Of a DNA stretch of 64,000 nt, positions 1-64,000 are shown piece after piece. The stretch's first letter is position 1. Each line of letters opens with the position of its first letter. The translations under genes and the position numbers were made by a program. Below the pieces are notes generated by a model. It was not told where the DNA came from and made no database searches. It worked only from the letters and a program-made list of their open reading frames with translations. The stretch is from Macrostomum hystrix (lineage: Eukaryota > Animalia > Platyhelminthes), in contig CATNEN010000038.1 in NCBI GenBank assembly GCA_950097015.1, forward strand, positions 23,622,001 to 23,686,000, written 5' to 3'.

Positions 1-1046
1 TCCAAGATATGATGAAACGAGTTATAACAAATCTAAAATGTAAACTGCGATGCTTGTAGATTTATCTTATGAATAAAAACTGTTTGATAATTTTCTGCAC
101 GGTTAGATGATAAAATTATACGTGTTTTATCATCCGCGGCAAGCTTCCTCATGGTGAATTATTGGATTTTATATTTCCGGACTGCCATACAAATAGCTAC
201 TTCCATACAACATATTCTGGTTGCCTATAAAGCAAAAAGCTGACCGTTTCATTTGCAATTACAAAGAACTGTTAAGAAAAGTGTTATACTCTCTTTTTGT
301 TTTCATTAAAAAGATTTAAAATTCCTGGTATTTCGATGTGTTGTTGTAAGCTAGATGTGGTATGACTTTTTTATGGGACAAATTCGATGTTTCGTCATTG
401 CATTTTCGTTTATGTCTTCATATAGTCGAAGGGAATAAAAAAATCGCACAGATTTACTGCAAATTCAAATACGAATTGTTTAATAAACAGTTTCAATGCG
501 TTTTTATCAGCATAAAAAAGACATTGCATTCACTTACAGCACAATGAAGACAATTACAATTGTATATTTTTAACTACATCTATGACTGCGAGTAATTTGC
601 GAAAAGGGCTTTTAACATAATGCAAAGGGTGTTGACAGAGAAAGCAATTGAATTGACACCCAACTGGTACTTGCTAAGGCAACTACGAGATATATTATTA
701 ACAAAGCTTACTAAAAAGTATATATGTACTCATGTCAAAAAGCTGGACGGAATTAAAAAGAAATAAAAGCGCATGTTTCGCAAAAACATAAATATATTGG
801 GCATAAGCTAGATTGGAAAAAAAGTAAAAAAACTGGGAAAACTCATTATGTAAAGAATTTGTCCCGCAATTTTCATCTAAATGATCGATGCTTGTTGTTC
901 TTGAATAGTAAAAAGCGGAATTATTGAGGAAGTAAAATCGCATCAAGCTTAAAACTAAAAGCATAGAGCATAAAAAATTATACGTCAACTTTAAATTTTA
1001 AAACTGGTGATCATTCTTTATCGCTGATATAAACTCTATAAATCTT

Positions 1047-1450
1047 TAGGGGCGGATTTTGAAATAATGGCGACTGTTTAGGGCGGATTTTGAAATAGTG
1101 CTAATTCTTTAAGGCGGATTTTGAAATAGTGCTAATTCTTTAGGGCGGATTTTGAAACAATGCCGATTCTTTAGGGGCGGATTTTGAAATAATGCCGATT
1201 CTTTAGGGGCGGATTTTGAAAGAATGCCGATTCTTTAGGGGCGGATTTTGAAATAATGCCGATTCTTTAGGGGCGGATTTTGAAAGAATGCCGATTCTTT
1301 AGGGGCGGATTTTGAAATAATGCCGATTCTTTAGGGGCGGATTTTGAAAGAATGCCGATTCTTTAGGGACGGATTTTGAAAGAATGCCGATTCTTTAGGG
1401 GCGGATTTTGAAACAATGCCGATTCTTTAGGGGCCGATTTTAAAAGAATC
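1047..1450. repeat. ~32-bp minisatellite (TTCTTTAGGGGCGGATTTTGAAAGAATGCCGA), ~12 copies
   Basis: Visible tandem units just downstream of the CEP70-like stop; each contains GGGGCGG. Confidence 0.95.
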
Positions 1451-1510
1451 GAAAAGTCACGAATTGTTGTTGTCTTCATCATCTAAGTTCTATGAACATT
1501 TGACAAACAT

Positions 1511-4500
1511 TCAAGCAGCATTCTGCGCATCAAACACCCGTTTGTAAGCTGTCACTTTAGGCAGAATTTCGTCAACTCTATCGACATCTAGAACCGACAT
1601 CAGACTCTTGACTAGCTGTTCGAACACTGGGAAGAACTGATCGTATTCTTCTAACCGATCGAAAGCCAATTGCACGTCTTCGTGATTGAATATCTCTTGG
1701 ATTTTCTCGTTAACAGCCAGTCGTTCAAGTTGCATCAGACGATCAACGGCATTAACAACTGCTTCCATTGGCGTCTGTTCAACTAGGCCTAGAGACTCTT
1801 TTATACTGTTCATTGCGTTGCGACAGACGCCAAGCTCTGAATAAATTGAGTTCATCTTGGTGCAAACGCCTGATAACTGAGCAACATCAAATAATTTGCG
1901 GAAATGATCTACTAGGCCAAGTAGCATGGAGTGTGGTGGAAGACTCGACAAATTTTCCCCTTCGTTTTGTGAAGAACTCGGAGCCAATTCGTAGTTTTTG
2001 TCGGACGACATGCGATCCACCGCGGCGATCAGACTGACGGTGTCCGGAGATGCCTGTGTGTTAATGAATGGGTCACAGATGATTTCAGTGTCAGGTGATT
2101 TCAGTGTCAGGTGATTCATAGTGTCAGGTGATTTCAGTGTCAGGTGATTCATAGTGTCAGGTGATTTCAGTGTCAGGTGATTTCAGTGTCAGGTGATTTC
2201 AGTGTCAGGTGATTTCAGTGTCAGGTGATTTCAGTGTCAGGTGATTTCAGTGTCAGGTGATTTCAGTGTCAGGTGATTTCAGTGTCAGGTGATTTCAGTG
2301 TCAGGTGATTTCAGTGTCAGGTGATTTCAGTGTCAGGTGATTTCAGTGTCAGGTGATTTCAGTGTCAGGTGATTTCAGTGTCAGGTGATTTCAGTGTCAG
2401 GTGATTTCAGTGTCAGGTGATTTCAGTGTCAGGTGATTTCAGTGTCAGGTGATTTCAGTGTCAGGTGATTTCAGTGTCAGGTGATTTCAGTGTCAGGTGA
2501 TTTCAGTGTCAGGTGATTTCAGTGTCAGGTGATTTCAGTGTCAGGTGATTTCAGTGTCAGGTGATTATCAGTGTCAGGTGATTATCAGTGTCAGGTGATT
2601 ATTAGTCAGGTGAATCACAGTGTCAGGTGATTATTAGTCAGGTGAATCTCAGTGTCAGGTGATTATTAGTCAGGTGAATCACAGTGTCAGGTGATTATTA
2701 GTCAGGTGAATCTCAGTGTCAGGTGATTATTAGCGTCAGGTGATCATTAGCGTCAGGTGATCATTAGCGTCAGGTGATCATTAGCGTCAGGTGATCATTA
2801 GCGTCAGGTGATCATTAGCGTCAGGTGATCATTAGTGTCAGATGATTATTTGTGTCAGGTGATCATTAGCGTCAGGTGATTATTTGTGTCAGGTGATTAA
2901 TAGTGTCAGGTGAATCTCAGTGTCAAGTTATAATTTATTAGTGTTTGGTGATTCTCATTGCCAGGTGATCATTAGCGTCAGGTGATCATTAGCGTCAGGT
3001 GATCATTAGCGTCAGGTGATCATTAGTGTCAGGTGATCATTAGTGTCAGGTGATCATTAGTGTCAGGTGATCATTAGTGTCAGGTGATCATTAGTGTCAG
3101 GTGATCATTAGTGTCAGGTGATCATTAGTGTCAGGTGATCATTAGTGTCAGGTGATCATTAGTGTCAGGTGATCATTAGTGTCAGGTGCTTATCAGCGTA
3201 AGCAAAGGCACGAATGAATCTAACCTGCAGTTTATCAACGGCAGCCCAAGGATAGAGTTGCATAAACAATCGCTCCAGAGACAGGTGCAACTCAGGCAGT
3301 CTAATGAGCTGATCGCGCCAGTGTTCCAACACAGGTACAATCAGGTTAATCCTATCAGGAACCTGTTTGTTCTCGCCGGCTTCAGTTTGAGCACTGCTCA
3401 ATAGTTCGGCAATGCTCATAGGCAGTAGCTGAGCACTAGAGTCATCAGTATTGCCATCGCCGAATACCAGAGCGTGTACTTTTGCAATGATCGGATGAGC
3501 GATACCGTAGGCGTCCGAGATGCTCACAAGATCGGTCAGAGCTTCTCTCATGAGTTTCAAATCTTCTATGCCCAATAGTCTAGCGGCTTCCTTCAGGTAT
3601 TTCTGGCACACAGACAATGGCAGTAGGTCGACATCTTCTAAGCTGGTGCTGAAATCTTGATTCGAATTGGCGGCTTCCTTGGTAGCGTCGATGTTGTTCC
3701 GTTTGAGTAGTCTCTCGTATCTGTGAAGCTTAGATACCAACAGGACGTGGTCGCTATTGGTTGGCCTGGACTCGAGCTCCGAGCACAGTAGCTCTCTTTC
3801 ATTCTCGAGGCATTGAACCTGGTTGGTGAGGCTGACTATCTGACGATTCAATTGGTCAATTGTGAGTCTATAGCCTCTGCCAGGTTCTGCTCCGTCTGCT
3901 GCTGTTGCTGTGCTGTCCGATATCTCCTCATTGGACCCTTATTTAAAAAGTTAGGGATAATATAAGTCATTTTTGGCGACACAAGACCCGCAACCAGCGA
4001 GGATGCAATTCTGCCCATTTCGCTGATTCCTGAGCTCACACGCACACAGATACTGTACGCAGGTACACTCACACAGGTTTTTACATCTGCCCTGACTTTC
4101 TCATCTTCAGGCCCTCTCAAGGTCCTAAATCCCACGAAAAGCTACATGCGCCCTTTGAATGTGTAGCCTTGCCGTGGAATCGAGCTCAGGGACCTTGGTG
4201 CGAGAAGTAAAGGACCGCTCTGCCACTCACCCACTTCTAAATGGTAGGGATTGAGAAACTGAATTTTGTTTACTTTGCGCCAAGAATCGAACTCCCGACC
4301 CCATTGTTAAAGTACAAAGCTCTAACCACCTAGTCAACAAGCACTAGGGACTGCCCTAGATCAATCCTGCGTCTAAGCTAAGACAAGGCGGGTCGGTGGC
4401 AGAGCGGTTAACGCGTTTGCCTCTCGCACCAAGGTCCTTAAGTTCGATTCCACGGCGAGGCCACATTTATTTGGGGCGCAGCCGCGGAGAGAAGGCTTGG

Positions 4501-4717
4501 GGGCTTGTCGTGCAATTTACGCCCTTGAGGGCCAACCTCCAAGGCACAGATGATGAGAAAGTCAGGGCAGATGTACAAACCTGCGTGAGCGTATGCCTGC
4601 GTACGGTATCTGTGTGCGCGTGTGCTCAGGATTTAGCGAAATGGGCAGAATTGCATCCTCGCTGGCTGCGGGTCTAGTGTCGCTAAATGATGTGCCATTG
4701 CCCGCAGCCCTGCTGCA

Positions 4718-4767
<50 letters not shown>

Positions 4768-5910
4768 GCTAAGTCAAGTCGAATTCCTAAATTTGGGGAT
4801 CAGCCACTTTGGGTGTGGGGGTGGGGATTTTAAATTCGCTAGCTCACCACCCGAAGCACGGATTTCCTGTCGCATTCTCTGCAGCTGCTGCTCGTAGCTG
4901 TCAATAATGTCCAGCATCCGGTTGTCCATGGGCGAGTTTCTAGTCGGTTTTCTCTGCTTCAGGCTGCGAAAGATTTCCAATTGTCTTTTGTGCCTCTCGG
5001 CGTCGGCGCGTTCGTTGTCCTGCAGTTTCTTGCGCAGCCGGACAATCTCAGCTTCCTGAGCTTCAACGCGAGATTCTAGCGCTTTGGCTCGACTATTGGC
5101 AACCGATTTTGAATTGATGAGTTCGGCCTCTCGATTGGCAGAACAGCTACCGGTTAGCAACAGGGAGTCTGGGACGGAATCTAGGAAGTTGGATGATCTG
5201 GCAGAATCCAGAGAGCTCTGCAAAGAAACATAACTTTTTATTCGTTTTGTTTAAACTATTCGTCGCACGCAAACCCGGAAGTTTTAACGCAAAATACAAA
5301 AACCGTCTTGAGAATCACCCGGCCGTTTTCATTGGCTACCCTTCCAGCTGTGTTACTATTGGCTCAGAGCAGTCACGTGACAGTCCTTTCGTCCAATAGC
5401 AAAATGCGTGCTAACGTGCTGTTATAGAAATGGACAGGAAAACAGCAAATATTTTACTTTCGAAATTAAAACTACCTGGTGCTGCTGCTGCTGCTGCTGC
5501 AGGGAGGCCAGCTTCTCCTTGTAGAGCTGCATCTTTTCCTGACTATACCGCAGGTCGGCTCTGGCGTGCCGTTCGGCCTCTTCAAGTCGGTCAATGATTG
5601 CCTGCCGCTGATCGGATTCGTTGCACAGATCGATTAGCCAGCCCCGAACCAATCTGGACAGTTTGACCGGCATGCAGACGCCATTGCAGACAGTCCATGA
5701 CAGTCGCCAATCATTGCCAGCGGCTCCTGACGGCAGTTCAACAGACTGCCGATTGCTCAACAGGCGAATCGCTCGCTGCCACAGCTGGCACTCGTCGTCG
5801 AGTTGTTCGCCGAGACTGCCGCCTACGGCGCTACGGCTGGCGTTGGAACGCTTCGAGACGGAGGCGGCGCTGATTGAACTGCTGGCACTGACTAAACCGT
5901 TGCTGTTCAT
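1511..5910 (-). CDS. CEP70: Centrosomal protein of 70 kDa-like coiled-coil protein, 4 coding exons, ~686 aa
   Basis: Exons 5910-5476, 5217-4848, 3937-3225, 2053-1511 join with GT-AG sites and matching phases (0,1,0). Long coiled coils. The C-terminus LEEYDQFFPVFEQLVKSLMSVLDVDRVDEILPKV resembles the conserved CEP70 C-terminal helical motif (recognised from memory, not searched). Confidence 0.75.
2080..3188. repeat. 16/17-bp minisatellite (GTGTCAGGTGATTTCA grading to GTGTCAGGTGATCATTA) filling CEP70 intron 3
   Basis: Homogeneous 16-mers to ~2565, a mixed zone, then 17-mers to ~3188. Confidence 0.97.
3976..4232 (-). mobile_element. tRNA-derived SINE family A, copy 1
   Basis: Reverse-complement match to 4389-4690, with an internal deletion; A/B-box-like head at 4175-4232. 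Confidence 0.85.
4389..4766 (+). mobile_element. tRNA-derived SINE family A, copy 2, with (TTA)n tail
   Basis: Pol III A box TGGCAGAGCGG (4397) and B box GTTCGATTC (4443). The body is shared with copies at 3976, 16.8 kb, 30.1 kb and 36.9 kb. (TTA)n tail at 4719-4766. Confidence 0.88.
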
Positions 5911-7699
5911 TCTCTGCGAGTGTGTTGTTGGGGATTTTTTCGAGTACTTTATATAATAATAGTATTATATAATAAACAGAACTGAGACAAAGCAATTAGC
6001 ATAATTCATTACGTATAGAAAATACGAGTATGCAGGCAAAATATAAATATAAGTTAACTTACCTATCTTTGAAAGACTTCAATCTATTTTTGGAGCTATA
6101 TTAGGCTCATTGTAAAGAACTAGAACAAAATTTGGGTAAAAGCGGCGAAAAATGTCATGAAACTAAGGCCTTGGTTAAACTTGCTGCAATACAGCTTCAC
6201 AGTTTAATACATTAGCTGCCCACGTGTACAGTGAGTTTGCTGTGAGTCACTTCTCACGAGTCCACAATGCACATATTTCGTATTTTATCATTCAGCTCTA
6301 TATTTATATTATAGCGGCTTTTATGTGTAAAATGTACAGTCTATCTTTACCTGGTAGGCTAAAAAGGAAGGAAGGAAAAGAAATTCAAGGTGGGCAGGCA
6401 GGGGGTAAGAGAAATAAAGGGTCTGAATGTACGCTTGACCGCGTCAATGTACAGTCCGAATGTACATTCAGGTGGTGACAGTTAAATTAATTCCAAGGCA
6501 GACATTGCAGCCGTCTAGTCGCCACACCATAGCTCCACCCCCGACTGCTGCTCCACGCCCTTAGCGGAAGGGGATGCAGCTATAGCTACAGATACCATTA
6601 GTGAGTGAGCAACTTAAATGCCAAATATAATAAAGAATTCAATCTAAGTAGGAACAATTTTATTTTGCATGTTTAAAATAGAGAAATTTTGACAACAATT
6701 ACATTGACAGACAATATTCAACAATAGACACGGCATGTCAGACAGAATAAACCGAAATTAATAATAGGGACTTGTCAATTGGATGAAGCAGTAAGAATTT
6801 AAGTACACCTTCAGACCAGACTGTGTATGCGAGAGTGAAAACTGAATGAACACAAACTGGATTTATCATGCGAAAAAGACGAGCACACAATGGCCTTAAA
6901 CATATAATTATATGAGGATGTCATTCATCTGTCTTCACTATACTAGCCAGTCGAGATTATAGCGCGCAGTACTCGCTACTTACTTGGATAAAATCGATAA
7001 GTAGCGAGTAAGGCGTATGAAGTGACATTTTTTAAATCAAACCTTAATAAATATTTTTCATTTTTTCGGAATCTAAAGTGCATATCTGGGCTTTAGCAAC
7101 CAGTAGCGTTGTCATTAACGCCGTTCTTAGCAACCACCGGGCGTGCTGACGCTGACTCGAACAGTCGAGTGCCAGTAGGTCGGCAGCCGGAATAACAACC
7201 AAGCGCTGCTGGGTGCCCTGGGGTGCGGAACCGGTGAACACTGTGACATCTCACAGCTAAGCATTGATGAGGCTCCTTAGGACAGCAGTGAGTTGGTAGG
7301 GATTTTATGAGTCCATGTCAAGCTTGATGTGAGGATGTGGGACAATGATAAGAACCGATTTGAGGAACTCAGAGAAATGAACTATTCGCACCTGAAAAAG
7401 CAGGCTCAGTAAGAAGCTCGCCAGGCATTTTGCAGCTTGTCTTTGCCAGTTGACACAAGACTAGTGCCGGGGGAAGCAGCTATTTCTCCGCCTTGTTGAA
7501 ATTCAACACTTTAACAGCAGCAGCAGCAGCAGGCTGTCACTACGCCAGCTTTCGCTTGCATTCAACAACAACAACCACAAGGTACTGCTCCCGCCAGCTA
7601 CACGTACAGTGTCCTGAAAGGGGGGAGCATTTAGAAAGCGCGTCTCTGCATGGGCCATTGTCCTCAAAAAGTCGCACCTGCCCTGCTTGGTCTGGGGCG

Positions 7700-8170
7700 C
7701 CGGCGTCACTCAGAAGCCGGTCAGGGTATCGCGCCGTTCGCCCTTGGCCTCGCCCGGCGTTAAAGTCCCGGCGTTGTACAACAGGACAGTCTCAACGACT
7801 GCCTGAAGCAGCCGGGCCTTGAGCCCGTCGTCAAGGGCCTCAGATTGGAGCACGGAGCGCACAGATCGAAGTGCAGCCCTGGCCAGTCCTCGTCGTCTCG
7901 CCAGGTCGTCGGCAACGTCTGGCACGAGGCCGCCGAGGTATACAAAGCGCTCGCAGCGGGTAAGCATAATTGCATTCCCGGTAGCGTCTCGGTAATTGAT
8001 CTCGGCCCGCAGGTCGGAGGGCACCGTGAAGACTACCGTCTTTCGCGCGTTCAGCTTGAGGCCTACCCGCGATGCTGCCGCCGTTAGGCCATCAAGCAGC
8101 CGCTGGGCGCCTTCAGCCGTCGATGAAAGTAGCGCGAGGTCGTCCGCGTAGCCGAGAACGGAGAGCTCGC
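7700..8170 (-). mobile_element. Truncated non-LTR retrotransposon (RTE-like LINE) reverse-transcriptase C-terminal fragment
   Basis: The frame upstream of ORF 7710-8024 reads ELSVLGYADDLALL...GLKLNARKT...FVYLG...VLLYNAGT. YADD, LNxxKT and FxYLG are RT/thumb motifs. GC-rich and 5'-truncated. Confidence 0.88.
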
Positions 8171-8240
8171 ATCCAGCTTAATGAAACAACTTTCTTTCAA
8201 CAATGGCATCTAACTTGGGGCCGGTGAAGTTGAGCATATA

Positions 8241-8262
8241 CGAGGGGTGTCCAAAAGGAACT
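8241..8262 (+). mobile_element. Orphan mariner-type terminus (TA|CGAGGGGTGTCCAAAAGGAAC)
   Basis: Preceded by TA and similar to the TIR start of the element at 38582; no partner end found nearby. Confidence 0.45.
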
Positions 8263-8740
8263 TCACTGGCTCCTTTGCATGCTCGAGTTGATTCATTCTC
8301 CGTGTCCAGCCGAGTTGGGCGCAGTGTGCTACTATCCAAGTAGCACATAGCTGGCTTCGTAAGAGTTGGGTGCGCATAGTTTCATTCTCTTTCAGCTTAT
8401 ACCACCAATTAAGCTATGTATTCCTAGTCGGTGAAATGACGAGGGATTTTACCCTTGATACTATAGCCTTCTGATAAGCATTTCTGGCTTTCTCTTTTAG
8501 TCTGGCTCGCCTCCTCTTTACGGCAAATTGTCCATAACTTAAAGCCGCATCTGCTGCAGCTGCTGCTTCTGCCTGAGTCTGGTTGGCGGCGAGGTCTTTC
8601 AGATATAATGACCTACCTTTAGCCAGAATTTTACCGAGGTTTCTTGACGCAGCAGGCCAGCAGCTAATTATTAATTAACTCTTTCTGAAATTCCCGGAGG
8701 CTACAGACATTTAGCTTCCTCTTCAAGACCTTCCGTCTGC

Positions 8741-8829
8741 ACTCAACCATATCGGTCTGTACTCAACCATATCGATCTGTACTCAACCATATCGGTCTGT
8801 ACTCAACCATATCGGTCTGTACTCAACCA
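8741..8829. repeat. 20-bp tandem repeat (ACTCAACCATATCGGTCTGT) x4.5
   Basis: Directly visible. Confidence 0.9.
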
Positions 8830-9402
8830 GACTATCTTGCTTTCGAGCCATATATGGTCAGGTACAGGTGCTTACTGAAGATTCGACATAGAATCTTTCA
8901 CTGTCTATTATAGTTTGCCTTTGAATGCTACAACGTGGTGTAGGCTGCTCTCGCACTCTCCTAAATGTTTCGGTTGGCCTAATTCATTCCATAGCTTTTC
9001 GTTTTGTAGCACACTTAGTTTTTTGTCCATTGTCTTTTTTACTTATATGGCGCCATTACATCGAGTTCTTTCTCAAAAGAAGTATCACTGTGTTATTATT
9101 AGTTTTGTATTAGTTTTGATCACTAATTCTATTAGGGGTTCATCAAAGGATTTTAGTGGCACTAATGGCGCATTGTAAACGGCGAGAGCTTGAGCCCCTA
9201 TTCAGAGAGTTTACCAACTGAACAGCTGTAAGCTTTGAGGAGGGCCTCGCGAATTCTCAGTCAATGGACTTTCAAAGTTTTAGTCGAAGAGACACAGAGG
9301 GTCAGACGAGCAGTATAAAGACGCAATAATAAAATTAGCTCAGTTAAACAGAACCGTAAAAGTTGCGCATTTGCATGGTTTACTTGGATTCTGAGTGCAA
9401 AA

Positions 9403-12340
9403 ATGGCCACTGCCACTAGTAGCAGGTTGCCTATGCAAGCCGAGCGCGGGAATTTCCAAGCTGTCAAGAAACTGCTTCGCTCCGGTGCCAACCCCGACGA
9501 GACAGATGCCAAGAACCAGAGCGCTCTGCATTATGCTTGTTGTCATGGTTACAATGATATTGCGACCATCCTGATTCAAGCTGGGGCCAACGTGGAGCTA
9601 GTAAACATCAATGGATTAACGCCTTTACAGCAAGCGATGATTGAATTGAAAGACAGCGACAAGGGATTAGAGATTGCCACCAGTCTAATTGAAGCGGGTG
9701 CCAATGACATCGAGCTCCCATCACCGGACAGCGCTGCCAACCGAAGAAAATATCATACTGGTCGACTGCAATTCGCTGCTAGCAATGGTCATCTGAGAAT
9801 TGCCGCCGCATTGATTGCAGCCGGAGCCGATGCTGACGACACAGATTCGCGCCAAATTTCAGCCATCCACTGGGCCGTCATGGAGGGTTATGCAAGCATT
9901 GTGGAACTGCTGATTGTCTCCGGAGCCGATTTGAGTGTAGTAATGCATGATATATATGCACTGCTGCATTGTGCCATCGATGTGAGGGATCAAGATATTG
10001 TCCGGCTGCTGATTCAGGCAGGTGCAGATGTGGAAATTCGAGGAGACTTCAACTTGACACCGCTGCATCTCGCAGTCTTCTACGGCATGGAAATCGGGGT
10101 TGATTTGCTCATCGAGGCTCAAGCCGATGTTGACGCGAAACTGAGCGCCGAAGTGTTCGAAGTCACGCCTTTAATTATGTCGGCCGCATTTAAACGAGCA
10201 AATATCGCCAAAAAGCTGCTGGACGCTGGAGCGGATGTGAACCTGTCCGGCAACAATAGATTCACCGCTTTGAGCCTTTGCATCCTGACCGCAGATGCTC
10301 AGTTGTGCAAGGTTCTGCTCGACACTAAAGCATGCGCAATGGACGATGACCCACTACTGGCTGTGACTGTAGCCTTAGCAAAGAAAAGAGGTTTTAAAGG
10401 TGTGTTGCAGCTACTAAAGGAGGCGGGATGCTCCTTACTAACAGATTACCATATTTCTAGCACAGGTCCACGAGATCGGCCTCATGAAGTGCGGTCAATC
10501 AACAATGACTTTGCCTTCAGCACTTTGCTGTCAAAATCTATGGAAAAGGCCGGCTTTAACTGCCGCAACGCCCTTTTGCTAAGTGGAGCGGTGGCACTAA
10601 TGGAAGACTGTACAAGGTATATTCAGCGCAGCCGTTTCATGTTTATCTTTGGCAGCTACGCTGACGGCTGGGGCAGCTGCCTGACTGCCCTTGATGGCAA
10701 CATCGATGACGACTCCGACATCGACTATACGTCTATTGACTCGAGGAGAAGTCTGTGCCTCCACGAGTTTTGTACGAAGCATGGTGACTGCGACGGAGTT
10801 ACCAAGGCAAACTATAACGATGGACATGCTTGCTGCCCGAATCGTAACGGTTAGTACTGAGTTTCTTTAACATTGCACTGTAACACGTTACGCATAGCAA
10901 ACATTTTGTACCAATTGCATGCTTGCCTTTTCAGCTTCTGGACCGAATGCACCGTTTCCAAACTTCTTAAGCAACGCTGCTGTCGACTTTATTGGCGCTG
11001 TCAAATGCTGCTGCTATCCACCGATAAGGATCACCGAGCAGGAATTCAAAGCCAGAACGCTAATTGCGCCTCACATCATTGACGCACTAGAAAATGTACT
11101 CAGACAATCAAACTACTGCCACGTGGTAACGGCAGCATGTCCTGGAGTGGAGAACAGCATGCGTCTGAGTACCACCTTTCTTGACAGAACCGTCATGCAC
11201 AATCTCACCACCGTCCAAGGACAGCTCTTTATTCTGCTCAAGTACATCGTCAAGAAAGTGTTGAGCAGTCGGGTGAAAGGGCTGAAGACGTACATTGCCA
11301 AGAACTTGCTGTTCTTCATGCTGGACAGAACGCAGAAGAATGATTGGAAGCCCTGCAACCTCATGAGTCTGACAGAACAGGCACTGAAGCTGCTCATTCA
11401 GATGATAACCAACTCAGCAGGTGAGAATGCTTGCATGAGTCACTTCTTCCTGCGTGACGCGATTGTGTACTTTAAGAGCGACCAAGACCCAAAAGAGACG
11501 ATCAAGAAGTGCATTGAGGAGGTCATCGAAGAGCTGCCGCAGCTTCTGCAGGAGTTCAAGAGCCAGCTGAAGTCCGGACCCGTGAACAAAATCATCTTCC
11601 ACCCTGGCCTGCAGATTTTTCTGTGGTCCAAGTTTCCCGTTTCCAGTTTCTACGAGATTCCGGAGGGCCAGGTCCAGTATCACCAAACCTACAACCTGGT
11701 GAAGCTCATCCTCAAGAAGCTCTGCGACCCGTTGCCTCGGAACGAGAGACTCAGTCGCGAGACGGAGCTGATGCAGCTGGTCCACAAGCTTCCAGACCAC
11801 GCGAAAACTGCCAGGGAGTGTCTGGAAGCAATGAGGCGTCTTAAAATGGGGGAGAGTTGGGAGGTGGCTGTGAGCTGCCTCAGCGAGAGCTCCAGTGTGA
11901 GCACTGGAATTCCACTCAGCATTCTTCCCGCTGGTGAGACTTCAGTGGACCGCGCGAAAGAGTTAGTTCGCGAATACGTGGAGAGCCACGACTCATTGTG
12001 GAGATTCGCCTTCTACTTGGGCTTCGATCAACAGCCCGACTTTGGATTCCTGCCAGAGAGCATCAGACTGGTCATGCAGCCGCTGATTCGGTACGGCATC
12101 TGGCTGCTCAACTTTGACGCTCTGGCCAAGGCGCTTCGTTCAAACGACCCGTTGCCTTTGATTCAAGACCTGCGCGAGCAGTTTGGAGACGAAGTCATCA
12201 GCGCCTTTCTGAGCTCACAGAAGCACCAAATTTTGAATATCATCGCGAGCAGCCTCAACCTCAGCAGCCGAACTGACGCCGACACCAGCGAAGTCGTGGA
12301 TCATCAGTTGCATCAGTTGTCTGAACCCGATCTTGATTGA
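9403..12340 (+). CDS. Ankyrin-repeat + Mab-21/cGAS-like nucleotidyltransferase (cGLR-type) fusion protein, 2 exons, ~950 aa
   Basis: Exons 9403-10849 and 10935-12340 with an 85-nt GT-AG phase-1 intron. About 9-10 ankyrin repeats (SALHYAC, TPLQQAM, SAIHWAV, TPLHLAV, TPLIMSA). NTase motifs FIFGSYADG...DSDID...VDFIGAVKC. Mab-21 motifs HVVTA, MRLSTTFLD, LLKY, LKTYIAKNLLFF, WKPCNL, MSHFF. Confidence 0.88.
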
Positions 12341-13888
12341 ATTCGTTAATCGTTTACCGAATTAACGTTATTGGTGAAACTGCTGAATCATTTCAATAAT
12401 CTCATTGCACACTGCTGTCCTTTTAGCAGTAGAAATATCACACTATCCCCCACCCTGGGGAAATACCACTGGGGTATTTCAAATGACCACAGCCTACTTC
12501 ACGATACCTCCGAAACCGAATGACCGATTTTATTAAAAGTCCTTCATACGGATCTATATTTTCCGCCCTTTGCGATGAACCGAGATATTCAGCGAATCTA
12601 CGAGTATATAGGTTAGACAGTAAAAAGTAGCAATTGAATAAATATACGTAATTATAGTAAAAATAGCTCGTAATAGCCCACATAGAAAATTCATGCCTAT
12701 ATTAGTAGTTTTTGCCACCAGACACCACCGACGAGCATCGTTGAATATCTCGACAATGCCGATATTTTGTTATTCCGGAAGATTTTTCATAGGATAGAGC
12801 GGAGAATTTTAGCCCGTGTTCTGGATATTCATGGCGATTGTTTGAATGTTTTAGGAGAGACAGAAAAAAGAAAACTCGGAGTATTCGAAATACCTCCGTG
12901 GACTGTGTACTATTAAACTGCTGAATCATTTCAATAACTTTGTTGCAAATTCTTAAATCCTACTTTCCTTATGAGTTATTGAGTACCTTGTATTTGCAGA
13001 GAGCGAGAGTAGGACCAATGTTTTTGACAAAAAGATAAAGTTTAGATCGATTAGAAAATGTGGCATACTGTAGTGATTTGCTCTATTTATCAGACAATTA
13101 AGTACAAGAAGTACATTACGAGTATTTTAATTAGTTGTTTTGCTAGTTAACTTCTACGAGTAATAAAACCTTTTTTCTCTTTAGTGTTTCGTGATAGTAC
13201 GTGTTGCGCTTTAACTTCTTCCGATCTGATCCAGTTTGAGCAACATATCCGTTACGGTCGGAATGGTACGCAGAGCTTACCATAGACTACGCTTTTGCCG
13301 AGGGCATAGACATGTTAACCTTTTTTAACCAATCAACGCCTGGCAAGTCAAAGTCGAAGGCTCAGACACTGTTCAAGATCGATTTTGTCGTGCACCATTG
13401 TGCCTGATAAAGATTTTCTTGAGATTTTAAGCGAGCATTTTATATTAATCTATAGTTTGCTGCCCTAATTATATTCACCAACTTTTTAAAATATCTAACT
13501 CTGCAAAAACTTTTCTATAATATGCTACTCAAAAGTAGAAGTGTCGTGAATTCGTTGCAATGTCTATAGCTACAGCAGCTGTGACCCGTTTTTCCTTCTC
13601 TACCAATAGGATGACTCGGCAGCTCAGTTAGAAACCCCCAGCAGCACTGCAGAAGAGCTACCATTGGTCCATCGGTTAGTCAGCCAATGACCAATATCAA
13701 ATGGTCAAAGAGAATTATCGTCCTAGGTGCTGGTGCTGGTAAATATATACTAATTGAATAGGAGTTTCTTATAGACTTACTATGTAAAAGGTTACTGAAA
13801 AAAGTCAGAATAATTTTTCCCTCTTGTTCCATGCATTGAATTCTCTTCATTGTACAACAATCCATCTGCTGCGTACCAATCGCAGAAA

Positions 13889-16800
13889 ATGGCTAATGAT
13901 ATATTGTTTATTGTGTTTGTTGTAATGACAATGTCGGCAACGATCGTCTCTTTGGATGCTCACCTAGACATGACAGTCGACGAGGATCTGGCACAAGGTA
14001 CCGAAATTCCCAATTCTCGCAGGCTCCTACAGGACAATGGCATAGATGCCAAGTCGTACGACCTGCTGCCTCATCCTTACATGGAATACGGCAAAGAGGA
14101 CGGTTTATTGAAGGCAAAGAAGCTACTGGACCGAGATGCAATGTGCACTAACAACAAAATGTGTTGCGACAACGCTCAGCTAGTCTGCCCGTTGGTCCTG
14201 ACATTCATCAGCCATAGAACTTCGACACTGCAGAGGAAGGTGCTTCGAATCGGGCTTCGCGACCGCAATGACCACATTCCGCGCTTCGAATTGGCAGCGA
14301 AGTCGTTTTTCATACCGGAGGACACACCAACGGGCCACCTGGAACGATTGCCGTTGGCCAAAGACTTCGACTCTGATGAGAACTCTGTACAACGCTACAG
14401 TCTGACACCGAGCAACTCACCGTTCGGTCTCAAACAGGACCTGCACAGTCGGCTAAGCCGCGAGAATGTCCAGCTTTGGTTGGAGCTGAAGTCACAATTG
14501 GATCGCGAAGCGCAAGCCTCGTACGAGTTCGTGCTGACCGCCATCGATGCCGGAGACCAGAAGGGCAGCATGCGCATCATTGTCAACGTTACAGACCGCA
14601 ACGATGTGTACCCGCATTTTGTGCAGAGCAGCTCAGCTGGGCAGACCAAGCGTCTATCCGAGAGCCTGAGACAGAATACTCGAGTAGCTAGAGTCGTTGC
14701 TAAGGATGAAGACGAAGGTGTAAATGCAGAGATTTTGTACGAGCTTGACCCGCACCAACCGGATTTGGGATCCGTTCAGCGGCACTTCAGAGTCGACTCT
14801 CACACTGGCGACATAACACTTTTGCGCCAGCTTGATTACGAAGACACGACTGAGTATAAAATCGCGGTGATTGCTAAAAACCGAGTGCCTTACAGTACGC
14901 ACAGCAGACTGTCCACCGCCACCGTGACAATCATTGTGCTGGATGAGAATGACGAAACCCCGGTGCTTAAAATACATTACTGGCAGGGTGAGGGTCAGAC
15001 TATGGCTAGCATTGTAGAGAATCAGATGGAGTCCATGGTTGTGGCCATCATTACTCCCACGGACAGGGATAAAGAAGTTAATGGACAAGTTGTATGCGAT
15101 TTACTGGACAACAGAGACAAAGACTACTTTCATTTAAGTAAAATACCTGCCGGAACAGAGTACTACTTGAGCACAAAAACTGGCAACGGATTTGATCGAG
15201 AGCAATTTCTCAAGGATTCTCTTGTTGATCCGTCAGCAACGGAAGTGAAGATTGATGTGTCTGTCGTGTGCGCGGATCGCGGAAAACCACCTAGAACTGC
15301 CAACGCTAGCGTCAGTGTTCGCATTCTCGACCTCAACGACAACAGCCCGGTGCTGAAGGTGCGCACATACGTGGGCAGGAGCTCGTCTTTTGGCGAGACG
15401 ATGATCGAGATTGACGAGAATCTGCCAGTTAGAACCACCATTGCCAGAATCGACGCATTTGATCCTGACTATCGAGAAAACGGCACAGTCATCTTCTCCA
15501 TGGACCAGACATTGTCTTATTCGCTAGATGCGTTTGGAATCTACGCTGATGGTCGCTTGGTGACGAAGCGGGTGCTAGATCGAGAGGCGTTGAACTTACC
15601 CAGCGACCTATTTCAAGTCGTCGTTGTCGCGCAGGACAGAGGTCAGCCGGCCAGATCAAGCACCATCAGTCTAGAGATTCGCCTCAAGGATGTCAACGAC
15701 AACGCGCCCCAGATGGAGCCACAGATGACCTTTACTGTGTTTGAAAACAATGCGACCGAATACCAGGTTGGTACTATCAATGTTACCGATCCAGATCGGG
15801 TCGGTCAGCTGTCTGTGTCGTTGCAACCGTTGAGACCGCATGATCGGATACCATTTAGAGTGCAAAAAGAGCACGGGCGCTTCTACCTGCTTGCCACTGA
15901 CAGACTGGATAGCGAGCAAATCAACGAGTACAAGTTTCTGTTAATAGCCATCGACGCCCTTCCGAGTTTAGGCGGACACACTGTCACCAGCACAGTAACT
16001 GTCCATGTTCAAGACGTCAACGATCACACTCCGCAGATTGTGTATCCGTGCAATGGCAAGCCGTTCAGGCACAACCACAGCGTTTCCTGGCGAGAGGGCT
16101 ACGGTCATACCGTTGTTAAAGTCAACGCCAAGGACGAAGATCAGGACAAGTCTACAAACGGTCGTTTGAACTTTAGAATGCTGCCAAATAGGCTGTTCCT
16201 GATTGAAGAAAAATCTGGCGAGGTGAAAGTCGCCGCACAGATGCGTCACAGCGACATGGGTCCGAAACTAGTCACAGTGGTCGCTAGAGACGACGGAAAG
16301 CCAATCAGTCTGAGCTCGACTTGCGAATTTTTTATCATAGTGGACAACTCGGTGCCATACAGTCTGGGAGTAGCGAATGGCAACAGCAAAGCGGCTTCTC
16401 AGCCCCCAATTAACAGCGGAGGTCGCAATGGTGACATGGTTTCTCGGAGCCTAATGAGCGACTCCAGCATCTTGGCCGCTGTGGCTGTATTTATCTGCCT
16501 GCTGCTTTTATCGACCCTGCTGTTGTTTCTGTACGCCAGGCACTGGCATGGAACGCCGGACTTTCTGCCCGACCTGCTGGAGCCCTGCCTCGGTTCTGTT
16601 GAGCCCAGCGTGGCTGCCAAGCAATGTACGGGGGCCGGCATGCAGGACTCTGGACAAGCCTTGCAGCTATCCGGCCAGCAACGACTCGTGATTGGTGGTG
16701 GCGCCTTTGGCAAGTCAAGTGAGCCCACTGAGGTAAGTTGGAGAAGTGCTCACTAACTATTGCGGTTCTGGGATAACTAATAATAATAATTGCAGGAGGG

Positions 16801-19800
16801 CTGCGAGCAGTAGCACATCATTTATTGACACTCGACCCGTGTGTACATCTGCCCTGACTTTCTCATCGTCAGGCAGTGTACACTCTCACTGTGCCTACCC
16901 TCGATGGCGAAAACTGCACGACATGTGCGATATGTCAAGCCTTGTCTCCGCGGCTGCGCCTTGAATGAATATGGCCTCGCCGCTGAATCGAGCTCAGGGA
17001 CCTTGGTGCGAGAGGCTAACGCTCTGCCACTCACCCTGTGGAACTGAAAGCGCAGTGAGGTTGGGATTTCGAATCTCTTCCCAAGGTGCGATGAAAAACA
17101 TTGTTCTTGAGCTCCAGTAGAAACAGCTCTCAGATTCGGACAATGGAGATTTGACTTTTTCGATTTATTTGCTACCGTTTTTTGGCAGAAAAAAGTTGAG
17201 CAGCTGTCGAATAATCAAGTATGTCAAATATGGCATAAAGTTGGCAGAATTTGAGGCGCATGCTTTAAATTTGCCAGAGTTTTGTTCCTGTTTAGGGAAT
17301 TTGAAAACTGAAATCTGATTTAAGAGGGTGGAGCCAACTTTATAGATTTATTAGAAATTGCCCAGCCCTCAGTGGGGTGGACCAGCTGTCGTGCTGACTG
17401 TGCTGAATGTGCTGACTGTGTGTGTGTGTCAGGCGGAGGCATTTCTGACCAGGTTGAAACAAAGCAATCTAATCGACATGGATTGTTTGGCCGGGATCTC
17501 GCAACTGGCCAATAGTTGAATTGCAGTATTTTCTTCGTTGAAAGGAAAGTGGAAACGCTGCGAATCAGTTGGCCAAATCTTGGAATGAAAGTTTCGCGGA
17601 CGGGTAAGAATTAACTCGAGTGGGATCGTCTTCCCAGCGCCCTCATTCCAATCTGTTCCCAAATCCCATAAGTCTAGAGCCCCCCGGTAATGAATTTTAT
17701 GACACTTTAAATCAGATACTTTCATTAACGTTGCAGCTAATGTCGCAGCAAATACAGACGCTTTGCCTAGACTAAGAGGCTAATATAGTGAAGTGTTACA
17801 GCTGACTATTCACCTCTCATTTTGGAGACAAAAATATTTAGTTGGAAATGCAATTCTGGTCATACCTAAAGCAAGATCATAAATGCCATTTTAGTCATAC
17901 AGGCTGGCTAGGATGCACTTTTTAAGCCTACTATTGCAGTTTCGATATAGTATAGTAAGTGTCACTATAGTACTTGTCTTTGAGTCATTGCTATAATTGG
18001 CTAGAGTAAGACGCATAACAGTGCTTTAGCTCACCCAACTTTAGTTGATCAACCCACTGACGACGAGTATTATGTACATTTCAGTCTCATGCTCTGATGC
18101 AACAGCAACAGCAGCAGCAGCAGCAGCAGCAGCAATTATCATCTTCGTCTTTGTATCAATCGATGCCATTGTCTCGAAGGCAAATTTATATTGGCCGTGG
18201 CGAAGCAGGTGCTGCATCAGGTGAGAGTTCAGATCGATCAATACTGTGCTTATCCTAGATTGTTTTGAATGTTATTTACAGTAACTGATATTGATTCAAC
18301 CACTGCCATTCTCTCCATTTCATCTGTCACTCCTCTCTCCACTCCATCTGGCACTCCTCACTCACTCCTTCTGTCACTCCTCTCTCACTCCATCTGTCAC
18401 TCCTCTCTCACTCCATCTGTCACTCCTCTCTCACTCCATCTATCAATCCATCTGTCACTCCTCTCTCACTCCATCTGTCACTCCTCTCTCACTCCATCTG
18501 TCACTCCTCTCTCACTCCATCTAGCACTCCTCTCTCACTCCATCTAGCACTCCTCTCTCCACTCCATCTGGCACTCCTCACTCACTCCGTCTGTCACTCC
18601 TCTCTCACTCCGTCTGTCACTCCTCTCTGACTCCATCTGTCACTCCTCTCTCACTCCATCTGTCACTCCTCTCTCCCTCCATCTATCAATCCATCTGTCA
18701 CTCCTCTCTCACTCCATCTGTCACTCCTCTCTCACTCCATCTGTCACTCCTCTCTCACTCCATCTGTCACTCCTCTCTCACTCCATCTGTCACTCCTCTC
18801 TCACTCCATCTGTCACTCCATCTGTCACTCCTCTCTCACTCCATCTGTCACTCCATCTGTCACTCCTCTCTCACTCCGTCTGTCACTCCTCTCTCACTCC
18901 ATCTGTCACTCCTCTCTCACTCCATCTGTCACTCCTCTCTCACTCCATCTGTCACTCCTCTCTCACTCCATCTGGCACTCCTCTCTCACTCCATCTGGCA
19001 CTCCTCTCTCACTCTATCTGTCACTCCATCTGTCACTCCTCTCTCTCTCTGTCATTTCAAATGCCTCCAATACTCTCAAAGGCAATCCTTGAATTTATAT
19101 GAACAAATTTATGGTTCTTGAAGCCGACGAACTATTAAAAAATCATTTCAATGTAACAAACTCATAACCACTCTCGTAAAAAAATCGGAGATTTGCAATT
19201 TTAAAGAACGTCCAATTAATTTTTTTTCCCAAGTGAATGAATTGGTCACAAACTGCTGAAGTGAAATTGCAAAAAAAATTGTTAGACTCGATCATTACAC
19301 CCGGTGACTTGCTTGCCCCAAAAAAAGTTCATTTGTTACACATTTGCGCCATATATTTCAACTATGTTTCCGACTTTAGTCTTTCATGCCATTAGATCGA
19401 AATTTCTAAATTTCGCTTCAGCCTAATGGGATCCAGATATTTTTACCAACTTTTTTTTAACTATCGGAAACACAAAATTCTTTCCTAATAGGAAAAAGTC
19501 ACTGGCGAGAAAACAGAACAAAATATACAATTAAAATTTCATGAATTTTGCCTAGTAGCAGTTTAATAGCGTTTTTATTGATGTAAGCTTAATCAACAGT
19601 TTCAGTTAAAGCAAACAATTCTTGTTAGTGAGTTAGTGTCGCTTTAAAGATTCCATTAACTGTTCTGTGCGTTAGTTGGGTCTGCTATGACCCTATTGAT
19701 TCAATCCAATAGAATTTTCGAATCCCTCTAATTCTAAAATACCTACCCTTTCCAAAGAAATGCTTATTCCTGTCCACTATACCTCTAATACTAGGTATAA

Positions 19801-22800
19801 ACTTCCCATTCATCAATCTTCTATTTCCCTTTAAAAATTGTCCCCAAATTTTAATTCTCGTAGTTCTTCCCCTTTTTTCTCCACCTCTCTCGTTCTCCCG
19901 ATCTCTTCTAATCTACCAATCTTCCAATCCTCCAATCTTCCAATCTACCAATATTCCAATCTTCCAATCTTCCAATCTACCAATCTTCCAATCTTCCAAT
20001 CTTCCAATATACCAATCTTCCAATCTTCCAATCTTCCAATCTTCCATTCTACCAATCTTCCAATATACCAATCTACCAATCTTCCAATCTTCCAATATAC
20101 CAATCAACCAATCTTTAAATCTACCAATCTTCCAATCTTCCAATCTACCAATCTACCAATCTATCAATCTTGCAATCTACCAATATTTAAATCTACTAAT
20201 CTACCAATCTACCAATGTTCCAATCTACCAATCTACCAATCTACCAATCTATCAATCTTGCAATCTACCAATATTTAAATCTACTAATCTACCAATCTAC
20301 CAATGTTCCAATCTACCAATCTACCAATCTACCAATCTATCAATCTTGCAATCTACCAATCTTCCAATCTAGCAATCTAGCAATCTACCAATCTACCAAT
20401 GTTCCAATCTTCCAATCTACCAATCTACCAAACGTGAGTCCCTGACTACGCCCAATGCGAAGAGTGTTCACTTCATTGAGTGGCAATAAAAAAAGTAACA
20501 AGGTGGGGTACAATTTCTACTTCAGTAGGTAGCGCCAGTTGTGTGTGACAACATCCGCTACTTGTTCTGTCAGTTTTTTTGTCCCACTTAAAGACTTTAA
20601 GTATATTATTATATTATTTAATATTATACAATCGATAGAATTCTTGCTTATAATCATGAGCACGAGCAAGTTGAAAGGGGAGTTTGATTGTAACTGTAAC
20701 AATCTGACAGAAGGACGTTAAGGTTTGACATATCCGCTATAGTTTGACAGCTAGACACGTGGAAGTCCAGCGGTTTGCGAAAAAAAATTGCCCAACTCTT
20801 TTGTGCGTCTGTGTGAAGTTTGCACTCAAAGGAATTGGGAGGAGAGAGAAGATGGAAAAAACTGGATGGGAACATGTTCTTTGCGTGACAAATGTCGCGC
20901 GCCGCCTTTAGGCCGAAAAAACCGCACCGATATAGAAAAAGGTTAGATTGCGTCTAAATGATATTACTTGGCTTTGTAGCTTAGAATCGCAGCAGGAACT
21001 GTAGCTTAGAATCGCAGCAGGAACTATAGCTTAGAATCGCAGCAGGAACTGTAGCTTAGAATCGCAGCAAGAACTGTAGCTTAGAATCGCAGCAGGAATC
21101 GTAGCTAGAATCTCAACCTAAAATCGCAGCAGGAACTGTAGCTTAGAATCGCAGCAGGAACTGTAGCTTAGAATCGCAGCAGGAACTGTAGCTTAGAATC
21201 GCAGCAGGAACTGTAGCTTAGAATCGCAGCAGGAACTGTAGCTTAGAATCGCAGCAGGAACTGTAGCTTAGAATCGCAGCAGGAACTGTAGCTTAGAATC
21301 GCAGCAGGAACTGTAGCTTAGAATCGCAGCAGGAACTGTAGCTTAGAATCGCAGCAGGAACTGTAGCTTAGAATCGCAGCAGGAACTGTAGCTTAGAATC
21401 GCAGCAGGAACTGTAGCTTAGAATCGCAGCAGGAACTGTAGCTTAGAATCGCAGCAGGAACTGTAGCTTAGAATCGCAGCAGGAACTGTAGCTTAGAATC
21501 GCAGCAGGAACTGTAGCTTAGAATCGCAGCAGGAACTGTAGCTTAGAATCGCAGCAGGAACTGTAGCTTAGAATCGCAGCAGGAACTGTAGCTTAGAATC
21601 GCAGCAGGAACTGTAGCTTAGAATCGCAGCAGGAACTGTAGCTTAGAATCGCAGCAGGAACTGTAGCTTAGAATCGCAGCAGGAACTGTAGCTTAGAATC
21701 GCAGCAGGAACTGTAGCTTAGAATCGCAGCAGGAACTGTAGCTTAGAATCGCAGCAGGAACTGTAGCTTAGAATCGCAGCAGGAACTGTAGCATAGAATC
21801 GTAGCAGGAATCGCAGCAGGAACTGTAGCATAGAATCGTAGCAGGAATCGCAGCAGGAATCGCAGCAGGAATCGCAGCTAGAATCGAAACGCACAAAATG
21901 AAACTATGTAAACAAATCAGAGCACGAAGTTAAGAATGCAAAATATTTTTTTATTCCCTGCGGAAGCAGGGCGGGGGTATTGTTAGGAGCTTAGGTGCCT
22001 TTTCACGCAGAGCAGTCAAGCAGAACAAAACAGGAAATAATAAATGCAGACATCAGGGCCACCCAGTGAAGTCCCTCCATAGGGATTGAAGAGTCTTATA
22101 GTTGGCTAGTCAACTGAGGACACCACTGTCATAGCAGCATAGCAAGAGCCTTTGAAAGATTTGGATTGCAAATTTTCGGTTCATCGAACCCGGAAGAAAC
22201 TAAAATAATTGGGGAGAGAGAGAAAACTAATTGTGCACAGAAAATGCATTCAGACAGCTGCTTAGGTTAGGGCGGCTGTGGGATCCTATGGACTAGCCAT
22301 AGGGGATTAGAAGGGATTGGCAAAGACCACCTCTGACTGGTCCCGAGATAGAATGAGAGTTTGAATTCAATCTTGAAAATGAAAGCGAATGGGATTGGAA
22401 TTCGTATTGTAAAGATTTGTTCGAGTTAATGCTTAAATCTGGCCCAGCATTTAGTATGTTCAGCGTGCAGTATATTATCGAGTTCATATCGATTACTGTC
22501 GCTGCGATTGGGAGAAGGATGAGAGAGATGGGGAGAGGGAGGAGAGAGATGGGGTGAGGGAGGAGAGAGATGGGGAGAGGGAGGAGAGAGATGGGGAGAG
22601 GGAGGAGAGAGATGGGGAGAGGGAGGAGACAGATAGAGAGAGGGAGGAGAGAGATGGGGAGAGGGAGGAGAGAGATGGGGAGAGGGAGGAGACAGATAGG
22701 GAGAGGGAGGAGAGAGATGGGGAGAGGGAGGAGAGAGATGGGGAGAGGGAGGAGAGAGATGGGGAGAGGGAGGAGACAGATAGAGAGAGGGAGGAGAGAG

Positions 22801-23661
22801 ATGGGGAGAGGGAGGAGAGAGATAGGGAGAGGGAGGAGACAGATAGAGAGAGGGAGGAGAGAGATGGGGAGAGGGAGGAGAGAGATAGGGAGAGGGAGGA
22901 GACAGATAGAGAGAGGGAGGAGAGAGATGGGGAGAGGGAGGAGAGAGATGGGGAGAGGGAGGAGAGAGATGGGGAGAGGGAGGAGACAGATAGAGAGAGG
23001 GAGGAGAGAGATGGGGAGAGGGAGGAGAGAGATAGGGAGAGGGAGGAGAGAGATGGGGAGAGGGAGGAGAGAGATTGGGAGAGAGAGGTTGGGATTATAG
23101 AGAGATGGATGAAAGAGAGAGTTGAGAGAGGGAGTGATTGGTGGGTCAGGTACGAGATGGGATAAGAGGGGATTAAGTTATAATATATGTGGGATTCTGA
23201 AATGAAACAATCCGGATAAGTAAAATATCATCAAACAAAAAACACTGCAACCATTTTTTCACCAGACTACTACCAGTTCAAAAGTGCCATCGAATCGATG
23301 CAGCAGCAGCAGCAACGGCCGGCGCCTGCCAGAGCATTCGAGCTTCGACAGCTCGGAGGTCCAGACATTTATCGCGTCCTTCAGCAGCAGCAGCAGCAGC
23401 AGCAGCATCAACAGTCTGAGCTGCTAGCAGCTACTATGTCAACGGCTGGTCGAATAAGTGGTCGCCAGGCTTACCAGACTTTGCTGTATCAGCGGCAGCA
23501 GTCTCAGAGACTTACCCAGCTGCCAAGCAGTTTCCAAATTGACGACGACGTCGACTTTCCAGAACCGGGGCGTCGGTCGTTTCATCGCTCTGAGTCCGAT
23601 TTGCCAGGGCAGCTGGGATGCTCCACCGACTACAACAGGACCTGGCAGAGAAGCGACCTGA

Positions 23662-23693
<32 letters not shown>

Positions 23694-23819
23694 CCTAAGC
23701 ATCAAAGATCTTCGTCCGCTTTTCATCGTCCAAGTAGAAGCTTGAGAACTATTGACGGCGGTGGCTGGGCTAACCCAAACAACAAGCCGTATCCGAATAT
23801 TCAGGCTAGCTATGTTTAA
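13889..23819 (+). CDS. Protocadherin (7 cadherin repeats, TM helix, polyQ cytoplasmic tail ending SYV), 3 coding exons, ~1177 aa
   Basis: Exons 13889-16732, 18085-18220, 23266-23819 with matching phases (0,1). Signal peptide, six DxNDxxP linkers plus a seventh EC, LDRE/LDYE motifs, TM segment ILAAVAVFICLLLLSTLLLFLY. Confidence 0.9.
16778..17036 (-). mobile_element. tRNA-derived SINE family A, copy 3
   Basis: Reverse complement of the 4389 head and body, with a short (TAA)n tail at 16778-16790; lies in protocadherin intron 1. Confidence 0.85.
18318..19052. repeat. ~23-bp pyrimidine-rich minisatellite (CTCCATCTGTCACTCCTCTCTCA)
   Basis: Directly visible at the 5' end of protocadherin intron 2. 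Confidence 0.95.
19905..20431. repeat. 8-bp-based repeat (ATCTTCCA/ATCTACCA)
   Basis: Directly visible. Confidence 0.95.
20975..21886. repeat. 25-bp minisatellite (CTGTAGCTTAGAATCGCAGCAGGAA)
   Basis: Near-perfect tandem units. Confidence 0.97.
22518..23088. repeat. 21-bp purine-rich minisatellite (GAGAGGGAGGAGAGAGATGGG)
   Basis: Directly visible near the 3' end of protocadherin intron 2. Confidence 0.95.
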
Positions 23820-23877
23820 TTTTTTTCTAAATAAAGTTAAAATCCCGGTCCTGGCTATGATTTTCACACACCTCAAT

Positions 23878-24795
23878 GCTCGCGAGAATTTTCACATCCG
23901 ACAACACCCCAAGATTATCACACTTCAGTCCTCGCGAGAAGTTTCACACCCGACAACACCCAAGATTATCACACTTCAGTCCTCGCGAGAAGTTTCACAC
24001 CCGGCAACACCCCAAGATTATCACACTTCAGTCCTCGCGAGAAGTTTCACACCCGACAACACCCAAGATTATCACACTTCAGTCCTCGCGAGAAGTTTCA
24101 CACCCGGCAACACCCCAAGATTATCACACTTCAGTCCTCGCGAGAAGTTTCACACTCGACAACACCCCAAGATTATCAAACTTCAGTCCTCGCGAGAAGT
24201 TTCACACCCGACAACACCCAAGATTATCACACTTCAGTCCTCGCGAGAAGTTTCACACCCGACAACACCCCAAGAGTATCACACTTCAGTCCTCGCGAGA
24301 AGTTTCACACCCGGCAACACCCCAAGATTATCACACTTCAGTCCTGGCGAGAAGTTTCACACCCGGCAACACCCCAAGATTATCACACTTCAGTCCTCGC
24401 GAGAAGTTTCACACCCGGCAACACCCCAAGATTATCACACTTCAGTCCTCGCGAGAAGTTTCACACCCGGCAACACCCCAAGATTATCACACTTCAGTCC
24501 TCGCGAGAAGTTTCACACTCGACAACACCCCAAGATTATCAAACTTCAGTCCTCGCGAGAAGTTTCACACTCGACAACGCCCCAAGATTATCACACTTCA
24601 GTCCTCGCGAGAAGTTTCACACTCGACAACGCCCCAAGATTATCACACTTCAGTCCTCGCGAGAAGTTTCACACCCGGCAACACCCCAAGATTATCACAC
24701 TTCAGTCCTCGCGAGAAGTTTCACACTCGACAACACCCCAAGAGTATCACACTTCAGTCCTCGCGAGAAATTTCACACCCGACAACGCCCCAATA
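23878..24795. repeat. 51/52-bp minisatellite (TCCTCGCGAGAAGTTTCACACCCGGCAACACCCCAAGATTATCACACTTCAG)
   Basis: ~17 units starting ~60 bp after the protocadherin stop. Confidence 0.96.
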
Positions 24796-27772
24796 TTTTC
24801 GCACCCTGTTCGTTACAAGGCTGAAATTTTTTTTAACTCGTTCCAATTTGTAGATCGCCACAATCAGAGAAACCATTCTGAAACTAAAAAATATGCGCCT
24901 AATTTAAATCGTCATCACACAAGCCCATATACCCAAGGTATATAAAACATTGTTTTGTTTTATTTTGTGACTAATCTGCTCGTATTCTTTTTAGTCTTTT
25001 AATTGTCACAATAAACATTGTTTATTTTTTAAGCACAGGTAAACATAATTGCAAATGCTGCAACCATTTTCAATACACTCGTTCCTGCACATAGTCCAAT
25101 GCAGTAATAAGTTCAATGGTTATTTTGTTTTACTGTCCTTTGAATTGTTTGCTTAACGAAAAGTATTTCTTTGTTGAGTATTCAGTTTTTGCATAATGAT
25201 TTTCACAAAATAAAGACTTTACTCTCCAAACAATTCAGTTTTTGGATATTTAAAGTGCTTTCTTTTATTTAACTCATTATTGTGCATAAAAAGCGATTAA
25301 AAATGATTTATAATTGAGAGATGAGAGGTGAGTCTCAGAAATTTACCATGATTCGAAGAAACGAACCACTATTCTTGGAAACTACCATCGATTCTTAGAA
25401 ATTTTCGAAGTTTCATAGAAACTAGCGACGGTTCTTAGAAATTGAAGACTTTTAAGAAAGATAACTTTTTTCTTTGCAAGTTAAAAAGATTACTTTCAGA
25501 AAAAATGTACCCGTCCTGAAGAAGTAAGGACAGATATATCTCGCGTTTCATTATGTAGCAGTTTTCTGAAAAATGTGGTCTTGCATTTCAGTCGACCTTC
25601 ATCAAACTACAGAATCCATCGCGCACAAAGTTATAGAAAAAAACCAGCATAGTGAATTATGAAGCGCGACTTGCGCATTTCGACGCAGTCCTCTTGCATT
25701 ATTATTCTTCAATTTTACAACGAGCCCTGTATCTGCGCAATAGCGAGAAAATGGAAACTTCAAAACGATATTGTGCGACTTATTCGCAGATGAAAGGCTA
25801 ATATTCTTTTTTATACGACGTTTTTGGCCACCAAATTGCAGTTGGGAAGCCAATTGTGCAATAATTGTGTCGAGATGGGTTTCGCTATTTTATCAACAGC
25901 CAAAGATTTCTGAAGTGGGCAAACTGGTGCGTGAAACGGCAGTTTAACTGAGCATCCACTTAAACTCGACGGTTATTGATCGCCTTCGGAGTCTGATGGG
26001 AAATGGTCCTATTTTTAGAAACACCCGTAAGGGAATCGAGACTTAGTACGTGACTTACCGCAGCCAATGAAATTTAGATAATATATACCCTTCGAAATCT
26101 GATTGGACAAGAAGTCAAGCTGGCGCTGTTTTTAGAAACACTTGAGAGGAATTGCATTAATGACAACCCCTCTAACAAAGCACGTGACACACCGCAGCCA
26201 ATGAAGTTTAGGTAATGTCTTTCTTCGATTTTCCTCGACAGATTTAGGAGGCTTAGTTTTTTATTGAACTGTTGTGTGGTTCAATGAAACAGAAGCGGTA
26301 TTATTCAGTTGCTAGTGCATCAGAATTTCCAATCTGCCCTTAGTAAATGTGGTTTGGAAAATGAAAGGTTTCGGTGAGAAATTGTCTTCAGATTCTACAC
26401 TACAGAGCTCGCTGTTTTATGTCTTTACACAAATTACTTATGAAATGAATGTAGCTGTTAATGCTATAAGTTCACAAGTCTGCTGCAGTGGAGCGTACTA
26501 ATAATGTATGAAAATAAAGCATAACTTAGACAGTCGATAATCCAATAGGCACAGTATTGGACTCACATTCGGACGACAAAATTATTCTTTTTTTCTTTCT
26601 TTTTTTCATGCTCGTGTATTGATTTCTCCTATAGAATTGACTATCTAAACAGAGTTAAATTCTCCCATAAAAATTAGAAGCTTTGCATGCAACGCATGAG
26701 TAAGCTTCTGTCCCCAGCCTATGGGCACAAGCAGATTGCAAGCAATTTAAGTTGTTTTCTGCTTCTCGCATATAGGAACTGCATGGAATGCTGGGAACAA
26801 AGAGCAGCAAAAGTTGTTTAGTATAACAGCTAATGAAATGCTAAATTAAGAGTATTTTCTTATGCATCACCAATATTTGTCTAATTAATAAAAGCAACGA
26901 TTTCCAATTTATTTGAAGATGTGCGTCTGTCTTGAAGGGCCACGCGGAGCAGCCCCCCTGGTGACAAAATGTTCCAATACTGAACCGAAGTAATGTGAGT
27001 CTTGCATTAATTAGTACATTCGAGAAATGGCAAGGGTGGCGTTAGGGTTGGGTGACTGAGAGAGACGCTCAGCCAATCGCGAGAGCTGAGCCAATCAAAC
27101 TCGTGCAAATGTTAAGGGTGGCGATCAGAAGGGGTTGGTGGACAGAGAGTGACGCTCAGCCAATCACTAGTCGATTTGAAAACACGACGAAAGGCAGGGT
27201 GAGTCTAAGAATATGCCACATGGATTTTCATTTTAATCCCAGCTTATAGTTTACAGTTTATTTAATCCCGGCTATAGTTTTTTTTTTTGATTGATTAAAT
27301 GGTAGATTTTTTCATTTTTAAACTATAATATTGATCCGCCAAAGAGATATTGTCTTAAAATTGGGACTGTTTTAATGTACTGTTTCAGCGTATGTCGGAC
27401 AACCAGTCAGCCTTCGAGACTCAATATTCCGAGTACTGTGTCTTTCCTGACCGGAAACAATTTCCGCGCATTAAAATATTTTTATTGGGCTAAAAAAAAA
27501 CTAAAAAGGATGGCATTAATAGCAAGAGCAATGATTGGCATGTTTGACAGAAAATTATAAAAGCTTTTCTGTAGCTAGTTAGCTGAGTCAGCGATTCCAA
27601 ACCGATGGCTGTCTGTCTTGCTTTTGTCCTTGCTTTTCACTCTGCATCTAACGATTGATTTCCGGATAAAAGTAGATAAAACGTCATTTGCTTCTTTGAT
27701 AATCATAGCATATGTTTGATCAACTTTAATATTATAGCTATGATTTACCTTTATAAAGCATTTTAACAAATA

Positions 27773-28040
27773 ACATCTTCTCTCATTCTCTCTCACATCT
27801 TATCCCATTCTCTCTCAAATCTTCTCTCATTCTCTCTCAAATCTTCTCTCATTCTCTCTCACATCTTCTCTCATTCTCTCTTACATCTTCTCTCATTCTC
27901 TCTCACATCTTCTCTCATTCTCTCTCACATCTTATTTCATTCTCTTTTACATCTTCTCTCATTCTCTCTTACATCTTCTCTCATTCTCTCTCACATCTTA
28001 TCCCATTCTCTCTCACATCTTATCCCATTCTCTCTCACAT
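27773..28040. repeat. ~22-bp CT-rich repeat (CTCTCTCACATCTTCTCTCATT)
   Basis: Directly visible. Confidence 0.9.
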
Positions 28041-28395
28041 CTTCATGTTAGACATGAGTGTCTTCATGTTAGACATGAGTGTCTTCATGTTAGACATGAG
28101 TGTCTTGATGTTACACATGAGTGTCTTCATGTTACACATGAGTGTCTTGATGTTACACATGAGTGTCTTGATGTTACACATGAGTGTCTTCATGTTAGAC
28201 ATGAGTGTCTTCATGTTAGACATGAGTGTCTTCATGTTAGACATGAGTGTCTTCATGTTAGACATGAGTGTCTTCATGTTAGACATGAGTGTCTTCATGT
28301 TAGACAGGAGTGTCTTCATGTTAGACATGAGTGTCTTGATGTTACACATGAGTGTCTTCATGTTAGACATGAGTGTCTTCATGTTAGACATGAAT
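28040..28395. repeat. 21-bp minisatellite (GTCTTCATGTTAGACATGAGT)
   Basis: Directly visible; abuts the CT-rich array. Confidence 0.95.
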
Positions 28396-28849
28396 GTCCC
28401 AGATGAGCTGGTTTTGTGTTATGTGCTAAAGTAAACAGATGAATAAGACCATGATGATTTCTAACCCAGTGTATAATATTTTTCGAACAATATATTTTTG
28501 AAAACAGAAGCATCACGAATCATTATTGTTTATTTTTTATCACACTTTGCCTTTAAAGTAGTCACTGCAATATTATAGTTCAGTACCAATGACCTTGGTA
28601 GAATTATTGTAGAAATAAGATAGCAGAAACTTACTTCATTATAAAAAATTCACCTTACTGACAGTAACATGTGTGAATATTATCGTCAAAATATAACTTT
28701 GCTATTTAAATTTACAAATAAACCAAATCAACATTTCCTACATACAAGCTTTTCAATGTTTTAATAAACATAACATCGAAAAGACACTAAACTAAATTAC
28801 ATAAAGTTATTTTTATGGTCTTTTCCTTTTCTGAGTAAATTAAACATAT

Positions 28850-31199
28850 TCAGCGCGAAGACGGGGCCGAAGAGTGGAAATGATGCTGATGTAATGGCTC
28901 TGTATCGGCAGCCACAGCTCCAGCCGGGATGTTGACCTTGTTGGATACCAAAACGTCCGCCTGCACCGGCGTCATGTCAACGTAGAGGGCCTCCGCGTTC
29001 GACTAAAAAAGCATTTCACAAGAATTAAAAAACTATTATAAATTAAATATTAAATATTATATTCTATTTTAAAACTAAAAACAAACGGTCGGTTGAAATT
29101 TCCAAATCCCACTTCACTCCCTGCCTCTCTTCAACAGCCACCTCACTCCCTGACTATCTTCAACACCCACCCCACTCCCTGCCTCTCTTCAACAGTCACT
29201 TCACTACCTGCCTCACTTTGACATCCACCTCACTCCCTGACTATCTTCAACACCCACCCCACTCCCTGCCTCTCTTCAACAGTCACTTCACTACCTGCCT
29301 CACTTTGACATCCACCTCACTCCCTGCCTATCTTCAAGACCCACCCCACTCCTTGTCTCTTTCAACCCGCTCTTCAAGCCGTGACTCTTTTCGACTTCGA
29401 TATACTTCAAATTTTCTAATCATGAAAAAAATCCTCACCATAAACTGGTCGTACAGCGCCTGTCCCATTGCCTCGCGCACGTGTTCGTCAACAATCGGTA
29501 GCTTGCGGCAGAGAAATTCCAAAGCAACTGAAGCCTGTCTCTGACTGTCGGCATAGTCGAGATTTCCCATGGCAAACATCAGGTGGTGCACGGCGCGCAG
29601 GTGAACGAGGCGTTCGCAGATTCGGTCCGACTGGCGAGCCAGTTCTCCGATGCATTTCGCAGCCGCGGCCTGTTGAACATAGATTGGCATTGGCGTGCCG
29701 CTGCCAACATCGCCGGAGACATTTTGTCTCGCGTTGGCGCCTCCAGTGGCATCACGACTAGGTCGAAGCAAAGACACGACGGCCTTGAGAGAACGAATTG
29801 GATAGGGGATTTGAATCTCAGACATGAGATTGAAAGTAATTGTATCCTAAAACAGTTCTTTCTAATTGAATCAGTTTAACCAACAGTAAAATTTCTGCCA
29901 AGCATTTTACTTTATTATATAGAAATTTGTACCTCGTCTGGAATAGTCATTCCAGAGAGGGGGGACCGAGTCTCTGTGAAGGGGTGCCTCTACTAGGGGG
30001 GCGCCACATGGTTTCGTCAGCCGTTTGTTAGGGGGTGCGGCCCCCCCCTTGTCGCCCCTGCGTTGGCCCTCAAAGGCGTAAATTGCACGACAAGCACACA
30101 AGCCTTCTCTACGCGGCTGCGCCCCATATGAATGTGGCCTCGACGCGGAATCGAGCTCGGGGACCTTGGCGCGAGAGGCAAACGCTTTAGACCGCTCTGC
30201 CACTCTCCCGCACTGTGATAAGTTCCAGTAGACAACGCAACACCAACCTGCAACAAATCGTCGGCAATATTGTACTCCATGAGCTCTTTAATAAACTCAA
30301 TAGTAGCCGATTGCACTTCCAGGTGCAGTGTGCTCAAGAGATTAGCGAGCCGTTCCACAATCACAGGATTAGCGTGTCGGACAATTGGCTGAACAAATCT
30401 TAGAGTTTGCACCGCCATCTGTTGAGCAGTTGGCGATGTGCAAGGCAGCACAGCTATCAGGCCTTTGTAAACCTGCTCAACGAATCTCGCGTTGCCGTCG
30501 GCCAGCGACTGGAGCAGGTAGCGAGCCGAGTCTTGAGTGCGCTCAGACTTTGACTTGGCCAGGCATTCGGCGACGGCTCGAATGCCGTAGCTCTCGCAAA
30601 TGATCTCCTTGTACTTTGTGCCTGGGCGCGGGTGGATGATTTCATGTTAGACATATAAGTTTCTTCATGTTAGACATCAGTTTCTTTATGTAACACATGA
30701 GTGCCTATGTGTTAGACATAACCTATAAATAGTGTCGCTGGCTGCACATTTAGAATTGTAAAAATATTCTTTTTAGCACAATCACGAGCTCACCAGCATT
30801 GGCGATGCACTGCAGAATCCTGATGGCCCAGTCCTTGTCTTCCTCTTTGGCCTTTTTAATTCCCAGCAGCTCCAGCAGGCACATGATGCCTCCGTGCTCA
30901 AGAAACTCAATCATAAAATTGTGACTGGTCGATGCAGAAAGAAATAGGTGTATTGTCTCTAATTGCTCTGTGACGCAGGTGCCAGTCATATAGGTGAGCT
31001 TCAGCCACACTGAGACTCGAGCTAGGAATAGACTGGCCATCTGAGCCAGCTCAAACTCCAACTCTGGCCCGGACTTTTTCCGATGCTGGTCAATGAAATC
31101 CCTCAGGATTACGGCTCGCTTGGATTTGCTGGATTGATCCCACTCTCTGAGCAGGTTCATCACATTCATTGTAGCTACTTCTTGCTTCGAGGAGCCCAT
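28850..31199 (-). CDS. ARMH1: Armadillo-like helical domain-containing protein 1 (C1orf228 homolog), 4 exons, ~425 aa
   Basis: Exons 31199-30794, 30621-30248, 29783-29439, 29002-28850, phases 1,0,0. Motifs LREWD, PELE..ASLFLAR, EFLEHGG, KEIICESYGIR and LHLEVQ match ARMH1 as recalled. Confidence 0.88.
29108..29370. repeat. C-rich degenerate tandem repeat (~29-bp subunits, ~87-bp duplication) in ARMH1 intron 3
   Basis: Repeated CACTCCCTG.CT.TCTTCAACA units. Confidence 0.8.
30062..30210 (-). mobile_element. tRNA-derived SINE family A head, copy 4
   Basis: Matches 4389-4536 in reverse complement; a different body follows. Confidence 0.8.
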
Positions 31200-32282
31200 A
31201 TTGTTAGAAATCGGATGCTTGTCTTTTTATAGCAATGCTGAAATGATTAGAACTCCGCTTATGCATATGCAAAGAGGCAAATTTACAAAGTACAAAAGAT
31301 ACACCTATATTGAGAAAAAACACTAATCATTTTTTGTCTGCTCGTTGCCTACATTATGAACGATTTCCAAAACTAACTTTGCTTTTCTGATTCAATCAGA
31401 TCCTAGATTTGCAATCAAGAACTTCACAATAATTCCCTGCGTTCTTCACAATAAGGGACACTAAGAACTCGAAGCATATATAGCTTAATTAAGTTTAACG
31501 GGTCTTAATTACCTTCCTTTTTTAGAAGGCATTGAAACTAGAATAGTAGTTCACTTATTCATCATATTTTATAATTATTACATATTATAATATTCACAGT
31601 CTATATAATTTATATATTGACCTTTTATTAAAAAATACACAAAGAAAATATTTTGTCTTTGGAAATATAAATATATGCCAAATAAAACCAATGTTTGTAT
31701 CGATAAGACTGTGCAAATGTAAAAAAATAATTTGAAATTAAAATTTGGAAACTGAAAATGAAGTTGAAAAACTACTGTACGCAAGTTACAGTTCATGGTC
31801 AATACAAAAATACTAAAAATTGATTTTAATAATTATTTTTACACAGAAAAAAGATTTTTTGTGTTATCTTATTTATTTTTATCGATAGAAAAGACGTTAT
31901 TTAGGTATATTTGTTTAATTTCGGTTTCACCCAGATTTTTTCTTTTCTGAAAAATTCTTTTTTCAGAGAGAAAAACGTTTTTATTTTGAGTAATAAAGAA
32001 ATTATACACAAATTCACATATAATGCTTGCTTTGCTTGACTGCATACTCATTAATATATACTTTTTCACTTAAGAGATCATTTAATTCTTCCGAGTTTGT
32101 TTTCGCTAACGTGTCTGAAATAACGAGAACGGAATTTAGTTGCGCTGAATCACTGAATCACTAAAACACGAGATTATTACAGTTCTATTTACTTGTCTGG
32201 CGTAATTGGGTTTCTAAAACTTAGTGTGGAGCTTTTCATATAATTTAAAAAGTAAATCCTTATAAGCGTTTCAGTATCAAAA

Positions 32283-35200
32283 ATGAATGTTTCACCCCAA
32301 GCAATGAATCTTGCTTTTGATGAGTATGGACGTCCTTTCATCATTCTTAAAGACCAAGAGCGACAGAAGCGTCTGACTGGCATTGATGCCCATAAGGTAT
32401 GTGCACTAAATAGTCAAATAAAAAAGCCTGAAGTCAATGTTGAATGTTGTATAGTTGTATTCTATAGCTTTAATATGTGTTTAGAATGATGGTAGATTAA
32501 TTAGCATATGTTAAGCAAGCTAGCCCTAGACATGTAACTAGGCCTATTATTTGAAACTAAATTTTCTATTATCAACTTGGTTTCGTGTCTTTGAATTTAA
32601 TGACAGCATTGCCATTAGCTATGTTATAGTTAGGCCTAGCATTTCTAAGTTCATTGTAGAAAATCTAGTTTTAAGATTTAAACAAAGTATAGGCCCCTAG
32701 ACAACTTAAATCTCAGAGTATGCTAAGCATAAGATTTTTTTTTCTAAAACACTAATATGATTCAGCATTTTGGATCAGATTTTAAGATGCATTTTACAAC
32801 TAAAATACACTTCAGCCAATGCTGATTCAATCAGATCCTAGATTTGCAATTTGTTAGGGTAATGTATCATCAACCGAACAGTGTATCTTCAAAACCGAAC
32901 AAGAATTTTGACTTTTTCCTTGGTCTCGTGCAAGACAGAAACAAGCTATTGTGTTTCACAGAACAATGTTTGTAGAAAGATGAAGAAATTATCTACAAGC
33001 TGAGGCATGATGTGCAATGAAGCATTAAGAGGAAAGAAAGATATTGATGTTTCAGTAGAAATTTTTATTGCAAAAGCATACTTTTTAACAACATTTTTTC
33101 AGTATGTACTTTAGATTAAGATTGTATGTTGTTGCTTGCCAATTAAATGACCATAAATGTAGTTATTTATAGAGCATAAAAAATGCTTTCAATTTAAATA
33201 ATTCATGATAGTTCACTCCTTAAAATAAGATTGAACCACTCACTCAAATTGCAAAACCAAACATCAAATTCTCTGTTTGGTTTGAAGATACATGAAAATC
33301 ATTGTTCGGTTTTAGATAAAAAGTAGGAATAACTTTTTTCTATTTGATAAAATAGCAAAAGCAAATACTTTTTAGAAAGTTGTAACTGTTTTCTATAACT
33401 TAGCTTTTGATTTATCATCAAATCTTAAATAGGAAATCTGTAGCTTAGGTTTGAAGTTAAAAAAATACACATTCTTGTTTGGTCGATGATACATTAGTAC
33501 CCTAGTTTTAGTTTTGCTCCTTATTGAAGCTAATAATTGGATCTGTGATGGGGGTCTATGTAGATCATCATGTGCACTGATGGAACATATTTTGTAGAAA
33601 GAACTGCAAAGCATACTGTAAGATGATCATTGATCACCAATATATTTTCCTGTACAGCATACAATCTTATTGTACACAGAATTGTGTACAAGAATCATAT
33701 CAATTCATTTCCCTATAGAGTATACAATCAATTGTAGACAAAACAGACTTAACAATACAAATGTCTTATTGGGTGCCATGTTATCAAAGTTTGCCTACAT
33801 GTCTGCATTCCGCATGATTGACAAGAAGTTTGCATATTTTGGATGACTCCAAGAGAGATTTGGGTACTTTGTCCTTTTTGCTATTTTGTTCTCAAATTTC
33901 AGAATAATTCTTTCCATATGTGATTCCTATCTGATCTGAATACAAAAACCCAGCAATAAGCCAAACTTGGCATTCCAAAGGTTTTCTTTTACCACAAATT
34001 CTTAGACAAGTTAGATTTATAAATTTATATATTTTCTTGATAGAAAATAAGTACACACAATATATGATCAATTCTTAAAGTGGACTACAGTTTGTTTGTT
34101 TTTAAAGAGCATTTTATAAATAATAAATTATCATCTAATTCAATATTGAATTATTCAATATTCAATATCTTGAAAATAATGACACAATGGCATACTTTGT
34201 TCATGTCCATGTAATATTATTGTAACAGGGCTTGTCTCTCTACTTTTCTCTCTAATGGTAGCGTATCTTTTGGCCTCTTCTATTCTTTTATCTCCTTCTC
34301 TACTGTTTACGTTCTCCGTATGTCTTTAACTCGGTGGCCCTGAAAAGGGCCGTTTTAACTTCACAACTCTTACGTTGTGCGATTCTCCTAGGTAGCGCTT
34401 CTGCACTGGCACGAGCGGTTTATCCCTCTAAGGCACTGGCTTACTATTCTCCAGTCTCTGCTGGGCGTTTCTCCAGGATCAGAGGGTCACAGCCTCAATC
34501 CTCGGTTTCGCACTAAATGCGTTTCCTCAATAATTAACACAACAAGTTTACTCTATTCAGATAGATCTTCTTTTCTCAGATTTTGCCTTTCTTGGCTCAC
34601 TGGCGGGGTGTATTTTTAGCCACAAATTTCTTTCACTTATATAGTGTTTATCAACTTTGTTTTAATACTGAATTTTACTAGAATATAAAAAATATTTATG
34701 CATATAATATGTATTCATATATATAAAATATGTAGAAAATAAGTTGAAGATATACCGTATAGCGCAAAAATAAAATTGAACTGCTACATTATTTTCACTT
34801 TGATTAAATAAACCAAATATAAACTAACTTTAGGGAAATGCATAGTGATTAAATCTAACATTTTTACTCTTACATAATATTTGTATGCATTCATACAAAA
34901 TATGTAGAAAGTAATCATACATTGCAGAAAAAATTGTTACTACAATACAGAATGCACTGTTTTATCTTAATTTTATCCATGTTTTATTGTATGTATTGTG
35001 TGCTTTGTTCCCCTAAAGATCTCTAAGCAATGACTGCCACAACTCAATAATATAATCAGCTGCTATGCCCAAATATGAGGTTGTGGCTTGCTTGTAGATT
35101 TGACTGCCATGCTCTAAATTTATGGTAATCCAAACTTGACTGCCATGTTTACAGGCAATGTACAGCTTTATATTAGGGACACTTACATTACTTCAAGTTG

Positions 35201-37678
35201 TTAATCATATCAATTTTAGTCGCACATTTTGGCTGCTAAAACTGTAGCCAATTGTCTGCGAACCTCGCTGGGACCCAAGGGCCTTGACAAGTTGATGGTT
35301 AGCCAAGATGGCGACATCACTGTCACTAACGATGGTCGCACCATCCTTGAAAAGATGGATGTTGATCACGAGATCGCTAAACTGATGGTGCAGCTTAGCA
35401 AGTCGCAGGACGATGAGATTGGCGATGGTACTACTGGTAAGAAAATTGCTATAATTGTGTCTAACAGATAATTCTTTAGTGTCTAACATAATTGCAATTA
35501 ATTATAAACAGTTTCTCAAAGAGAAAAGGGGCCAAGTAACTAACCAGTGTCTAACCAAAATAGCTCTCGAATCTAATTGTCTTTACACTTAAGTGTCCAA
35601 CTTTATTTTCTAAAAACCAATCTAGGCGTTGTTGTCCTTGCCGGAGCTCTGCTAGAACAAGCCGAAGTTCTGCTAGACAAGGGCATCCACGCTACACGCA
35701 TCGCCGAAGGCTACGAACAGGCGGCCGCCATCGCCATTCGCCATCTTGAGTCGATCGCCGATACGTTTGAGTTTAGTCGCGAGAATAAGCAGCCCCTAAT
35801 TGAGACGGCTATGACCACACTGGGCTCTAAGATTGTTAACCGATTGCATCAGAAATTCGCCGAGATTGCCGTCGACGCCGTACTGTCCGTTGCCGACTTC
35901 GATCGCAAAGATGTCGACTTTGAACTGATCAAAGTTGAAGGCAAAGTTGGCGGCAAATTGGAAGATTCTATGTTGATTCGCGGTGTACTAGTCGACAAGG
36001 ATATGTCGCATCCGCAGATGCCCAAACGAGTTCAGGATGCTCGAATTGCCATCTTGACCTGCCCATTTGAGCCGCCTAAGCCCAAGACTAAGCATTCTCT
36101 GCTAGTCCAAACTGTTGAAGACTACGAGAAGCTGCGAGAATATGAGCACAACAAATTCGAAGAGATGGTTGAGCAGGTCAAGGCCACTGGCGCCAATCTG
36201 GTGATCTGCCAGTGGGGCTTCGACGACGAGGCTAATCACCTGCTGTTGCACAAACAGCTGCCCGCTGTTAGATGGGTTGGCGGCCCGGAGATTGAGCTCA
36301 TTGCCATCGCCACAGGCGGCCGGATTGTGCCTAGGTTAGCAATTGTTATCCTCTCGGACTATGATTTTATAGTCTAAGCATCATTTTACTTAGCGTACTA
36401 CTTGGTCAGTAGCATTTAGCGTAACAGATTTTTACTAAAATTGTATAAACCTTTTAGATTTGAAGAGCTGACAGCCGAGAAGCTTGGCCGGGCCGGCCTA
36501 GTGCGCGAATTAAACTTCGGCACCACTAGAGAGCGCATGCTAGTGATTGAAGAATGCGCCAATAGTCGCGCTGTAACAATCTTTATTCGCGGCGGCAATA
36601 GTATGATTGTTGAAGAAGCCAAAAGATCGGTGCATGACGCTCTGTGCGTTGTGAGGAATCTGGTGCGCGATTCGCGCATCGTCTATGGCGGCGGCGCTGC
36701 TGAACTGGCCTGCTCGCAGAAGGTCTGTTTATTTATTGTTATTTAGCAAGGACTTATAAATATAGTATCACTGAAATAGTTTTCATTAAGTAACTTTAGG
36801 ACATAGAAACTAATTGTGATTCAAAAGCTGGCATTTCAGGGTATGAGTGGCAGTTAATTTGCTTCTAGCACAAATGTCCCTGAGCCCGTTTCCGCGGCGA
36901 GGTCACATAATTTGGGGACTTGTGGTGCAATTTACGCATTTGAGGGGAGATTTCTAAGGCAGTGAGAGTGTACATTTTCTTCCACTTTCCTCGCCAGGTG
37001 ATGCAAGTGGCTGACACTGAAACACCCGGCCTAGAGCAGTACGCTATGCGCGCTTTCGCCGAAGCCTGCGAATCCATCGTTCTAGCTCTGGCTGATAATT
37101 CCGGCTTTCCGCCAATTGAAACCCTTGGCGAATTGAAGGCTCGCCACGCTATCGAGAATAATCCCAGGCTGGGCGTCGACTGTCTGCAGCGTGGCACCAA
37201 CGACATGCGCGAACAGAAGGTGGGAATTTGAATTGGCTGCTATTGAAGTCTGATTGGCTATTGTCGATTTCATTATTATTTGCATACCCGTCTTCTGTTT
37301 TCTGATTGGCTAGTTGACTTTGTTATCCTTTTGATAATCCTTCACCCACCTCCCTCCTTTCTTCTGATTGGCTAGTCGGTTTATCAAGAAGATCAACCCT
37401 TCTCTCTTCTGATTTGTTCAGTCTATTGATTACCACCCACCTCGCTCCTGCCTCTTCTGATTTGCCAGGCGGTTGTTAGCATCAACCTCTCTACTGATTT
37501 TACAGTTCTACATCTAATAACACCAGATAAAATTTCTCAACTTTCTCAGGTTATTGAAACTTTGAGCAGCAAGCGAGCCCAAATCCTGCTCGCCGTTCAG
37601 CTGTGCAAGATGATCCTGAAGATTGACGACATCCGCGCTATGGAGGACAAGCAGGAGTTCAGCTATCCAATGGGCTAA
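32283..37678 (+). CDS. CCT5: T-complex protein 1 subunit epsilon (chaperonin CCT5), 6 exons
   Basis: Exons 32283-32396, 35220-35436, 35626-36334, 36458-36722, 36998-37219, 37550-37678. Motifs [46 protein letters not shown]. Confidence 0.97.
32866..33316. mobile_element. Degenerate MITE-like element in CCT5 intron 1
   Basis: Imperfect ~45-bp inverted repeats: AACCGAACA..TGTATCTTCAAAACCGAACA on the left and TGTTTGGTTTGAAGATACA..TGTTCGGTT on the right. Confidence 0.45.
34221..34788. mobile_element. Probable solo LTR (568 bp) in CCT5 intron 1
   Basis: TG...CA ends with an 8-bp imperfect inverted repeat (TGTAACAG / CTGCTACA) and a 4-bp direct repeat TTAT on both flanks. Confidence 0.65.
36840..36975 (+). 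mobile_element. Degenerate SINE family A, copy 5
   Basis: Shares CGGCGAGGTCACAT..TTTGGGG..CTTGT.GTGCAATTTACGC..TTGAGGG with 4454-4532. Confidence 0.6.
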
Positions 37679-38581
37679 GATCATAAATTCAACTAAGGGA
37701 TTTCTTGAAGCCATCACACAAACAATGGACTGATTTCGCATCAACAAAATATCCAATGTTTTTTAATTATTAAGTGTAAACTTTCACTGTCTCTTACTCG
37801 CTTGTTTTCTACCGTTTTTTATTACTAAAAACTATTTTTGTTAGCTTATATAGCTAAGCAGGCAGACAAACACACACACGCAGTTGAAGCTTGAACCTTT
37901 TTTTGCTAGACTAGACTTTATAGAATTCATAATTATTTAAGCAGTGTTGACTCAAATAAGCACGGTATTGACTTCGTGCTTGTTAATGTTCGATTGTTGG
38001 CCCATCTTAAGGAATTAATCCCCGATCTAAATATTTCCTCAATTTTTCTTTAAACAAAATGTTAGCAAAAAAACCAGTAAAATCTGTTATATTCAGAAAT
38101 ACTTTATGTAGCAAGGAAACTACAGTTAAAAGCTGATAAATAAAAGTGCACAAGACAAAGTTAGCTCCAGCTTGTTAGCTAGCCCCCCATAATCTCCCAA
38201 TTCTTTTCAATAAGCCAGCTTTCTCCCAAACCGCCCAGTTTTGCTATTCGTCTTGGATTAACATTGTTTGTTGTGCTTGTGCACTCATTTATTTTATTTA
38301 TTTTCTAGGTTTTATGACTCAATACTCATGTCAGTTATATAACCCACTACTTATGTAGGATTATGATCCATTACTCATGTAGATTCTATGACCCACTACT
38401 CATGTGGGTTCTCTGACCCACTACTCATGTGGGTTCTATGACCCGCTACTCAAGTGGGTTCTCTGACCCACTACTCATGTGGGTTCTATGACCCACTACT
38501 CATGTGGGTTCTATGACCCGCTACTCAAGTGGGTTCTCTGACCCACTACTCATGTGGGTTCTATGACCCACTACTCATGTA

Positions 38582-40335
38582 CGAGGGGTGTTTCAAAAGT
38601 AACGAGAATTTAGTCATAACTTTTTAATGGATAAACTTTTTAACTTGAAATTTTTACCCGATAATTTTGCAAATATGGACAGCACACAGCTTCAGTTGCA
38701 ACCCTGTCGGTCTACATGCACCAGTGAAATCGCACATTGAAGTCCAGACCTCGAGATTAAAAATTACGATTTTTGTCTGTGGAAAATAGTGAACAGGTGA
38801 ACGTGTTTGTTGTGTCAAAAATCAGCGCCTTCGTCCATTTCTTCAGCGATTTCAGCACGCTCCACAAAGCTGCCATCGAGCTGGATACATTTCTCATAGC
38901 GATGCAGCAGTTTGTCGATTCCCTCCCCCCAAAAACTCGCAGGCAGCGCATGGAGAGATTCGTTGGCCGCCGCAATGACTTCCTGTCGACTGGTGAAGAC
39001 GCGACCTCGCATGGGCTTCTTCATTACTCCAAACAAGTGAAAGTCAGCAATGGCGAGGTCTGGTGAATAAGGTGGATGATTAAGCAGCCGAAAGCCGAGC
39101 TCTTCCACTTTCCTTGTGGTGGCCGCGGCGACGTGAGGGCGAGCGTTGTCCCACAAGATGAAGGGCCTGGCGCGCATGATGCGTCGCTTCTGGAGGATGA
39201 CTTCACGCAGACGAGCAACTTGATCTTGCACGTATGCAGCATTGATGGTGGCCTTGTCTGGCAGGTAGTCGACCATCAGAACCCCACAGGCCTCAAACCA
39301 CATGGTGCACATGATGTTGCGTGTCCATGCCGACTTCATTGGCTTTGTGTGCGGCTGACGGCCCCTGGGCCCCCACTGCATGGACAGCTGCTTAGTCAGT
39401 GGATTAAACATTGGCAGTGGTGTCTCATCAATACTGATGAGAAGTCGTTTAAACTCCTGATCACCAAGTTGCTGCCACAACTGCAAGTTCTCCGTTGCAC
39501 ATTGAATTCGCTTTCTTTTGTGGTCCAGGGTCAACTCACGCGGCACCCACTTGGCACAGACTCTCGACCAGTTTATTTCCTTGAGGATGCGGCTCACAGA
39601 AGCAATGGAGATGCTACAGACCTCCTCAACTTCACGCAATGTGGCAGAAGGATTGGCGCAGAGGTAATCACGGACAATCTGTTTGCTGTTGTCATCCGTT
39701 GACGTGCGGGGGCGACCTGACCTCGGCGCGTCACCACATCCTGTAGCACCCTCGCGGAACGCCTTGCAGTGAGCATAAACCCGCGCTTGCGATAGTGCCT
39801 GATCTCCAAATGCCTGGTTCAGGTCCCGAGCGATATCGCATGGCTTCTTTCCAAGTTGAACCAGACCAGCGATAAAATGCCGTTGTCCTTCCTTTGATCC
39901 AATTTCTGAATGATCTTTCGGTCGTTCCATAGTCTCACTTGAAAGCACTTTTCAGTCAAGTCTCTCAGTCAAGCATTTGCAATTTTGAGCAGCCTATGCA
40001 GCTTAAAAAACATAAATTCCTAGGCAACTTTGCCCATAAACAGCAGACACCGGAGACAGTATCAGAAGCAGCTGAGTGCATCAGCAGCATCATTAGCAGT
40101 TTTCAAGTTCTAAGCAAGTTCTCAGGTAAATAGACCACAGACAAAAATCGTAATTTTTAATCTCGAGGTCTGGACTTTAATGTGAGATTTCACTAGTGCA
40201 TGTAGAGCGATAGAGTTGCAACTGAAGCTGTGTGCTGTCCATATTTGCAAAATTATCGGGTAAAAATTTCAAGTTAAAAAGTTTATCCATTAAAAAGTTA
40301 TGACTAAATTCTCGTTACTTTTGAAACACCCCTCG
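38582..40335 (-). mobile_element. Full-length mariner (DD34D) DNA transposon, 1754 bp, ~201-bp TIRs, TA target-site duplication
   Basis: TA at 38580-81 and 40336-37; TIRs at 38582-38782 and 40135-40335; intact transposase ORF inside. Confidence 0.96.
38815..39930 (-). CDS. Mariner transposase, ~371 aa from the first ATG
   Basis: HTH region with RSGRP, WVPREL, catalytic IDET / WDNARPH / YSPDLAIAD, with 34 residues between D2 and D3. Confidence 0.96.
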   Translation of the reverse strand: MERPKDHSEIGSKEGQRHFIAGLVQLGKKPCDIARDLNQAFGDQALSQARVYAHCKAFREGATGCGDAPRSGRPRTSTDDNSKQIVRDYLCANPSATLREVEEVCSISIASVSRILKEINWSRVCAKWVPRELTLDHKRKRIQCATENLQLWQQLGDQEFKRLLISIDETPLPMFNPLTKQLSMQWGPRGRQPHTKPMKSAWTRNIMCTMWFEACGVLMVDYLPDKATINAAYVQDQVARLREVILQKRRIMRARPFILWDNARPHVAAATTRKVEELGFRLLNHPPYSPDLAIADFHLFGVMKKPMRGRVFTSRQEVIAAANESLHALPASFWGEGIDKLLHRYEKCIQLDGSFVERAEIAEEMDEGADF

Positions 40336-41509
40336 TAGGTTCTATGACCCACTACTCATGTAGATTCTATGACCCACTACTCATGTGGGTTCTATGACCC
40401 GCTACTCAAGTGGGTTCTATGACCCACTACTCAAGTGGGTTCTCTGACCCACTACTCATGTGGGTTCTATGACCCGCTACTCAAGTGGGTTCTCTGACCC
40501 ACTACTCAAGTGGGTTCTCTGACCCACTACTCATGTGGGTTCTATGACCCGCTACTCAAGTGGGTTCTCTGACCCACTACTCATTTAGGTTCTATGACCC
40601 ACTACTCATGTATGTTCTATGACCCACTACTCATGTAGGTTCTTTGACCCACTACTCATTTAGGATATATGACCCACTATTCAAATGGGTTATATGACCC
40701 ACTACTCATCTAGTTTCTATGACCCACTACTCATGTAGTTTCTATCACCCACTACTCATGTGGGTTCTATGACCCACTACTCATGTAGGTTCTATGACCC
40801 ACTACTCATGTAGGTTCTATGACCCACTACTCATGTAGGTTATATGACCCACTACTCATGTATGTTCTATGACCCACTACTCATGTAGGTTCTTTGACCC
40901 ACTACTCATTTAGGATATATGACCCACTATTCAAATGGGTTATATGACCCACTACTCATCTAGTTTCTATGACCCACTACTCATGTAGTTTCTATCACCC
41001 ACTACTCATGTGGGTTCTATGACCCACTACTCATGTAGGTTCTATGACCCACTACTCATGTAGGTTCTATGACCCACTACTCATGTAGGTTATATGACCC
41101 ACTACTCATGTAGGTTATATGACCCACTACTCATTTAGGTTCTATGACCCACTACTCATTTAGGTTATATGACCCACTACTCATTTAGGTTCTATGACCC
41201 ACTACTCATTTAGGTTCTATGACCCACTACTCATGTAGGTTCTATGACCCACTACTCATGTAGGTTTTATGACCCACTACTCATGTAGGTTATATGACCC
41301 ACTACTCATGTAGTTTCTATGACCCACTACTCATGTAGGTAGTGGATAGTATGCACGAACCACGCAGTGTGTAGTCTGATTCGAGAATATTTTTGTTGAG
41401 TTTTAAATGTTGTATAAAAATTTGCAGCCATAAAAAATATTAATCAGCCCTAACAGTGAGTTATAACGGCATTTAATAAAACAACAATTCTATCAAGCAG
41501 TCCGGTGAC

Positions 41510-43175
41510 ATGAGTAGCCGTTTGCAGGCTAGACTAGACGACGCCCTTGCCTCTGGTCAATTCTACGAGGCTCAACAGCTCTATAGGACGCTTAGTTTTC
41601 GTCTAATTAGTAGGAAGCAATTTGATGAAGCTGCCAACCTGCTGTATACAGGAGCCACAGCGTTGCTAAAAGAAGGATTGTACGAAAGCGGCGGCGATCT
41701 AGCCTGCCAGATGGTGTCAGTCCAGGCTCAATCCGATGCGTCTCCATTGCCAGAGTTTGTTACTAGAGTGTCGGCCCTGTGTCGCCTCATGAAGCCGGGA
41801 TCTCCAGAGAGGGAACTGTTTACTACTAAGTAAGTGACATTTTTTAATTACACCATGCTTAGTATCTACGGTTCGCTTTAATACTTCCTAATATTAGGCC
41901 TGTCTGTAGTCATCTGTAATTTTTAAGCCTCATTAAACTCACCTGTTACGAGTACTTATCATTCCTAATGAACTCTATTTAGGAAATGACCCATTCCTAA
42001 TTACCTTCTTTATTTAGGAAATGACCCATTACTAGTGACCTCTACTTAGGAAATGACCCATTACTAATGACCTTCTCTACTTAGGAAATGACCCATTACT
42101 AATGACCTTCTCTACTTAGGAAATGACCCATTACTAATGACCTTCTCTACTTAGGAAATAAGACATTCCTAGTGACCTTCTCTACTTAGGAAATGAGACA
42201 TTCCTAGTGACCTTCTCTACTTAGGAAATGACACATTCCTAGTGACCTTCTCTACTTAGGAAATGACACATTCCTAATGACCTTCTCTACTTAGGAAATA
42301 ACCCATTACTAATGACCTTCTCTACTTAGGAAATGACCCATTACTAATGACATTCTCTACTTAGGAAAAGACGCATTCCTAATGACCTTCTCTATTTAGG
42401 AAATGACCCATTTCTAATGACCTTCTCTACTTAGGAAATGACCCATTTTTAATGACTTCGCATAAAGTCGATATTGGCGAAAGACGAATAGTTAGTGACC
42501 TCTTTATCTGCGACCCGCAGATCGCTGGAACTATTGAAAACGCACACAGAATTAAAGCAGCAGCTTCACAGAGAATTCGGCTTCAATTATTGGCTGGAGC
42601 GCAACTACAGCCTATCCCAGTATCATTTTGTGCGATCAAACGATGCAGGCTATCATGTCGGTCGCATGCTGGTTGAATATAGCCAATTGGGCTACAAATC
42701 CGAAGTAGACATCTTCCTAGCCTTGTCCATTCTGCAGCTATTGTGCTTCAAGAAATTAACTCCAGCTTCCGTCTGTTTCTACACCTACACCAGGCATCAT
42801 CCAGTCTTGTCTGGCAATCAGTCGCCTCCCTATTCGTCCAAGTATCCGCTATTGAATTTTACCTGGCTATTGTTAGTTGCAATTAGATCTAAATGGCCAT
42901 TGTCGTGTTTTCACCACCTGTGCCTGGTGTATAGCTTGCCGCTAGATCGCGACCCCATATGCGCCGATTATTTAACAAAGATTGGCGAATTATACTTTGG
43001 CTTACCGTCGGCCAAGTCGAATCCGTCTGGTGATCTGTTTGGCAGCCTGATGCGCATGCTGGCTGCTGACGATGTCGACGATGCCAACGAACAATCTAGA
43101 CGAAATGACGACGAAGGCGCGACAGGCGGCGGCGGCAAGACGGCCTCTCCGTTTAAAGTCGACGAAATGGACTAA
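41510..43175 (+). CDS. GET4: Golgi to ER traffic protein 4 homolog, 2 exons, ~324 aa
   Basis: Exons 41510-41829 and 42521-43175 (phase 2). Motifs GQFYEAQQLYRTL, SGGDLA, PLLNF, YLTKIGELYFG. Confidence 0.93.
41955..42457. repeat. 35-bp minisatellite (TTAGGAAATGACCCATTACTAATGACCTTCTCTAC) in the GET4 intron
   Basis: Directly visible. Confidence 0.94.
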
Positions 43176-43367
43176 ATTGACAAATTAAAATTATAAGTCA
43201 GCTTCTTTATGCTTTTGTTCATCTTAAGTTAGTTTGTCTAACTTATGTTAGTGAGTTAGTTAGCGTCAGTTATAAAACTTGCCCCAATAAAGTTTTTGAT
43301 TCTATCGTTAATTTTGATTTTTGCTCGGTGTTGTCTAAATAAAATTATTCTATTTAACTAATTTCTA

Positions 43368-43578
43368 ATTGATTACACCTACCACAATCGGGTCCATGGA
43401 CTAGGGGGGGCGCCAAACTCACTCTCAATTATCCCAGCTAATGCTGGTACCCATTCAACATCTGGGTGAACTGAAGCAATGTAGTTACTTGTCTTGCTTA
43501 AAGACAAATTGTTTCAGTGAAGTGTCGGGATCCGAACCCCTGACCTTGAGTCCGACGCTCTAACCACTAGTCTACAAC
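43368..43578 (-). mobile_element. tRNA-headed SINE family B (CORE-like central domain), copy 1
   Basis: The minus strand reads TAGTGGTTAGAGCG (A box) ... GGTTCGGATCC (B box) ... CTTCAGTTCACCCAGATGTTGAATGGGTACC; homologous to 56336-56628. Confidence 0.75.
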
Positions 43579-45757
43579 CCGTCTATTTAAAAATGATGTA
43601 ATAGTAGTCGATGTTCCCTTCAATAAAAATATCGATTAAAATAATCGTTTTTCTGTCGAAATCAGCCGATTTCGTCGAAAATTGGCTTGGTGAAATGTAA
43701 ATAACATTACTTTGTTAAGGAAATTGTTTAATTATGTTTCTATATTATATATATATATATATCTATTCATATATACTATATTGACTGGAAACTAAATTTT
43801 TGGTTAAGCGTGAAGTGTTTTACGTTGGAAATATGTTTTTCTGTGTAAAAAATCTTTGCACTGTGAGTCTATTTGCTAAAAGTAGAATATAGACGGGTAC
43901 AATGTATAATAAAGACTCACTAATCTGTGCCGCTAACTGTACTAATCGCATTCTACACAAGTAACCTAAAATTTCGAGAATGTTTTCTCGCCTCTCTCAT
44001 AGTCTAATCTAGTTTTCCTATTGTTGTTTGTCGTCTTCTCTTACGGTTTCTGTTGTCTTAAATCCGATTTTTAGTATAGTTTCAGTTTGGAATACTATTA
44101 TAATGCATGAACTGTACATGCTTTGTAGAGTTTATAGAATTTTATTAATAAAAATTAGACGGCATCCTTAACAAGAGGGTCAATTTGCCTCAAAATGTAA
44201 CAAATAAAGGTTATTATTTCGTCCTAATTTTTTTGTTTTTCATACCAATAACAAAGCGTCTTTACGGCTCAGATTGTAACATTTAGGCGCGATCGAAAAC
44301 GCAGGCGCGAAAGCGAAGTGCCCCAGCGCCGGGCCAACGATAATTACAAAAATATGGCAGCTACCTAGAGAGTGGGGCAGACAGGGGGAGCGACGCGCTC
44401 CCCGTGGGGTTGTACGCGCTGACCAGGTGGACGGGCATAGTTGAGCAGAGCTGATTGGCAGGAGTGGCAAAGCCACGCAGGGCTGGGGTACGGTTGATAG
44501 ACAACGCCCGTTTCCAACCAATCAGGTGGCAGCTCGGAGCACGCAGAGAAGGGTTGGGGGAGTAGGGCGAGACAAATGACAAGCAAACTAAACCGGCTTG
44601 ATGCAACGGCATGATGTAATTTAGTACTCGAATAAAATATATGTATATAGATAGAAGCAGTTTTTTTAGTATATAGGACTAGCCAATTTGAGACCCCACC
44701 AGGAAACTTTCGGCATTCAATTTTCATGATTAAAAATTATCAATTGATTAACTATGAGTTTTACTCAGAATAGAAAGACCACAACCTTCATAAAGTTAAT
44801 TCAAGATTGCCATAAGACAGATCCAGAAGAAAAAATAATCATTTCTGTTTTACTAGTAAACTAAGCGTCATACATAGGTATAGTTACTATTCCCAGATCT
44901 GTAAAATAAGTTAATAATATGATAGACTTTACAGTCTATTTCTCGCTTTTATTTATCTGTCTCCTGTTTCGGCCTTCTTAACAGTGAATATTTAATTTCA
45001 TCTCAGCTTGTCAGAAAAAGCTAAATCTGAACAATAGTCAAAAGCAGCGAATAAAGCAATCAGTTTAAATTGTACTACTCCAAAAGAGGCCAGAAGAAGG
45101 TACATTATGACGGTCACATTACATTTTTACAGTTATAAATATATGACTGTATTTTGCTGTCTAACTAGTCAAGTATTAATGCCATTTTAAGCAGAAATAA
45201 CTTAAAGCATTATAGATTTTAAACATAGAAGACGCAGTGACATGTTAATAAAAAAAGTAAAAGGTGGGTAATTTTTTTGGTTCTGCGTTTTGAATAACAG
45301 ATTTGTTTGACAACATACATTTATTGATACTTACAGAAGCAGCTAAATGTGTTTTGTTAGTATTTTGGCTAGCATTTCTTTTTATTTCCCACATTACATT
45401 TTTTCATTTTCAACTGTATTTTCTTGTAGTCCATTAACATCCAATGGCCTACGCAACTCAACACCCCATCCCGCCCTCACATCATCCACTACCCCATAGC
45501 ACCCCAGCTTCACATCCCCCACCAACCCAGACTCACATGAACTCCATATTGCACACTTGAGAATTTATCATGCAGTAAGAATTATTTTAAAGCAAATTTG
45601 CATAACCTGTAGAGCAAAAATTGATATGCAAATATGTATGTTTTAGTTTTAACCTATAGTTTTTTCCTAATTTGTCATCGTCGGAAGAGCAAAACATAGA
45701 AACGATATAAAAATATTGCAATTTTAGACGTCGCCTCAAAAGTAAGCAAAAAATAAA

Positions 45758-48700
45758 CTAGTTGGGGGCGAACGTAGTATTGAGCCGCGAGGCGCGAAGC
45801 GCCGAGCACCGAGGCCTCGGTAGAGGCCGAGGGGCGAAATCGGAGTGAGCCCCACCTAAGATCCAGCGTACGTAGTGAGATAGAAAACACCTCGAAAATC
45901 ACGCATTTTCAATGCATATTGGGCGCCATTTGAGACTGCCTCAACCGTTTGCCTCGCGGGTGGTGTCGTTGGGTAGGTAACTTATAGGGTTATCCGATTT
46001 ATGGCGGTTGGTTGCCATGGCAACCCGTGAGGGTTGCCATGGCAACGTAAAACTGCCATTTTTTTGGAAATCGATTTTACGCAAACTCATTTCCAGCGCA
46101 CATTTTTTCTGGCACGGAGAAAAGTTGAGACACAAAAGTTGCGGGCAGGCCTGGCCCAGGCGAGGCAGGAAAGCGATTTTTCAATTTCCTCATAGTCTAT
46201 GATAAAAGTGCAAAAAACATACTTTTAGGTACTGCTTTTTTGGGTTACATTTTCCAGCGCAGCTCCCCAAGGGCTGAATCGATTGTCACGCGGGTGGTGT
46301 CTTTTTTTTCTACTCGGTGAGTTCTTTCCAGCGAGGTGTGACTCAATGGACTGCGAGTGTACCGCGCGCCTGATATCTGATGAAGCAAGTGTAAAATATG
46401 GCGCAGCCAGATTTTACACTTGCGTGCTGCACGGTACTGCAGCTGAATGGCAGGTAGTTGCACTGCGCAAGTGGTGTCAAAAATTCGGCACGGATGCCTG
46501 CTACACGACGCTTTGCAAGGCGACTCTATGCAATGCACGGTTATCAAGCAGTACTGGGAAATGCAGTGCAAAACGTGCATTTTTGCCGTTTTCTCGAAAA
46601 TGCATGCCGACCTTGGTGGAGTCAAAAATTTTTTTTTCGAAGACAAACAGTCGGACAGCTTAGCCGCAAGCGATGTAGTATGCACAACATTAGGGCACAT
46701 GACATACTGAGTCGGCGTTGATAAAAGTACATCGCAAGTGTATTAAAAGTACATAATAGTGCACATACACTTTCGTGAAAAATTTGTATTTTTCTCCTTT
46801 CGACGCGCGCATTTCGCGAAATCCGGCTCCGAATTTGTCGAATGATGCGTCAATCTACTGGAAATATTGTTTTGCGTCTAACAAGATATTGCGCGCACCT
46901 TTCGGCCCTACCCGGGCTGAGAAAGTCCACCCAGACTGGTGAAAGGTCGGGTTCGGGACCGGTGCAGACTTTGCTGTGCTCAAACCTACGGCTGAAGGCG
47001 AAAAGGGCGTAATACTCCTTGAGCTTGGTATTTAAAGATGCACATCCCATGTGGGTATATGGAAAAAATACTGCCGTCGATACACGTATTACCTGTTAGG
47101 ATTAGTACCTGAAAATGTAATTATGCACAGCGTGTACATTGTGCATATTTGTGTGTACTTTTGTGTATAAGTCTGCGAATTCCTGATGGCTTTAAGCGCG
47201 GATGGCTTCAATCGACGCGGAATGTTGTCTACATTCCAACGACATCTCACACGGCTAGATTGGTTAACGTGTGTCGTGTCTGGATCCTATTGAGTACATG
47301 AAGGTAAGGGGTACAAATTTTGGACACTATCATTTTTGAAGCATCCGTTATTTGCTATTGAAAGATTTTGCAAGTTCCGTTGATGATAAACAGTATCTGT
47401 GGTAGTTAAACTTTTTTTGGTTGCTTGCCGTTTGGCAAACGGTTTTCATTTTGATGATTAAATCCTAAATGATTGCAACTTTTTTAGCTTCTTCATTGAT
47501 ATAAACCGACCGCCTTGCAGAAAATGCTTGCGTCGAGATTTTTGAATAGCTTTTATTAAAACAAGTGCATATTCAGTTTCTGCATTTTTTGTGCATCTAA
47601 ATGCAGGAAGGAATGTAGCAGTCAGTAGAAATCACCTTATGTTGTATTTCCTTTTAGCGCGCACGTCTTTGTGTCGTTGAAACTTTTTATTTGAACATTA
47701 TCGCCTTTCAGGACGTGTTTTGACGCTTGTCACATCACACACGCGCAGGCCTTTGATTTGTCTGGGTTTTTTTACTTTTGCATGGATAATGTAATTGATG
47801 CGCATTTAAATGTCGGTCTTCATTGTCGTGTTGATAATGTCGATTATACTCTTTTATTGACTCACTTCTTGCAGTATTCGAAAGTATATGCCATATGCAC
47901 AAAAAGTGCATTTATATTCTCTTACAAAGTCTTATTAATAATGTTCAATACGTAGGATGCCTTTTTATTGAATTAACACTATGTTACAGTCATCACAAAT
48001 TTTGTGCAAGTGATGACATCTTAGATATTTAAATTCAGGTCAAAAAGTCTGCTTCAAGCTGTGTAATATTTTCCCTATCTTTTCTATGCATTTATACTTA
48101 ATTGCTTTTAATGTACTTGGCCAGTCATATGAATCATTATTCTCCTTTATAAATTTGCTCTAGCACATAATGGTGCTATTGTAAGATTAGTTTTAATCTA
48201 ATTAAAAAAATGTCTTAGCCAGCCCTCAATAGGCCTAGTCAATTTAATTTTGCATTTAAATTGCATTTAATTGCTGCTTATATGCTGTGCATATAGCCTC
48301 CACTTTTCAAGTCATCGAATCGCTTTTTAATTGTGTAAATTTCGCTGATTGTATTCCAGTTGCATGCAGTAATTTGGAATTTCATTCAAGTTTAATAAAT
48401 GGCTGGCTTGTTTGTATCGTACGTTCCCTTGTTGACATGTCAGTTGCATTCGTTTGCTTAGATTGCAATTAATACGAGTATGTTGCTGCTCCGTTTGCAT
48501 TACATTTTTTGCATTAAATTGCTTTGATTGTACTTCAGTGGTTGAATCATTCCGTTGATTGCACTCTGTTTGTTGAATTGTTGCCTTGATTGCAGTCCAG
48601 TTGTTGCATTGTTTCGTCAATTGCAGTGTAGTGGTGTAACTTGAAATTGGCATAGTTTACTGCAGTTGTGTGTATGATTAGGGGCACAAGGCAGCCATAT

Positions 48701-49098
48701 AGCTTCTAAATGCTTCCAAACGATTTTGACTCTTTTATTGAGCATTTTGTTCCTCTGTTTGAGCCGTTTTTCCGTCGACTTGCGATTTAAGGGGAAATAT
48801 GCTTTACTATGCTGTTTATATCATATGCCACCTTTCTGTCTCTATTCACCCATAGTTCCTTCATTGGTTTTCGCGAATACATTTGTTCAATTCGAGCCTA
48901 AAGGGAAAGGTTCAATTCAGAGAAAAATATTTTTCTTTTTATTGATAAAACGACCGCCTTGCAGAAAGTGCTTGCGTCGAGATTTTTGAATAGCTTTTAT
49001 TAAAACAAGTGCATATTCCGTTTGTGCATTTTTTGTGCATCTAAATGCAGGAAAGAATATAGCAGTGAGTAGAAATCCCTTTATGTTCGCCCCCACGT
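45758..49098. mobile_element. Candidate non-autonomous Helentron/MITE-like element (~3.3 kb)
   Basis: 14-bp inverted termini TGGGGGCGAAC(G/A)TA at 45763 and 49082-49095, ACTAG and A-runs outside, GC hairpin GGCGCGAAGCGCC near 45791, internal ~140-bp direct repeat, no credible ORF. Confidence 0.5.
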
Positions 49099-49587
49099 AA
49101 AAGACTGCAGTCTTCTTACTTACTAGTTTATACTTGTAATAGTTCATCACGATGGTTTATACTTAGTTAATCGAATAACTCAACTGATTTAAGAACGGAT
49201 AAGCGAGAAAATAGAATAACAAAATAAACAGACAAAAAAATTTTTTATTGCCTGATAATAAAGGCAGCCTTTAATCAATCAATTAAAAGTATAAATAAAA
49301 ACGGTGTACATCAAATGAGTCAATGTGATTAAAAACCACGAGACCAAGCTGTCATGATGTGTCAAAAAAACTATAACTTTGTCAAAAAATCTGATTTGCG
49401 TAATGTAGATTTTGACAAGGCGGCATCATTGACATGAAACGATAATTGAAAATGACAAGACAAATGATCAGGAAATTATGCATAAAATTCTTCAACTCAG
49501 TATGATTCCAGATTAGAGCAAGCAATTGACTAGAAAAATAGACAGCTACAATGTACAGCTATTACAGGTGCAGAGCGCCTTGATTGG

Positions 49588-52500
49588 TCAGACAATCAGA
49601 CACCTAGAGCGCCTGCGATGCCTGAGCTTCCTAACCGGTTTGAGAATGCAGAGTCCGCGCCTGGTGCACACGAGAATCTTGTCTTCGCCAAGCGGCGCCA
49701 CTCCGGTGATCTCGTCCAGCTCCTGTAGGAACTGCAGCCTCTGGACAAAGATGAACTCGCTTCTGCGAATCACCCAGAACAGTCGCTGGCGTTGGTTGTC
49801 GGTGAAGATGATTCGCTTGTCACTGGTTGTGATGATGTGCGCCGGCACCGAGTCAAAGATCTGTGTCGTTGTCAGCTTCCTGTAGACTCCGGTGCGATCG
49901 TTCACAATAAGGATGTGACCTTCGGTTGGGCAGGACACCCATAACATTTTTCTCTCCCTTGTCCAGGTCACATACTGTGGATGCAGATTCTCAAACGTGA
50001 ACCAATGACCTGTACGGCCCAGGCAGGGCGTGAAGAATTCCACCTTCTGATCTGACGGCTGAGCTACGACTAAGTCGCCGCGGCGGCTGTCAACGAAGAA
50101 GCCGGCAAACAGGGGCTCCTCGCTGGTGCCACCGATGCGCTCGATTCGCTTCACAACCTGACCGTCCAGCTGGAGGCATGCCACCACCGACAGCCAGGAG
50201 TTCCCGGCGCCGCTGGCAGCTGATGACGTCGACTCCAAAGTTGGTTGGAGTTGGGCCACGCCGCTGACGTACACCAGACCGTTCACGAGGCGCATGTGGT
50301 GGCACTGAAGCCTACCCACTGAGCTGCCAACGTCGCTTGGAACAACGACAGGCAGATCTTTGAGCCGGCCCTCCTGACCGGAGTAGATCAGCAAGGATCT
50401 TGTGCAGCCATTCAGCAGCACCAGGTCGGCTAGCTCCGTTGATCCGTCGGCGTCGGTCAGCAGGCCGGCCGCCGCGATCTCCAGTTCACCGCTAGTCGAC
50501 TGCAGCAGTTCAGCGCAGGCACCGGTGTCAACCTCCTTCAGCTTGTAGCTGCTGTTGCGTTTCATGTTGTGCCGAATGAAGCTCAGATCTAGCGCGTCCT
50601 CAGCTTCTGACGAGTCGCTGCCGCCGCCTCCGCCGCCGCCGCCGCCGCGAACGTCGTCGTCGAGATCAATATCGTTGACTTCGTTGATTTCGACAGGCAA
50701 TCTGGAAGCCGACGATGTTGAGTAGTGCTGCGGACCAGCGGCAGCTGCCGCCATGGCGTCCTGCAACTTCTGGGAGCGGCTTTCAGCGTCGTCAAGCCGG
50801 GTGATGAGTTTGTTGAGGTTCTCTCGCACAGCCAACAACTCGGCCTTGTCGAATTCGCTCATCAGAGCTGACGATGCAGTACGACTGCCGCCGAGGCCGC
50901 CAGCCGCGCCAGAGTCGTTGGCGGCTGCGGCTGCAGCTGCGGCCTCCGAGCGTCGGACAAAATCCTCGGCTAGGTGCGTTAGGATCTCCTGCTTTCGTTC
51001 CAGGCTGCGCTTTCTGCCGCCGACTCCGCCGAAGCCGCTATTGCGTCCGCGTGGGCTTCCGACGTTCGACGCGCCGCCAGCAATGGAAGCACCCGCGGCG
51101 ACGTCGCTAGCACAGCCTGGCAGCTGCATCCGACGGCACTGCCTGTCGACAATGTAGTTGATGATTGACTGATGCGCCGTTGCCGTCGGCAGGCAGCGCA
51201 ATCCGCCAGTCGGTAGGCGAGCTTCCATTCGGCACAATGGGCATGGAAATCGGTCTCGATTTGGCTGCTGACTGTCCCATTTCTCTAGGCAGGTGAGGCA
51301 GAACACGTGCGAACAGTGCAACAGTTTCGGCTCGTGCAGTCGGCCCAGGTGAATGGGACAGGTAGTCAGCTCTTCCAGCGGCTCAATGCTGCCACTGCTA
51401 GACAATGAGCTGCTGCGGCTGGCCTGAAAAAATGGGGCACTTTAATAAGTTCATAAATGGATTCTCTTATCTTTGTTTATCGCATCCCATGAGGTTAACA
51501 AAGATTGGCCACTTGCTTTTCTAACCCAGTCTTTTCTAGTCTATTGGATCGTTAATAAAGTCTTGGCACGAGTGTCTGAGGATCTTAATTGAAGTCTGGA
51601 CTATAAAATAAGTATCCCTAACGTCTAACTATCATAATTAACAAGATATGTGCCTATGAAATACCCAATTAATCACAGCAGAGATTTGTGTTGCTGCTTT
51701 AATTAAGAAAGTGCAGACTAAAAAAAGCTCAGCTAGTAATTAATCTAATGATTGGCGGTCTAGATCAGTTAGTCTCTTCTAGCTAATATCAGGTTCTAGG
51801 CTTGAGATTGTGCCTAGGAACTGAGATAAGACATTGTTAAAAATCTCATAGCAAAATCAACTAACCATGTGCCTTTTAAATATGATCTTCATGTCCGATC
51901 AGGAACTTAATTAGAGTTCTGATTGGGAATTCATTATTGGAATGCCCAATTTATTTGAATTCGGGATAAAAGTTTGCCTTTTAATTGGGATTCTGATACA
52001 GTCAATGAATCTAGATTGGGATTTGGATTTGGGTAATGGGATAATTAGAAATCTGGATTGGGATTTGGGTAATGGGATAATTAGAAATCTGGATTGGGAT
52101 TTGGGTAATGGGATAATTAGCAATCAGGATTGGGATTTGGGTAATGGGATAATTAGAAATCTAGATTGGGATTTGGGTAATAGGATAATTAGAAATCTGG
52201 ATTGGGATTTGGGTAATGGGATAATTAGAAATCTGGATTGGGATTTGGGTAATAGGATAATTAGAAATCTGGATTGGGATTTAGGTAATGGGATAATTAG
52301 AAATCTAGATTGGGATTTGGGTAATGGGATAATTAGAAATCTAGATTGGGATTTGGGTAATAGGATAATTAGAAATCTGGATTGGGATTTGGGTAATGGG
52401 ATAATTAGCAATCAGGATTGGGATTTGGGTAATGGGATAATTAGAAATCTAGATTGGGATTTGGGTAATGGGATAATTAGAAATCTGGATTGGGATTTGG

Positions 52501-55500
52501 GTAATGGGATAATTAGCAATCAGGATTGGGATTTGGGTAATGGGATAATTAGAAATCAGGATTGGGATTTGGGTAATGACTAATTAGAAATCAGGATTGG
52601 GATTTGGGTAATAGGATAATTAGAAATCTGGATTGGGATTTGGGTAATGGGATAATTAGCAATCAGGATTGGGATTTGGGTAATGGGATAATTAGAAATC
52701 TAGATTGGGATTTGGGTAATGGGATAATTAGAAATCTGGATTGGGATTTGGGTAATGGGATAATTAGAAATCTGGATTGGGATTTGGGTAATAGGATAAT
52801 TAGAAATCTGGATTGGGATTTAGGTAATGGGATAATTAGAAATCTAGATTGGGATTTGGGTAATGGGATAATTAGAAATCTAGATTGGGATTTGGGTAAT
52901 AGGATAATTAGAAATCTGGATTGGGATTTGGGTAATGGGATAATTAGCAATCAGGATTGGGATTTGGGTAATGGGATAATTAGAAATCTAGATTGGGATT
53001 TGGGTAATGGGATAATTAGAAATCTGGATTGGGATTTGGGTAATGGGATAATTAGCAATCAGGATTGGGATTTGGGTAATAGGATAATTAGAAATCTAGA
53101 TTGGGATTTGGGTAATAGGATAATTAGAAATCTGGATTGGGATTTGGGTAATGGGATAATTAGAAATCTAGATTGGGATTTGGGTAATAGGATAATTAGA
53201 AATCTAGATTGGGATTTGGGTAATGGGATAATTAGCAATCAGGATTGGGATTTGGGTAATGGGATAATTAGAAATCTAGATTGGGATTTGGGTAATGGGA
53301 TAATTAGATATCTGGATTGGGATTTGGGTAATGGGATAATTAGCAATCAGGATTGGGATTTGGGTAATAGGATAATTAGAAATCTAGATTGGGATTTGGG
53401 TAATAGGATAATTAGAAATCTGGATTGGGATTTGGGTAATGGGATAATTAGAAATCTGGATTGGGATTTGGGTAATAGGATAATTAGAAATCTGGATTGG
53501 GATTTGGGTAATGGGATAATTAGCAATCAGGATTGGGATTTGGGTAATGGGATAATTAGAAATCTAGATTGGGATTTAGGTAATGGGATAATTAGCAATC
53601 TGGATTGGGATTTGGGTAATGGGATAATTAGAAATCTAGATTGGGATTTGGGTAATGGGATAATTAGCAATCAGGATTGGTATTTAGGTAATGGGATAAT
53701 TGGAAATCCAGATTGGGATTTGGGTAATGGGATAATTAGAAATCAGGATTGGGATTTGGGTAATGACTAATTAGAAATCAGGATTGGGATTTGGGTAATT
53801 GGATAATTAGGGATCCATATCAGGATTCTGGTAATGGGATAATTGGAAATCCAGATTGGGATTTGGGTAATGACTAATTAGAAATCTGGATTGGGATTTG
53901 GGTAATGGGATAATTAGCAATCAGGATTGGTATTTAGATAATGGGATAATTGGAAATCCAGATTGGGATTTGGGTAATGGGATAATTAGAAATGAGGATT
54001 GGGATTTGGGTAATGACTAATTAGAAATCAGGATTGGGATTTGGGTAATGGGATAATTAGCAATCAGGATTGGTATTTAGGTAATGGGATAATTGGAAAT
54101 CCAGATTGGGATTTGGGTAATGGGATAATTAGAAATCAGGATTGGGATTTGGGTAATGACTAATTAGAAATCTGGATTGGGATTTGGGTAATGGGATAAT
54201 TAGCAATCAGGATTGGTATTTAGGTAATGGGATAATTGGAAATCCAGATTGGGATTTGGGTAATGGGATAATTAGAAATCAGGATTGGGATTTGGGTAAT
54301 GACTAATTAGAAATCAGGATTGGGATTTGGGTAATTGGATAATTAGGGATCCATATCAGGATTCTGGTAATGGGATAATTGGAAATCCAGATTGGGATTT
54401 GGGTAATGACTAATTAGAAATCTGGATTGGGATTTGGGTAATGGGATAATTAGAAATCCAGATTTGGATTTGGGTAATGGGATAATTAGAAATCCAGATT
54501 TGGATTTGGGTAATGGGATAATTAGGGATCCATATCAGGATTCTAGTAATGGGATAATTTAGAATCCTGATCTGGATTTGGAAAATGGGATATAATATAG
54601 AATCCACATTCGGTTTGGGTAATTGAATAATTAAATATGGGGATTTTCTTCGTGATGTTTTTGAAACATTTTATCTCTTCATTACTAGTACCGGTTGATT
54701 TTGAGATGAAAAATCATTCAGTCGATTGCGCATGAGAGATCTGTGAATCTTGAGAACCTAAGATGTTTCTCAGGTGTCTTGTTATATAATTTCACACCAA
54801 TAGATTGCTAATTAGTAGTTGACTCGAATGGTTCTGACGCATTTCGTAAATGGTCTAATTAAGTTGCAATACAAAGCCAGTTGAGCAAGGACACAGAGTT
54901 TATTTCGAGTGGTATTCTTTCTTCAAAGAGCGCCTTGTACTTTTAGAATAGGCTGCTTCCTACAGCTCACACAATCGAACAATGACGCATTAACTAATTG
55001 TGTGTTTTGTTACAAACGAGAATATTTTTCCACAGAAGCTCTCCGCAACTTCTCAAAATGAGAGCTTTGGAGCGTGATTTCATGCAAACTTTTGGTTATA
55101 CTCGGCACGCACGAGAAATGAAGGTTTTTTTAGCGAAAATAACTAAAATCTACAATGGGTAGATATTGAATCGTTAGACTAATTGATTGGGTTGAATCTT
55201 TACCCAATTAACTATTTAATTAAGAGAGACCTACAAAGTTAAAATGTGGTATAGCGAATCTGATTGTAAATGGATAGAGGATGGGGTAGATGATGGAGTA
55301 GAGGTTTGGGTAGATGATGGAGTAGAGGATGGGGTAGATGATGGAGTAGAGGTTTGGGTAGATGATGGAGTAGAGGATGGGATAGATGATGGAGTAGAGG
55401 ATGGGATAGATAATGGAGTAGAGGATGGGATAGATGATGGAGTAGAGGATGGGATAGATGATGGAGTAGAGGATGGGATAGATAATGGAGTAGAGGATGG

Positions 55501-57156
55501 GATAGATGATGGAGTAGAGGATGGGGTAGATGATGGAGTAGAGGATGGGATAGATAATGGAGTAGAGGATGGGATAGATGATGGAGTAGAGGATGGGATA
55601 GATAATGGAGTAGAGGATGGGGTAGATGATGGAGTAGAGGATGGGATAGATAATGGAGTAGAGGATGGGGTAGATGATGGAGTAGAGGATGGAGTAGAGG
55701 TTTGGGTAGATGATTGAGTATAGGATGGAGTAGAGGATAGGAAAAATGAAAGTATCGATGATAGAGAACATGATTTGAACCAAGTTCGGTGTAAATTATT
55801 AGTTTTTGTTTTTCCAGCATCGCCAGTTATTGGTAGTATTCTTGAATAAGAAAAAAATTACTCAGAACTTATTGACTGCTAACTGGGAAAGTGAAATCGT
55901 GACTTGGAGATAATTTGACAAACAGGCTGCATTCAATAAGAATGCGGGGAGTTTTGACAGTGAAAGCTACATAAGCAGAGCTAATCGATAGGAAAAACTG
56001 AAAATGTGAGCAGTGAAGCCAAACAGATCAATAGATTTCCTAGTGCAGTTTTGAGAGTGTCAGCAAACGAAGCCCTCAACAGCACTGGAGGCAGAGTGAG
56101 TGACAAAATTTATGCGTGCGTCTCTAGACTCAGTAAGTTGAGCTGTTCTCTATGCAGAGCATGGAAAACAAATTATAGTACGACAGGTTCGGATTAGAAA
56201 AAAGTACAAAAGGGATAAAAAATTATAGAACACACCAAGCCAAGTTAGGCAATATGTACTGTGTACAACTGTTCAGTCCATGGACTTTGGGAAGCCCACC
56301 AAAATTAACTGTCTAAATAAACAAAAAAACTGATGATTACACCTGCCGCAACTAGACCAGATGTGCAGTCGACAACACACCTGCAGCTATTGCGCGGCGC
56401 ATCTGAAGGCTGCGTACAGCTGTTCAGTCCATGGACTGGGGGCCGGGGGGACGCCACACCCACCCTTAATTACTCCTAACTAATGCTGGTACCCATTTAA
56501 CAGCTGGGTGAAATGAAGCAATGCAGTTTTAAGTGCCTTTACTAAAGGACACAAAGTTTTACAGTCGAGTCGGGAATCGAACCCCGACCTTCAAGTCGTG
56601 AGTCCGACGCTCTAAGCACTAGGCTAGACTCAATTATTTACTGAAGAGGGCATTGTGTAGGATTGTATGTATCAAGGGATTAAGTTACAGGTCTCTAGGT
56701 CGCAGCGGAATTTTAGAAAGCTTGTTTACTCTAACATTGGCCAATCACGAATCACACACGTGCCAAATAGAATTAAAATACATGTCCCAATATTTTTTGC
56801 GCCTAGGGCCCGAAACTACACTCATTTGATAAGACTGCAATTGTAAGAATTAGTTTAGCCATGTTTTTCTATACCAACCAACAAGAGATATGAACACATG
56901 CAATTAACAGAACAGATAATTCCTAGCAATAATTCTTATCAATTGTCTGTCCTGTTTATCTCTACATTCGGCACAATGAGCACGCTATTGCTATAGTTTT
57001 TTCTGCTTTCAGACAAAGCAAACAAGGTCAGTAAGAATATAGAGCTCGAGGTCAATTGTGTACAAGAATTGAAGCAGTAATTAATTTTACCTGATCGCAC
57101 ATCCAAGACTGCGAGCTGCAATCATCAGCTGAGTTTGATACTGGCTCCGAATCCAT
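49588..57156 (-). CDS. RING finger / coiled-coil / NHL-like beta-propeller protein (TRIM-NHL/malin-like E3 ligase) with C-terminal CaaX, ~633 aa
   Basis: Main exon 51423-49588 (acceptor TTTTCAG). A putative first coding exon 57156-57091 (MDSEPVSNSADDCSSQSWMCDQ|gt) is in phase 0. TRIM-type RING LTTCPIHL...PKLLHCSHVFCLTCL...CPLCR, then a coiled coil and a beta-strand-rich C-terminal half. Confidence 0.8.
52005..54600. repeat. 36-bp G-tract minisatellite (TTAGAAATCTGGATTGGGATTTGGGTAATGGGATAA)
   Basis: ~70 units within the RING gene intron. Confidence 0.97.
55272..55740. repeat. 24-bp (2x12) purine-rich minisatellite (GATGGAGTAGAGGATGGGATAGAT)
   Basis: Directly visible. Confidence 0.95.
56336..56628 (-). 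mobile_element. tRNA-headed SINE family B, copy 2
   Basis: B box GGTTCGATTCC and a CORE-like segment GTGTCCTTTAGTAAAGGCACTT...CACCCAGCTGTTAAATGGGTACC on the minus strand; homologous to 43368-43578. Confidence 0.75.
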
Positions 57157-57300
57157 TGTTCTGTTCGTTAATAATCGATTAATTTTCGTAAGGCAGGATG
57201 ATATTTCAGAACTTTTACTTATTTAACGCAAGAATATTCAACTAGCTAATTACTCTGACGTGGTTATGCATAGTAATTTAATATTACATTAGTAAAAATT

Positions 57301-57345
57301 TTAGGGTTAGGATTAGGGTTAGGGCTAGGGTTAGGGTTAGGGTTA
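57301..57345 (+). repeat. Short interstitial telomere-like (TTAGGG)n tract
   Basis: ~7 units with two variants. Confidence 0.85.
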
Positions 57346-57879
57346 TAGTTACTTATTATAGCTTGATTGACCAGTTGTGGTGACCCACACGGAGTACACT
57401 GACACCAGTGCAATACTAGTTTTCAAATATATATACTATTTTTGAGGCTCTGCTATTGTAAAGGGACCAAATTCGGAGTTGAGGTTGATTGAGGCGGGGG
57501 ACCAGTGGAGGCCAGCTGAGGACAGCCTACCCGGGCCACTGATGCCTGTACTTATTAACCACTCTTCCCTACGTGAGCGCGGCATCAGCCTTCTCCACCC
57601 ACCCCACAATCTCCCCCTCTCCCTCTCGCCCTGTCTCTCTCTCTCCCTCTCTCCCTCACTTCCCTTGTCCATTCCTTTCCCCGGCAGTGGTGTTTGCCCA
57701 GTTAGAACTCTATAGCAAAACGGCCAATAAGTTTGGTGATTGGTTAAGAAGGCCGGATAGTGCAGAAAATATAGTAGTCTCCGTGCCCAAGTGCACACCC
57801 TATGTACCTATCTCTATCTCTAGATCTATGTGTGTGTGTGTGTTGTACTTGTAGTACTGTGCGACTTTGTACTGACCAC

Positions 57880-57910
<31 letters not shown>

Positions 57911-58394
57911 TATCTCGCTCCCTCTCGACCGTGACCGGCCCAATTTCTGCTTTCCAAATCCAATGTCCAATGAGTTTGGACTGTGTCTTCTGTGTGTGTT
58001 TTTGTGTGTGCCTGTAAGGTCACACTGGCATACCAGGCATACCGAAATTTCCAAACCACCTCAATAAATTATACACATTTGGTTGCTACGTGTCAGATTG
58101 TTTACATGTATGTATTTTTTGTTTTTGGCCAAAGTCATTCAACGCAACATAATCTTGATATACGAGCTACTACATTATAAAATGTAAATTGATACATCGA
58201 TATATTAATGGTTCATTTAAGCACTATAGTAGTTCATGAACAAGATACTTTGATATATAAAATAAAAATCATTCTTTACGCTTTATCATTTCCGCGTCGA
58301 TATACTATTATGAAGCTCTGTTGATTTAATATTTGTGATTGGCGAAAATCAAGGTTGGCAACTCTTGAAACTTTCGGACGCTGGCGAAAGTCCG

Positions 58395-61210
58395 GTGGAC
58401 AAACGAACAATGGACAAATAAACAGTGGACAAATAAATAGTGGATAAATAAACTGTGAACAAATAAATAGTGGATAAATAAACTGTGTACAAATAAACTG
58501 TGTACAAATAAACTGTGTACAAATAAACTGTGTACAAATAAACTGTGTACAAATAAACTGTGTACAAATAAACTGTGAACAAATAAACTGTGTACAAATA
58601 AACTGTGTACAAATAAACTGTGTACAAATAAACTGTGTACAAATAAACTGTGTACAAATAAACTGTGTACAAATAAACTGTGTACAAATAAACTGTGTAC
58701 AAATAAACAGTGGACAAATAAACTGTGTACAAATAAACTGTGTACAAATAAACTGTGTACAAATAAACTGTGTACAAATAAACTGTGTACAAATAAACTG
58801 TGTACAAATAAACTGTGTACAAATAAACTGTGTACAAATAAACAGTGGACAAATAAACAGTGGAAAAATAAACAGTGGACAAACGAACAGTGGACAAACG
58901 AACAGTGGACAAATAAATAGTGGATAAATAAACTGTGTACAAATAAACAGTGGACAAATAAACAGTGGAAAAATAAACAGTGGACAAACGAACAGTGGAC
59001 AAATAAATAGTGGATAAATAAACTGTGTACAAATAAACAGTGGACAAATAAACAGTGGATAAATAAACAGTGGACAAATAAACAGTGGAAAAATAAACAG
59101 TGGACAAATAAACAGTGGACAAATAAACAGTGGAAAATTAAACACTAGACAAACGAACAGTGGACAAACGAACAGTGGACAAACGAACAGTGGACAAAAT
59201 AACAGTGGACAAACGAACAGTGGACAAATAAATAGTGGATAAATAAACTGTGTACAAATAAACAGTGGACAAATAAACTGTGTACAAATAAAGAGTGGAC
59301 AAATAAACAGTGGAAAAATAAACAGTGGACAAACGAACAGTGGACAAATAAATAGTGGATAAATAAACTGTGTACAAATAAACAGTGGACAAATAAACAG
59401 TGGACAAATAAACAGTGGACAAATAAACAGTGGAAAAATAAACAGTGGACAAATAAACAGTGGACAAATAAACAGTGGACAAATAAACAGTGGAAAATTA
59501 AACACTAGACAAACGAACAGTGGACAAACGAACAGTGGACAAACGAACAGTGGACAAAAGAACAGTGGACAAACGAACAGTGGACAAACGAACAGTGGAC
59601 AAATAAACTGTGTACAAATAAACTGTGTACAAATAAACTGTGTACAAATAAACTGTGTACAAATAAACTGTGTACAAATAAACAGTGGACAAATAAACAG
59701 TGGAAAAATAAACAGTGGACAAACGAACAGTGGACAAAAGAACAGTGGACAAACGAACAGTGGACAAACGAACAGTGGACAAACGAACAGTGGACAAACG
59801 AACAGTGGACAAACGAACAGTGGACAAACGAACAGTGGACAAAATAACAGTGGACAAACGAACAGTGGACAAACGAACAGTGGACAAATAAACTGTGTAC
59901 AAATAAACTGTGTACAAATAAACTGTGTACAAATAAACTGTGTACAAATAAACTGTGTACAAATAAACAGTGGAAAAATAAACAGTGGACAAACGAACAG
60001 TGGACAAACGAACAGTGGACAAATAAACTGTGTACAAATAAACTGTGTACAAATAAACTGTGTACAAATAAACTGTGTACAAATAAACAGTGGACAAATA
60101 AACAGTGGAAAAATAAACAGTGGACAAACGAACAGTGGACAAAAGAACAGTGGACAAACGAACAGTGGACAAACGAACAGTGGACAAACGAACAGTGGAC
60201 AAACGAACAGTGGACAAACGAACAGTGGACAAAAGAACAGTGGACAAACGAACAGTGGACAAATAAATAGTGGATAAATAAACTGTGTACAAATAAACAG
60301 TGGACAAATAAACTGTGTACAAATAAACAGTGGACAAATAAACAGTGGAAAAATAAACTGTGGACAAACGAACAGTGGACAAATAAATAGTGGATAAATA
60401 AACTGTGTACAAATAAACAGTGGACAAATAAACAGTGGATAAATAAACAGTGGACAAATAAACAGTGGAAAAATAAACAGTGGACAAATAAACAGTGGAC
60501 AAATAAACAGTGGATAAATAAACAGTGGACAAATAAACAGTGGAAAAATAAACAGTGGACAAATAAACAGTGGACAAATAAACAGTGGAAAATTAAACAC
60601 TAGACAAACGAACAGTGGACAAACGAACAGTGGACAAAATAACAGTGGACAAACGAACAGTGGACAAACGAACAGTGGACAAATAAACTGTGTACAAATA
60701 AACTGTGTACAAATAAACTGTGTACAAATAAACTGTGTACAAATAAACTGTGTACAAATAAACTGTGTACAAATAAACAGTGGAAAAATAAACTGTGTAC
60801 AAATAAACTGTGTACAAATAAACTGTGTACAAATAAACAGTGGACAAATAAACAGTGAATGAATAAACAGTGGACAAATAAACAGTGGACAAATAAACAG
60901 TGGAAAATTAAACACTAGACAAACGAACAGTGGACATTTAAACTGTGTACAAAAAGACTGTGGACAAATAAACAGCGGACAAAAAAAACAGTGGACAAAC
61001 GAACAGTGGACAAACGAACAGTGGACAAACGAACAGTGGACAAACGAACAGTGGACAAACGAACAGTGGACAAACGAACAGTGGTCAAACGAACAGTGGA
61101 GAAACGAACAGTGGACAAACGAACAGTGGACAAACGAACAGTGGACAAACGAACAGTGGTCAAACGAACAGTGGACAAACGAACAATGGACAAATGAACA
61201 GTGGACAAAT
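58395..61210. repeat. 15-bp minisatellite (AACAGTGGACAAATA and variants), ~185 units
   Basis: Directly visible, with a mosaic of variant units. Confidence 0.98.
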
Positions 61211-61654
61211 TTCTTTCTTTGGTGAACTTCGGTGGACAAAATTCAAGTAGACCAAAGTCCGATGGACAATGACAAATCCATTGACTAAAATGTTCTCTTA
61301 AGGATAATTTTTTCTGTGAATGTCTAAGATTTGGAATTTCTACTGCTGTATGCTAGTTGGCGACAGAATTGTAGCAACCTGAATGGCAGCATAAAAGGAG
61401 TAAAAAATGAAAGAAAACTCACCCACTCAAATGTAGCTTTTATTTCTGATGCTCAAAGCCTGTCAATCTGCCTTAGCTTTTGATCGCTAATTAAGATGCA
61501 TCGGAGAAAAAATATCAAACAAAAAACGCATTACCTCGTGACCTAAATTTCACACACAAAATATACTGCATTAATAGCTTTCAGATCTTTTTCACCATCT
61601 GTTAATTAATTAACCCGACACGCAAGAGGGTAATGGTTGCTGCTTTCTTTGTAA

Positions 61655-62752
61655 GGTATCCACAATCCCAAGGCGTTAAAAATCCTAATGTATTCACAAT
61701 CAAAAAGTATTCGCAAAAAGTATTACAATCCCAAGGTATTTACAATCCCATGGTTTTTACAATCCCAGGGTTTTTACAATCCCAAGGTATTTACAATCCC
61801 ATGGTATTTACAATCCTAAGGTATTCACAATCCTAAGGTATTCACAATCCCAATGCTTTTACAATCCCAAGTTATTCACAATCCCAAGTCATTCACAATC
61901 CCAAGGTATTTACAATCCCAAGTTATTCACAATCCCAAGGTATTCACAATCCCAAGGTATTCACAATCCCAAGGTATTCACAATCCCAAGGTATTCACAA
62001 TCCCAAGGTATTCACAATCCCAAGGTATTCACAATCCCAAGGTATTCACAATCCCAAGGTATTCACAATCCCAAGGTATTCACAATCCCAAGGTATTCAC
62101 AATCCCAAGGTATTCACAATCCCAAGGTATTCACAATCCCAAGGTACTCACATTCCCAGGGTATTCACATTCCCAGGGTATTCACAATCCCAGGGTATTC
62201 ACAATCCCAAGGTATTCACAATCCCAAGGTATTCACAATCCCAAGGTATTCACAATCCCAAGTCATTCACAATCCCAAGGTATTTACAATCCCAAGTTAT
62301 TCACAATCCCAAGGTATTCACAATCCCAAGGTATTCACAATCCCAAGGTATTCACAATCCCAAGGTATTCACAATCCCAAGGTATTCACAATCCCAAGGT
62401 ATTCACAATCCCAAGGTATTCACAATCCCAAGGTATTCACAATCCCAAGGTATTCACAATCCCAAGGTATTCACAATCCCAAGGTATTCACATTCCCAGG
62501 GTATTCACAATCCCAGGGTATTCACAATCCCAAGGTATTCACAATCCCAAGTTATTCACAATCCCAAGGTATTCACAATCCCAAGGTATTCACAATCCCA
62601 AGGTATTCACAATCCCAAGGTATTCACAATCCCAAGGTATTCACAATCCCAAGGTATTCACAATCCCAAGGTATTCACAATCCCAAGGTATTCACAATCC
62701 CAAGGTATTCACAATCCCAAGGTATTCACAATCCCAAGGTATTCACAATCCC
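61655..62752. repeat. 17-bp minisatellite (GGTATTCACAATCCCAA)
   Basis: Directly visible. Confidence 0.97.
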
Positions 62753-63174
62753 TTTCCTTAATTTCAATCTTTCGGTTTCAGTTGTCATGGTAAAACAGCA
62801 TGTTTTCTATTTGCATTGACAATGACGCGTTATCCAAGCGAATAAAAGTGTGTTGTTATTGCAAATCTCAAAACAATGCCTAAATATAGACATACGTGAA
62901 GTATGTTGTAAGTTTCAAAGTAAAAAAGCCTGCACCCTTACCTTCTCTTGTTATTTACACAGCTGCTTTTATATACTTTCTCATACACAATAGGGTCATA
63001 AATTATTTCTAAGCGGCGGCAGTGTAGTGTGGCAACTATTTCTAGCACTGGCAGCAGTTCAGCATCGGTGACTGAAGTAAACCCGACTAATTCAATGGCA
63101 ACATTGGCGAAAAAGCATTAGCTTGCGACAGTGACAGGAAAAGTTTCAACTGTTGCATTCCCTAATTGGTTAAT

Positions 63175-64000
63175 GTCCTAGCACGTAATCTCACTGTCTA
63201 ACATGTAATCTCAGTGTCTAACATGTAATATCACTGTCTAACATGTAAACTCAGTGTCTAACATGTAATCTCACTGTCTAACATGTAATCTCACTGTCTA
63301 ACATGTAATCTCACTGTCTAACATGTAATATCACTGTCTATGATGTAATCTCACTGTCTAACATGTAATCTCACTGTCTAACATGTAATCTCACTGTCTA
63401 ACATGTAATCTCACTCTCTAACATTTAATCTCACTGTCTAACATGTAATCCCAGTGTCTAACGTGTTATCTCACTGTCTAACATGTAATCTCACTGTCTA
63501 ACATGTAATCTCAGTGTCTAACATGTAATCTCAGTGTCTAACATTTAATCTCAATGTCTAACGTCACGTAACGTGTAATATCTGTATCCAACATGTGATC
63601 TCGGTGTCTAACATGTGATACCGGTATCTAACGTGTAATCACGGTGTCTAGCATCTAGAATCGATCTGTCTAACATGTAATGTCAGTATCTAACATGTAA
63701 TCTCAATGTCTAACGTGTAATCTCTGTATCTAACATGTGATCTCGGTGTCTAACATGTGATACCGGTGTCTAACGTGTAATCTCGGTGTCTAACATCTAG
63801 AATCGATCTGTCTAACATGTGATCTCTGTGTGTAACATGTGATTTCTGTGTCTAACATGTGATACCGGTGTCTAACGTGTTATCTTGGTGTCTAACATCT
63901 AGAATCGATGTGTCTAACATGTGATCTCGGTGTCTGACATATGATACCGGTGTCTAACGTGTAATCTCGGTGTCTAACATCTAGAATCGATGTGTCTAGC
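63175..64000. repeat. ~20-bp minisatellite (CTCACTGTCTAACATGTAAT), diverging toward the window end
   Basis: Directly visible; runs off the window. Confidence 0.95.

Follow-up and report, generated by a model that had tools for sequence, protein, structure and literature searches.

A transcribed ankyrin-repeat cGAS-like receptor gene from an expanded family in the flatworm Macrostomum hystrix

The stretch of DNA analysed here (the window) covers 64,000 nt of Macrostomum hystrix contig CATNEN010000038.1, and the coordinates of the gene, which we call Ank-cGLR, are those of the window. An earlier note on this DNA, made from the letters alone, had proposed that two forward-strand open reading frames are joined through an 85-nt phase-1 intron (10850-10934) into a protein of ~950 aa, in which ankyrin repeats are fused to a cGAS-like nucleotidyltransferase (NTase). 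Both frames were present in the ORF list where the note had put them, at 9403-10854 (+, 483 aa) and 10919-12340 (+, 473 aa). When the sequence was read by hand, gttagt was seen to start at 10850 and ttttcag to end at 10934, giving an intron of 85 nt in phase 1. The split codon (Ala) takes its g from base 10849, the last of exon 1, and its ct from exon 2, and the frame of the second ORF resumes from 10937. The spliced product has 482 + 1 + 467 = 950 codons, the length that had been proposed. The ATG at 9403, which aligns with the Met of a paralogue, is preceded in frame by a stop, with no other start between the two. The features of the locus are as follows.

9357..9402, + strand: 5' untranslated leader, minimum extent; transcript-type contigs start at 9357-9377
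9403..10440, + strand: ankyrin array of ~10 repeats, exon 1 residues 1-346 (Pfam Ank and Ank_2; count by eye)
10441..10849, + strand: linker helices followed by the beginning of the NTase core, with the spine helix, GS at 10651-10656 and DID at 10717-10725; collinear with the N-lobe of relatives
10850..10934, + strand: intron, 85 nt, GT..AG, phase 1; skipped exactly in contigs of three runs
10935..11572, + strand: remainder of the cGAS-like domain, with the third Asp at 10985-10987, RLSTT at 11162-11176 and the Mab-21_C lobe at ~11228-11512 (Pfam, hhalign)
11573..12340, + strand: family-specific C-terminal tail, 255 aa (AF2 model, family conservation); stop codon at 12338-12340
12341..12836, + strand: 3' untranslated region of uncertain extent, with repeated sequence; contigs run on to 12597-12836

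The RNA evidence came from public runs: four with matching contigs, all from a single study of unrecorded library type, and two more with weak matches. In each of the runs X3, X4 and X5, one contig joins 10849 to 10935, skipping exactly 85 nt with GT..AG ends, so that the junction that the earlier note had wanted checked in RNA data is present in three runs of one study. These three runs belong to a single study and the contig evidence carries no strand, level or exact ends. Over 8900-12900, where the runs were compared, contigs at >=99 % identity tile ~9357-12836 and none lie before 9302. The assembly has a single 100 % copy of exon 2, and therefore the intron-less form does not derive from a retrocopy in the assembled genome. 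The contigs show that the spliced form of Ank-cGLR exists in RNA. Past the stop codon, the contigs have loose ends and back-joints at 12597-12836, and the 3' untranslated region is 96 % identical to the flank of the paralogue. Because the loose-end sequence beyond 12836 has no match within the window, no downstream exon was placed.

In exon 1, the Pfam models Ank (E 9e-39, 129.8 bits with a cut-off of 21.1, 7 scored stretches) and Ank_2 (E 3e-38, 130.6 bits with a cut-off of 27.3) scored far over their curated cut-offs, and ~10 repeats could be counted by eye in residues 1-346, in agreement with the ~9-10 first suggested. With tandem 33-residue repeats above the cut-off, the product belongs to the ankyrin-repeat proteins (PF00023/PF12796). 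The array is acidic, with a pI of 5.0.

Downstream of the array, reading by hand put the start of GSYADG at 10651, DSDID at 10711-10725 and the VDF Asp codon at 10985-10987, exactly where the earlier note had placed them. The spacer between GS and DxD, which the note had called long (~20 aa), is exactly 20 residues, and RLSTT is present as it had said. The published active-site motif of cGAS-like receptors (cGLRs) is h[QT]GS X8-20 [DE]h[DE]h X50-90 h[DE]h (Li et al. 2023, bioRxiv 10.1101/2023.02.22.529553 / PMC9980059). By hand count, Ank-cGLR reads FGS-X20-DIDY-X56-VDF and fits this motif, the sole departure being F for [QT]. Its X20 stands at the upper limit of X8-20, and its X56 is composed of 40 exon-1 residues, the junction codon and 15 exon-2 residues.

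In an 85-row alignment, the exon-1 and exon-2 pieces of the window were collinear with uninterrupted relatives, with the junction in a variable loop. Of the 58 family rows, 47-53 keep each of the five catalytic columns, as do 19-21 of the 21 canonical Mab-21 rows; in the window, exon 1 supplies G, S, D and D, and exon 2 the last D. The near-invariant R and S of R-L-S, two Lys, a Tyr, a further Lys and a Trp are also kept, and a Glu found in 80 of 82 aligned rows is Asp in the window protein, at 11183. The alignments show G-S / D-x-D / D of the predicted Ank-cGLR protein to stand at positions homologous to those of canonical Mab-21 proteins.

Pfam gave Mab-21_C 20.3 bits over residues 104-198 of the second ORF, which is under the cut-off of 24.1, and the assignment was therefore made through relatives. 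In close relatives, Mab-21_C reaches 24.6-32.6 bits, over the cut-off, and hhalign of the family profile with a canonical Mab-21 protein gave a probability of 97.2 % for the region between the third-Asp strand and the helical lobe, both included, so that the Mab-21 helical lobe of the original proposal stands. PF03281 was not detected by Pfam in the window protein or its close relatives and was reached via the alignment with distant matches that carry it. Direct phmmer searches of the second ORF and the C-terminal part of exon 1 against PDB sequences gave nothing relevant. Homology over the NTase core and the C-terminal helix bundle places Ank-cGLR among the cGLRs as Li et al. (2023) define them.

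When the family profile was compared with the PDB, the first 15 matches were all cGLR1 or cGAS chains, though weak (E 1.6e-3 to 0.07). An AlphaFold model of a relative, P0005 (636 aa, 37-40 % identical to the window pieces), had a pLDDT of 91.8 and a pTM of 0.91. The top Foldseek matches of this model were cGAS and Cv-cGLR1 (E 3e-8), and in the VIA comparison its residues 5-311 superposed on human cGAS 162-521 with Z 18.7 and an rmsd of 3.9 A over 266 residues; Z was 17.5 for Cv-cGLR1, 17.4 for MB21D2 and 17.1 for MAB21L1. The model has the layout usual for pol-beta NTases: GS comes after the first strand, DxD is on the next one and the third Asp on a later one. The structural homology to cGAS/CD-NTases by which Li et al. 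(2023) recognise cGLRs is thus predicted for P0005. The earlier note had named the absence of an NTase/Mab-21 fold as a test of its claim; the superposition on cGAS and cGLR1 is that of a 37-40 % identical relative, not of the spliced window product. As modelled for P0005, the Ank-cGLR family is shown to have a cGAS-like fold, the window exons having been searched as separate pieces.

Family alignments, hhalign, the PDB profile and the model of the relative agree on a cGAS-like nucleotidyltransferase fused to ankyrin repeats. It is very nearly certain, gene model and cGLR-family identity being judged jointly, that the locus is a real, transcribed two-exon flatworm gene encoding ~950 residues.

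The C-terminal tail (255 aa), folded alone with the family alignment, gave an AF2 model with a pLDDT of 80.9 and a pTM of 0.80. The tail is acidic, its model is mostly helical with a few short strands, consistent with the helical tail originally described, and it is kept across the Ank-cGLR family in the alignments. Foldseek found no match to it in the PDB at E<=1e-3. In a wide VIA structural search, the best Z was 7.4, and TPR/PCI-like rows had Z 5-6.5, below significance for helical proteins; the ESM Atlas gave sub-threshold leads with scores of 0.86 or less, including death-domain clusters at 0.81-0.83. As modelled, the tail is without an assignable fold among the structures searched.

The gene is one of many. 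In the 220-Mb assembly, the N-lobe exon as a query gave 135 matches at E<=1e-3, almost all of them open, and the exon-2 query gave 90 scored matches among 163 candidates. In most copies the N-lobe is a small separate exon, whereas in the window gene it is fused to the ankyrin array in one 1.45-kb exon. At the further paralogue loci, the GS...SDxD exon and the exon with the third Asp and R-x-S-T-T were in separate frames in 11 of 11. Such a radiation, with 135 or more copies, would fit a repertoire of diversified receptors.

The nearest paralogue (L013, 92 %) is on the same contig, at a distance of ~430 kb. It shares with the window gene the GT, the AG, phase 1, the intron site and the GCx junction codon; its intron is 71 nt long and 53.5 % identical, and it is without ~80 residues of the ankyrin array. 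Compared with this paralogue, the ankyrin part has a dS of ~2.5; the value drops to 0.74 in the NTase part of exon 1, to 0.32 in that of exon 2 and to 0.024 in the tail, and dN/dS is 0.15-0.37 in all four parts. In these sequence comparisons, the steady 5'-to-3' fall of divergence resembles the outcome of a recent gene conversion at the 3' end or of a chimeric duplication, with purifying selection acting on the gene.

An index-free search of 1.8 billion representatives returned 128 relatives, 48 of them at E<=1e-30 and none over 50 % identity; many are 900-1400 aa long and match in their C-terminal half. A further homologue search with exon 2, restricted by a length window, gave 6 matches. Close relatives carry Ank and Mab-21_C over the cut-off, and distant matches, among them a scallop 'MB21D2', carry PF03281 and PF20266. 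The named close relatives all come from Macrostomum lignano, and the earlier guess of a divergent, lineage-specific clade was right. The family signature, G-S-[YF]-x-[ED]-G-W-G ... S-D-[IV]-D, is present in the window protein.

The M. lignano proteins, such as PAA66982.1 (948 aa), have the same build as the window protein, namely an ankyrin array, an NTase and the tail, and share its GS, SDxD and R-x-S-T-T signatures and the helix that follows, with 34-45 % identity over exon 2. They differ in coming from another species and in repeat number, which is ~10 in the window, whereas some relatives (fragmentary models) have no repeats and others have very long arrays; the window protein also has the E-to-D change at a near-invariant position.

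The novelty that the earlier note implied did not hold, since ANK-cGLR fusions and Macrostomum members were already in the work of Li et al. (2023) and the genome has at least 135 copies. ANK-cGLR is a recognised architecture, with coral ANK-cGLRs described, and five M. lignano members of the Ank/Mab-21 family were cloned as NTase-domain constructs in a 140-protein screen (PAA45980.1, PAA57558.1, PAA86972.1, PAA93208.1 and PAA68676.1; Table S3 of Li et al. 2023, PMC9980059). The 15 active enzymes picked there for in-depth analysis came from insects, anemones, molluscs, hydras and corals and include no flatworm one, and most platyhelminths are said to have only Mab21-like proteins (Li et al. 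2023, PMC9980059). Our search of the literature on flatworm cGLRs and on Macrostomum cGAS / Mab-21 found no paper discussing the macrostomid expansion.

By architecture, the window protein can be likened to the ANK-cGLRs of Stylophora pistillata and other animals (Li et al. 2023, Fig. 1C/S2A), which have ankyrin repeats, a cGLR core and a complete motif. Unlike these, the flatworm clade has an extra conserved C-terminal domain of ~250 aa with no recognisable fold, and it sits in a phylum said to be mostly without cGLRs. The catalytic domains of cGAS (7ftu), Cv-cGLR1 (8gjw) and MB21D2 (7lt1), in which G-S, D-x-D and D are present as in the window protein, superpose on the relative's model with Z 17.4-18.7 and rmsd 3.8-3.9 A over 263-270 residues. 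The identity to these proteins is, however, only 12-17 %, and the flatworm proteins differ from them in the GS-to-DxD spacer of ~20 residues with a conserved G-W-G, in an NTase that is about neutral, not basic, and in the extra N- and C-terminal domains. The gene brings nothing new in principle, since both its architecture and the Macrostomum clade had been catalogued before.

What would such a protein do? We consider that Ank-cGLR may be a ligand-gated nucleotide-messenger synthase, in which the enzyme would rest inactive until the ankyrin array and/or the C-terminal domain reads a ligand. Nucleic-acid-sensing cGLRs have a pI above 8.5, and non-nucleic-acid ligands were suggested for acidic ones (Li et al. 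2023, PMC9980059). Ank-cGLR is acidic as a whole, and its NTase pieces together carry a net charge of about zero; because of this difference from the nucleic-acid sensors, a non-nucleic-acid ligand is favoured, a protein or another such ligand being likelier than dsDNA or dsRNA. Ligand binding would release or order the active site, the activated enzyme would make a cyclic or linear oligonucleotide second messenger, and this messenger could be read by a divergent STING-type protein of the same genome. The sensing or gating role given here to the ankyrin array is purely what we infer. We put the whole reading (gene model, cGLR identity and ligand-gated synthesis) at a probability of roughly 0.7, a figure that blends the near-certainty of the first two with an about even chance for ligand-gated messenger synthesis itself. 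Counting against the enzyme reading are the lack of a flatworm member among the 15 enzymes of Li et al. (2023), the F before GS, the spacer at its limit and the E-to-D change.

A candidate for the receptor was found on another contig (G000:C2:9104529-9104996(-)), where a STING_LBD match scored 25.0-25.6 bits, just under the cut-off of 27. All 30 of 30 weak PDB matches of this exon were STING. The match needs the full open frame, as the ORF from a TTG start gave none.

This single, under-cut-off STING_LBD match in the genome search, set against at least 135 enzymes, also speaks for the unlikely possibility that Ank-cGLR is an active enzyme of the cGAS/OAS fold but not a cyclic-dinucleotide synthase feeding STING. 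It could instead make a linear 2'-5' oligomer, a cyclic trinucleotide or a nucleotide-modified molecule, or act through a non-STING effector. The clade is remote from the characterised cGLRs, as seen in the low structural-alignment identity (12-17 %) and in the E-values of the PDB profile (1.6e-3 to 0.07), and the long spacer and the E-to-D change likewise speak for this reading. The best structural matches were nevertheless cGAS, cGLR1 and MB21D2, with no OAS entry in the top 50.

A second possibility, which we hold to be quite improbable, is that the protein is a non-enzymatic scaffold like Mab21L1, in which the fold and the motif remain and the function is protein binding by the ankyrin repeats only. 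Ankyrin and tail domains are typical protein-binding modules, the motif before GS departs from the canonical form, and the published screen has no flatworm member among its 15 active enzymes (Li et al. 2023). According to Li et al. (2023, PMC9980059), however, the lack of their ligand makes many cGLRs seem inactive in vitro. Moreover, in a family that numbers well over 100 diverged copies, ~80-90 % retain G, S, D, D and D, a pattern not easily accounted for unless catalysis is selected for, and dN/dS is below 0.4 across the NTase. That the locus is two separate genes or a decaying pseudogene, with the join an artefact of runs that all come from one study of unrecorded library type, has a negligible chance, given the identical GT..AG skip in three runs with contigs >=99 % identical, the single 100 % exon-2 copy that leaves no retrocopy source, and two open exons that are collinear with uninterrupted relatives and under purifying selection.

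Returning to ligand-gated synthesis, its extension to the whole family is a more speculative and, as it stands, rather unlikely proposal. The flatworm Ank-cGLRs, at least 135 in number, might form an intracellular receptor repertoire, in which a variable ankyrin array, not a basic groove, would read protein or small-molecule ligands, a C-terminal helical domain not described before would couple this to the active site, and the output would go to STING-fold proteins encoded in the same genome.

Among the pattern-recognition receptors of animals, the cGLRs form a large family, with ligands known for very few of its members. With at least 135 copies and a transcribed, constrained Ank-cGLR, one flatworm lineage has a greatly expanded system in a phylum described as mostly without cGLRs. 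The near-neutral core, the ankyrin array and the tail make this family a reasonable place to seek non-nucleic-acid cGLR ligands, and its promise for finding new ligands lies in the family as a system more than in the single Ank-cGLR locus.

The Ank-cGLR gene of the window has a close paralogue, found by sequence comparison about 430 kb away on the same contig:

G000:C38:23203300-23209300, minus strand: paralogous locus L013.

The synonymous divergence (dS) between the two genes drops steeply from 5' to 3': it is ~2.5 over the ankyrin region and 0.024 over the tail. The shared 3' flank is 96% identical. The ankyrin array of the paralogue is in addition shorter by ~80 residues. This pattern suggests that the 3' half was recently subject to gene conversion or to a chimeric duplication.

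At 11183-11185 the window gene codes Asp, whereas Glu occupies the same column in 80 of the 82 aligned rows, which comprise the family and canonical Mab-21 sequences. The replaced residue is the Glu of the L-E-R motif following R-x-S-T-T, and the 92% paralogue (L013) retains it. No variant at this codon was seen among the transcript contigs of the window gene.

Repeated sequence is also present 3' of the coding region:

12377-12940: 3' flank with repeated sequence.

One 20-mer is present twice in this flank, near 12381 and near 12919, and transcript contigs join back from 12597 to 12377. Loose contig ends follow 12399 and 12836, and their sequences matched nothing elsewhere within the window. 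A fragment of a mobile element, or a difference between strains, may account for these features.

Other features of the window are as follows:

13850-16756, plus strand: cadherin open frame of 968 codons with at least six cadherin domains (Pfam Cadherin, E 2.5e-66).
38818-39948, minus strand: mariner/Tc1-type transposase ORF of 377 codons (Transposase_1, DDE_3 and HTH_32 domains).
49591-51405, minus strand: ORF of 605 codons carrying a RING finger at its N terminus (matches to zf-C3HC4 family profiles).
18001-20000, 22001-24000, 52001-56000 and 58001-62000: blocks in which base composition is extremely skewed between the strands (GC skew −0.50, +0.35 and as high as +0.78; AT skew +0.36-0.38).

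The cadherin frame, which lies immediately 3' of the cGLR gene, probably represents one large exon from a gene of the protocadherin/FAT type, and the RING ORF may encode a TRIM-like E3 ligase. Long ORFs in the skewed blocks gave only low-complexity or pentapeptide-like Pfam matches; these blocks are probably satellite or simple-repeat arrays.

Across the M. hystrix assembly (G000), family copies form tandem clusters on many contigs, for example:

C1:12.7-12.8 Mb, C3:10.2-11.9 Mb and C18:16-186 kb: family clusters.

In most clustered copies the N-lobe is its own exon of ~130-230 codons, whereas the window gene has the ankyrin repeats and N-lobe fused in one exon. The same assembly contains a putative STING-type locus:

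G000:C2:9104529-9104996 (locus L024:1000-2010), minus strand: STING_LBD-like open frame of 337 codons.

Its Pfam match to the STING ligand-binding domain scores 25.0-25.6 bits, just short of the cut-off of 27, and spans profile positions 3-145 of 182. Each of its 30 weak PDB matches is a STING entry; an L-R-L-I-L-P stretch in the frame resembles the beginning of known STING ligand-binding domains. In all likelihood the frame is a single exon belonging to a divergent gene of the STING type.
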